Assembly: GCA_030390025.1 (NCBI GenBank)
Contig: JASTWF010000325.1
Location: 248,001 to 312,000, forward strand
DNA length: 64,000 nucleotides
Direction of reading: 5' to 3'
Origin: Squalus acanthias
Taxonomy: Eukaryota
Shown: positions 1 through 64,000 of the stretch, in pieces
Layout: each line of letters opens with the position of its first letter
Position numbering within the stretch: position 1 is the first letter of the stretch
Translations under genes and position numbers: made by a program
Notes under the pieces: model-generated
Databases searched by the model: none
The model's input: only the letters and a program-made list of their open reading frames with translations
What the model was told of the DNA's origin: nothing

Positions 1-2826
1 GATTATACCTGGACAGTGTATATAGATTGTAACTGGATAGTGTATATTGATTGTACCTGGACAGTGTATATTGAGTGTACCTGGACAGTGTTTATAGATT
101 GTACCTGGATATCTTATATGGATTGTACCTGGACAGTGTATATTGATTGTACCTGGACAGTGTATATAGATTTTACCTGGACATTGTATATAGATTGTAC
201 CTGGACAGTGTATATAGATTGTACCTGGACAGTGTATATTGATTGTACCTGGACAGTGTATATAGATTGTACCTGGACAGTGTATTTTGATTGTACCTGG
301 ACAGTGTATATAGATTGTACCTGGACAGTGTATATAGATTGTACCTGGACATTTCATATAGATTGTACCTGGACAGTGTATTTTGATTGTACCTGGACAG
401 TGTATATAGATTGTACCTGGACAGTGTATATTGATTGTACCTGGACAGTGTATATAGATTGTAACTGGATAGTGTATATAGATTGTACCTAGACAGTGTA
501 TATTGATTGTACCTGGACAGTGTATATAGATTGTAACTGGATAGTGTATATAGATTGTACCTAGACAGTGTATATTGATTGTACCTGGACAGAGTATATA
601 GATTGTACCTGGACAGTGTATATTGATTGTACCTGGACAGAGTATATAGATTGTACCTGGACAGTTTATATGAATTGTACCTGGACAGTTTATATTGATT
701 GTACCTGGACATTGTATAACAATTGTACCTGGACAGTGTATATAGATTGTACCAGGACAGTGTATATTGATTGTACCTGGACAGTGTCTATAGATTGTAC
801 CTGGACTGTGTATATTGATTGTACCTGGACAGTGTATGTTGATTGAACCTGGACATTGTATAACAATTGTACCTGGACAGTGTATATTGATTGTACCTGG
901 ACAGTGTATATAGATTATACCTGGACATATGTATATTGATTGTACCTGGACAGTGTATATAGATTATACCTGGACAGTGTATATTGATTGTACCTGGACA
1001 GTGTATATCGATTGTACCCGGACAGTGTATGTAGATTGTACGTGGACAGTGTATATAGATTATACCTGGACAGTGTATATTGATTGTACATGGACAGTGT
1101 ATATAGATTATACCTGGACATATGTATATTGATTATACCTGGACAGTGTATATTGATTGTACGTGGACAGTGTATATAGATTATACCTGGACATATGTAT
1201 ATTGATTGTACCTGGACAGTGTATATAGATTATACCTGGACAGTGTATATAGATTTTACCTGGACAGTGTATATAGATTGTACCTGGACAGTGTGTATAG
1301 ATTGTACCTGGACAGTGTATATTGATTGTACCTGGACAGTGTATATAGATTATACCTGGGCAGTCTATATAGATTGTACCTGGACAGTGAATATAGATTT
1401 TACCTGGACAGTGTATATAGTTTGTACCTGGACAGTGTATATTGATTGTACATGGAATGTGTATATAGATTGTACCTTTACAGTGTATATTGATTGTACC
1501 AGACAGTCTATATTGATTGTACCTGGACTGTGTATATAGATTATACCTGAACAGTGTATATTAATTCTACCTGGACACTGTATATAGATTGTAACTGGAC
1601 TGTATATATAGATTGTACCTGAACAGTGTATAATGATTGTACCTGGACAGTGTATATAGATTGTACCTGGACAGTGCATATAGATTGTACCTGGACAGTG
1701 TATTTAGCTTGTACCTGGACAGTGTATATAGATTGTACCTGGACAGTGTATATAGATTGTACCTGGGCAGTGTATATATATTGTACCTGGACAGTGTCTT
1801 TTAATTGTACCTGGACAGTGTATATTGATTGTACCTGGACTGTGTATATTGATTGTATCTGGACAGTGTGTAATGATTGTACCTGGACAGTGTATATAGA
1901 TTATACCTGGACAGTGTATATAGATTGTACCTGGACATATGTATATTGATTGTACCTGGACATTGTATATAGATTTTACCTGGACAGTGTATATAGATTG
2001 TACCTGGACAGTGTATATTGATTGTACCTGGACAGTGTATATAGATTATACCTGGACAGTCTATATAGATTGTACCTGGACAGTGAATATAGATTTTACC
2101 TGGACAGTGTATATAGTTTGTACCTGGACAGTGTATATTGATTGTACATGGAATGTGTATATAGATTGTACCTTTACAGTGTATATTGATTGTACCGGAC
2201 AGTCTATATTGATTGTACCTGGACTGTGTATATTGATTGTATCTGGACTGTGTATATTGATTGTATCTGGACAGTGTATATTGATTGTACCTGGACAGTG
2301 TATAATGATTGTAGCTGGACAGTGTATATTGATTGTACCTGGACAGTGTATATACATTGTACCTGGATAGTGTATATTGATTGTACCTGGACAGTATATA
2401 TAGATTGTACCTTGACAGTGTATATTGATTGTACCTAGACAGTGTATATAGATTGTACCTGGACAGTGTATATTGATTGTACCTACACAGTGTATAATGA
2501 TTGTACCTGGACAGTATATATAGATTGTACCTTGACAGTGTATATTGATTGTACCTAGACAGTGTATATAAATTGTACCTGGACAGTGTATATTGATTGT
2601 ACCTGGATAGTGTATATAGATTGTACCTGGGCAGTGTATATAAATTGTACCTGCACAGTGTATATTGATTGTACCTGGACAGTATATATTGATTATACCT
2701 GGACAGTGTATATAGATTGTACCTGGACAGTGTATATAGATTGTACCTGGACAGTGTATATAGATTGTACCTGGACAGTGTATATAGATTGTACCTGGAC
2801 AGTGTATATAGATTGTACCTGGACAG
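1..2826. repeat. Minisatellite, 24-bp unit (consensus GATTGTACCTGGACAGTGTATATA/T)
   Basis: Visible tandem repetition. The overlapping ORFs (CTWTVYID)n are translations of the 24-bp unit. Confidence 0.97.
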
Positions 2827-3609
2827 TATAATTGTTGTTGAAGCTCACTGCAAACATCTACTGGCCTTTGGGCAGTTCTCTCTCTGGGTGTGTGACCAGA
2901 CAACCACCCATGGTAATCATCTCTCAGGCTGCCCTGGAACCCACTTCTCCCATTGTAACAGCACTCCCACCCTTCACTATTCCAATCTGTAGCCAATCTG
3001 AGCGAGCTGTGGACTAACAGTTAACCGTAGTATGCCGTCCTCTCCCAGAGCATGGTTAAATACAGTCCTCACTCTGGAATCTCTGCATCTTAAAGCCCAT
3101 CGGGCCCTGATCGAACCTTTCCTGGTTATCTGAGCAATATGGCAGCCACTCTGTGCAACAGCATGCCAGCGACAGCAATTGCACAATACCTGTTTGCGGT
3201 GGTTATTGAAGGAGAAATGTTGGTCTGGGCACAGGGAGCTCTCCTGCTGTTCCTCTCATTGTGTCTTGGATTCTATCGTCCTCACAATGTACTGGGACAA
3301 GCAGAAGGGGCCTCAGTGTATTATATTCTGTGCCAGCACCCTGGAGAGAGGAGCAGATTCGGGGACTTCAAGGGGATCGAGAGGCAAATGGGAATAATAA
3401 GAGCGAGTAGCAGGTATGAGGAGCTGTGAGAGAGGGAGGATACCTGTGTGTGTGTGTCTCAGTTCCCGCGCACTCTTACACTCAGTGTCCAATCTATGTG
3501 CAGGTCTCTTGTGATACTCTGCTTGCCTGTTCTTTATGCAGCCTGTCTCCCTGAGGTGAATCGAGAAGCCCGAGTGTGTGGTGAGGCCCTGGCCTGAGGG
3601 AGCCAGGAG

Positions 3610-3683
3610 ATGGAGATTGAGATGAAAGTGGAGGAGCAGCAGAATACTGTGTCTAAGCTGATCATCCGCTTCGAAGAAAGGAG
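3610..3683 (+). CDS. FGD2: FGD-family RhoGEF (FGD2-like), first coding exon MEIEMKVEEQQNTVSKLIIRFEER
   Basis: ATG at 3610 with an in-frame TGA just upstream (3595). VSKLIIRFE resembles the N-terminal actin-binding motif of FGD2/FGD4 (VSxLxxxFE). Donor AG|GTAAC in phase 2 matches the next exon. Confidence 0.7.
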
Positions 3684-3904
3684 GTAACCCAGCGAGTGAC
3701 GAATTGGGGAATGGAGATGGGGGGCTATGTCCAGTTGGGAGATGGGTCTAGTAAACTCTAACAATAGAACCATCTCCTGGGAGAGGGGAGGGGGGCATTG
3801 ACATTATAACCAGATCCTGGGGAGTGGGGTCACCAATGTTATAACCATCAGCTGGGGGAGCACACTGGCATTATAAGCAGTGAACAATGGGAGGCCTTCA
3901 AAGA

Positions 3905-4464
3905 GCACTCTTTGCTGGTCTGTGCTGGCAGCACACTCTCTGCTGGACTATGCTGGGAGCACACCCTCTGCTGGACTGTGCTGGGAGCACACACTCTGCT
4001 GGACTGTGCTGGAGCGCACTCTCTGCTGGACTGTGCTGGGAGCACACTCTCTGCTGGACTGTGCTGGAGCACACTCTCTGCTGGACTCTGCTGGGAGCAC
4101 ACTCTCTGCTGGACTGCGCTGGGAGCACACTCTCTGCTGGACTGTGCTGGAGCGCACTCTCTGCTGGACTGTGCTGGGAGCACACTCTCTGCTGGACTGT
4201 GCTGGAGCACACTCTCTGCTGGACTCTGCTGGGAGCACACTCTCTGCTGGACTGTGCTGGGAGCAGACACTCTGCTGGTCTGTGCTGGGAGCACACACTG
4301 TGCTGGACTGTGCTGGCAGTACACTCTCTGCTGGACTGTGCTGGAGCACACTCTCTGCTGGACTGTGCTGGGAGCACACTCTCTGCTGGACTGTGCTGGA
4401 GCACACTCTCTGCTGGACTCTGCTGGGAGCACACACTCTGCTGCACTGTGCTGGGAGCACACAC
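3905..4464. repeat. Minisatellite, 27-28-bp unit (CTCTCTGCTGGACTGTGCTGGGAGCACA), left part, split by the provirus
   Basis: Tandem repetition. The same unit resumes at 16145. Confidence 0.95.
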
Positions 4465-6117
4465 TGTAAGGGTTTTTGCGTGTGTGGCTCTGTGCTCAGC
4501 CTGGGTGCTAGTGCGAGGTTAGGCCTTGTTGCCTGTTCTGGTCTCCAGCCAGTCTGGGAGCACTAGACACCTGTGAGTGGTTCGACCCACTCGCCCTTAC
4601 GGTTCTGACACTGGACTTAGATGCGAGAGCAATAATGGAGAGAAAACTCAGGTAGACCCGGTTGAATGGTACGAAATGGAAAATCTTTATTGCATATTAT
4701 TCAAGATTACGAAATACATGTCATAAGCACAGATTAATGACAGTACAATCTTACACGCAGTTATGTAACTAATTTTAGGGAAACGAGGAACGAACGACAC
4801 ATCGTAAATGGGGGCACACATTACAGTTATCCTTAAAACTTAAACCCTCCCCTATCAATACCTGCTCTAAACTAGATTTGTAGGATCGAGACTCATGCTC
4901 ACCACTCGTGATAACTCGGAGAATTCCGAAAACTCTGCTCGGATGTTTTTACCGCAGCACCTGATCACCCACGTGTTGATCAGGGGTCTCTGTACCCCAC
5001 TTGTTTACTCGTTTCTGCTCCGGCTAGCAGGCTGGACCGTCTGCTGTCATGAAGATCTGTGTTGTCCTCGGAGTTCCGACACTACTCAAAAAAGAGTCTT
5101 CCTGTGCCCTCGCCCTGATGCGATAAAATTCGAAGAATAGTCTTCCGATGCCAGTTCTGTAAAACTCAAAAGATAGTCTTCCTGGGCAAGGAAAGTGTCT
5201 ATTCGACCTACAGGCGCGGTCGGGGCTTACTGACCGTGGCGATACGTATGGTCGTCTTCTTCTCTTCTCATCTCATCTCATCTCATCTCATCTCATCTCG
5301 GGCCTTCGGTTCCAACACCGTTTACCGACTTCTCGGGATGGTGTGCCCGTTTCAAGGCTTCACAGCCCGGTTCCACACAGATCTTCGCGGCAAGCCACGA
5401 GGCTGATCCTGGCGGATCAGAAGGTTCGACAGTCTTTCAAGCTGCAAGAGGCAGATGCAAGAGCAAGGCGGCAAGAGGATAAGAGAAAGATGGACGGTTG
5501 GAGCTTACAGTTATAGTGCTGTGATTCCTCTTTTCCCGCCCAATCTTAATGTCTTTTCTTTTGTCAGAGTTTTGGCGCTCAAACTCCTTGTATAGGGTGA
5601 TCTCCGTTTAATGGGTTTCGGTGATACTTGTAACTGCCTGAGTACCTGTTAATACTTTTCCCAATGTGTAACCGGTCAGTATTCTCCCTGGAGGGGTTTT
5701 GGGGCTTCCAAATGTTTTCTGTAACTACCCGCAAACGGCTCTCTCATCGTAGAGTCGTGGGGATTTTGCATATTAATGTCTTTGGATGGGTTCTTGATCG
5801 CTTGGTACAATAGCCCTTATTCGCACCTGGGAGACCGATTCCAGTATTTATGTGTATACTGCAAACCCATAATGTCTTGTGTATTATCTCAAATGTGCTG
5901 AGTCTTGATCGATCTCGCACAAATGTTTATTGGAATGCCATCTTGTCTGCTTATCGAAAAGTCTAGAATGTTCTGCCACGAGGCGTGGCGGCCATTTTAC
6001 AGGCTGCTTGTGTCCACTTTGAAAACCTGACAGCATTCTGCTGAAATAAAGCTGTTTGAACGAAACTATGTGTTTTCTCCTTATTTATAAAATCACGATT
6101 ATATTGCGAATTCTACA
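4465..6117 (-). repeat. 3' LTR. The 617 bp at 4465-5081 are shared with the 5' LTR; probable full length about 1653 bp, to 6117
   Basis: On the - strand it reads TGTAGAA...CTTACA (TGTA/TACA inverted ends) and directly follows a purine tract at 6118-6129. TATAA near 5511-5515, AATAAA at 4686-4691, (TCTCA)n at 5266-5299. Confidence 0.75.
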
Positions 6118-6129
6118 GTCCCTCCTGTT
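6118..6129 (-). promoter_or_regulatory. Putative polypurine tract (AACAGGAGGGAC|TGTAG)
   Basis: Purine-rich run directly 5' of TGTA on the element strand, downstream of env. Confidence 0.6.
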
Positions 6130-6570
6130 GATGCGAATAACTCCGCTTATCGTATCAAAAATATTGTGGTGAGCAATATTATCTCGATTTCTCCAGATCC
6201 AGAAAAATAATCCCCATAACTTAAACTATCTAGGGTCTTTGCGTCGTCCTTATTTCCCAGGAAAATTACATTCTTATAACACCGCAGGCATTATTTGCCT
6301 TTAAAACTTACACCACTTGTTTTCCTTCCAGGCGTAACCAGGCCGATGCCTCTCGTATCACCTGTATATTCACATTTCTTTATTCAGGGAAAAGAAAAAC
6401 AAAACAAAACCAAACGATCATATTCAACCACAACACCATCACCAAAATAATCAAAACCAACTCTTAAACATGTCGAGTTCCAAACGTAATTACAGTTTCT
6501 GAAAAATCACGATCGATTACAACACTTCCGAGGCGCACGTGGCAAACGGGAGTGACGCCATTTTTTCTGA

Positions 6571-9033
6571 TTACACGGTGCTTTCATCGTGCACGCGCAC
6601 GTAACGTTCTCGCCACTCTCCCGTGTTTTCGTTCTTGGTGAGGCGTTTGCCTCTCTTACAATGTACGACCAATAAGTATACCACAATAAACACTTGGCAT
6701 ACAACTAAAATGTGGGAGGCTATTCTAATCCAGGAAGGCACTTCAATGTTGGTGAACAGATTCCACCACGGTGGAATTACTATGTCCAGAATTTCTGTCC
6801 CTATCTCGACAGTTTTCTGCTCTAGTGTGTAAAAATGTTTTTGTGACACCGCGACGGCTTTCAAAAGCTTGGTGAGGTGTTCAGGGAGAGGGGGAATGAG
6901 GTATCCGAAATGCGCGACGAATCGCTGCAGGTCGGTGAAGTTCTCTTTTACGGTAAGATGAACCGTGGATGGTTCAGGGATTGGGACAATTCGCTGTTGT
7001 GCTACTTGAACTTCCGCCCTGGGTTTGAAACAGAAACTGCTGTCACTCACCGGACACCGGCTACGGTTTCCCTGTTGGTAGTGTTGCGCTGCAGTGGTAA
7101 CACAATATGTTCCACCCCCGATGTATGCTACCTGCGGAGGCACATGATCTTGTGCCATTGCCTCCATGGTGCAATTCATGGACTTGGCGCCAGCCGTTCT
7201 GAACCCGCACTGTGGTGTTAAAAAGGCATTCAAGTGCTGGGGACACAGTATTATGTGTGCTCCCCTGCCACGACAACCAGAGAGATCTGTACCTGTCATC
7301 GTTTGCTCCCAGCGGATGACGTAGGGTGGAACCGCTGCATAGCGAATGTGGGCTCCCCCCTGAATGACACCAATGTTCTCTACCCGATACACCGGGGCGG
7401 GCTTTGTTGTGTCGCCCAAAACCGGCATACGTAATACTATACCCATGATAGTATGGTTTGATCGTCCGCAGTCCACGGGGACTGGGTATGCTTCTGAAGC
7501 TAGCCTGAGCTGGCACGGGCTTAATGCGTTCTGAAAAGGGTGGAGCGCCCGCAGGTGTTTGTTACTTATCCAGGACGGGACCAAACCTTGTTTTAAATCC
7601 TCCAAATTACTGCGGCCCTCGCCCAGTAACCACGCCCCGTAAAGCACGCACACCTCATTCTGCGCAGCTTGATCGGACGCATTCCGATCTTCCCTAATCA
7701 GGGCATTTACCGTTCTCGCGTGTTTCTCCAGCTCTGCTATTATGTCTTTTAAATGGAGGGTCATGGCCTGGTCTTCGTGTAACCCAGACCCAACCACCTT
7801 ATTTTCATCTGTGAGAATGTCCTTTAATTGCGTTTTTAAGCCATTAATCTGGGTCTGCAGCTCCACGCTGTCTAGAGCGTTGACCACAGATGTACCTGTG
7901 TTGAAAGCAGTGAACGCGTCGTTCACAACACCCCTTGTTTGCCTCCCCACCTGATCCAAAACTTCATGTGGTGCGGTGTACAAACTTGTTTTATCAATTT
8001 CCGCGAAATCAAATTCGTAAAATTGTCTGAACATCTTGGTCAACAGGACCTGATACAACTGTTCCGTCTTTTTGGGGCACCACTCTGGTAACCGCACCTC
8101 GGTGAGATTTAAAATCACCGAGGCCACCGCGTAATGTACCCCCTGAAATAGTATCTGGTCTGTGGGGACCAGCACCAAACCATTCCCGGGTCCCTTACTG
8201 GTTTTAGGGCACCCTTCTTCCTTAGCTAGAACCACCGGAATCGTGGGTGGGGCCTTGCGTGGGCGCGTAATGAGTTCAGTGGCATTTACCGGGATCGAAG
8301 AGTATGGAGCTCCGCACCCCCTGGTGCTCGCATCCCACCTCATCCCCTGTCTGTTATCCTGCCATTGATTAATGAAAAATATGGAGATGCCTTTGGGGCA
8401 AACGTACTTTGACCCCCACATACATACATAAATTCCCTCATCCGGTTCCCACCATTTGTCCCAACAGACTCTCACTTGTCCGTTTGTCCCCGTAATTGTC
8501 CGATGGGTATTATTACCCAGTCGCTCCCACTCGACCGAAGAGTTCCTCATGTTTTTGCTCAGCTTTCGTAGCCACCACCATCGGCTCAATGGGACATTCC
8601 CATTACAAGTCAAACAAATCCGTTTGCCGACGGTGACGCTGATCCTGGGTGCGATGATCCTTACTTTGGGGCACAGTAAAGAAGTCTCTTGGTAGGCAAA
8701 ACCCGATGTGCTGGAATACTCCATTGAGTTCGTTCCCAGCCATCCTGGCCACCTTCCCTTGTGGAAATAGGTGGTGGTCTCCTCAGCCTCCCGTCTTCCG
8801 GTCCCATCCACCGCGATGGGGGCCGTGTCCCCGGAGCATCCAAACACCACGACATCCTTGGTGTGGCCTCGATAGGCCAATCCACATCCGATTGCCGCGA
8901 GCAATACTAGAATTCGTTCCATCCTTCCTTGGTTCCTGTGATCAGATAGAATGAGGTAGCCAGCCTCGCAAGAGTCTCTGGCTTTTGTGAAGGGTGAGCG
9001 GGTCCCCTGACCTCGCCTCACGTAAGAAGACAT
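6571..9033 (-). CDS. env: Envelope glycoprotein, 820 aa, intact: signal peptide, Ig-like domain, class I fusion (paramyxo/pneumovirus F-like) ectodomain, TM anchor
   Basis: Signal-like MERILVLLAAIGCGLA from Met at 8922; LTC..W..DEGIYVC; RQTR|GVVNDAF cleavage site followed by a heptad region; Cys-rich TDLSGC..IILCP..QCG..NCT..YCV segment; hydrophobic TM near 6655-6725; short basic tail. Confidence 0.88.
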   Translation of the reverse strand: MSSYVRRGQGTRSPFTKARDSCEAGYLILSDHRNQGRMERILVLLAAIGCGLAYRGHTKDVVVFGCSGDTAPIAVDGTGRREAEETTTYFHKGRWPGWLGTNSMEYSSTSGFAYQETSLLCPKVRIIAPRISVTVGKRICLTCNGNVPLSRWWWLRKLSKNMRNSSVEWERLGNNTHRTITGTNGQVRVCWDKWWEPDEGIYVCMWGSKYVCPKGISIFFINQWQDNRQGMRWDASTRGCGAPYSSIPVNATELITRPRKAPPTIPVVLAKEEGCPKTSKGPGNGLVLVPTDQILFQGVHYAVASVILNLTEVRLPEWCPKKTEQLYQVLLTKMFRQFYEFDFAEIDKTSLYTAPHEVLDQVGRQTRGVVNDAFTAFNTGTSVVNALDSVELQTQINGLKTQLKDILTDENKVVGSGLHEDQAMTLHLKDIIAELEKHARTVNALIREDRNASDQAAQNEVCVLYGAWLLGEGRSNLEDLKQGLVPSWISNKHLRALHPFQNALSPCQLRLASEAYPVPVDCGRSNHTIMGIVLRMPVLGDTTKPAPVYRVENIGVIQGGAHIRYAAVPPYVIRWEQTMTGTDLSGCRGRGAHIILCPQHLNAFLTPQCGFRTAGAKSMNCTMEAMAQDHVPPQVAYIGGGTYCVTTAAQHYQQGNRSRCPVSDSSFCFKPRAEVQVAQQRIVPIPEPSTVHLTVKENFTDLQRFVAHFGYLIPPLPEHLTKLLKAVAVSQKHFYTLEQKTVEIGTEILDIVIPPWWNLFTNIEVPSWIRIASHILVVCQVFIVVYLLVVHCKRGKRLTKNENTGEWRERYVRVHDESTV

Positions 9034-9227
9034 GTGCGCTGGATAAACTGTAACTAATCCTATCTCTAAAAACTCCCATCATTTTACCTCTTTATATTAA
9101 ACAAAATTAAACTACCGACTTAAACCGATTTCAAACTATAAACTTATTCTTAACCTTAAACTATAAACTTAGAAACTTATCCTAAACTTATTACTGTACA
9201 GCGCCGCCCATTCCCAGGGCGGCTCAT

Positions 9228-12200
9228 TTAAATTCTAAAAAGGCTGCCACGAGCTTTTCCCGACGGTGGGAGGGCATTGACCCCTCCCTTTGATCTGCCG
9301 CAGCCTGTTGCTGCTGCGCTGGGACTGGGCTCTCCCTGGGCTGCCTTAGCCTTGAGCCTACGCCTTGGGACACTCTGGGGACTTGACCATACCTTCCTGG
9401 GCTGGGGTATCCGACCTGACCTACGGAGAGCTACCGGGGGCAGGAACTCCAGGACCGACGGACCGGGTTCCGAGACTTCCACCGTGGCGACCTGTGGTCC
9501 CGCCACAGTCGCTGGCTCCGCCTCCCCTGGCTCCGCCTCCCTGAACTCGGGATCTGCAGCTTGTGGCACCGCCCTACTCGGCCCAGTAGGCGGCCCTTCA
9601 CTCGCAGTCCATACCTCCCTCGAGGGCAAGACGTTCAAGGCGGGCGGCTCGGGCTCTGAGGCTTCCATCGCCACGCCCTGTGGTCCCACCACAGCGGCTG
9701 GCTCCGCCTCCCTTGGCTCCGCCCCCCTGCTTTCAGGACCTGCAGCTTCGGCTTCCACCCTGTGTGGATCTCTATCTGCAGCCCCTGCCCCCCCTATGCC
9801 TGAATCGGGGGCGACCCTTTCGTCCTCCGATTCCCGCTCCTCCTCGCTTGTGTCACTATCTTCACTATCACTATCTTCACTATCCTCATCTGACTCCCAA
9901 CCCCACAAAAATGTCTCACAATTTTCCAGGATGTCCCCTCCCCTGATGCAAGCTGCTTTGCCTGCCTGTGTGCCCTGTGGCCCTACCTGGGGCCGCGAGT
10001 CCCCACTCGCAGGTTTGGCCCCTGTGGTTGGCCCTTGTGCACCTGGCTTGTACAGTTTGCACTGATTTACGTGGAACCACTTAGTGCGCCGAGGTACCTT
10101 TACGGCGTATACCATGGGACTCGCCTTATCTACAATGTTGTAGGGTCCCATATACAGTGGTTCCAGACTCCCTACTCTGGCGTAGTTTCTGACCATGACC
10201 TGGTCTCCTACTTCCCACTCCCGCGTTTTGCGGGGTTCCAGCAACAGGCGATTGCCCTGATGCTGCCTTCCCATGTTCCCAGCCGCCTGCTCATAAACCT
10301 GCTTCAGGCGCTCCAAGAGGGTCTGGGCGAACTTGTCCCTGCTTATCTCTTGGAGCTGACCCTCAGTGAGCACCGGAGCTAGCACATGGGTGGGGGTTCG
10401 CATGATCCTCCCAGTCATCACCTCGTGCGGGGAATACCCCGTACTTTTCGACTGACTGGCCCGGACCCCCATGAGGACTAAAGGCAGAACCTCCGCCCAT
10501 TTTTGGGGCGAGTTCATAGTCTCTTTCCTCAATTTTTCCTTCAGGGTCCGGTTCATGCGTTCAACAATCCCGGATGACTGGGGATTGTGTGCTACGTGCC
10601 ATTTCCCTTCAATGCCCAAAAGCATGAGGGTGTTCTGCATCACCTGGCCGGTGAAATGACTCCCTTGGTCTGACTCCACAAAACGGGGGAGTCCCCACCG
10701 CGAGAACACCTCCCGGACCAAGATTTTTGCAGTACCCAGTGCCGTAGCTGTTCTACAGGGGAAGGCTTCCACCCATTTGGAAAACACATCCCCCAAGACG
10801 AGGCAGTATTTATAGCCTCCCTGGGTGGTGGGCAGGGGCCCTATATAGTCGATCTGTATCGACTGCCATGGTCCCTCTACCCTCCTGACGTGCCCCATGG
10901 GCACTTTCCTTTTCTGGGGGTCTGGGTTGTTTGCAGCGCACACGAGACAGCTTTCACAGAACTCGCGGACCTGTTCCCTGAGCCCCGGCCACCATCCCGC
11001 TTACTCTACCCGTTGCCAGGTAACCTCGGGCCCGGGGTGCCCTGCCCCCGGTCCCTCGTGAGCCAACTGGAGGAATTCCCTCCTGTGCTGCTGCGGCACA
11101 ACCCACTGCTCTTCGCGGAACAGCATGCCTTCCTTAACTGAGAGGGTTGCCGTACTGTACGGACCCTCTACCTGCTTCCCCTCAGCAAGGGTTTTGAGGA
11201 CTGCTTTTAGGGCGGGATCCTGGTTCTGGACGGCCTTAAGGTCTAGGGGCAATGCTACCCTGGTGTTCCCGGGATTCCCGTCCCTGCCTTGGATCGCTGC
11301 CATGGGTCTGGGCCCATAGGGGTCCCAGAAAATGCCGTTGCGGGCACCCTCTCTGGCTAGCGCATCCGCCTGCTGGTTGCCCTCCCCACGGGGCTCTGTG
11401 GAGGAGTGAGCCTTCACCTTATGGATGAAAATCTCCCCTTCCTCCCCTACTGCTGCTAGGATCTTTTCCAGCAAGGGCTTCACCGTTAAAGGTCGCCCGT
11501 CCGCGGAGGTGTATCCACGGCGGGACCAAATGGCCAGGTATTCCGTACACGAATTGCATGTGAACATACTGTCCGAGCAAATCGTGTATGGGGTTGGGAA
11601 AATTTCTGGGTGGGTAACGACGTACACCACTGCAGACAGCTCAGCCTGCTGCGCGCTCATGGTGCTGGGGAGCTTAATCGCCAGGGCAAGGTTTGCCGCA
11701 GGGTCATAAACTCCACACCCTGTGAGTCGTTCGCCAGCGGACACTGTGCTGGAACCATCAACATAAATCTCGCGCCCAGTGGGATGTATCCCGGCCCGCA
11801 AACCTATGTTGACTTCCCACACCCCTTCCACCGAACACTGGTGGGCTGTACCGGGGTATACCAAATTGGCCGCAAGCCTGGGCTCGCAAAGACCTTTAAC
11901 TCTAAGATCCATCTGGGAGAGAAGAAGGGTCCAGCGCGCAATACGCACGCTGCTTACGGTCCCATCTTTAATCCTCCCATCTAGAAGCATCTTAGTTGGT
12001 GTGTGATGGGTGAGGAGAGTGATGGGAGAGAGCCCTGTGAAGATCGCTGATCTTTTCACAGCCCAATGCGTGGCTAAAACGTGCCTTTCGCAATTGGAGA
12101 AACTTCTCTCCACATCCGTTAACACCCTGGACGAATAGACAAACGGCCTCAGCTTGCCGTGACGCTCTTGGAGCAGCACAGCGCTCAAGCTGTCCCCGCT

Positions 12201-13717
12201 GGCAGCTACCTCCAGGAAAAACTCCTTCCCCCCATCTATGGCCCCTAAAGCTGGCGCGGTCTGCAAATCCCTTTTTAACTTCTCGAAGGCTGCTTGGCAT
12301 CCCTCGTCCCAAGACCACTCCACTCCCTTATGGAGGAGTCGGAGCAGCGGCGCCGCTGTGGCCGCATAGTCTTCGATAAAATCCCTACAGTAACCGGTCA
12401 GTCCCAAAAAGGACCTCACACCCCTTATAGTGTTGGGAATCAGTAACTCTTGCACCGACTCCCTCCTAGCCTTATCTATGGCTCTTTCCCCAGCGCGAAT
12501 GGTCAGCCCCAGGAATTTTACTTCCTGCTGACCGATACGTGCTTTCTTAGGGTTTACTTTAAAACCCTTTCTCGCTAGCAGCTCCAATAACTCGGCCAGC
12601 AGTTGTCCATGCTCCTCCCTTGAATCCGTAAATAGGAGCAAATCATCCACGTACTGCACTATCTGATTGGGCTGACTAAACTCCTTTAAACTTCCTGCCA
12701 TACACTGATGGAAAATACTGGGGCTGTTGTGGAAACCCTGTGGCAAACAGTTCCATGTGTACTGTTGTCCTTTGAAAGTAAAGGCAAACTTGTACTGGTC
12801 CTCTCGCCGCAGCGGGATGGACCAAAAACCGTTCGAGATATCCAGCACCGTGAACGTGGTCGCGGACGCTGGGATACTCCCTATTAGGTCAGCGACTGCT
12901 GCTACCGTGGGCGCGCAGGCGGGAATGTTACTGTTAAGGACTCTGTAGTCCACCGTGGCCCTCCACGAATTATCCGGCTTCCTAACTGGCCATAATGGGG
13001 AGTTCACGTGTGTGGCTATCGGCCTCAACACGCCCTGCTGCACCAAGGAGGACATGGCTGTCTCCATGTCGGGTTCTGCTTCTTTGGGGAAGTTATACTG
13101 CTTTTGGGGCCGGGTCATGGGGTCCCATCTACGCTGACCTCAAACCCGGTAACCCTCCCACAATCGTGCTTGTGGGTTGCAAACGCGTGCATATTATCTG
13201 ACACGTACGTTTGCATGTCCGTTGGGACATCCGCGACCATAAGCCCAAGGTCGTAGCCTCCGGATGGCTTCATGGTACACAGGGTCCCTGTTCCTTCCTC
13301 CCCCGGAATTACCACTACCTCGCCGTCTCCACCCTTAGCCCCCCAGAGACAGTGATTCCTGAGGTCCACGAGGATCCCGTGCCCCGATAGGAGATCGGAC
13401 CCGAGGATACCTCTCCCACCCCCCTCTTGCCATTTCATCAGTATGCACTTCCACGTGGTGTGGAGTGCTCCTAAATGAATGGATAGCGGTAGGGAGAACG
13501 CGCCAGCCTGCTCTTTTCCCGTGAACCCCGCTAATGTGAATGGGACCTTGGTAGATAGCGGTGAGTCAAAAGGGCTATCTGTATGAATCACGGTGCAAGA
13601 AGCTCCCGTGTCCAACAAATAACTACCCTTCTGTTGCTCTACCTCCATCTCCACCAGGGGTCGCTTCCACGCATCATAGCTGAGCGGACACAGGTAGACG
13701 GGCTGCGCGGGCTCTAG
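9228..13717 (-). pseudogene. pol: pro-pol: aspartic protease, RT, tether (degenerate RNase H), RNase H, integrase with GPY module and long low-complexity tail; disrupted by a -1 frameshift near 13118 and an in-frame TAA at 11001-11003
   Basis: LLDTGAS and ILGSDLL; LDISNGFWSIP, LPQGFHNSP, YVDD; YVDGS..AEL..SDS..KVKAH..GNQQAD; AH..GH..(stop)..CLVC zinc finger; IDYIG..SDQGSHF..VERMNRTLK; YMGPY. Confidence 0.93.
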
Positions 13718-15469
13718 TCATTGGGTACTATTAGACGGGGCTGTGGCACCTGCGGGGCCGGTAGCAACCGCCACCTTTCCATGCGCACTCATGAGGTTAC
13801 GCATGGCTCCCAACACTGTTTCGATCGCGTCGGGATGGATGGGTGCACTAGCTTCCCTATCAGCGACAGGCGCCTGGGCTCGGGCTGCGGGATTTTTATC
13901 CCTGGAATCCTTCCAAGGGTTCCTGCAGTTCTTGCGCCAGTGCCCTGTCTTCCCACACCCGTAACAAGCATTGCTGGCCTGCGGGGCGCGGTTACCCTCC
14001 TGATGCCACTCCTTTTGAGCCGGGGCTGCGGGTCGTGCCTCATGCACCTTTCCCTTAAGGGGACGTGCTCCCGTACTCCTGGTATTACGGTACCCTACCG
14101 TGAGTCGATTTAGGACCGACTCCTCTGTAGTGGCGGGGTTAGTGGGATCAAACCACGCTTTTGCCTGCTCCCTGACGGCTGGCAAACTGTTGGTTACTAT
14201 ACACCTGAGCCAATGAGTTAAACCGACGCCTTCCACATTGGCGCGCTCTGGCGCACCTGGGCAGCTACGCTGGTATACTGGCCACAGCCTGTCGGCGAAA
14301 ACCTTCGGGGGTTCTCCCTCCATCTGCACTGTCTGTCCCAGTCTAACAAACGGACCTTCATCGTCCGCTCCCAACACTTCTAGGACCTCATTTCTTAGTG
14401 TCCCATAGGTATTAGTTCCCCTCTTGCTCTCGTCTGAGAGACACTGAAGGATCGAACTATCTAATGAGAATAACAGCCTCTTTGCTGTTTCCCCATCGTC
14501 GCAGCCGTTAATGGCTGCGGTTTGCTCTATTTCCCTAAAATGTACGGAAGGGTCGTCTGACTCGGCCAGTTTCCGGACGTGACTGATCATAATCCTCAGC
14601 TGGTGTGAGCTGTGAGGCAACACAAGCTGGTTGAGGAGATCCCCTTCTTCCCCACCGTCTCTGTTCGGGCCCCTTTTGATACCCGTGACCGGACACAACG
14701 GTCCCGGCTTCACTTCTACCTCAGTGGGCTCTTTCGTTACTTCCACCACTTCCTCCCTTACCCAGGTTTCCGAATAGCTGGGTGGCGCGGAGGGCATAGT
14801 GGCTAATACTTCCTCTGCTTTGTTCGGTGGGGATTTCTGAAATCCCTCATCCACTAGCGGCTGGTGTGCTGACGGACTGATAAGGCACACTATGCCGTGT
14901 GCTTTGTTCACGGCCCTTTTAAGGTGCTCTATCTCCTTTTGGCAGACGCTGTGATCGGCCCCCTGAAATTTATCCTCGAGGGCCATCTTATATGCCGCCC
15001 TAACCCCCGTTAAGCTCTCTTCCTGGGCTTTTATTTGGGCAGCTTGGCGGGCACATCGTTCCTTTAATCTGCCCTCACTTAACTTTGCCTCAGTGACCTG
15101 GCACTCGAGGTAATCTATTTTTGCTTTATGGTGGTTGGTGACTACCTGGCGTTCTTGATGCAACGCATTTAAAGTCGTGATGAGCTGTTGCCCCCCCACG
15201 ACCTTCTCGTCCATTCCCACCTCTAAACGCCTGATCTGAGCTGCTTGCGCTGTAATGACCTGGTCCGAAATTTGGACTTGTCTTTTATAGCACATCAGCC
15301 AGACCGCTTTCTCCACTGCCTTTTTATGTTCCTTGCTATCTGTCCACCTCTCGGCTGCCTCTAGTGGACGCTTATCCACCAGCAGGTCACTTATTCATTT
15401 CTTGGTCAAATTCACTTTTCCGAACACATAATCTGCTATTCTCTCTTCCATGACATTTCGCCCAATCAT
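13718..15469 (-). pseudogene. gag: gag: coiled-coil N-terminus, PSAPPSY late domain, capsid-like region, one CCHC knuckle. Likely start ATG 15469 or 15451; in-frame TGA at 15395-15397
   Basis: CYGCGKTGHWRKNC at 13925-13966. The frame continues upstream of the tracked ORF as MIGRNVMEERIADYVFGKVNLTKK*ISDLLVDKRP. Confidence 0.88.
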
Positions 15470-15504
15470 ACCAAAGTCTAACACATTACCCTCTCGCTGC
15501 CAGT

Positions 15505-15522
15505 GTCCTGCCGCGGTCGCCA
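15505..15522 (-). promoter_or_regulatory. Primer-binding site TGGCGACCGCGGCAGGAC, complementary to the 3' 18 nt of tRNA-Arg(UCG)
   Basis: The + strand reads GTCCTGCCGCGGTCGCCA, matching the vertebrate tRNA-Arg-TCG 3' end including CCA as I recall it. It lies 5 nt inside the 5' LTR end. Confidence 0.88.
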
Positions 15523-15527
15523 TTTTC

Positions 15528-16144
15528 TGTAAGGGTTTTTGCGTGTGTGGCTCTGTGCTCAGCCTGGATGCTAGTGCGAGGTTAGGCCTTGTTGCCTGTT
15601 CTGGTCTCCAGCCAGTCTGGGAGCACTAGACACCTGTGAGTGGTTCGACCCACTCGCCCTTACGGTTCTGACACTGGACTTAGATGCGAGAGCAATAATG
15701 GAGAGAAAACTCAGGTAGACCCGGTTGAATGGTACGAAATGGAAAATCTTTATTGCATATTATTCAAGATTACGAAATACATGTCATAAGCACAGATTAA
15801 TGACAGTACAATCTTACACGCAGTTATGTAACTAATTTTAGGGAAACGAGGAACGAACGACACATCGTAAATGGGGGCACACATTACAGTTATCCTTAAA
15901 ACTTAAACCCTCCCCTATCAATACCTGCTCTAAACTAGATTTGTAGGATCGAGACTCATGCTCACCACTCGTGATAACTCGGAGAATTCCGAAAACTCTG
16001 CTCGGATGTTTTTACCGCAGCACCTGATCACCCACGTGTTGATCAGGGGTCTCTGTACCCCACTTGTTTACTCGTTTCTGCTCTGGCTAGCAGGCTGGAC
16101 CGTCTGCTGTCATGAAGATCTGTGTTGTCCTCGGAGTTCCGACA
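15528..16144 (-). repeat. 5' LTR, 617 bp, probably truncated
   Basis: Matches 4465-5081 except for 2 substitutions found by manual comparison. Confidence 0.93.
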
Positions 16145-16333
16145 TTCTCTGCTGGACTGTGCTGGGAGCACATTCTCTGCTGGACTGTGCTGGGAGCACA
16201 CTCTCTGCTGGACTGTGCTGGGAGCACACACTCTCTGCTGGATTGTGCTGGGAGCACATTCTCTGCTGGACTGTGCTGGGAGCACATTCTCTGCTGGATT
16301 GTGCTGGGAGCACACTCTCTGCTGGACTGTGCT
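16145..16333. repeat. Minisatellite, 28-bp unit, right part
   Basis: Same unit as 3905-4464. Confidence 0.93.
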
Positions 16334-16914
16334 AGAATATTTTTTCTGTAAGGGAAGTCAGTGTGCGGTGGAATTTCTCCCCTGATCTGAGCTACTACAA
16401 CTGGGGTCTGTTCGAGTTCAATAAAATGCAGCAAACAATTATAGGTTGGAATTATTGGGAGGGGAGACTTGTCCTTTACTGGAGAATGGACACTGAATTT
16501 GCCTGCCTTTGTTAGTGGGAACATTTCTGTGAATTTGACCATCAGAAATCTGGCTGGGTCAGAGCCCTATGTACAGGTGGAGCTTCTGGTCACCTCAAAG
16601 TGGTTCAGTAAAGTAAATATACAGGCAAAATGTTAGACAGCACATTATTTGGAACAGAGAACTAGAATCAGCCCACAGGGAGCTGATTAATACATTCAGA
16701 ATGTTCCCAGATTCCTTACGGTTTCTTGGAGTGACGCATTTGATAAGATGAACCTCCTTTAGTTGCTTACTATGATCTTGCCTCCACTCAGTGTCTACAC
16801 ATACACCTCCCAGCGGGGATAGCGATCATGAGTGAGTACCCTGACTCGATTCTCCCCTCCCTGACAACTTCATCGCCGAGTCAATTGTAGCCACCCTCCC
16901 CCCACCTGGTATAG

Positions 16915-17368
16915 GGAGGCAGTGCTGCACTGTCGGAGGTGCCGTCTTTCGCATGAGGCGTTAAACAGAAGCCCCGTCTGCCCTCTCAGGTGGACGTAAA
17001 AGATCCTACGGCCACTATTTCGATGGAAAGCGGTGGAGTTTCCCCGGAAATAAAAACAGAAAATGCTGGAAATACTCAGCAGGTCAGGCAGCATCTGTGG
17101 AGAGAGAAATAGAGTTAACGTTTCAGGTCGATGACCCTTCGTCAGAGTTTCCCCGGAATCCTGGCCAATATTAATCCCTCAACCAACAGCACTAAAACAG
17201 ATTATCTCATTGCTGTTTTGTGGGAGCTTGCTGTGCGCAAATTGGTCATTTTTCTCATTACATCAGTGACTACACTTCAAAAAGTACTTTATTGGCTGTG
17301 AAACGCTTTGGGACGTCCTGAGGTCCATGAAAGTCGCTATATAAATGCAAGTCTTTCTTTCTCTCTTT
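16915..17368 (+). mobile_element. Deu-domain SINE (AmnSINE1/SacSINE1-like), 5'-truncated, interrupted at 17050-17144
   Basis: GGAGGTGCCGTCTTTC..GGACGTAAAAGATCC..CCTGGCCAATATT..GGGAGCTTGCTGTGCGCAAATTGG and tail GCTATATAAATGCAAGTCTTTCTTT; recognised from memory. Confidence 0.75.
17050..17144 (-). mobile_element. Short Penelope-like terminal fragment carrying a minimal hammerhead ribozyme core
   Basis: - strand CTGACGA-AGGGTCATCGACCT-GAAA-CGTT, flanked by a 14-bp direct repeat GAGTTTCCCCGGAA (17036-17049 and 17145-17158). Confidence 0.7.
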
Positions 17369-17384
17369 CTACATGTGAAATACA

Positions 17385-17642
17385 TGGAAGAACAACACAA
17401 CCAATCTATGTCAGTATTTACCCTCCACATGAGCAAATAGTTCGAATCACCCACCCTGTTCCCATATCCCTTTCCTTCATCCCCCTCTCCAATCTATTCT
17501 GGAATGTTGACACAGTTTCTGCTTCAACCACTAACCCTGGGAGTGAATCCCACAGCCTCACAGCTCTGTGTGTGAAGAACTTTCTCCTGCTCTCAGTGCT
17601 AAATCTCTTGCATTGAATCTTGTATCTAAATCCACCAGTCAC
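17385..17642 (-). mobile_element. CR1-type LINE 3' fragment, old
   Basis: RRKFFTHRAVRLWDSLP..VVEAETVSTFQNRL, a CR1 ORF2 C-terminal motif. Confidence 0.75.
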
Positions 17643-17719
17643 CCATTGTGCACACAGCCCATGCCAGAACTGTTCAACATGAATAGACTCTCAAGTTTTA
17701 TGGGGATTTTCTGCTTTAA

Positions 17720-18245
17720 AGATAGGAACTTAGGAACAGGAGGAGGCCTTTCAGCCCCTCGAGCTTGTTCCACCATTCAATTAGATCGCGGCTGATCTGG
17801 ATCTTAACTCCATTTACCCGCCTTGGTTCCGTAACCCTGAATACCCTTACCCAACAAAAATCTATCAATCTCAGTCTTGAAATTTACAATTGACTCCCAG
17901 CCTCAACAACTTTTTGGGAGAGAGAGTTCCAGATTTCCACTCCCCTTTGTGTGAAGAAGTGCTTCCTGACATCATCCATGAATGGCCGAGCTCTAATTTT
18001 AAGGTTCTGCCCCCTTGTTCTGGGCTCCCCCCACCAGAGGAAATAGTTTCTCTCTATCTACCCTATCAATTCCTTTAATCATCTTAAACACCTCGATTAG
18101 ATCACCCCTTAATCTTCGAAACTCAAGGGAATACAGGCCTAGTCTGTGCAACCTGTCCTCATAATTTAACCCTTTTAGCCCCGGTATCATTCTGATGAAT
18201 CTGCGCTGCACTCCCTCCAAGGCCAATATATCCTTCCTGCGGTTC
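17720..18245 (-). mobile_element. CR1-type LINE 3' fragment
   Basis: KDILALEGVQRRFIRMIPGLKGLNYEDRL..LGLYSLE.RRLRGDLIEVFK plus 3' UTR. Confidence 0.85.
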
Positions 18246-18900
18246 AAGATTAAACAATTCCTTTGATTTCAGGCAAACAAAATGTTAAATGCAGAGCGTC
18301 TCCACAGCTCAGACAGCAATGAGTGTTCATACAGAATAAGAACCGGAGAGTGCACAGTCCAACGAAAGCTGCATACATTAACACTTCAATCATGATATTC
18401 CACACCCATCTACAGCACTCCTTACTTGCTGATTGCAAATCAATAGCCTGTCTCGCTCCGACAGGTGGGTGTTGTGAGCCACCATTTTGTACTCTGTGAG
18501 GGGGCAGCCTCCATTTTAAACCCCAGTTGCAGACTGATGACAGATATTTGGCCATTATGTGACAGCTTTCTGCTTGATTGCAAAATAATTTGTTTTTCAT
18601 TTCGATCCTCTACGATCTGGGCAGCCAAAGGGTTTGGAGAGGAGTTTGAGGAAGTACAGATTAACCACAGCCAGGGAAGTGAAATGAGGATCTTCACAGC
18701 ATTACTAAATCCAGTACTGCACATGGCCTTGTCTAATACTCAGACCCAGAGCCCAACAATCATTTCATTCCCTTACTGCGTGCTGAGGTGACCAAAGGTA
18801 TGGTGGCCCTTTTTGTCATTTTCTAAGAGATGGTCATTCCAGTGAAAGAGGGGAGCATAAACTCAAGAAGAGACAAATTCTCCTTCTGCCTGAACCTCGT

Positions 18901-19014
18901 AACCCTAACCCTAATCCCATTCAAATCCTAACCCTAAATCTAACCCCGAATCTCTCCCTAACCCTAAATCTAACCCTGAATCTCTCCCTAACCCTAAATC
19001 TAACCCTGAATCTC
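18901..19014. repeat. Degenerate telomere-like (CCCTAA-derived) repeat with a 30-bp higher-order unit
   Basis: AACCCTAACCCTAA followed by three copies of CCCTAACCCTAAATCTAACCC(T/C)GAATCTC. Confidence 0.7.
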
Positions 19015-19862
19015 AACAACAACAACAACTTGCATTTATATAGCATCTTTAATGTAGTAAAATGTCCCAAGGCACTGCACAGGAACGTTATCCAACAAAA
19101 TTTGACACCGAGACACATACGGAAATATTAGGATAGATAACCAAAAGCTTGGTCAAAGAGGTAGGTTTTCAGAATCGTCTTAAAGGAGGAGAGAGATGGA
19201 GAGGCGAAGAGGTTTAGGGAGGGAATTCCAGAGCTTAGGGCCCAGGCAGCTGAAGGCACGGCCGCCAATGGTGGAGCGATGAAAATCGGGGATGCACAAG
19301 AGGCCAGAACTGGAGGAACGGAGAGGGTTATAAGGCTGGAGGGGTTTGAAAACAAGGGTGAGAATTTTAAAATTGAGGCGTTGCTGGACCAGGAGCAATG
19401 TAGGTCAGCAAACACAGGGTCGATGGGTGAAGGGGACTTATTGCAAGTTAGGATTCGGGCAGCAGAGTTTTGGACGAGCTGAAGTTTACGGGGGGGTGGA
19501 AGAGAGGAGGCCGGCCAGGAGAGCTTTGGAATAGTCAAGCCTGGAGGCAACAAAGGCGTGGATGAGGATTTCAGCAGCAGATGAGCTGAGGCAGGGGCGG
19601 AGTTAGGCGATGTTACAGAGGTGGAAGTAGACAGACTTAGTGATGCTGCGGATATGTGGTCGGAAGCTCATCTCGGGGTCAAATATGACACAAAGGTAGC
19701 GAACAGTCTGGTTCAGCCTCAGACAGTTTTCAGGGAGAGGGATGGAGTCGGTGGCTAGGGAACAGAGTTTGTGGCGGGGCCCAAAGACAATGGCTTTGGT
19801 CTCCCCAGTATTTAATTGGAGGAGATTTCTGCTCATCCAGTACTGGATGTAGGACAAGCAGC
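19015..19862 (-). mobile_element. L2-type LINE 3' fragment with (GTT)n tail
   Basis: IQYWMSRNLLQLN..TKAIVFG..FDPEMSF..YFHLCNIA; KLQLVQNSAARILT; FKILTLVFK; GGRAFSCLGPKLWNSLP; FKT.LKTYLF. Confidence 0.85.
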
Positions 19863-19894
19863 CTGGCTAACGCCAGATCTATCCTTAACACTAT

Positions 19895-20042
19895 TGGCCA
19901 CCCTTCCCACTCCCACATCGTTACCTCTGGAGTCCCCCAAGGATCTATCCTTGGGCCCTCCTATTTCTCATTTACATGCTGCCCCTTGGCGACACCATCC
20001 GAAAATACAGCGTCAGTTTCCACATGTACACTGACAACACAC
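19895..20042 (+). mobile_element. L2 RT fragment inverted relative to the adjacent L2 piece
   Basis: VTSGVPQGSILGP..IYMLPLGD.IRKY.VSFHMYTDNT (degenerate YADDT). Confidence 0.8.
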
Positions 20043-20426
20043 AGGGTCTGACCGGGCTCCGTGTACACAGGGTCTGACCGGGCTCCGTGTACGCAGGGTC
20101 TGACCAGTCTCCGTGTACACAGGGTCTGACCGGGCTCCGTGTACACAGGGTCTGACCGGGCTCTGTGTACACAGGGTTGGACCGCACTCCGTGTGCACAG
20201 GGTCTGACCGGGCTCCGTGTACACAGGGTCTGACCGGGCTCTGTGTACACAGGGTCTGACCGGGCTCCGTGTACACAGGGTCTGACCAGGCTCCGTGTAC
20301 ACAGGGTCTGACCGGGCTCCGTGTACACAGGGTCTGACCGGGCTCCGTGTACACAGGGTTGGACCGCGCTCCATGTACACAGGGTCTGACCGGGCTCCGT
20401 GTACACAGGGTTGGACCGCGCTCCGT
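20037..20426. repeat. Minisatellite, 26-bp unit (GTGTACACAGGGTCTGACCGGGCTCC)
   Basis: Tandem repetition. Confidence 0.95.
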
Positions 20427-21317
20427 GATATTGGCTGGGATGCTGAGCCAGTCTGACCCTCAGCGTCAGTCGGGATGTCCAATCGTTCTTGAGCCACCAT
20501 GTGCTCCCTTTCAGACTCGGCGAGTGACTGTGGCCGATTGCTAAACAACATACCCGGCTGGGTGTGCCCACAGCCACCTCGCCCGCTAGTGAGAGTCAGA
20601 GCCAGCGCTCAGTGCCAACGCAGAAAGGGTCTGTGTAATGGGCATCGGATCTTGAACACCAGCCTAAGTGCGAGTGAACCCAACCAAACTTACAAATCCT
20701 CGGCTGGTGCCAGTACAAGTGAAGCTCATGCCCGGGTACTTGTTCTGAGATGTGGACGACACTGACACGGCCGTATTTATTGCCCATTCCCAGCTGCTCC
20801 GAGGGCATCAAGAGTCAAACACCTAAGCCTAGAAATTGGATAGTGCAGTGCCCGATTTTCAGGCTCTGAAGGGTCCAATATGGTGTGCCTCGCTCACTCA
20901 TTCTGCACTGGGATAGCACCGTGTGCCAAATTGGTTAGGGCAGCCCGGAGTGGCCCACAGAGAATGCCTGAAAGCAGCGTAAGGCCCCTTTCCCAGAATC
21001 GATGGGGGCTGAGCGCAGCACGCACCGTGACTTTCCCCACTCTCGACACGGGACACACGCTGAAGGTGAAGCTGTGCAGAGGGTGGACACCTTGTCCTGA
21101 TTGGGGCAGCAACTATCTCTTGACCCTGCTCAGACACGGGCAGCAGGAACAGCCTTCTCTTCACCGAGTGAGCTACACACGCAGCATCATGGCAGGTAGA
21201 GCACAACAATTAACTCGGGTCCAGTCAACGGCTTTGTGCCTCAGAATGTCACAGAAATGGGTTAAGTCTTCGTATCACCACGGGTAAGGGTTAGGGTTTG
21301 GTTCCTTTTACAGCCAA

Positions 21318-21632
21318 GAATTACATCGAATGTACAGCGCAGAAACAGGCCATTCGGCCCATCAGGTCTGTGCCGGTGTTTCTGCTCCACACGAGCTTCC
21401 TCCCACCCTACTTCATCTCACCCCATCAGCATAATATCCTCTTTATGTGATTATCGAGCTTCCCCTTAAAGGTATCGATACTATTCGCCTCAACCACTCC
21501 CTGTGGTAGCGAGTTCCACATTCTCACCACTCTCTGGGGAAAGCAGTTTCTCCTGAGTTCCCTATTGGATTTATTGGTGACTATCTTATATTGATGGCCT
21601 CTAGTTTTGGACTCTCCCACAAGTGGAAACAT
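21318..21632 (-). mobile_element. CR1-type LINE 3' fragment; continues at 23377-23480 across the Harbinger insertion
   Basis: FPLVGESKTRGH..QRVVRMWNSLP..FKGKLD. The upstream part ELIEVFQILKGFDRVDVEK lies at 23377-23440. Confidence 0.8.
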
Positions 21633-21633
21633 T

Positions 21634-23376
21634 GGCCGGAATTTTGCCTGCCTCGGCGGGTCCGGTGTGGGCGGTGTCCGTGGGGGGTCGCGACCCCACT
21701 GCTGGCTCCATCCCGCTGTTGAAAATGAACTTACCTTAATGGGGCCTATTAAGCCCCGCCCAGCGCGTTACCCAGCCCAATGAGATGGAGCGGGTCTGGT
21801 GACGTCATTCATGTGTGTTTTCAGACGGGATCTTTAAAGAGACCACGGCCACATTAGATTTGAAGTTTCATTTAACATAGTGCTGTCAGTGTACTACAGC
21901 GTTGGAGTGCTGCAAACACTGACAATGACTGCACCCAGGTTCTCCCATGACTCATGCTTTTGGAGGGAGTCAGAGCACGAAGGGAGGTTCTCTTCCCTTC
22001 CGATGCACGGAAGAGACCTCCCCAGGAGACGAAAACAGCCTGGTTGCAGATTGCAAAGGAGGTCACAAGCAGGGATGTGCTCAGGAGGACCTGGGTGCAG
22101 TTCCGCAAACATTTCAATGATCTCATGAGATCAGGAAACATTAGTACAAAGCCACACTCAGCCTCATCCTGCTGTGCCTCTCATCACATCCCCATCACTC
22201 TGCCTTCCCTACCCTACTCCTACTCATCCTTATGCACACCAACTTACCTTGCACCTCCACCCATCCCCTCTCTCTGTCTACATTATCACATCCCCATCTC
22301 ATTAGCCACCCCTCACACTCACCCTCAACCTAGTGCAATCATACCAACTAACAACACACAAGGGTAGCCACCTGGATGTTTTATCCAATGTTTATGTAAA
22401 GTTTCTGTTAATGTGGCGCCAAACATAAAAATCTTTATTTTCAACACTTGGACAGATTTGTCTGCACCTTTAGAAGTGGCTTAGTGAGTTGCAGTGAATG
22501 GTGAGACATAACGGTACCCCCCGCAATGGAGATGAGTGTGAAAGGAATGGCTTGGTCATTGTCGGGATGCTTTATGGTGTTGGTGTGGGGTGGTGCCAAC
22601 CTGACGCATCATGTGGCAGCCATATAGGTATACAGCGTAAAGTTAACTAAATCTGGCCATGATGAGACCATCCTTGGCCTCCCGGGCAGCAATGCGCTCG
22701 GGTGCTGATGCCCTCTGTCCTGTGCAGCATCAGGTGATTGCGGAGAAGGTTGGTGGTGTTGTTGGTGCTGCTGGTGTTGGGGCTCATTGTGGTCCGATTC
22801 TGAGGACCAAGGTGAGAGAGTATAAACAGCACCCATGTTGATGGAATAGATGGCAGGTGGAGTACAGATGACAGAAGCATTCTGTCAATGGTGAGAGAGT
22901 TCTTCCAATGAGGTGAGACTGGATGGAGACTTTGCTGGAAAGACTTGCAGCCTGCAGAATCTGTGCTGGAAATGGACTGAGCAACAGTTTCTGCCTGAGG
23001 AAAGTGATCATCTGTCAGGTGGGAGCTTTTACTGAACATTTGATGCTGTCAAGTCATCAGCTGGAGCAATGGCCACTGAACTCCCGCCTCAGGTTGACAG
23101 ACGTGGTTCCCGAGCTGTGTGAATCCCGTGGCCATGCAGGGAAATTTTAAAAGTAAGTGGGAAAAGTCTCTTAAGTGCCTGTAAACTACCTGATAATCAT
23201 CTCAATTGGGTCGCCCGCGCTGCCGCTCGGGTCGGCTCCGCGATGAGAGACGCGCCTGGGGGAAAGGCGCGTGGGAGCGAGATGACAGCAGATTCCCGAC
23301 CCTCTGTCAAAAATAACAACTTTCCCACCCGACCCGCCACCAATCGCGCCCGCTACCACCCTGGAAAATTCCAGGC
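21634..23376 (+). mobile_element. PIF/Harbinger-type DNA transposon, internally deleted, with a Myb/SANT-like ORF remnant (about 21925-22135)
   Basis: Imperfect TIRs GGCCGGAATTTT and AAAATTCCAGGC split a CR1 fragment. APRFS..LLEGVRARREVLF..AWLQIAKEV..RTWVQFRKHFNDL resembles the NAIF1-like Myb domain. Confidence 0.75.
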
Positions 23377-23667
23377 ATCTTCTCTACGTCTACCCTATCA
23401 AACCCTTTCAGAATTTGAAAGACTTCTATTAGTTCACCCCTTAGTCTTTTTTCTAGAGAAAAGAGCCCCAGCTTGTTCGAATACGCAGCAACACCATTGC
23501 CAGTTGGGTGGAGCAGGGCTGGTGGGAGGACATAATGAAACTAGACATACAAAAGGCCTTTGATAAAGTGCCACATGACAGACTTCTTGAAACATGAAGA
23601 TCAGTGTGTGTTAAGGGCTGTACCTCTCGATGCTGTGTGACCTTGTCCTCCTGTGCTTTCTGAGCAG

Positions 23668-24043
23668 GCTGTCTCTAACAGACCCGGACAACTGGAAGCC
23701 CCCTCAAAGTGACAGGCCTACCACCAATGTGGACAGCACCATCCTGGCACCAGCACAGGCTCTCGGCAGGAATCACCCAATCACACTGCTGGTGCCCAAC
23801 ACCAACATTGAACAGAAGAAGGAACCAAGCCAAGAACTCAAGACGTTGGAGAGGGAAGGAGTTTCTGGGCTCCCCGCGAGTCCTGCCGGGACAGACAGTG
23901 AGAGCTCCTTTCAACTTCAAGTTCAAACCTCAAAGGAGGCTCGATGGAGGAAGATATCCCGAATGTTTCGACCGACCACCCAGGTTCAGAGAGATCCACA
24001 ACCTCCAGCAAAGAGCAGTCAGATTGACAACACCCCTCACAAG
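23668..24043 (+). CDS. FGD2: FGD2-like, probable coding exon 2 (low-complexity linker)
   Basis: Polypyrimidine tract with CAG acceptor, open frame, AAG|GTATT donor. Phases 2 and 0 fit the flanking exons. No conserved motif recognised. Confidence 0.6.
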
Positions 24044-24419
24044 GTATTAATACAGATCCATGTAAAGGGGTCATTGGGTAATGGGAGAGTAGGACCCACA
24101 AACTGACAAAGGCTGTCAGGAAATTGTTGTTCTGTATCTTTAAAGGATAGCAGGACAGAGCTAGGCTAGATTCCTATCATTTCACAGAGGGTCATTGAAA
24201 CTGGGACGAGTCACCAGTGTGGATTAAATGCAAGCGTTCAAAGGGGAGCTGTCCGAGTGTGGAATATACGAACAAAAGCTGGACATTCAGTCCCTTGAGC
24301 CATCCACAAGTATCAGCAGACATGTCTGGCCGATATAGCTACGTATAAAAGGTGGGTGGGACGTTGGGGGATGTGCCTCCCACTCAAAGTACTCTCGTGC
24401 AACTTCAGGACTCAGAGTC

Positions 24420-27400
24420 ACTCTATCTCTCCCTCTGTCGCTCTATCTCTCCCTGTGTCGCTCTATCACTCCGTGTGTCCCTCTATCTCTCGCTGTGTCA
24501 CGCTATCTCTCCCTGTGTCCCTCTATCTCTGCGTGTCCCTCTATCTCTCCCTGTGTCGCTCTATCACTCCGTGTGTCCCTCTATCTCTCCCTGTGTCCCT
24601 CTATCACTCCCTGTGTCGCTCTATCACTCCCTGTGTCCATCTATCTCTCCCTGTGTCGCTCTATCTCTCCCTGTGTCCCTCTATCTCTCCCTGTGTCCCT
24701 CTATCTCTCCCTGTGTCACTCTATCTCTCCCTGAGACCCTTTATATCTCCCTGTGTCTCTCTATCTCTCCCTGTGTCGCTCTATCTCTCCCTGAGTTCCT
24801 CTATCTCTCCCTGAGTCCCTCTATCTCTCCCTGAGTCCATCTATCTCTCCCTGTGTCCCTCTATCTCTCCCTGTGTCCCTCTATCTCTCCCTGAGTCCCT
24901 CTATCTCTCCCTGAGTCCCTCTATCTCTCCCTGAGTCCCTCTATCTCTCCCTGAGTCCATCTATCTCTCCCTGTGTCCCTCTAACTCTCCCTGTGTCTCT
25001 CTATCTCTCCCGGTGTCCCTCTATCACTCCCTGTGTCCCTCTATCTCTCCGTGTGTCCCTCTATCTCTCCCTGTGTTCCTCTATCTCTCCGTGTCCCTCT
25101 ATCTCTCCCTGTGTCCCTCTATCTCTCCCTGTGTCCCTCTATCTCTCCCTGTGTCCCTCTATCTCTCCCTGAGTTCCTCTATCTCTCCCTATGTCCCTCT
25201 TTCTCTCCCTGTGTCCGTCTATCACTCCCTGTGTCCCTCTATCACTCCCTGTGTCCCTCCATCTCTCCCTGTCGCTCTATCTCTCCGTGTCCCTCTATCT
25301 CTCCCTGTGTCCCTCTATCTCTCCGTGTGTCGCTCCATCTCTCCCTGTGTCTCTCTATCACTCCCTGTGTCCCTCTATCTCTCCCTGTGTCCCTCTATCT
25401 CTCCCTGTGTCACTCTATCTCTCCCTGAGACCCTCTATCTCTCCCTGTGTCCCTCTATCACTCCCTGTGTCCCTCTATCTCTCCCTGTGTCACTCTATCT
25501 CTCCCTGTGTCCCTCTATCTCTCCCTATGACCCTTCCGTCTCCCTGTGTCCGTCTATCACTCCCTGTGTCCCTCTATCACTCCCTGTGTCCCTCCATCTC
25601 TCCCTGTTGCTCTATCTCTCCGTGTCCCTCTATCTCTCCGTGTGTCGCTCTATCTCTCCCTGTGTCTCTCTATCACTCCCTGTGTCCCACTATCTCTCCC
25701 TGTGTCCCTCTATCTCTCCCTGTGTCCCTCTATCACTCCCTGTGTCCCTCTATCTCTCCCTGTGTCTCTCTATCTCTCCCTGTGTCTCTCTATCTCTCCC
25801 TGTGTACCTCTATCACTCCCTGTGTCTTTCTATCACTCCCTGTGTCCCTCTATCTCTCCCTGTGTCCCTCTATCACTCCCTGTGTCGCTCTATCTCTCCC
25901 TGTGTCACTCTATCTCTCCCTGAGACCCTCTATCTCTCCCTGTGTCCCTCTATCACTCCCTGTGTCCCTCTATCACTCCCTGTGTCCCTCTATCTCTCCC
26001 TGTGTCTCTCTATCTCTCCCTGTGTCTCTCTATCTCTCCCTGTGTCCCTCTATCACTCCCTGTGTCTTTCTATCACTCCCTGTGTCCCTCTATCTCTCCC
26101 TGTGTCCCTCTATCACTCCCTGTGTCCCTCTATCTCTCCCTGTGTTCCTCTATCTCTCCGTGTCCCTCTTCTTTCCCTGTGTCCCTCTATCTCTCCCTGT
26201 GTCCCTCTATCTCTCCCTGTGTCCCTCTATCTCTCCCTGTGTCACTCTATCTCTCCATGTATCGCTCTATCACTGCCTGTCTCCCTCTATCACTCCCTGT
26301 GTCGCTCTATCTCTCCCTGTGTCCCTCTATCTCTCCCTGTGTCTCTCTATCACTCCCTGTGTCCCTCTATCTCTCCCTGAGTTCCTCTATCACTCCCTGT
26401 GTCCCTCTATCTCTCCCTGAGTCCCTCTATCACTCCCTGTGTCCCTCTATCTCTCCCTGTGTCTCTCTATCTCTCCCTGTGTCCCTCTATCACTCCCTGT
26501 GTCTTTCTATCACTCCCTGTGTCCCTCTATCTCTCCCTGTGTCCCTCTATCACTCCCTGTGTCGCTCTATCTCTCCCTGTGTCACTCTATCTCTCCCTGA
26601 GACCCTCTATCTCTCCCTGTGTCCCTCTATCACTCCCTGTGTCCCTCTATCTCTCCCTGTGTCACTCTATCTCTCCCTGTGTCCCTCTATCTCTCCCTAT
26701 GTCCCTCTTTCTCTCCCTGTGTCCGTCTATCACTCCCTGTGTCCCTCTATCACTCCCTGTGTCCCTCCATCTCTCCCTGTCGCTCTATCTCTCCGTGTCC
26801 CTCTATCTCTCCCTGTGTCCCTCTATCTCTCCGTGTGTCACTCTATCTCTCCCTGTGTCTCTCTATCACTCCCTGTGTCCCTCTATCTCTCCCTTTGTCC
26901 CTCTATCTCTCCCTGTGTCGCTCTATCTCTCCCTGTAACCCTCTATCTCTCCCTGTGTCTCTCTATCTCTCCCTGTGTCGCTCTATCTCTCCCTATGTCG
27001 CTTAATCACTCCCTGTGTCCCTCCATCTCTCCCTGTCGCTCTATCTCTCCGTGTCCCTCTATCTCTCCCTGTGTCCCTCTATCTCTCCGTGTGTCGCTCT
27101 ATCTCTCCCTGTGTCTCTCTATCACTCCCTGTGTCCCTCTATCTCTCCCTGTGTCGCTCTATCTCTCCCTGTAACCCTCTATCTCTCCCTGTGTTCCTCT
27201 ATCTCTCCCTGTGTCCCTCTATCTCTCCCTATGTCGCTTAATCACTCACTGTGTCCCTCCATCTCTCCCTATGTCGCTTAATCATTCCCTGTGTCCCTCT
27301 ATCTCTCCCTGTGGTCCTCTATCTCTCCCTGTGTCCCTCTATCTCTCCCTGTATCGCTCTATCACTCCGTGTGTCCCTCTATCTCTCCCTGTGTCAAGCT

Positions 27401-30400
27401 ATCTCTCCCTGTGTTCCTCTATCTCTCCCTGTGTCCCTCTATCACTCCCTGTGTCGCTCTATCTCTCCCTGTGTCCCTCTATCTCTCCCTGTGTCGCTCT
27501 ATCTCTCCCTGTGTCCCTCTATCTCTCCCTGTGTCTCTCTATCTCTCCCTGTGTCTCTCTATCTCTCCCTGTGTCCCTCTATCACTCCCTGTGTCTCTCT
27601 ATCTCTCACTGTGTCGCTCTATCTCTCCCTGAGTCCCTCTATCTCTCCCTGAGTCCCTCTATCTCTCCCTGTGTCCCTCTATCTCTCCCTATGTCGCTTA
27701 ATCACTCCCTGTGTCCCTCTATCTCTCCCTATGTCGCTAAATCACTCCCTGTGTCCCTCTATCTCTCCGTGTGTCCCTCTATCTCTAACTGTGTTCCTCT
27801 ATCTCTCTGTGTCCCTCTATCTCTCCCTGTGTCCCTCTATCTCTCCCTGTGTCCCTCTATCTCTCCCTGTGTCCCTCTATCTCTCCCTGTGTCCCTCTAT
27901 CTCTCCCTGTGTCGCTCTATCTCTCCCTGTGTCCTTCTATCTCTCCCTGAGTTCCGCTATCACTCCCTGTGTCCCTCTATCTCTCCGAGTCCCTCTATCT
28001 CTCCCTGTGTCCCTCTATCTCTCCCTGTGTCCCTCTATCTCTCCCTATGTCGCTTAATCACTCCCTGTGTCCCTCTATCTCTCCGTGTGTCCCTCTATCT
28101 CTCCCTGTGTTCCTCTATCTCTCCGTGTCCCTCTTCTCTCCCTGTGTCCCTCTATCTCTCCCTGTGTCCCTCTATCTCTCCCTGTGTCCCTCTATCTCTC
28201 CCTGTGTCACTCTATCTCTCCATGTATCGCTCTATCACTGCCAGTCTCCCTCTATCACTCCCTGTGTCGCTCTATCTCTCCCTGTGTCCCTCTATCTCTC
28301 CCTGTGTCTCTCTATCACTCCCTGTGTCCCTCTATCTCTCCCTGAGTTCCTCTATCACTCCCTGTGTCCCTTTATCTCTCCCTGAGTCCCTCTATCACTC
28401 CCTGTGTCCCTCTATCTCTCCCTGTGTCTCTCTATCTCTCCCTGTGTCCCTCTATCACTCCCTGTGTCTTTCTATCACTCCCTGTGTCCCTCTATCTCTC
28501 CCTGTGTCCCTCTATCTCTCCCTGTGTCACTCTATCTCTCCCTGTGTCCCTCTATCACTCCCTGTGTCCCTCTATCTCTCCCTGTGTCACTCTATCTCTC
28601 CCTGTGTCCCTCTATCTCTCCCTATGTCCCTCTTTCTCTCCCTGTGTCCGTCTATCACTCCCTGTGTCCCTCTATCACTCCCTGTGTCCCTCCATCTCTC
28701 CCTGTCGCTCTATCTCTCCCTGTGTCTCTCTATCACTCCCTGTGTCCCTCTATCTCTCCCTGTGTCCCTCTATCTCTCCCTGTGTCGCTCTATCTCTCCC
28801 TGTAACCCTCTATCTCTCCCTGTGTCTCTCTATCTCTCCCTGTGTCGCTCTATCTCTCCCTGTAACCCACTATCTCTCCCTGTGTCCCTCTATCTCTCCC
28901 TGTGTCCCTCTATCTCTCCCTGTGTCGCTCTATCTCTCCCTGTAACCCTCTATCTCTCCCTGTGTCTCTCTATCTCTCCCTGTGTCGCTCTATCTCTCCC
29001 TATGTCGCTTAATCACTCCCTGTGTCCCTCCATCTCTCCCTGTCGCTCTATCTCTCCGTGTCCCTCTATCTCTCCCTGTGTCCCTCTATCTCTCCGTGTG
29101 TCGCTCTATCTCTCCCTGTGTCTCTCTATCACTCCCTGTGTCCCTCTATCTCTCCCTGTGTCGCTCTATCTCTCCCTGTAACCCTCTATCTCTCCCTGTG
29201 TTCCTCTATCTCTCCCTGTGTCCCTCTATCTCTCCCTATGTCGCTTAATCACTCACTGTGTCCCTCCATCTCTCCCGATGTCGCTTAATCATTCCCTGTG
29301 TCCCTCTATCTCTCCCTGTGGTCCTCTATCTCTCCCTGTGTCCCTCTATCTCTCCCTGTATCGCTCTATCACTCCGTGTGTCCCTCTATCTCTCCCTGTA
29401 ACCCTCTATCTCTCCCTGTGTTCCTCTATCTCTCCCTGTGTCCCTCTATCTCTCCCTATGTCGCTTAATCACTCACTGTGTCCCTCCATCTCTCCCTATG
29501 TCGCTTAATCATTCCCTGTGTCCCTCTATCTCTCCCTGTGGTCCTCTATCTCTCCCTGTGTCCCTCTATCTCTCCCTGTATCGCTCTATCACTCCGTGTG
29601 TCCCTCTATCTCTCCCTGTGTCACGCTATCTCTCCCTGTGTTCCTCTATCTCTCCCTGTGTCCCTCTATCACTCCCTGTGTCGCTCTATCTCTCCCTGTG
29701 TCCCTCTATCTCTCCCTGTGTCGCTCTATCTCTCCATGTGTCCCTCTATCTGTCCCTGTGTCTCTCTATCTCTCCCTGTGTCCCTCTATCTCTCCCTGTG
29801 TCCCTCTATCACTCCCTGTGTCTCTCTATCTCTCACTGTGTCGCTCTATCTCTCCCTGAGTCCCTCTATCTCTCCCTGAGTCCCTCTATCTCTCCCTGTG
29901 TCCCTCTATCTCTCCCTATGTCGCTTAATCACTCCCTGTGTCCCTCTATCTCTCCCTATGTCGCTTAATCACTCCCTGTGTCCCTCTATCTCTCCGTGTG
30001 TCCCTCTATCTCTAACTGTGTTCCTCTATCTCTCTGTGTCCCTCTATCTCTCCCTGTGTCCCTCTATCTCTCCCTGTGTCCCTCTATCTCTCCCTGTGTC
30101 CCTCTATCTCTCCCTGTGTCCCTCTATCTCTCCCTGTGTCGCTCTATCTCTCCCTGTGTCCCTCTATCTCTCCCTGAGTTCCGCTATCACTCCCTGTGTC
30201 CCTCTATCTCTCCGAGTCCCTCTATCTCTCCCTGTGTCCCTCTATCTCTCCCTGTGTCCCTCTATCTCTCCCTATGTCGCTTAATCACTCCCTGTGTCCC
30301 TCTATCTCTCCGTGTGTCCCTCTATCTCTCCCTGTGTTCCTCTATCTCTCCGTGTCCCTCTTCTCTCCCTGTGTCCCTCTATCTCTCCCTGTGTCCCTCT

Positions 30401-33400
30401 ATCTCTCCCTGTGTCCCTCTATCTCTCCCTGTGTCACTCTATCTCTCCATGTATCGCTCTATCACTGCCAGTCTCCCTCTATCACTCCCTGTGTCGCTCT
30501 ATCTCTCCCTGTGTCCCTCTATCTCTCCCTGTGTCTCTCTATCACTCCCTGTGTCCCTCTATCTCTCCCTGAGTTCCTCTATCACTCCCTGTGTCCCTTT
30601 ATCTCTCCCTGAGTCCCTCTATCACTCCCTGTGTCCCTCTATCTCTCCCTGTGTCTCTCTATCTCTCCCTGTGTCCCTCTATCACTCCCTGTGTCTTTCT
30701 ATCACTCCCTGTGTCCCTCTATCTCTCCCTGTGTCCCTCTATCTCTCCCTGTGTCACTCTATCTCTCCCTGTGTCCCTCTATCACTCCCTGTGTCCCTCT
30801 ATCTCTCCCTGTGTCACTCTATCTCTCCCTGTGTCCCTCTATCTCTCCCTATGTCCCTCTTTCTCTCCCTGTGTCCGTCTATCACTCCCTGTGTCCCTCT
30901 ATCACTCCCTGTGTCCCTCCATCTCTCCCTGTCGCTCTATCTCTCCGTGTCCCTCTATCTCTCCCTGTGTCCCTCTATCTCTCCGTGTGTCACTCTATCT
31001 CTCCCTGTGTCTCTCTATCACTCCCTGTGTCCCTCTATCTCTCCCTGTGTCCCTCTATCTCTCCCTGTGTCGCTCTATCTCTCCCTGTAACCCTCTATCT
31101 CTCCCTGTGTCTCTCTATCTCTCCCTGTGTCGCTCTATCTCTCCCTGTAACCCACTATCTCTCCCTGTGTCCCTCTATCTCTCCCTGTGTCCCTCTATCT
31201 CTCCCTGTGTCGCTCTATCTCTCCCTGTAACCCTCTATCTCTCCCTGTGTCTCTCTATCTCTCCCTGTGTCGCTCTATCTCTCCCTATGTCGCTTAATCA
31301 CTCCCTGTGTCCCTCCATCTCTCCCTGTCGCTCTATCTCTCCGTGTCCCTCTATCTCTCCCTGTGTCCCTCTATCTCTCCGTGTGTCGCTCTATCTCTCC
31401 CTGTGTCTCTCTATCACTCCCTGTGTCCCTCTATCTCTCCCTGTGTCGCTCTATCTCTCCCTGTAACCCTCTATCTCTCCCTGTGTTCCTCTATCTCTCC
31501 CTGTGTCCCTCTATCTCTCCCTATGTCGCTTAATCACTCACTGTGTCCCTCCATCTCTCCCGATGTCGCTTAATCATTCCCTGTGTCCCTCTATCTCTCC
31601 CTGTGGTCCTCTATCTCTCCCTGTGTCCCTCTATCTCTCCCTGTATCGCTCTATCACTCCGTGTGTCCCTCTATCTCTCCCTGTGTCACGCTATCTCTCC
31701 CTGTGTCCCTCTATCTCTCCCTGTGTCCCTCTATCACTCCCTGTGTCGCTCTATCTCTCCCTGTGTCCCTCTATCTCTCCCTGTGTCGCTCTATCTCTCC
31801 CTGTGTCCCTCTATCTCTCCCTGTGTCTCTCTATCTCTCCCTGTGTCTCTCTATCTCTCCCTGTGTCCCTCTATCACTCCCTGTGTCTCTCTATCTCTCA
31901 CTGTGTCGCTCTATCTCTCCCTGAGTCCCTCTATCTCTCCCTGAGTCCCTCTATCACTCCCTGTGTCCCTCTATCTCTCCCTATGTCGCTTAATCACTCC
32001 CTGTGTCCCTCTATCTCTCCGTGTGTCCCTCTATCTCTAACTGTGTTCCTCTATCTCTCTGTGTCCCTCTATCTCTCCCTGTGTCCCTCCATCTCTCCCT
32101 GTGTCCCTCTATCTCTCCCTGTGTCCCTCTATCTCTCCCTGTGTCCCTCTATCTCTCCCTGTGTCGCTCTATCTCTCCCTGTGTCCCTCTATCTCTCCCT
32201 GAGTTCCTCTATCACTCCCTGTGTCCCTCTATCTCTCCGAGTCCCTCTATCTCTCCCTGTGTCCCTCTATCTCTCCCTGTGTCCCTCTATCTCTCCCTAT
32301 GTCGCTTAATCACTCCCTGTGTCCCTCTATCTCTCCGTGTGTCCCTCTATCTCTCCCTGTGTTCCTCTATCTCTCCGTGTCCCTCTTCTCTCCCTGTGTC
32401 CCTCTATCTCTCCCTGTGTCCCTCTATCTCTCCCTGTGTCCCTCTATCTCTCCCTGTGTCACACTATCTCTCCATGTATCGCTCTATCACTGCCTGTCTC
32501 CCTCTATCACTCCCTGTGTCGCTCTATCTCTCCCTGTGTCCCTCTATCTCTCCCTGTGTCTCTCTATCACTCCCTGTGTCCCTCTATCTCTCCCTGAGTT
32601 CCTCTATCACTCCCTGTGTCCCTTTATCTCTCCCTGAGTCCCTCTATCACTCCCTGTGTCCCTCTATCTCTCCCTGTGTCTCTCTATCTATCCCTGTGTC
32701 CCTCTATCACTCCCTGTGTCTTTCTATCACTCCCTGTGTCCCTCTATCTCTCCCTGTGTCCCTCTATCTCTCCCTGTGTCACTCTATCTCTCCCTGAGAC
32801 CCTCTATCTCTCCCTGTGTCCCTCTATCACTCCCTGTGTCCCTCTATCTCTCCCTGTGTCACTCTATCTCTCCCTGTGTCCCTCTATCTCTCCCTATGAC
32901 CCTTCCGTCTCCCTGTGTCCGTCTATCACTCCCTGTGTCCCTCTATCACTCCCTGTGTCCCTCCATCTCTCCCTGTTGCTCTATCTCTCCGTGTCCCTCT
33001 ATCTCTCCGTGTGTCGCTCTATCTCTCCCTGTGTCTCTCTATCACTCCCTGTGTCCCTCTATCTCTCCCTGTGTCCCTCTATCTCTCCCTGTGTCCCTCT
33101 ATCACTCCCTGTGTCCCTCTATCTCTCCCTGTGTCTCTCTATCTCTCCCTGTGTCTCTCTATCTCTCCCTGTGTCCCTCTATCACTCCCTGTGTCTTTCT
33201 ATCACTCCCTGTGTCCCTCTATCTCTCCCTGTGTCCCTCTATCACTCCCTGTGTCGCTCTATCTCTCCCTGTGTCACTCTATCTCTCCCTGAGACCCTCT
33301 ATCTCTCCCTGTGTCCCTCTATCACTCCCTGTGTCGCTCTATCTCTCCCTGATTTCCTCTATCACTCCCTGTGTCCCTCTATCTCTCCCTGTGTCCCTCT

Positions 33401-36400
33401 ATCACTCCCTGTGTCCCTCTATCTCTCCCTGTGTCTCTCTATCTCTCCCTGTGTCTCTCTATCTCTCCCTGTGTCCCTCTATCACTCCCTGTGTCTTTCT
33501 ATCACTCCCTGTGTCCCTCTATCTCTCCCTGTGTCCCTCTATCACCCCCTGTGTCCCTCTATCTCTCCCTGTGTTCCTCTATCTCTCCGTGTCCCTCTTC
33601 TCTCCCTGTGTCCCTCTATCTCTCCCTGTGTCCCTCTATCTCTCCCTGTGTCCCTCTATCTCTCCCTGTGTCACTCTATCTCTCCATGCATCGCTCTATC
33701 ACTGCCTGTCTCCCTCTATCACTCCCTGTGTCGCTCTATCTCTCCCTGTGTCCCTCTATCTCTCCCTGTGTCTCTCTATCACTCCCTGTGTCCCTCTATC
33801 TCTCCCTGAGTTCCTCTATCACTCCCTGTGTCCCTCTATCTCTCCCTGAGTCCCTCTATCACTCCCGGTGTCCCTCTATCTCTCCCTGTGTCTCTCTATC
33901 TCTCCCTGTGACCCTCTATCACTCCCTGTGTCTTTCTATCACTCCCTGTGTCCCTCTATCTCTCCCTGTGTCCCTCTATCACTCCCTGTGTCGCTCTATC
34001 TCTCCCTGTGTCACTCTATCTCTCCGTGTCTCTCTATCACTCCCTTTGTCCCTCTATCTCTCCCTGTGTCCCTCTATCTCTCCCTGTGTCGCTCTATCTC
34101 TCCCTGTAACCCTCTATCTCTCCCTGTGTCTCTCTATCTCTCCCTGTGTCGCTCTATCTCTCCCTGTAACCCACTATCTCTCCCTGTGTCCCTCTATCTC
34201 TCCCTGTGTCCCTCTATCTCTCCCTGAGTCCCTCTATCTCTCCCTGAGTCCATCGATCTCTCCCTGTGTCCCTCTATCTCTCCCTGTGTTCCTCTATCTC
34301 TCCGTGTCCATCTATCTCTCCCTGTGTCCCTCTATCTCTCCCTGTGTCCCTCTATCTCTCCCTGTGTCCCTCTATCTCTCCCTGTATCACTCTATCTATC
34401 CATGTATCGCTCTATCACTGCCTGTGTCCCTCTATCACTCCCTGTGTCCCTCTATCTCTCCCTGTGTCCCTCTATCTCTCCCTGTGTCGCTCTATCTCTC
34501 CCTGTGTCCCTCTATCTCTCCCTGTGTCTCTCTATCACTCCCTGTGTCCCTCTATCTCTCCCTGTGTCCCTCTATCTCTCCGTGTGTCCCTCTATCTCTC
34601 CCTGTGTTCCTCTATCTCTCCCTGTGTCACGCTATCTCTCCCTGTGTCCCGCTATCTCTCCCTGTGTCCCTCTATCACTCCCTGTGTCGCTCTATCTCTC
34701 CCTGTGTCCCTCTATCTCTCGCTGTGTCCCTCTATCTCTCCCTGTGTCCCTCTATCTCTCCCTGTGTCCCTCTATCTCTCCCTGTGTCCCTCTATCTCTC
34801 CCTGTGTCCCTCTATCTCTCCCTGTGTCCCTCTATCTCTCCCTGTGTCCCTCTATCTCTCACTGTGTCCCTCTATCTCTCCCTGTGTCCCTCTATCTCTC
34901 CCTGTGTCCCTCTATCTCTCCCTGTGTCCCTCTATCTCTCCCTGTGTCCCTCTATCACTCCCTGTGTCCCGCTATCTCTCCGTGTGTCTCTCTATCTCTC
35001 CCTGTGTCGCTCTATCTCTCCCTGTGTCCCTCTATCTCTCCCTGAGTCCATCTATCTCTCCCTGTGTCCCTCTATCTCTCCCTGTGTCCCTCTATCTCTC
35101 CCTGAGTCCCTCTATCTCTCCCTGTGTCCCTCTATCTCTCCCTGTGTCCCTCCATCTCTCACTGTCTCCCTCTATCTCTCCCTGTGTCTCTCTATCTCTC
35201 CCTGTGTCTCTCTATCTCTCCCTGTGTCCCTCTATCACTCCCTGTGTCTTTCTATCACTCCCTGTGTCCCTCTATCTCTCCCTGTGTCCCTCTATCACTC
35301 ACTGTGTCGCTCTATCTCTCCCTGGGTCACTCTATCTCTCCCTGAGACCCTCTATCTCTCCCTGTGTCCCTCTATCACTCCCTGTGTCGCTCTATCTCTC
35401 CCTGATTTCCTCTATCACTCCCTGTGTCCCTCTATCTCTCCCTGTGTCCCTCTATCACTCCCTGTGTCCCTCTATCTCTCCCTGTGTCTCTCTATCTCTC
35501 CCTGTGTCTCTCTATCTCTCCCTGTGTCCCTCTATCACTCCCTGTGTCTTTCTATCACTCCCTGTGTCCATCTATCTCTCCCTGTGTCCCTCTATCACTC
35601 CCTGTGTCCCTCTATCTCTCCCTGTGTTCCTCTATCTCAACGTGTCCCTCTTCTCTCCCTGTGTCCCTCTATCTCTCCCTGTGTCCCTCTATCTCTCCCT
35701 GTGTCCCTCTATCTCTCCCTGTGTCACTCTATCTCTCCATGCATCGCTCTATCACTGCCTGTCTCCCTCTATCACTCCCTGTGTCGCTCTATCTCTCCCT
35801 GTGTCCCTCTATCTCTCCCTGTGTCTCTCTATCACTCCCTGTGTCCCTCTATCTCTCCCTGAGTTCCTCTATCACTCCCTGTGTCCCTCTATCTCTCCCT
35901 GAGTCCCTCTATCACTCCCTGTGTCCCTCTATCTCTCCCTGTGTCTCTCTATCTCTCCCTGTGTCCCTCTATCACTCCCTGTGTCTTTCTATCACTCCCT
36001 GTGTCCCTCTATCTCTCCCTGTGTCCCTCTATCACTCCCTGTGTCGCTCTATCTCTCCCTGTGTCACTCTATCTCTCCGTGTCTCTCTATCACTCCCTGT
36101 GTCCCTCTATCTCTCCCTGTGTCCCTCTATCTCTCCCTGTGTCGCTCTATCTCTCCCTGTAACCCTCTATCTCTCCCTGTGTCTCTCTATCTCTCCCTGT
36201 GTCGCTCTATCTCTCCCTGTAACCCACTATCTCTCCCTGTGTCCCTCTATCTCTCCCTGTGTCCCTCTATCTCTCCCTGAGTCCCTCTATCTCTCCCTGA
36301 GTCCATCGATCTCTCCCTGTGTCCCTCTATCTCTCCCTGTGTTCCTCTATCTCTCCGTGTCCATCTATCTCTCCCTGTGTCCCTCTATCTCTCCCTGTGT

Positions 36401-39400
36401 CCCTCTATCTCTCCCTGTGTCCCTCTATCTCTCCCTGTGTCACTCTATCTATCCATGTATCGCTCTATCACTGCCTGTGTCCCTCTATCACTCCCTGTGT
36501 CCCTCTATCTCTCCCTGTGTCCCTCTATCTCTCCCTGTGTCGCTCTATCTCTCCCTGTGTCCCTCTATCTCTCCCTGTGTCTCTCTATCACTCCCTGTGT
36601 CCCTCTATCTCTCCCTGTGTCCCTCTATCTCTCTGTGTGTCCCTCTATCTCTCCCTGTGTTCCTCTATCTCTCCCTGTGTCACGCTATCTCTCCCTGTGT
36701 CCCGCTATCTCTCCCTGTGTCCCTCTATCACTCCCTGTGTCGCTCTATCTCTCCCTGTGTCCCTCTATCTCTCGCTGTGTCCCTCTATCTCTCCCTGTGT
36801 CCCTCTATCTCTCCCTGTGTCCCTCTATCTCTCCCTGTGTCCCTCTATCTCTCCCTGTGTCCCTCTATCTCTCCCTGTGTCCCTCTATCTCTCCCTGTGT
36901 CCCTCTATCTCTCACTGTGTCCCTCTATCTCTCCCTGTGTCCCTCTATCTCTCCCTGTGTCCCTCTATCTCTCCCTGTGTCCCTCTATCTCTCCCTGTGT
37001 CCCTCTATCACTCCCTGTGTCCCGCTATCTCTCCGTGTGTCTCTCTATCTCTCCCTGTGTCGCTCTATCTCTCCCTGTGTCCCTCTATCTCTCCCTGAGT
37101 CCATCTATCTCTCCCTGTGTCCCTCTATCTCTCCCTGTGTCCCTCTATCTCTCCCTGAGTCCCTCTATCTCTCCCTGTGTCCCTCTATCTCTCCCTGTGT
37201 CCCTCCATCTCTCCCTATGTCGCTTAATCACTCCCTGTGTCCCTCTATCTCTCCCTATGTCGTTTAATCACTCCCTGTGTCCCTGTATCTCTCACTGTGT
37301 CCCTCTATCTCTCTGTGTCCCTCTATCTCTCCCTGTGTCCCTCTATCTCTCCCTGAGTCCATCTATCACTCCCTGTGTCGCTCTATCTCTCCCTGTGTCC
37401 CTCTATCTCTCCCTGTGTCCCTCTATCTCTCCCTGTGTCACTCTATCTCTCCCTGAGTTCCTCTATCAATCCCTGTGTCCCTCTATCTCTCCCTGAGTCC
37501 CTCTATCTCTCCCTGTGTCCCTCTATCTCTCCCTGTGTCCCTCTATCTCTCCCTATGTCGCTTAATCACTCCCTGTGTCCCTCCATCTCTCCCTATGTCA
37601 CTTAATCACTCCCTGTGTCCCTCTATCACTCCCTGTGTCCCTCTATCTCTCCCTGTGTCTCTCTATCACTCCGTGTCCCTCTATCTCTCCCTGATTTCCT
37701 CTATCACTCCCTGTGTCCCTCTATCTCTCCCTGTGTCCCTCTATCACTCCCTGTGTCCCTCTATCTCTCCCTGTGTCTCTCTATCTCTCCCTGTGTCCCT
37801 CTATCACTCCCTGTGTCTTTCTATCACTCCCTGTGTCCCTCTATCTCTCCCTGTGTCCCTCTATCACTCCCTGTGTCGCTCTATCTCTCCCTGTGTCACT
37901 CGATCTCTCCCTGAGACCCTCTATCTCTCCCTGTGTCCCTCTATCACTCCCTGTGTAGCTCTATCTCTCCCTGTGTCAGTCTATCTCTCCCTGTGTCCAT
38001 GTATCTCTCCCTATGTCCCTCTTTCTCTCCCTGTGTCGCTCTATCACTCCCTGTGTCCCTCTATCTCTCCCTGAGTCCCTCTATCACTCCCTGTGTCCCT
38101 CTATCTCTCCCTGTGTCCCTCTATCTCTCCGTGTGTCGCTCTATCTCTCCCTGTGTCTCTCTATCACTCCCTGTGTCCCTCTATCTCTCCCTGTGTCCCT
38201 CTATCTCTCCCTGTGTCGCTCTATCTCTCCCTGTAACCCTCTATCTCTCCCTGTGTCTCTCTATCTCTCCCTGTGTCGCTCTATCTCTCCCTGTAACCCT
38301 CTATCTCTCCCTGTGTCCCTCTATCTCTCCCTGTGTCCCTCTATCTCTCCCTGTGTCTCTCTATCTCTCCCTGTGTCCCTCTATCTCTCCCTGTGTCCCT
38401 CTTTCTCTCCCTGTGTCCCTCTATCACTCCCTGTGTCCCTCTATCTCTCCCTGTGTCGCTCTATCTCTCCCTGTGTCCCTCTATCTCTCCGTGTCCCTCT
38501 ATCTCTCCCTGTGTCGCTCTATCTCTCCCTGTGTCCCTCTATCTCTCCATGTCCCTCTATCTCTCCACATGTTTCTCTATCACTCCCTGTGTCCCTCTAT
38601 CACTCCCTGTGTCGCTCTATCACTCCCTGAGACCCTCTATCTCTCCGTGTGTCCCTCTATCACTCCCTGTGTCGCTCTATCTCTCCCTGTGTCACTCTAT
38701 CTTTCCCTGTGTCCCTCTATCATTCCCTGTGTCGCTCTATCTCTCCCTGTGTCCCTCTATCACTCCCTGTGTCCCTCTATCACTCCCTGTGTCCCTCTAT
38801 CACTCCCTGTGTCCCTCTATCTCTCCCTGTCGCTCTATCTCTCCGTGTCCCTCTATCTCTCCCTGTGTCCCTCTATCACTCCCTGTGTCGCTCTATCTCT
38901 CCCTGTATCACTCTATCACTCCCTGTGTCCCTCTATCACTCCCTGTGTCCCTCTATCACTCCCTGTGTCCCTCTATCACTCCCTGTGTCGCTCTATCACT
39001 CCCTTTGTCACTCTATCACTCCCTGTGTCCCTCTATCACTCCCTGTGTCGCTCTATCACTCCCTGTGCCCCTCTATCACTCCCTGTGTCGCTCTATTTCT
39101 CCGTATGTCGCTCTATCTCTCCCTGTGTCCCTCTATCTCTCCCTGTGTCTCTCTATCTCTCCCTGTGTCCCTCTATCACTCCCTGTGTCCCTCTATCTCT
39201 CCCTGAGTCCCTCTATCTCTCCCTGTGTCTCTCTATCACTCCCTGTGTCCCTCTATCTCTCCCTGAGTTCCTCTATCTCTCCCTGTGTCCCTCTATCTCT
39301 CCGTGAGTCCCTCTATCACTCCTTGTGTCCCTCTATCTCTCCCTGTCTCTCTCTATCACTCCCTGTGTCCCTCTATCTCTCCCTGTGTCCCTCTATCACT

Positions 39401-42400
39401 CCCTGTGACCCTCTATCTCTCCCTGTGTCCCTCTATCACTCCCTGTGTCGCTCTATCTCTCCCTGTGTCACTCTATCTCTCCCTGAGACCCTCTATCTCT
39501 CCCTGTGTCCCTCTATCACTCCCTGTGTCGCTCTATCTCTCCCTGTGTCACTCTATCTCTCCCTGTGTCCCTCTACCTCTCCCTATGTCCCTCTTTCTCT
39601 CCCTGTGTCCCTCTATCACTCCCTGTGTCCCTCTATCACTCCCTGTGTCCCTCTATCTCTCCCTGTGTCGCTCTATCTCTCCCTGTGTCCCTCTATCTCT
39701 CCGTGTGTCCCTCTATCTCTCCCTGTGTCCCTCTATCTCTCCCTGTGTCGCTCTATCTCTCCCTGTGTCGCTCTATCTCTCCCTGTAACCCTCTATCTCT
39801 CCCTGTGTCTCTCTATCTCTCCCTGTGTCGCTCTATCTCTCCCTGTAACCCTCTATCTCTCCCTGTGTCCCTCTATCTCTCCCTGTGTCCCTCTATCTCT
39901 CCCTGTGTCCCTCTATCTCTCCCTGTGTCGCTCTATCTCTCCCTGTGTCGCTCTATCTCTCCCTGTAACCCTCTATCTATCCCTGTGTCCCTCTATCTCT
40001 CCCTGTGTCCCTCTATCTCTCCCTGTGACCCTCTATCTCTCCCTGTGTCCCTCTATCACTCCCTGTGTCCCTCTATCTCTCCGTGTGTCCCTCTATCACT
40101 CCCTGTGTCCCTCTATCTCTCCGTGTGTCGCTTAAGCACTCCCTGTGTCACTCTATCTCTCCCTGTGTCCCTCTATCTCTCCCTGTGTCCCTCTATCACT
40201 CCCTGTGTCCCTCTATCTCTCCGTGTGTCCCTCTATCTCTCCCTGTGTCCCTCTATCTCTCCGTGTGTCGCTTAATCACTCCCTGTGTCACTCTATCACT
40301 CCCTGTGTCCCTCTATCTCTCCGTGTGTCGCTTAATCACTCCCTGTGTCCCTCTATCACTCCCTGTGTCCCTCTATCTCTCCCTGTGTCTCTCTATCACT
40401 CCCTGTGTCCCTCTATCTCTCCCTGAGTTCCTCTATCACTCCCTGTGTCCCTCTATCTCTCCCTGAGTCCCTCTATCTCTCCCTGTGTCCCTCTATCTCT
40501 CCCTGTGTCCCTCTATCTCTCCCTATGTCGCTTAATCACTCCCTGTGTCCCTCTATCTCTCCCTATGTCGCTTAATCACTGCTGTGTCCCTCTATCTCTC
40601 CGTGTGTCCCTCTATCTCTCCCTGTGTTCCTCTATCTCTCCGTGTCCCTCTATCTCTCCCTGTGTCCCTCTATCTCTCCCTGTGTCCCTCTATCTCTCCC
40701 TGTGTCCCTCTATCTCTCCCTGTGTCACTCTATCTCTCCATGTATCGCTCTATCACTGCCTGTGTCCCTCTATCACTCCCTATGTCCCTCTATCTCTCTC
40801 TGTGTCCCTCTATCTCTCCCTGTGTCGCTCTATCTCTCCCTGTGTCCCTCTATCTCCCCTTGTGTCTCTCTATCACTCCCTGTGTCCCTCTATCTCTCCC
40901 TGAGTTCCTCTATCACTCCCTGTGTCCCTCTATCTCTCCCTGAGTCCCTCTATCACTCCCTGTGTCCCTCTATCTCTCCCTGTGACTCTCTATCTCTCCC
41001 TGTGTCTCTCTATCTCTCCCTGTGTCCCTCTATCACTCCCTGTGTCTTTCTATCACTCCCTGTGTCCCTCTATCTCTCCCTGTGTCCCTCTATCACTCCC
41101 TGTGTCGCTCTATCTCTCCCTGTGTCATTCTATCTCTCCCTGAGACCCTCTATCTCTCCCTGTGTCCCTCTATCACTCCCTGTGTCGCTCTATCTCTCCC
41201 TGTGTCACTCTATCTCTCCCTGTGTCCCTCTATCTCTCCCTATGTCCCTCTTTCTCTCCCTGTGTCGCTCTATCACTCCCTGTGTCCCTCTATCTCTCCC
41301 TGAGTCCCTCTATCACTCCCTGTGTCCCTCTATCTCTCCCTGTGTCCCTCTATCTCTCCCTGTGTCCCTCTATCTCTCCGTGTGTCGCTCTATCTCTCCC
41401 TGTGTCTCTCTATCACTCCCTGTGTTCCTCTATCTCTCCCTGTGTCCCTCTATCTCTCCCTGTGTCGCTCTATCTCTCCCTGTAACCCTCTATCTCTCCC
41501 TGTGTCTCTCTATCTCTCCCTGTGTCGCTCTATCTCTCCCTGTAACCCTCTATCTCTCCCTTTGTCCCTCTATTTAAGGGTTACGGGGAGCGGGCAGGAA
41601 TTTGGACATGAGTCTAGGTTCGGATCGGTCATGGCCCTGTGGGTAGTGGAGCGGGCCCAGGGACCGTGTAGCCTGATTCTGCTCCTATTTCTTGTGTGCA
41701 ATTCTGTTAGATGCAGGAGATGGTTCTGTGTCCCTCTATCTCTCCCTGTGTCCCTCTATCACTCCCTGTGTCCCTCTATCTATCCCTGTGTCCCTCTATC
41801 TCTCCCTGTGTCCCTCTATCTCTCCCTGTGTCCCTCTATCTCTCCCTGTGTCCCTCTATCACTCCCTGTGTCCCTCTATCTCTCCGTGTGTCCCTCTATC
41901 ACTCCCTGTGTCCCTCTATCTCTCCGTGTGTCGCTTAAGCACTCCCTGTGTCACTCTATCTCTCCCTGTGTCCCTCTATCTCTCCCTGTGTCCCTCTATC
42001 ACTCCCTGTGTCCCTCTATCTCTCCCTGTGTCCCTCTATCTCTCCCTGTGTCCCTCTATCTCTCCCTGTGTCCCTCTATCTCTCCCTGTGTCCCTCTATC
42101 TCTCCCTGTGTCCCTCTATCACTCCCTGTGTCCCTCTATCTATCCCTGTGTCCCTCTATCTCTCCCTGTGTCCCTCTATCTCTCCCTGTGTCCCTCTATC
42201 TCTCCCTGTGTCCCTCTATCTCTCCGTGTGTCCCTCTATCACTCCCTGTGTCCCTCTATCTCTCCGTGTGTCGCTTAAGCACTCCCTGTGTCACTCTATC
42301 TCTCCCTGTGTCCCTCTATCTCTCCCTGTGTCCCTCTATCACTCCCTGTGTCCCTCTATCTCTCCGTGTGTCCCTCTGCTCTCCCTGTGTCCCTCTATCT

Positions 42401-44935
42401 CTCCGTGTGTCGCTTAATCACTCCCTGTGTCACTCTATCACTCCCTGTGTCCCTCTATCTCTCCGTGTGTCGCTTAATCACTCCCTGTGTCCCTCTATCA
42501 CTCCCTGTGTCCCTCTATCTCTCCCTGTGTCTCTCTATCACTCCCTGTGTCCCTCTATCTCTCCCTGAGTTCCTCTATCACTCCCTGTGTCCCTCTATCT
42601 CTCCCTGAGTCCCTCTATCTCTCCCTGTGTCCCTCTATCTCTCCCTGTGTCCCTCTATCTCTCCCTATGTCGCTTAATCACTCCCTGTGTCCCTCTATCT
42701 CTCCCTATGTCGCTTAATCACTCCCTGTGTCCCTCTATCTCTCCGTGTGTCCCTCTATCTCTCCCTGTGTTCCTCTATCTCTCCGTGTCCCTCTATCTCT
42801 CCCTGTGTCCCTCTATCTCTCCCTGTGTCCCTCTATCTCTCCCTGTGTCACTCTATCTCTCCATGTATCGCTCTATCACTGCCTGTGTCCCTCTATCACT
42901 CCCTATCTCCCTCTATCTCTCTCTGTGTCCCTCTATCTCTCCCTGTGTCGCTCTATCTCTCCCTGTGTCCCTCTATCTCCCCTTGTGTCTCTCTATCACT
43001 CCCTGTGTCCCTCTATCTCTCCCTGAGTTCCTCTATCACTCCCTGTGTCCCTCTATCTCTCCCTGAGTCCCTCTATCACTCCCTGTGTCCCTCTATCTCT
43101 CCCTGTGACTCTCTATCTCTCCCTGTGTCTCTCTATCTCTCCCTGTGTCCCTCTATCACTCCCTGTGTCTTTCTATCACTCCCTGTGTCCCTCTATCTCT
43201 CCCTGTGTCCCTCTATCACTCCCTGTGTCGCTCTATCTCTCCCTGTGTCATTCTATCTCTCCCTGAGACCCTCTATCTCTCCCTGTGTCCCTCTATCACT
43301 CCCTGTGTCGCTCTATCTCTCCCTGTGTCACTCTATCTCTCCCTGTGTCCCTCTATCTCTCCCTATGTCCCTCTTTCTCTCCCTGTGTCGCTCTATCACT
43401 CCCTGTGTCCCTCTATCTCTCCCTGAGTCCCTCTATCACTCCCTGTGTCCCTCTATCTCTCCCTGTGTCCCTCTATCTCTCCCTGTGTCCCTCTATCTCT
43501 CCGTGTGTCGCTCTATCTCTCCCTGTGTCTCTCTATCACTCCCTGTGTTCCTCTATCTCTCCCTGTGTCCCTCTATCTCTCCCTGTGTCGCTCTATCTCT
43601 CCCTGTAACCCTCTATCTCTCCCTGTGTCGCTCTATCTCTCCCTGTGTCGCTCTATCTCTCCCTGTAACCCTCTATCTCTCCCTTTGTCCCTCTATCTCT
43701 CCCTGTGTCCCTCTATCTCTCCCTGTGTCTCTCTATCTCTCCCTGTGTCCCTCTATCTCTCCCTGTGTCCCTCTTTCTCTCCCTGTGTCCCTCTATCACT
43801 CCCTGTGTCCCTCTATCTCTCCCTGTGTCGCTCTATCTCTCCCTGTGTCCCTCTATCTCTCCGTGTCCCTCTATCTCTCCCTGTGTCGCTCTATCTCTCC
43901 CTGTGTCCCTCTATCTCTCCATGTCCCTCTATCTCTCCACGTGTTTCTCTATCACTCCCTGTGTCCCTCTATCACTCCCTGTGTCGCTCTATCACTCCCT
44001 GAGACCCTCTATCTCTCTGTGTGTCCCTCTATCACTCCCTGTGTCGCTCTATCTCTCCCTGTGTCACTCTATCTCTCCCTGAGACCCTCTATCTCTCCCT
44101 GTGTCGCTCTATCACTCCCTGTGTCCCTCTATCACTCCCTGTGTCCCTCTATCACTCCCTGTGTCCCTCTATCACTCCCTGTGTCCCTCTATCACTCCCT
44201 GTGTCGCTCTATCACTCCCTGTGTCGCTCTATCACTTCCTGTGTCACTCTATCACTCACTGTGACCCTCTATCACTCCCTGTGTCGCTCTATCTCTCCCT
44301 GTGTCCCTCTATCTCTCCGTGTGTCACTCTATCTCTCCCTGTGTCCCTCTATCACTCCCTGTGTCGCTCTATCTCTCCCTATGTCACTCTATCTCTCCCT
44401 GTGTCCCTCTATCTCTCCGTGTGTCCCTCTATCTCTCCCTGTGTCCCTCTATCTCTCCCTGTGTCGCTCTATCACTCCCTGTGTCCCTCTATCTCTCCCT
44501 GTGTCCCTCTATCTCTCCCTGTGTCGCTCTATCTCTCCCTGAGTCCCTCTATCTCTCCCTGAGTCCCTCTATCTCTCCCTGTGTCCCTCTATCACTCCCT
44601 GTGTCGCTCTATCTCTCCCTGTGTCACTCTATCTCTCCCTGTGTCCCGCTTTCTCTCCCTGTGACCCTCTATTAGCCCCTGTGTCCCTCTATCACTCCCT
44701 GTGTCCCTCTATCTCTCCCTGTTGCTCTATCTCTCACTGTGTCCCTCTATCTCTCCGTGTCCCTCTATCTCTCCCTGTGTCGCTCTATCTCTCCCTGTGT
44801 CGCTCTATCTCTCCGTGTCCCTCTATCTCTCCATGTGTTTCTCTGTCTCTCCCTATGTCCCTCTTTCTCTCCCTGTGACCCTCTATCTCTCCCTGTGTCC
44901 CTGTCACTCTATCACTCCCTGTGTACCTCTCCCTG
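24420..44935. repeat. Large minisatellite of about 20.5 kb, 20-bp unit (CTCTATCTCTCCCTGTGTCC), with kb-scale higher-order duplications
   Basis: Roughly 1000 tandem units. All ORFs here (SLYLSLCPSISPCVPL...) are artefacts of the repeat. Confidence 0.98.
41572..41726 (+). mobile_element. Diverged CR1-like 3' end fragment inside the 20-bp array
   Basis: AAGGGTTACGGGGAGCGGGCAGGA..GGAGCGGGC..CTGCTCCTATTTCTT resembles the CR1 3' UTR seen at 17720-17850. Confidence 0.6.
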
Positions 44936-45087
44936 TAGCCCATTCCCCATAAGTTCCATGCGATTCTCTCTCAGTTTTTATGGTCTTTCCCTGTGCCACA
45001 GATTTGACCCTTGTTGAGCTTCCTGAGGCCGGGTTCTGTCCATTGGGATTTGGGGTTTGAGCCGATGGCAGCAACTTTGTTTAATGG

Positions 45088-45402
45088 GAGCGGTAGCCTA
45101 GTGGTTATGTTACTGGGCTGGTAATCCAGAGGCCTGGACTAATGATCCGGAGACGCGAATTCAAACCCCACCACGGCAGCTGGGAATTTAAATTCAGTTC
45201 ATTAAATAAATCCAGAATTAAAAGCTAGTGTCAGTAATGGTGACTATGAAATTATTGGATTTTCATAAAAACCCATCTGGTTCACTAATGTCCTTTAGGG
45301 AAGGAAATCTGCCGTCCTTACCTGGTCTTGCCTGTGTGAGACTCCAGACTCAAAGCAATGTGGTTGACTCTTAACTGCCCTCTGGCAAGGCCTAGCAAGC
45401 CA
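45088..45402 (+). mobile_element. tRNA-derived SINE
   Basis: A-box-like TAGCCTAGTGG, B-box-like GAATTCAAACCC, body GGTTCACTAATGTCCTTTAGGGAAGGAAA. Confidence 0.65.
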
Positions 45403-45459
45403 GTATAAGAAACAATAATAAGAATAAAACCACGCGGCATCGAGCTAGGCACCGGCACA

Positions 45460-48400
45460 CCCAGCCCTCCCTCAGCTGATGAATCAGTACTCCTCCATGT
45501 TGAACACCACTTGGAAGAAGCACTGAGAGTAGCAAGGGCCCAGAATGTACTCTGGGTGGGGGACTTCAATGTCCATCACCAGCTTGAGTACTGCGTGCAT
45601 TTCTGGTCACCACATTACTGGAAGGATGTGATTGCACTGGAGAGGGTGCAGAGGAGATTTACGAGGATGTTGCCAGTACTGGAAAACTTTAGCTATGAGG
45701 AAAGATTGGATAGGCTGGGGTTGTTTTCCTTGGAACAGAGGAGGCTGAGGGGAGATTTAATTGAGGTGTATAAAATTATGAGTGGCCTAGTTAGAGTGGC
45801 TAGGAAGGACTTATTTCCCTTAGTGGCGGGGTTAAGAACCAGGGGGCATAGATTTAAAGTCGTTGGTAGAAGGATTAGAAGGGAGATGAGAAAAAAAAAT
45901 TTCACCCAGAGGGTGGTGGGGGTCTGGAACTCACTGCCTGAAAGGGTGGTAGAGGCAGAAACCCTCATCGCATTTAAGAAGTACTTGGATATGCACTTGA
46001 AGTGCCGTAACCCACAGGGCCATGGACCTAGTGCTGGAAAGTGGGATTAGGCTGGATAGCTCTTTTCCGACTAGCACGGACACAATGGGCCGAATGGCCT
46101 CCTTCTGTGTCATAATTTTTCTATGATTCTAAGAGTGGCTCAGTAGCACCACTACTGACCGAGCTGGCCGAGTCCTGAAGGACATAGCTGCCAGACCGGG
46201 CCTGCGACAGGTGGAGAAAGAACCAACACGAAGGAAAAACCTACTTGACCTCGTCCTCACCAATCGACCTGTCGCAGATGCATCTGTCCATGACAGTACT
46301 GGTAGCAGTGACCACTGCACAGTCATTGCGGAGACGAAGTCCCGTCTTCACACTGAGGACACCCTCCATCGTGTTGTGTGGCACTACCACCGTGCTAAAT
46401 GGGATAGATTCAGAACAGATCTAGCAGCTCAAAACTGAGCATCCATGAGGTGCTGTGGGCCATCAGCAGCAGCAGAATTGTATTCCACCACAATCTGTAA
46501 CCACATGGTCCGGCATGTCCCTCACTCTACCATTACCATCAAGCCAGGGGACCAACCCTGGTTCAATGAGGAGTGTAGAAGAGCATGCCAGGAGCAGCAC
46601 CAGGCGTACCTAAAAATGAGGTGCCAACCTGGGGAAGCTGCAGCACAGGACTACATGCTCGCTAAAAAGCGAAAGCAGCATGTTATAGACAGGGCTAAGC
46701 GATCCCACAATCAACGGATCAGATCAAAGCTCTGCAGTCCTGCGTCATCCAGTCGTGAATGGTGGTGGACCATTAAACAACTAACGGAAGGAAGAGGCTC
46801 CATGAATATCCCCATCCTCAATGATGGTGGAGCCCAGCACGTGAGTGCAAAAGACAAGGCTGAAGCATTTGCAACCATCTTCAGCCAGAAGTGCCGAGTG
46901 GATGATCCATATCGGCCTCCTCCTGAGGTCCCCACCATCACAGAAGCCAGTCTTCAGCCAATTCGATTCACTCCACGTGATATCATGAAACGGCTGAGCG
47001 CACTGGATACAGCAAAGGTTACGGGCCCCGACCACATCCTGGCTGTCATGCTGAAGACTTGTGTTCCAGAACTAGCCGCACCTCTAGCCAAGCTGTTCCA
47101 GTACAGTTACAACACTGGCATCTATCCGACAATGTGGAAAACTGCCCAGGTATGTCCTGTCCGCAAAAAGCAGGACAAATCCAATCCGGCCAATTACCGC
47201 CCCATCAGTCTACTCTCAATCATCAGCAAAGTGATAGATGGTGTCGTCGACAGTGCTATCAAGCAGCACTTACTCACCAATAACCTGCTCACCGATGCTC
47301 AGTTTGGGTTCCACCAGGACCACTCGGCTCCAGACCTCATTACAGCCTTGGTCCAAACATGAACAAAAGAGCTGAATTTCAGAGGTGAGGTGAGACTGCC
47401 TTGACATCAAGGCAGCATTTGACCGAGTGCGGCATCGAGCAGCCCTAGTAAAATTGAAGTCAATGGGAATCAGGGGGAAAACTCTCCACTGGCTGCAGTC
47501 ATACCTAGCACAAAGGAAGATGGTTGTGGTTGTTGGAGGTCAAATATCTCAGCCCAAGGACATCGCTGCAGGAGTTCCTCAGGGCAGTGTCCTCGGCCCA
47601 ACCATCTTCAGTTGCTTCATCAATGACCTTCCCTCCATCATAAGGTCAGAATTGGGGATGTTCGCTGATGATTGCACAGTGTTCAGTGCCATTCACAACT
47701 CCTCAGATAATGAAGCAGTCCATGCCCGCATGCAGCAAGACCTGGATGACATTCAGGCTTGGACTGATAAGTGGCAAAGTAACATTCCTGCCACTCAAGT
47801 GCCAGGCAATGACTATCTCCAACAAGGGAGAGTCTAACCACCTCCCCTTGACATTCAACAGAATTACCATCATCGAATCCCCCACCATCAACATCCTGGG
47901 GGGTCACCATTGACCAGAAACTTAACCGGACCAGCCACACAAATACTGTGGTTACAAGAGCAGGTCAGAGGCTGGGTATTCTGCGGCGAGTGTCTCACCT
48001 CCTGACTCCACAAAGCTTTTCCAGGCACAAGTCAGGAGTGTGATGGAAAACTCTCCACTTGCCTGGATGAGTGCAGCTCTGACAACACTCAAGAAGCTCG
48101 ACACCATCCAGGATAAAGCAGCTCGCTTGATTGGCACCCCATCCACCACCTTAAACATTCACTCCCTCCACCACCGGCGTACCGTGGCTGCAGTGTGTAC
48201 CATCTACAAGATGCACTGCAGCAACTCGCCAAGGCTTCTTCAACAGCACCTCCCAAACCCGCAACCTCTACAAGGGCAAGGACAAGGGCAGGAGGTGCAT
48301 GGGAACACCACCACCTCCAAGTTCCCCTCCAAGTCACAGACCATCCTGACTTGGAAATATATCGCTGATCCTTCATCGTCGCTGGGTCGAAATCCTGGAA

Positions 48401-48558
48401 CTCCCTCCCTAACAGCACTGTGGGAGTACCTTCACCACGCGGACTGAAGCGGTTCAAGAAGTCGGCTCACCACCACCTTCTCAAGGGCAATTAGGGATGG
48501 GCAATAAATGCTGGGCCTTGCCAGTGATGCCCACATCCCAGGAACGAACTTAAAAAAA
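45460..48558 (+). mobile_element. CR1/L2-group LINE, degenerate ORF2 (APE C-terminus plus RT) with A-rich 3' end
   Basis: VGDFNVHH, NLLDLVLTN, SDHCTV, PWFN, NYRPISLLS, QFGF, GVPQGSVLGP, FADD; stops and frameshifts present. Confidence 0.9.
45582..46130 (+). mobile_element. Nested CR1 3' fragment inserted into the LINE endonuclease region
   Basis: LEYCVHFWSP..LERVQRRFTRM..RLRGDLIEVYK..WNSLP. The host frame GDFNVHHQ|EWLSS resumes at 46131. Confidence 0.88.
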
Positions 48559-48579
48559 CTGACTTTTGTGTCTTTGCAG

Positions 48580-48669
48580 GAAACTGACGTGGAGAAGCTG
48601 TTTAAAATCGCGAGCGAGCTTCTGCAAACGGAGGAGGCCTATGTCAACAGGCTGCACCTCCTGGATCAG
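48580..48669 (+). CDS. FGD2: FGD2-like exon, start of the DH (RhoGEF) domain, [30 protein letters not shown]
   Basis: TTTGCAG acceptor, CAG|GTGAGT donor, 90 nt, DH CR1 motif ELL.TE..YV.RL. Confidence 0.88.
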
Positions 48670-48714
48670 GTGAGTACCACCGCAACACTTGCAGCTGATG
48701 CAGCACTCCCATTG

Positions 48715-49300
48715 GACTGGTCCCAGTACATTCCCAGCAGCCCGTGATTACTCCAGCATTGGTCCCAGCGTAATCCCAGCCGCTCCCTGATTACTCCAGC
48801 ACTGGTCCCAGCACATTCCCAGCAGCTCCGTGATTACTCCAGCACTGTTCCCAGTACATTCCCAGCAGCCCGTGATTACTCCAGCATTGATCCCAGCGTA
48901 ATCCCAGCCGCTCCCTGATTACTCCAGCACTGGTCCCAGCACATTCCCAGCAGCTCTGCGATTGCTTCAGCACTGGTCCCTGCACATTCCCAGCAGCTCC
49001 GTGATTACTCCAGCACTGGTCCCTGCATGTTCCCAGCAGCTCCGTGATTACTCCAGCACTGGTCCCTGCATGTTCCCAGCAGCTCCGTGATTACTCCAGC
49101 ACTGGTCCCTGCATGTTCCCAGCAGCTCCGTGATTACTCCAGCACTGGTCCCTGTATGTTCCCAGCAGCTCCGTGATTACTCCAGCACTGGTCCCAGCGC
49201 AATCCCAGCATCTCTGTATTTGAGTGAGGATTAATCTCATCACACTACCAGCAGCTCTGTGATTACACCAGCACTAGTCCCAGCACACTCCCAGCAGCTC
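48715..49300. repeat. Minisatellite, unit about 43 bp
   Basis: CCGTGATTACTCCAGCACTGGTCCCTGCATGTTCCCAGCAGCT repeated. Confidence 0.9.
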
Positions 49301-49576
49301 AGTGATGTCTCAGTGAGTTTCAGCCCTAGCAAGATGAATCTCTCACCCTCTACATCCCTGCCCGCACCTGTGCTCAGCTCCCCTATAGCTGGTCTCAGTA
49401 TCTGTTCTCCTTTGTGAAGCTCTGGACATTCACTCCTTTAAAGTAGAGTCACAAGTGGTGGAGTCTGCAAGAAGCCCTCTTTATTTGCACTCTCAGTTCC
49501 TCTCCCTCCTTGCCAGTGATGTACGTCCGATCTCCTCTGTCTGATGGTACCTGCATCGTACTCTCTTCTGCTGCAG

Positions 49577-49725
49577 GTTTTCTATGTGGAGCTGATGAAA
49601 GAAGCTAACGGTGGGAGTTCATTCTCCGAAGACGCAGTGAAGCAGATCTTTTCCAACATTCCCTCCATTTACCTCTTCCACAAGCAGTTCTTCCTCCCCG
49701 AGCTGCAGCAACGCATGCAGGAATG
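49577..49725 (+). CDS. FGD2: FGD2-like DH exon [37 protein letters not shown]
   Basis: CTGCAG acceptor, TG|GTAAG donor, 149 nt. IFSNI.SI..FH..F.LPEL is an FGD1-4 signature, and QFFLPELQ favours FGD2. Confidence 0.9.
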
Positions 49726-50019
49726 GTAAGGGCTGGTGTCTATTGTGTCTGCTGGTGTGTACTGGTCTGTACTGGTGTGCGCAGGTGTGGGCTGGTGTGC
49801 ACTAGTTTGTGCTGGTGTGTACTACTGTGTACTGGTGTGTACTGGTGCGTGGTGTGGACTGCTGTGTATTACTGTGGACTGGTGAGGGCAGTGTGTGCTG
49901 GTGTGTACTAGTGTGAACTGCTATGGGTTGGAGTGGGATGGTGTGTATGCTGGTGTGAGCTTGTGTGTACTGGTGTGTGTTAGTGTGTGTTGGTATGGGC
50001 TCTGTTCAGTGATCTATTC

Positions 50020-50635
50020 AGGAATTGGAGCAGATTCCTGGATAATGGAGATTAGAACTGGAGCAGATTCCTGGATATTGGAGATTAGAACTGGAGCAGA
50101 TTCCTGGATATTGGAGATTAGAATTGGAGCAGATTCCTGGATAATGGAGATTAGAACTGGAGCAGATTCCTGGATAATGGGGTCTGGAATTGGAGCAGAT
50201 TCCTGGATAATGGAGATTAGAACTGGAGCAGATTCCTGGATAATGGGGACTGGAATTGGAGCAGATTCCTGGATAATGGAGATTAGAATTGGAGCAGATT
50301 CCTGGATAATGGAGTTTAGAATTGGAGCGGATTCCTGGATAATGGAGATTAGAACTGGAGCAGATTCCTGGATATTGGAGATTAGAATTGGAGCAGATTC
50401 CTGGATAATGGGGACTGGAATTGGAGCAGATTCCTGGATAATAGAGATTAGAACTGGAGCAGATTCCTGGATAATGGGGACTGGAACTGGAGCAGATTCC
50501 TGGATAATGGGGACTGGAATTGGAGCAGATTCCTGGATAATGGGGACTGGAATTGGAGCAGATTCCTGGATAATGGGGACTGGAATTGGAGCAGATTCCT
50601 GGATAATAGGGACTGGAATTGGAGCAGATTCCTGG
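50020..50635. repeat. Minisatellite, 33-bp unit (GGAGCAGATTCCTGGATAATGGAGATTAGAACT)
   Basis: Tandem repetition; ORF 49895-50728 is its translation. Confidence 0.95.
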
Positions 50636-50971
50636 GAACTCTGTTCACTATCTGAGAGTTATCGGTTTTATAGATTTGACACATTATTGTCAATCCATGG
50701 AAGGGATTGGACAGTATGTTGTCTATGAAAGCAATGTGCCTCTTTCAAAATGAGGAGACGCTGTGACAAGGAGTTGCCTGCATTTGACTTAGTTTTCAGA
50801 GCAGGGAGATGCGCACTACGCCTCATGTCTCTGGTGAGTAGCGTTGCCTGGGTTACGGGTCAGTAAATGTCACTGTTCCCAGGGATCCTTCAGATAGTAG
50901 AGGATGAGAGTTAAGTCCCCCACCTTGGGACATTGACACCTGACAATCTGCTGTGGGCTGTTTCGTTTCAG

Positions 50972-51128
50972 GAATGTTAATCCCAGGATCGGTGATGTGT
51001 TGCACAAACTTGCCCCATTCCTCAAGATGTATGGGGAATACGTGAAACATTTTGACAAAGCCATGGACCTACTGGACACCTTGTTACAGAAGTGCCAGCC
51101 CTTCCGCGACATTATTCAACACATCCAG
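50972..51128 (+). CDS. FGD2: FGD2-like DH exon NVNPRIGDVLHKLAPFLKMYGEYVKHFDKAM..IIQHIQ
   Basis: TTTCAG acceptor, CAG|GTATG donor, 157 nt. PRIGD..KLAPFLKMY.EYVK.F is conserved in FGD1-4. Confidence 0.92.
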
Positions 51129-51435
51129 GTATGGTATGCAGGCCTGTACTCTCACTGCGAGTCATAGCTGGAGACAACAGGCCAGGATGGAGAGGAGAGA
51201 GAATGGGGCTCTTCCTGACCTACTGTACTCTGGTACTATTACTCATCAACTGGGCATCCTGGGGGGTAGCAGGTGGTTTTACACTAATACAGTGTGAGCG
51301 ACTGAGCCTATAATTACTGGGTAACTGATTGGGTGAGTGTAGATAACTAGAGCACCATGGTGTGCAGTCCTTGTGTTATCTGATCACTAGAGGTTCAAAG
51401 TGTGCAGTCCCTCCCCCCTCCCTCCACCGCCCCCC

Positions 51436-51635
51436 NNNNNNNNNNNNNNNNNNNNNNNNNNNNNNNNNNNNNNNNNNNNNNNNNNNNNNNNNNNNNNNNN
51501 NNNNNNNNNNNNNNNNNNNNNNNNNNNNNNNNNNNNNNNNNNNNNNNNNNNNNNNNNNNNNNNNNNNNNNNNNNNNNNNNNNNNNNNNNNNNNNNNNNNN
51601 NNNNNNNNNNNNNNNNNNNNNNNNNNNNNNNNNNN
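51436..51635. other. Assembly gap (200 N)
   Basis: Run of N. Confidence 1.
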
Positions 51636-51827
51636 TAAGGTGGGGGTAAAAGACACGGTGACAAGATGGGCAAAATCTGTAAATAAGGGAACTGGCTTGT
51701 AGGATCAGGTCCCTTGCATAAGTTGGAAGATAATTCTTTTTGAAGAAGAGAGACACTAAAGTTTTGTCTGTCACTGAAATTCTTCAGTTAATGAAGTACC
51801 TCTCTTCTGAATCTGTTTTAACACAAG

Positions 51828-51886
51828 AATCACTGGAGATAATCTTTGTAGCTGCCAAGCATTCAAACGCTGCAATTGCTGAATTG
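51828..51886 (+). CDS. FGD2: FGD2-like exon at the end of the DH domain, SLEIIFVAAKHSNAAIAEL
   Basis: AG acceptor, TTG|GTGAGT donor, 59 nt. IF.AA.HSNAAI.E matches FGD2 better than FGD4. Confidence 0.8.
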
Positions 51887-51974
51887 GTGAGTACAAAAAT
51901 CCACCTGTTCAATCTGTTAATATATCAACACGACTGGTTCAGTGAGGCTATAAAATTGGCAGCTGTACTCTGTC

Positions 51975-54900
51975 CCAGTGTGTAACATTGCTCTATCTAT
52001 CTCAGTCTCGGTGTGTGTGTAACATTGCTCTATCTATCTCATTCCCAGTGTGTGTGTAACATTGCTCTATCTATCTCAGTCCCAGTGGGTGTGTAACATT
52101 GCTCTATCTATCTCAGTCTCAGTGTGGGTGTAACATTGCTCTATCTATCTCAGTCTCAGTGTGTGTGTAACATTGCTCTATCTATCTCAATCTCGGTGTG
52201 TAACATTGCTCTATCTATCTCAGTCTCAGTGTGTGTGTAACATTGCTCTATCTATCTCCGTCTCGGTGTGTAACATTGCTCTATCTCAGTCTCAGTGTGT
52301 GTGTAACATTGCTCTATCTATCTCAGTCTAGGTGTGTGTGTAACATTGCTCTATCTATCACAGTCTCAGTGTGTGTGTAACATTGCTCCATCTATCTCAG
52401 TCTCAGTGTGTGTGTAACATTGCTCTATCTATCTCATTCCCAGTGTGTGTGTAACATTGCTCTATCTATCTCAGTCTCAGTGTGTAACATTGCTCTATCT
52501 ATCTCAGTCTCAGTGTGAACATGCTCTAACTATCTCCGTCTCGGTGTGTAACATTGCTCTATCTCAGTCTCAGTGTGTGATGTAAGATGCTCCATCTATC
52601 TCAGTCTCAGTGTGGGTGTAAACATTTGCTCTAATCTATCTCAGTCTCGGTTTGTGTAACATTGCTCTCTCTATCTCAGCTCTCGGTGTGTAACATGCTC
52701 TATCTATCTCTGTCTCATTGGTTGTGTGTAACATTGCTCTATCTAATCTCAGTCTCGGTTGTGTAACATTGCTCTATCTATATCAGTCTCAGTGTGTGTG
52801 TCACATTGCTCTATCTATCTCAGTTCGGTGTGTAACATTGCTCTATCTATCTCAGTCTCGGTGTGTAACATTGCTCTATCTATCTCAGTCTCAGTGTGTG
52901 TGTCACATTGCTCTATCTATCTCAGTCTCGGATCTGTGTAACATTGCTCTATCTATCTCAGTCTCAGTGTGTGTGTAACATTGCTCTATCTATCTCAGTC
53001 TCAGTGTGTAAACATTGCTCTATCTATCTCAGTCTCGGTGTGTGTGTAACATTGCTCTATCTATCTCAGTCTCAGTGTGTGTGTAACATTGCTCTATCTA
53101 TCTCAGTCTCAGTGTTTGTAAACATTGCTCTATCTATCTCAGTCTCTCGTGTGTGTGTGTAACATTGCTTATCTATCTCAGTCTCGGTGTGTGTGTAACA
53201 TTGCTCTATCTATCCTCAGTCTCTGTGTGTGTGTAACATTGCTCTATCTATCTCAGTCTCGGTGTGTAACATTGCTCTATCTATCTCAGTCTCGAGTGTG
53301 TAACATTGCTCTATCTATCTCAGCTCATCGGTGTGTAACATTGCTCTATCTATCTCAGTCTCAGTGTGTAACATTGCTCTATCTATCTCAGTCTCAGTGT
53401 GTAACATTGCTCTATCTATCTCAGTCTTGGTGTGTGTGTGTGGAACATTGCTCTATCTATCTCAGTCTCAGTGTGGGTGTAACATTGCTCTATCTATCTC
53501 AGTCTCAGTGTGTAACATTGCTCTATCTATCTCAGTCTCAGTGTGTGTAACATTGCTCTATCTATCTCAGTTCAGTGTGTAACATTGCTCTATCTATCTC
53601 AGTCTCGGTGTGTAACATTGCTCTATCTATCTCAGTCTCAGTGTGTGTGTAACATTGCTCTATCTATCTCAGTCTCAGTGTGTGTGTGACATTGCTCTAT
53701 CTATCTCAGTCTCGGTGTGTGTCACATTGCTCTATCTATCTCGTCTCGGTGTGTAACATTGCTCTATCTATCTCAGTCTCAGGTGGGTGTAACATTGCTC
53801 TATCTATCTCAGTCTCAGTGTGTAACATTGCTCTATCTATCTCAGTCTCAGTGTGTAACATTGCCTTATCTATCTCCGTCTCGGGTGTGTAACATTGCTC
53901 CTACCTCAGTCTCAGTGGGTGTGTGTAACATTGCTCTATCTATCTCAGTCTCGGTGTGTGTGCAACATTGCTCTATCTATCTCAGTCTCGGTGTGTGTGT
54001 AACATTGTTTTTTTTCCCATCTACTCAGTCTCAGTGTGTGTGTAACATTGCTCTATCTATCTCAGTCTCGGTGTGTAACATGCTCTATCTATCTCAGTCT
54101 CGGTGTGTGTGTAACATTGCTCTATCTATCTCAGTCTCGGTGTGGTAACATTGCTCTATCTATCTCAGTCTCGGTGTGTGTAACATTGCTCTATCTATCT
54201 CAGTCTCGGTGTGTAACATTGCTCTATCTATCTCAGTCTCAGTAGTGTTAATATTGCTCTATCTATCTCGTCTCGGTGTGAAACCTTGCTATATACTCAG
54301 TCTCAGTGTGTGTGTAACATTGCTCTATCTATCTCAGTCTCAGTGTGTGTGTAACATTGCTCTATCTATCTCAGTCTCGGTGTGTAACATTGCTCTATCT
54401 ATCTCAGTCTCAGTGTGTGTGTAACATTGCTCTATCTATCTCAGTCTCGGTGTGTAACATTGCTCTATCTATCTCAGTCTCGGTGTGTGTGTAACATTGC
54501 TCTATCTATCTCAGTCTCAGTGTATGTGTAACATTGCTCTATCTATCTCAGTCTCAGTGTGTGTGTAACATTGCTCTATCTATCTCAGTCTCAGTGTGTA
54601 ACATTGCTCTATCTATCTCAGTCTCGGTGTGTAACATTGCTCTATCTATCTCAGTCTCAGTGTGTAACATTGCTCTATCTATCTCAGTCTCAGTGTGTAA
54701 CATTGCTCTATCTATCTCAGTCTCAGTGTGTAACATTGCTCTATCTATCTCAGTCTTGGTGTGTGTGTGTGGAACATTGCTCTATCTATCTCAGTCCCAG
54801 TGTGTGTGTAACATTGCTCTATCTATCTCAGTCTCAGTGGGTGTGTCACATTGCTCTATCTACCTCAGTCTCAGTGTGGTGTGTAAACATTGCTCTATCT

Positions 54901-57900
54901 AACTCAGTCTCAGTGGGTGTGTAACATTGCTCTATCTATCTCAGTCTCAGTGCGGTGTGTACAATTGCTTTATCTATCTCAGTCTCGGTTGTGTGTGCTA
55001 CACTTGCTCTATCTATCTCAGTCTCGGTTTGATGTAACATTGCTCTATCTATCTCCAGTCTCGGTGGTGTAACATTAGCTCTATCTATCTCAGTCTCATG
55101 TGTTGTAACATTGCTCAATCTATCTCAGTCTCAGTGTGTATACATTGCTCTATCTATCTCAGTCTCAGTGTGTAACATTGCTCTATCTATCTCAGTCTTG
55201 GTGTGCTGTGTGTGAACATTGTCTATCTATCTCAGTCCCAGTGTGTGTGTAACATTGCTCCTATCTATCTCAGTCCTCAGTGGGTGTGTGTAACATTGCT
55301 CTATCTACTCAGTCTCAGGTGTGGTGTAACATTGCTCTATCTACCTCAGTCTCAGTGTGTGTGTAACATTGCTCTATCTATCTCAGTCTCAGTGTGTAAC
55401 ATTGCTCTATCTATCTCAGTCGCAGTGTGTGTGTAACATTGCTCTATCTATCTCAGTCTCGGTGTGTGTGTAACATTGCTCTATCTGTCTCAGTCTCAGT
55501 GTGTGTGTAACATTGCTCTATCTATCTCAGTCTCGGTGTGTGTGTAACATTGCTCTATCTGTCTCAGTCTCAGCGTGTGTGTAACATTGCTCTATCTGTC
55601 TCAGTCTCAGTGTGTGTGTAACATTGCTCTATCTATCTCAGTCTCAGTGTGTGTGTAACATTGCTCTATCTATCTCAGTCTCGGTGTGTGTGTGTAACAT
55701 TGCTCTATCTATCTCAGTCTCAGTGTGTGTGTAACATTGCTCTATCTATCTCAGTCTCAGTGTGTGTGTAACATTGCTCTATCTATCTCAGTCTCGGTGT
55801 GTAACATTGCTCTATCTATCTTAATCTCAGGTGTGTAACATCTGCCCCTCTATCTATCTCAGTCTCAGTGTGTAGCATTGCCTCTATCTATCTCCAGTCT
55901 CAGTGTGTAACATTGCTCTATCTATCTCGTCTCAGTGTGTAGCAATTGCTCTATCTATCTCAGTCTCAGTGTGTGTGCTATCATTGCTCTATCTATCTCA
56001 GTCTCGGGGTGTGTGTAACATTGCCTCTATCTATCTTCCAGTGTGAGTGTCAAACATTGCTCTATCTATCTCAGTCTCAGTGTGTGTGCTAACATTGCCT
56101 CCTATCTATCTCAGTCTCAGGGGGTGTGTGTGACATTGCCTCTATCTATCTCAGTCTCGGTGTGTGTAACATTGCTCTATCTATCTCAGTCTCAGTGTGT
56201 AACATTGCCTCTATCTATCTCAGTCTCAGTGTGTAACATTGCTCTATCTATCCTCCGTCTCGGTGTGTAACAATGCTCTATCTCAGTCTCAGTGTGTGTG
56301 TAACATTGCTCTATCTATCTCAGTCTCAGTGTGTAACATTGCTCTATCTATCTCAGTCTCAGTGTGTAACATTGCTCTATCTATCTCCGTCTCGGTGTGT
56401 AACATTGCTCTATCTCAGTCTCAGTGTGTGTGTAACATTGCTCTATCTATCTCAGTCTCAGTGTGTGTGTAACATTGCTCCATCTATCTCAGTCTCAGTG
56501 TGTGTGTAACATTGCTCTATCTATCTCAGTCTCGGTGTGTAACATTGCTCTATCTATCTCAGTCTCGGTGTGTAACATTGCTCTATCTATCTCAGTCTCG
56601 GTGTGTAACATTGCTCTATCTATCTCAGTCTCAGTGTGTAACATTGCTCTATCTATCTCAGTCTCAGTGTGTGTGTAACATTGCTCTATCTATCTCAGTC
56701 TCGGTGTGTAACATTGCTCTATCTATCTCAGTCTCGGTGTGTGTGTAACATTGCTCTATCTATCTCAGTCTCTGTGTGTGTGTCACATTGCTCTATCTAT
56801 CTCAGTCTCGGTGTGTAACATTGCTCTATCTATCTCAGTCTCGGTGTGTAACATTGCTCTATCTGATCGACTCAGTCTCAGTGTGTAACAATTGACTCTA
56901 ATCTGTCTCAGTCTCAGTGAGGTAACATTGCTCTATCTATCTCAGTCTCAGTGTGTAAACATTGCTCTATCTATCTCAGTCTTGGTGTGTGTGTGTGGAA
57001 CATTGCTCTCTCTATCTCAGTCTCAGTGTGGGTGTAACATTGCTCTATCTATCTCAGTCTCGCGGTGTGGGGTGTAACATTGCTCTATTATCTCAGTTCA
57101 GTGTGTGTGTCACCATTGCTCTATCTATCTCAGTCTCAGTGTGTGTGTCACATTGCTCTATCTAATCAGCCTCGTGTGTGTGTAACATTGCTCTATCTAT
57201 CTCAGTCCTCGGAGTGTGTGTGTCACATTGCTCCTATCTATCTCAGTCTCGGTGTGTAACATTGCTCTATCTATCTCGTCTCGTGTGTGTGTCACATTGC
57301 TCTATCTATCTCAGTCTATGTGTGTGTGTAACATTGCTCTATCTATCTCTGTCCTCAGTGTGTGTGTCACATTGCTCCTATCTATCTCAGTCTCAGTGTG
57401 TGTAACAGTGCTCTATCAGTATCTCAGTCTCGGTGTGTGTGTAACATTGCTCTATCTATCTCAGTCTCTCTGTGTGGTAACATTGCTCTATCTATCTCCT
57501 CGTCTCGGTTGTGTAACATTGCTCTATCTATCTCAGTCTCGGTGTGTAACATTGCTCTATCTATCTCAGTCTCAGGTGTGTAACATTGCTCTATCTATCT
57601 CAGTCTTGCGTGTGTGTGTTGTGGAACCATGCTCTATCTATCTCAGTCTCAGTGTGTGTGCAAACATTGCTCTATCTATCTCAGTCTCAGTGTGGGTGTG
57701 TAACATTGCTCTATCTTCTCAGTCTCAGTGTGTGAGTAACATTGCTCTATCTATCTCAGTCTCAGAGTGTGTGTAACATTGCTCTATCTATCTCAGTCTC
57801 AGTGTGTGTGTCACAGTGCTCTATCGCCTATCTATCTCAGTCTCGTGTGAGTGTAACATTGCCCTCTATCTATCTCAGTCTCGGTGTGTGTGTAACATTG

Positions 57901-60900
57901 CTCTATCTATCTCAGTCTCAGTGTGTGTGTAACATTGCTCTATCTATCTCAGTCCTCCGTGTGTGTGTGACATTGCTCTATCTATCTCAGTCTCAGTGTG
58001 TGTGCACATTGCTCTATCTATCTCAGTCTCTGTGTGTAACATTGCTCTATCTATCTCAGTCTCCAGGTAGTGTGAACATTGCTCTATCTATCTCAGTCTC
58101 AGCTGTGTGTGCTAACATTGCTCTATCTATCTCAGTCGTGTGTGTGTAACATTCGTCTCATCTATCTCAGTCTCAGTGTGTGGGTGTCACATTGCTCTAT
58201 CTATCACAGTCTCGGTGTGTGTAAACATTGCTCTATCTATCTCAGTCTCAGTGAGTGTGTAACATTGTCTATCTATTCCTCGTCTCAGTGTGTGTGTACC
58301 ATTGCTCTATCTATCTCAGTCTCGCAGTGTGTAAGCATTGCTCTATCTATCTCAGTCTCAGTTTGTGGTCACATTGCTCTATCTATCTCAGTCTCGGTGT
58401 GTAAAATTGCTCTATCTAATCTCAGTCTCTGGTGTGTGTGTGAACATTGCTCTATCTAATCTCCTGTCTCAGTGGTGTGTAACATTGCTCCTATCTATCT
58501 CAGTCTCGAGTGTGTAACATTGCTCTATCTATCTCAGTCTCAGTGTGTGTACATTGCTCTATCTATCTCAGTCTCAGTGTGTAACATTGCTCTATCTATA
58601 TCAGTCTCGGTGTGTGGTAACATTGCTCTATCTATCTCAGTCTCAGGTGTGTGTAAACATTGCTCTATCTATCTCAGTCTCAGTGTGTGTGTGAACATTG
58701 CTCTATCTATCTCTGTCTCAGTGTGTGTGTAACATTGCTCTATCTATCTCAGTCTCGTGTGTGTGTAACATTGCTCTATCTATCTCAGTCTCAGTGTGTG
58801 TGTAACATTGCTCTATCTATCTCAGTCTCAGTGTGTAACATTGCTCTATCTATCTCAGTCTCAGTGTGTAACATTGCTCTATCTATCTCCGTCTCGGTGT
58901 GTAACATTGCTCTATCTATCTCAGTCTCAGTGTGTGTGTAACATTGCTCTATCTATCTCAGTCTCAGTGTGTGTGTAACATTGCTCTATCTATCTCAGTC
59001 TCGGTGTGTGTGTAACATTGCTCTATCTATCTCAGTCTCAGTGTGTGTGTAACATTGCTCTATCTATCTCAGTCTCAGTGTGTGTGTGACATTGCTCTAT
59101 CTATCTCAGTCTCAGTGTGTAACATTGCTCTATCTATCTCAGTCTCGGTGTGTGTCACATTGCTCTATCTATCTAAGTCTCGGTGTGTAACATTGCTCTA
59201 TCTATCTCAGTCTCAGTGTGTGTGTAACATTGCTCTATCTATCTCAGTCTCAGTGTGTAACATCGCTCTCTCTATCTCAGTCTCTGTGTGTGTGTGTAAC
59301 ATTGCTTTATCTATCTCAGTCTCGGTGTGTGTGTAACATTGCTCTATCTATCTCAGTCTCTGTGTGTGTGTAACATTGCTCTATCTATCTCAGTCTCGGT
59401 GTGTAACATTGCTCTATCTATCTCAGTCTCGGTGTGTAACATTGCTCTATCTATCTCAGTCTCAGTGTGTAACATTGCTCTATCTATCTCAGTCTCAGTG
59501 TGTAACATTGCTCTATCTATCTCAGTCTCAGTGTGTAACATTGCTCTATCTATCTCAGTCTCAGTGTGTAACATTGCTCTATCTATCTCAGTCTTGGTGT
59601 GTGTGTGTGGAACATTGCTCTATCTATCTCAGTCTCAGTGTGTGTAACATTGCTCGATCTATCTCAGTCTCAGTGTGTGTGTAACATTGCTCTATCTATC
59701 TCAGTCTCAGTGTGTGTGCAACATTGCTCTATCTATCTCAGTCTCAGTGTGGGTGTAACATTGCTCTATCTATCTCAGTCTCAGTGTGTAACATTGCTCT
59801 ATCTATCTCAGTCTCAGTGTGTGTGTCACATTGCTCTATCTATCTCAGCCTCGGTGTGTGTGTAACATTGCTCTATCTATCTCTGTCTCAGGTGTGTGTG
59901 TCAACATTGCTCTATCTATCTCAGTACTCGGTATGTGTAACATTGCTCTATCTATCACAGTCTCGAGTGGTCGTGTGTAACATTGCTCTATCTATCTCAG
60001 TCTCAGGGGTGTGTGTACTATTGCCTCTATCTATCTCAGTCTCAGTGTCTGTGTGTGACATTGCTCTACCTATCTCCAGTCTCGGTGTGTGTAACACTTG
60101 CTCTATCTATCTCAGTCTCAGTGTGTAACATTGCTCTATCTATCTCAGTCTCAGAGTGTAACATTGCTCTATCTATCTCCGTCTCGGTGTGTAACTATTG
60201 CTCTATCTCAAGTCTCAGTCGTGTGTGTAACATTGCTCTATCTATCTCAAGTCTCGGATGTGTGTGTAACATGCTCTATCTATCTCAGTCCCAGTGTGTG
60301 TGTACACTTGCTCCATCTATCTCAGCTCTCAGTGCTGTGTGTAACATTGCTGTATCTATCTCAGGTCTCAGTGTGTAACATTGCTCTATCTATCTCAGTC
60401 CTAATGTGTAACATTGCTCTATCTATCTCAGTCTCAGTGTGTGTGTAACATTGCTCCATCTATCTCAGTCTCAGTGTGTGTGTAACATTGCTCTATCTAT
60501 CTCAGTCTCGGTGTGTAACATTGCTCTATCAATCTCAGTCTCAGTGTGTAACATTGCTCTATCTATCTCAGTCTCAGTGTGTGTGTGACATTGCTCTATC
60601 TATCTCAGTCTCGGTGTGTGTAACATTGCTCTATCTATCTCAGTCTCAGTGTGTAACATTGCTCTATCTATCTCAGTCTCAGTGTGTAACATTGCTCTAT
60701 CTATCTCCGTCTCGGTGTGTAACATTGCTCTATCTCAGTCTCAGTGTGTGTGTAACATTCCTCTATCTATCTCAGTCTCAGTGTGTAACATTGCTCTATC
60801 TATCTCAGTCTCAGTGTGTAACATTGCTCTATCTATCTCTGTCTCAGTGTGTAACATTGCTCTATCTATCTCAGTGTGTGTGTAACATTGCTCTATCTAT

Positions 60901-63900
60901 CTCAGTCTCAGTGTGTGTGTAACATTGCTCCATCTATCTCAGTCTCAGTGTGTGTGCAACATTGCTCTATCTATCTCAGTCTCGGTGTGTAACATTGCTC
61001 TATCTATCTCAGTCCTCAGTGTGTGTGTAACATTGCTCTATCTATCTCAGTCTCGGTGTGTAACATTGCTTTATCTATCTCAGTCTCGGTGTGTGTGTAA
61101 CATTGCTCATATCTTCTCTCAGTCCTCATAGATGTGGTGTAACATTGCTCCTATCTATCTCAGTCTCAGTGTAGTGTGTAAACATTGCTCCAATCTATCT
61201 CCGTCTCAGTGTGTGTGCAACATTGCTCTATCTATCTCAGTCTCGGTGTGTAACATTGCTCTATCCTATCTCAGTCTCGGTGTGTAACATTGCTCTATCT
61301 ATCTCAGTCTCAGTTGTGTAACATTGCTCTATCTATTCAGTCTCAGTGTGTAACATTGCTCTATCTATCTCTGTCTCGGTGTGTAACATTGCTCTATCTA
61401 TCTCAGTCTCGCGTTTGTGTAGAACATTGCTCTATCTCAGTCTCAGTGTGTGTTTAACATTGCTCTATCTATCTCAGTCTCGGTGTGTGTAACATTGCTC
61501 TATCTATCTCAGTCTCAGTGTGTAACATTGCTCTATCTATCTCAGTCTCAGTGTGTAACATTGCTCTATCTATCTCCGTCTCGGTGTGTAACATTGCTCT
61601 ATCTCAGTCTCAGTGTGTGTGTAACATTGCTCTATCTATCTCAGTCTCGGTGTGTGTGTGTAACATTGCTCTATCTATCTCAGTCTCAGTGTGTGTGTAA
61701 CATTGCTCCATCTATCTCAGTCTCAGTGTGTGTGTAACATTGATCTATCTATCTCAGTCTCGGTGTGTGTGTGTAACATTGCTCTATCTATCTCAGTCTC
61801 AGTGTGTGTGTAACATTGCTCTATCTATCTCAGTCTCAGTGTGTGTGTAACATTGCTCTATCTATCTCAGTCTCGGTGTGTAACATTGCTCTATCTATCT
61901 CAGTCTCAGTGTGTGTGTAACATTGCTCTATCTATCTCAGTCTCGGTGTGTGTGTGTAACATTGCTCTATCTATCTCAGTCTCGGTGTGTAACATTGCTC
62001 TATCTATCTCAGTCTCGGTGTGTGTGTAACATTGCTCTATCTATCTCAGTCTCGTGTGTGTGTGTAACATTGCTCTATCTATCTCAGTCTCAGTGTGTGT
62101 GTAACATTGCTCCATCGATCTCAGTCTCAGTGTGTGTGTAACATTGCTCTATCTATCTCAGTCTCAGTGTGTAACATTGCTCTATCTATCTCAGTCTCAG
62201 TGTGTAACATTGCTCCTATCTATCTCAGTCTTGGTGTGTGTGTGTGTAACATTGCTCTATCTATCTCAGTCTAGTGTGTGTGCAACATTGCTCTATCTAT
62301 CCTCAGTCTCAGTGTGTGTGCAACATTGCTCTATCTATCTCAGTCTCAGTGTGGTGTAACATTGCTCTATTCTATCTCAGTCTCAGTGTGTAACATTGCT
62401 CTATCTATCTCAGTCTCAGTGTGTGTAACATTGCTCTATCTATCTCAGTCGCCAGTGTGTGTGTCACATTGCTCAATCTATTCTCAGACCTCGTGTGTGT
62501 GTAACATTGCTCTATCTATCTCAGTCTCATTGTGTGTGTGACATTGCTCTATCTATCTCAGTCTCGGTGAGTGTGTAACATTGCTCTATCTATCTCAGTC
62601 TCAGTGTGTGTAACATTGCTCTATCTATCTCAAGTCTCAGTGTGAACATTGCTCTATCTATCTCAGTCTCAGTGTGTAACATTTGCTCTATCTATCTCCG
62701 TCTCGGTGTGTAACATTGCTCTATCTCAGTCTCAGTGTGTGTGTAACATTGCTCTATCTATCTCAGTCTCGGTGGTGTGTAACATTGCTCTATCTATCTC
62801 AGTCCAGTGTGTGTGTACATTGCTCCATCTATCTCAGTCTCAGTGTGTGTGTAACATTGCTCTATCTACTCAGTCTCCCGGTGTGTAACATTGCTCTATC
62901 TATCTCAGTTCTCAGTGTGTGTGTGACATTTGCTCTATCTATCTCAGTCTCGGTGTGTGTAACATTGCTCTATCTATCTCAGTCTCAGTCTCAGTGTGTA
63001 ACATTGCTCTATCTATCTCAGTCTCAGTGTGTAACATTGCCCTATCTATCTCAGTCTCAGTGTGTAACATTGCTCTATCTATCTCAGTCTCAGTGTGTAA
63101 CATTGCTCTATCTATCTCAGTCTCAGTGTGTAACATTGCCCTATCTATCTCAGTCTCAGTGTGTAACATTGCTCTATCTATCTCCGTCTCGGTGTGTAAC
63201 ATTGCTCTATCTCAGTCTCAGTGTGTGTGTAACATTGCTCTATCTATCTCAGTCTCGGTGTGTTTGTGTAACATTGCTCTATCTATCTCAGTCTCAGTGT
63301 GTGTGTAACATTGCTCCATCTATCTCAGTCTCAGTGTGTGTGTAACATTGCTCTATCTATCTCAGTCTCGGTGTGTAACATTGCTCTATCTATCTCAGTC
63401 TCAGTGTGTGTGTAACATTGCTCTATCTATCTCAGTCTCGGTGTGTAACATTGCTCTATCTATCTCAGTCTCTGTGTGTGTGTGTAACATTGCTTTATCT
63501 ATCTCAGTCTCGGTGTGTGTGTAACATTGCTCTATCTATCTCAGTCTCTGTGTGTGTGTAACATTGCTCTATCTATCTCAGTCTCGGTGTGTAACATTGC
63601 TCTATCTATCTCAGTCTCGGTGTGTAACATTGCTCTATCTATCTCAGTCTCAGTGTGTAACATTGCTCTATCTATCTCAGTCTCAGTGTGTAACATTGCT
63701 CTATCTATCTCAGTCTCAGTGTGTAACATTGCTCTATCTATCTCAGTCTTGGTGTGTGTGTGTGGAACATTGCTCTATCTATCTCATTCCCAGTGTGTGT
63801 GTAACATTGCTCTATCTATCTCAGTCTCAGTGTGTGTGTAACATTGCTCTATCTATCTCAGTCTCAGTGTGTGTGTAACATTGCTCTATCTATCTCAGTC

Positions 63901-64000
63901 TCAGTGTGTGTGTAACATTGCTCTATCTATCTCTGTCTCAGTGTGTGTGTAACATTGCTCTATCTATCTCAGTCGCAGTGTGTGTGTAACATTGCTCTAT
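51975..64000. repeat. Minisatellite of over 12 kb, 33-37-bp unit GTAACATTGCTCTATCTATCTCAGTCTCAGT(GT)n
   Basis: Tandem repetition to the end of the window. Confidence 0.98.

Follow-up and report, generated by a model that had tools for sequence, protein, structure and literature searches.

According to Wang and Han (Mol Biol Evol 2021, PMC7947760), lokiretroviruses have the order LTR-gag-pol-env and a degenerate Ty3-type tether plus a second RNase H. Their Env is large and combines a basic cleavage site with helical regions and an anchor at the C terminus; aquatic vertebrates are among their hosts, and some insertions are very young. These traits recur, in part as predictions, in the provirus described below. 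However, the motifs of the reverse transcriptase (RT) differ: in the passages of that paper used here they are PFGY and IYVDDIL, the YxDD boxes being of the IYVDDIL type, versus LPQGF and QYVDDLLL in the provirus. In addition, the similarity to PF00523 (paramyxovirus/pneumovirus F) expected of a lokiretroviral Env was not detectable in the provirus Env.

Descriptions of young retroviruses with an env gene appear to be scarce for cartilaginous fishes, although the supplements of PMC10435555 and PMC6001957 may list ERVs from such hosts. Han 2015 (PMC4422223) dated endogenous retroviruses (ERVs) of a chimaera to >50 million years. A 2023 survey covering 2,004 vertebrates included 13 cartilaginous fishes in its screen; in the legend of its Fig. 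2e, chondrichthyan orders are absent from the 37 orders with invading ERVs.

Here, a window of 64,000 nucleotides from Squalus acanthias (contig JASTWF010000325.1, the whole stretch of DNA analyzed) was examined. Domain and sequence analysis revealed a provirus at 4465-16144 on the minus strand, with the order LTR-PBS-gag-stop-pro-pol-env-PPT-LTR and TG...CA LTR ends. The provirus is real but defective: its 5' LTR is truncated, and it carries two premature stops and one frameshift. Our main reading, to which we give a probability of about 0.8, is that it belongs to a very large ERV family whose RT lies on the classical retroviral side and is not lokiretroviral; reinfection likely multiplied the copies of this family within the last few million years.

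Structure of the provirus

Both flanks of the provirus are satellite DNA, and its scaffold is unplaced and satellite-rich. The features are compiled in Table 1. Alignment of positions 4464-5081 with 15527-16144 gave 618 bp with two mismatches and no gaps; the mismatches (4505/15568 and 5021/16084) are both transitions. Other copies place the true LTR edge at ...TTACA, and the common segment is therefore 617 bp (4465-5081 and 15528-16144), in agreement with the 2 differences in 617 positions counted by the sequence-only reading. Among 10 other copies, 8 have a 5' LTR beginning at the corresponding position, which gives a family LTR of ~1,653 bp, and two short 5' LTRs have one cut point in common, at LTR position 1037, beside a T-run and a purine motif. 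An AATAAA is located at position 1427 of the 3' LTR.

Table 1. Features of the provirus and its flanks (window coordinates)
Feature	Position	Strand	Basis or remark
28-bp satellite array beside the 3' end of the provirus	3876..4464	.	Satellite resumes at 16145
Complete 3' LTR, 1,653 bp, TGTAG...CTTACA in element sense	4465..6117	-	In 8 other copies, the full LTR pair aligns over 1,394-1,708 bp
Part of 3' LTR common to truncated 5' LTR (617 bp, 2 mismatches)	4465..5081	-	LTR alignment
Putative polypurine tract (PPT), purine-rich, ...AGGAGGGAC	6118..6128	-	Adjoins 3' LTR; role suggested by position; identical flank before 3' LTRs of other copies
env ORF, open, 783 aa from Met of signal-peptide-like start	6571..8922	-	Translation
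Predicted transmembrane anchor of Env (approximate)	6649..6720	-	Hydrophobic run in translation
Furin-like site RQTR, then hydrophobic stretch and long predicted helices	7933..7944	-	Alignment of relatives
Candidate Ig-like domain, Env surface part (C...W...DEGIYVC)	8405..8670	-	Pfam Ig_3 E 0.31, residues 140-219, subthreshold; motif read in the translation
Downstream pol part	9228..11000	-	Remaining integrase zinc domain; rve core 10581-10871; SH3-like part; acidic tail
Premature stop in integrase zinc-binding domain, only in this provirus	11001..11003	-	Sense codon in 29/29 other copies
Upstream pol part	11004..13139	-	RT 12498-12986; tether 11913-12311; RNase H 11343-11771; start of integrase zinc domain
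pro/pol frameshift, one base lost (placed near 13126)	13115..13139	-	Extra base in 29/29 other copies
Protease (RVP, DTG active site), same frame as gag	13115..13717	-	Domain search
In-frame gag/pro stop, kept family-wide	13718..13720	-	Identical stop codon in 29/29 other copies
gag, N-terminal part coiled-coil-rich	13721..15394	-	gag frame open in 21/29 other copies
CCHC zinc knuckle in gag	13922-13969	-	Domain search
Premature stop near gag start, only in this provirus	15395..15397	-	Sense codon in 29/29 other copies
Primer-binding site (PBS), 18 nt, complement of host tRNA-Arg(TCG) 3' end plus CCA	15505..15522	-	5 nt downstream of LTR
Truncated 5' LTR, last 617 of ~1,653 bp	15528..16144	-	First 1,036 bp of U3 gone; adjoins satellite DNA
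28-bp satellite beside the 5' end of the provirus	16145..16364	.	Lacks a 4-bp duplication matching the opposite flank

The family itself makes a 4-bp target-site duplication, which was perfect in 3/3 full copies with both flanks read and in 12/15 solo LTRs. Comparison of the flanks of 4465-16144 revealed no such duplication, which fits the truncation of the 5' LTR, the front of which was likely lost through later deletion or aberrant integration. The description of the provirus as near complete is thus overstated, the first 1,036 bp of the 5' LTR and the target-site duplication being absent. Likewise, the proposal that three edits would restore a functional consensus left the truncated 5' LTR out of account. 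With respect to priming, the matching tRNA 3' end was found at 426 places in the genome versus 0 for a reversed control, and ARAGORN called tRNA-Arg(tcg) at 3/3 loci checked.

The three coding lesions were surveyed by comparing the provirus with 29 other copies at each site. All three are private to it. Upstream of the premature stop in gag, in-frame ATGs are present at 15451-15453 and 15469-15471. The stop between gag and pro is a different case: conserved across the family and paralleled by the gag-stop-pol layout of snakehead retrovirus (SnRV) and of gamma- and epsilon-type records, it is likely a programmed read-through site, by analogy with these viruses. The 2.7-kb pro/pol segment is fully open in 22/29 other copies, and in an amphibian relative (P0010) the pro/pol junction is read in one frame.

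Pfam analysis of pol detected RVT_1 (E 4e-37), RT_RNaseH_2/RT_RNaseH (E 1e-20 and 1e-16), and RNase_H (PF00075; E 1e-20). In the tether, the columns of the first catalytic Asp and of the third-site Asp, each occupied by Asp in 7/8 Gypsy rows, contain Ala and His, respectively, while all four acidic motifs of the second RNase H are intact. This confirmed the earlier observation of a degenerate RNase H tether combined with a second, intact domain. However, this layout is present in all retroviruses. It therefore does not discriminate between lineages; a dual RNase H is no mark of a lokiretrovirus. The RT motifs LPQGFHNSP and QYVDDLLL are of the classical type, and among PDB entries pol ranked the RT of MLV first (238 bits), followed by foamy virus (220), Ty3 (138), and HIV (about 60). 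Pol ends in an acidic, Pro/Glu-rich tail of ~260 aa, which contains an internal 141-nt repeat (9435-9575 and 9621-9761).

Placement among retroviruses

The RT+tether tree contained 43 rows, with Gypsy as the outgroup (100/100); it was built without alpha, beta, delta, lenti, and ERV-L (class III) references and included a single, long-branched foamy virus. Viral references were obtained with an alignment query, a single Pol protein query having found no viral contig. Seven natural loki-type proteins formed one clade (100/99), and the provirus fell into its sister clade (100/99), which also contains SnRV and the foamy, gamma, and epsilon viruses. We conclude that the provirus RT groups with classical retroviruses, within the clade that holds the exogenous ones. 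On this classical side its position is a polytomy; an RT tree without loki-type rows also left one. The provirus and P0009 together have the Xenopus, Latimeria, Aquarana, and Rhinophrynus proteins as their sister group (92/91). The possibility of a class I (gamma/epsilon) ERV was also considered and rejected, since the class I clades (98/96 and 100/99) leave the provirus outside.

The label "lokiretrovirus-like" given by the sequence-only reading did not withstand the RT phylogeny that the same reading had named as a check: uniting the provirus with the loki-type proteins was rejected by the AU test (p 0.0177), and the Gypsy rows stayed in the outgroup. All seven loki-type rows come from unnamed entries in a protein database, linked to lokiretroviruses solely by a 21-residue RT motif, which is identical to the alignment printed by Wang and Han in 4/7 rows and one or two residues off in 3/7. 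That the provirus nevertheless belongs to the lokiretroviruses, or is closely sister to them, is suggested by its dual RNase H, by its aquatic host, and by the size of its Env, which has a furin-like site and a long postcleavage part. Its integrase scored 221-225 bits against loki-type integrases, versus 124 against SnRV and 132-140 against gamma types, and its RT identity to the loki-type rows (32-36%) is near the 38% with SnRV. Moreover, frog relatives are annotated as "NYNRIN-like", and NYNRIN is a gene that we take to be CGIN1. Lokiretrovirus integrase, according to Wang and Han (PMC7947760), is close to CGIN1.

Nonetheless, we consider this origin extremely improbable. Apart from the well-supported exclusion of the provirus RT from the loki-type clade, PFG[YL] is present in 24/24 lokiretrovirus rows of Dataset S3 of Wang and Han, at the site where the provirus and all classical rows seen have LPQGF. 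A search with Env for PF00523 found nothing, even with the cut-off relaxed to E 10. In the integrase tree, which had a polytomous backbone and contained no CGIN1/NYNRIN row, two loki-type rows formed their own clade, apart from the provirus. Finally, Wang and Han (PMC7947760) report lokiretroviruses in 0/6 cartilaginous fishes.

A specific affinity to SnRV has more in its favor, and we regard it as unlikely but still a real possibility. SnRV is the best exogenous-virus match of pol (35% identity, E 2e-98; 38% over RT+tether). Both have gag-stop-pol in one frame and coiled-coil-rich N-terminal parts of Gag, and the PBS-like sequence of SnRV resembles a tRNA-Arg site, tRNA-Arg presumably being the SnRV primer. 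The provirus would then resemble CmiERV lineage I of the elephant shark and belong to clade Huo, which Xu et al. 2018 (PMC6001957) describe as the clade with the widest distribution; SnRV-related ERVs were found in a chimaera by Han 2015 (PMC4422223). However, SnRV grouped with the gamma/epsilon side (90/85), apart from the provirus, and an exclusive clade of SnRV and the provirus group was rejected (AU p 0.0106), the six-row group having been set after the tree was seen. Gag and Env of SnRV showed no significant similarity to those of the provirus (BLASTP, zinc knuckle only; hhalign of the Env proteins, probability 0.5%), though a more remote homology may exist. Clade Huo also includes class III ERVs, which are absent from the RT+tether tree.

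Env, family size, and selection

The earlier notion of an enveloped lineage is supported in that the provirus is an endogenous retrovirus of the enveloped type. Judging from its sequence, the surface part of Env probably carries an Ig-like domain. The furin-like site varies in Env relatives (RHRR and RQRR), and a low-confidence model predicts long helices after it; Env may be a class-I-type fusion protein cut at this site. Env matched no PDB chain by sequence and, with a cut-off of E 0.01, none of the Pfam families. The sole match of a profile search was Niban 2, via a chimeric gene model in the alignment, and the ESM Atlas gave only subthreshold leads (0.84, unnamed; 0.75, with Baculo_F in 19% of the members). 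AlphaFold2 models of the whole Env (4 sequences; mean pLDDT 30.6) and of residues 300-835 (12 sequences; mean pLDDT 37.6) were unusable for fold comparison. All 9 env relatives with an organism name, from 14 matches in total, are chondrichthyan (2 skate, 6 sawshark, and 1 catshark), which fits the cartilaginous-fish host proposed by the sequence-only reading.

A first look at the genome yielded 2,561 candidates for the LTR, 3,537 for pol, 4,707 for env, and 3,655 for gag, which are not copy numbers. For these four probes, 40/40 scored matches were full length, with 96-100% identity. This genome-wide search bears out the view of a recently expanded lineage, but current activity of the family is not demonstrated, because no LTR pair among those sampled was identical. 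The provirus is very young in a relative sense only: its LTRs differ at 2/617 positions, and this divergence of 0.33% translates into an age of roughly 0.7-7 million years across the substitution rates that may be assumed.

Such LTRs might also be produced by gene conversion, or by collapse of the assembly where a scaffold is rich in repeats. The satellite-rich, unplaced scaffold, the missing target-site duplication, the truncated LTR, and the possible confusion of an assembler by thousands of near-identical copies all point in this direction. We nevertheless hold it to be very improbable: the LTR pairs of eight other full-length copies on large contigs show comparably low divergence (K2P 0.0018-0.0079, i.e., 0.18-0.79%), the three private coding changes and two LTR differences mean that the provirus is no collapsed average, and its synonymous divergence from other copies is merely 3.6-6.2%.

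Both env and pol are under purifying selection. Between the provirus and 29 copies, pN/pS was 0.16 for env (972 synonymous and 504 nonsynonymous differences) and 0.17 for pol; all of these comparisons include the provirus, and the 29 copies were those most like it, so that the sample is neither independent nor random. Because the constraint on env equals that on pol, the family may have spread as an infectious or cell-to-cell virus. Intracellular multiplication in the manner of an LTR retrotransposon, with env as a passenger, would account for candidates in the thousands, an unusual number for env-bearing ERVs, and 15 of the 28 family LTRs sampled are solo LTRs. It is improbable, however, given the matching pN/pS values and the similar proportions of copies in which the stretch homologous to env (20/29) and the pol segment (22/29) are open. 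We retain reinfection as the likely mode of multiplication.

For sequencing runs under six organism codes, a listing gave 27-70% of the sampled words as present. In contigs of four runs guessed to be RNA, which may be DNA, depth was higher over LTR and env than over gag-pol in 4/4, contig depth being a measure that cannot rank genes. A leader-to-env joint was not seen in the contigs of these four runs.

The provirus itself is dead and ordinary, and its value is as a pointer to its family. With thousands of candidates, LTR pairs <1% apart, and an env constrained like pol, the family would offer a useful view of retroviruses in the oldest jawed-vertebrate lineage, and its natural sequences could subdivide the long basal branches of the retrovirus tree. 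A bolder reading is speculative, and on balance we doubt it: the family would be an unnamed deep branch of Retroviridae, akin to the frog and coelacanth elements and apart from SnRV, foamy viruses, and class I, a once or still infectious shark/ray virus with thousands of copies and a selected env, and the cut point of the short 5' LTRs would be a second internal plus-strand priming site. ERV megafamilies usually arise following the loss of env. If true, thousands of copies from an infectious virus with a selected env would run counter to this order of events.

Comparison with described relatives

By sequence similarity, the closest relatives of the provirus are unnamed frog and coelacanth elements (about 50% identity over RT+tether), and the relatives of its env are in skates, sawsharks, and catsharks. 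The frog and coelacanth integrases were also the best matches of the provirus integrase (281-295 bits). These Pol proteins, from Xenopus tropicalis (P0111), Aquarana catesbeiana (P0012), Rhinophrynus dorsalis (P0010), and Latimeria chalumnae (P0014 and P0020), have the order PR-RT-tether-RNase H-IN, as in the provirus, and are annotated as "NYNRIN-like" (the frog ones in NCBI) or "Gypsy retrotransposon integrase-like protein 1". However, they are gene models, in which the context of LTR, gag, and env is absent, and at 40-50% identity to the provirus they represent a different, old branch.

SnRV (locus L031, named through its Gag) and SnRV-related ERVs resemble the provirus in their long Env and in their fish hosts, which include a chimaera. 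In contrast, the presumed tRNA-Arg sequence at the PBS of SnRV is a different one, and the LTR of the provirus family is about 1.65 kb.

The gamma- and epsilonretroviruses (FeLV, RD114, REV, WDSV, and SSSV; L032-L044) have the Gag-stop-Pro-Pol layout in common with the provirus, and the best PDB matches of its pol are MLV-type RTs. Their target duplication is 4 bp, as in the provirus family. Unlike these viruses, the provirus has neither a TLV_coat-type Env nor MLV-type Gag domains.

Provirus anatomy and coding lesions

The minus-strand provirus at window positions 4465-16144 is a real but dead member of an interesting family, which the sequence-only reading had assigned to the wrong lineage. 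Alignment revealed a direct repeat with two mismatches, both transitions, and no gaps, in line with the two LTR differences originally reported. Between the two repeats lies a retroviral gene set (see the table).

Features of the provirus and its surroundings
Feature	Window position	Strand	Size	Content
Direct repeat	4464-5081; 15527-16144		618 bases	
3' LTR, complete	4465-6117			
Primer-binding site (PBS)			18 bases	5 bases downstream of upstream LTR
gag frame		minus	558 codons	CCHC knuckle
Early gag stop	15395-15397			
Protease (RVP, DTG)		minus		After in-frame stop that ends gag; frame change then separates it from pol
pol frame, upstream part		minus	712 codons	RVT_1 (E 4e-37); RT_RNaseH_2/RT_RNaseH (E 1e-20 and 1e-16); then RNase_H (E 1e-20); at distal end, start of integrase zinc domain, then in-frame stop
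Integrase stop	11001-11003			
pol frame, downstream part		minus	590 codons	Rest of zinc domain, rve core, SH3-like part, long acidic tail
pol tail	9231-10010	minus	~260 codons	Past integrase SH3-like part; acidic, Pro/Glu/Ala-rich
Repeat within pol tail	9435-9575; 9621-9761		141 nt	75% alike
env		minus	783 aa	From signal-peptide-like Met, inside open 835-codon frame
Env surface part with Ig_3 match	8405-8670	minus		
Satellite stretches	1-2827; 3906-4462; 16145-16364; 24417-44902; 51978-64000			
Gap	51436-51635		200 N	

The dual RNase H noted earlier was borne out. At two catalytic columns where 7 of 8 Gypsy rows carry Asp, the tether (the degenerate domain upstream) has Ala and His; in the second RNase H, all four acidic motifs are preserved. 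Judged by this alignment, the tether is a decayed Ty3-type RNase H. The acidic pol tail gave no Pfam match.

Env starts with a signal-peptide-like segment, and a weak Ig_3 match (E 0.31) together with a DEGIYVC pattern suggests a probable Ig-like domain in its surface part. A basic site (RQTR in the provirus, RHRR or RQRR in relatives) is followed by a hydrophobic stretch, a post-cleavage part of ~450 residues and a C-terminal anchor. Together these features sketch a putative class I fusion protein, whose fusion subunit would be long and F1-sized.

For the lesions, the provirus was compared with its 29 best-matching other copies, chosen separately for each region. The early gag stop and the integrase stop are sense codons in all 29, and at the pro/pol junction the provirus is one base shorter than every one of them. 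An identical stop codon separates gag from pro in 29/29 copies. Because it is kept throughout and the same gag-stop-pro layout occurs in records of snakehead retrovirus (SnRV) and of gamma- and epsilon-type viruses, it is likely a read-through signal and not damage. Homologous segments were open in other copies for pol (22/29), env (20/29) and gag (21/29).

LTR length and insertion site

In 17 of 20 other copies with pol, the sequence preceding the apparent start of the 5' LTR was homologous to the DNA upstream of the provirus 3' repeat. In 8 of the 10 copies traced further, this homology began at a single point, equivalent to window 6117, and the family LTR is therefore ~1,653 bp long (TGTAG...CTTACA, with a purine tract just before it). 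A length of 617 bp was ruled out by the same homology: the two differences over 617 positions stand, but these positions are only the end of the LTR, and this end is all that the provirus retains at its 5' side. Full LTR pairs in eight copies aligned over 1,394-1,708 bp. With the 1,653-bp ends, perfect 4-bp duplications were found in all three full copies with two readable flanks; 12 of 15 solo LTRs also had them. In 1 of the 10 traced copies, on contig C1, the env and 3' region of a neighbouring copy run unbroken into the 5' LTR, which indicates tandem proviruses with one common LTR.

No 4-bp target-site duplication was found at the two flanks of the provirus. In a second copy, on the small contig C3808, the 5' LTR is truncated at nearly the same place as in the provirus (LTR position 1037, to within two bases). 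This copy has flanks unlike those of the provirus and likewise has no target-site duplication; it is the sole such case among 29 other copies with gag. Immediately before the cut stand a T-run and a short purine motif, and the kept part starts with TG. The common cut possibly arose through plus-strand priming at a second, internal site and an aberrant integration thereafter; separate deletions in the two copies are also possible, and the point could mark a deletion hot spot.

The provirus lies inside a 28-bp satellite array, with the same satellite at both flanks. Satellites (24-, 28-, 20- and 37-bp arrays) dominate the window, the 20-bp array spanning ~20 kb with strong strand skew, and the scaffold appears to be unplaced.

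Host, family size and spread

The PBS match to a tRNA 3' end occurred at 426 places in the 3.71-Gb host genome, many in 1.6-kb tandem units, and at none for the reversed control. ARAGORN assigned tRNA-Arg(TCG) in 3/3 loci. A very large tRNA array on contig C26 supplies the primer for the family. Hundreds of ~1.6-kb tandem units with tRNA-Arg(TCG) were seen there at about 38.99-42.2 Mb; where read, they also carried tRNA-Ser(GCT). Among 14 env relatives, every organism-named one was chondrichthyan (skate, sawshark or catshark), supporting the host class guessed from sequence.

In the genome search with LTR, pol, env and gag probes, 40 of 40 scored matches to each were full-probe at 96-100% identity. 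First-look candidates, which are not copy numbers, amounted to 2,561, 3,537, 4,707 and 3,655, respectively. The best 28 other LTR matches comprised 15 solo LTRs, five 5' LTRs, four 3' LTRs and four truncated or variant forms. K2P distances of the LTR pairs in eight other full copies were 0.0018-0.0079, with no identical pair among them, and that of the shared provirus segment was 0.0033, equivalent to ~0.7-7 million years across the rates assumed; one of the dating rates applied to the provirus is that assumed for a chimaera (Han 2015, PMC4422223).

Comparison of the provirus with 29 copies yielded pN/pS values of 0.16 for env (972 synonymous and 504 non-synonymous differences) and 0.17 for pol, in a sample that has one copy common to all comparisons and is skewed to close relatives. 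The differences, mostly synonymous, indicate that env and pol both remained functional as the family diverged, a pattern that favours spread by reinfection. Sequencing runs under six coded organism labels contained 27-70% of sampled 31-letter provirus words, and for a second label ~30% of aligned contigs in two runs were at least 99% identical. Near-identical copies seem to exist beyond a single organism label.

Placement among retroviruses

Lokiretroviruses are defined through RT phylogeny by Wang and Han (PMC7947760), whose Fig. S1 gives them in 0 of 6 cartilaginous fishes. In the RT alignment printed there, 24/24 lokiretrovirus rows carry PFG[YL], at the site that reads LPQGF in SnRV, foamy and gamma rows. 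In contrast to PFG[YL], the provirus has LPQGFHNSP, and QYVDDLLL. Seven natural proteins carrying the lokiretroviral motif emerged from an exhaustive protein search; four match a published row over the whole 21-residue RT string, and three are one or two residues off. With these loki-type rows, an RT+tether tree was computed (43 rows, 397 columns; 28 further rows, class I-like or duplicates, had been removed, and the references did not include class II or ERV-L). The Gypsy outgroup (100/100) and the loki-type clade (100/99) were recovered, and the provirus fell in the 28-row sister clade (100/99) with SnRV, foamy virus and gamma- and epsilon-type viruses. Constraining it to group with the loki-type rows was 45 log-likelihood units worse (AU p 0.0177). 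The label "lokiretrovirus-like" was thus not sustained. Loki-type integrases gave the provirus integrase higher scores than SnRV or gamma types did; the integrase tree had an unresolved backbone, and in it the provirus did not group with the loki-type rows.

Within the RT+tether tree, the provirus and the database protein P0009 (87% identical) formed the sister group of proteins from Xenopus, Latimeria, Aquarana and Rhinophrynus (92/91). SnRV stood on the class I side (90/85), and the rest of the classical backbone was a polytomy. An exclusive clade of the provirus group and SnRV was rejected (AU p 0.0106; six-row group defined post hoc from the tree). A specific SnRV sisterhood of the family is not supported by these tests; the lineage may fall within the broad "clade Huo" of Xu et al. 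Sequence comparison of Gag and Env with those of SnRV detected no significant similarity. SnRV is nevertheless the best exogenous match to the provirus pol, and the two resemble each other in their read-through layout and in the form of the PBS.
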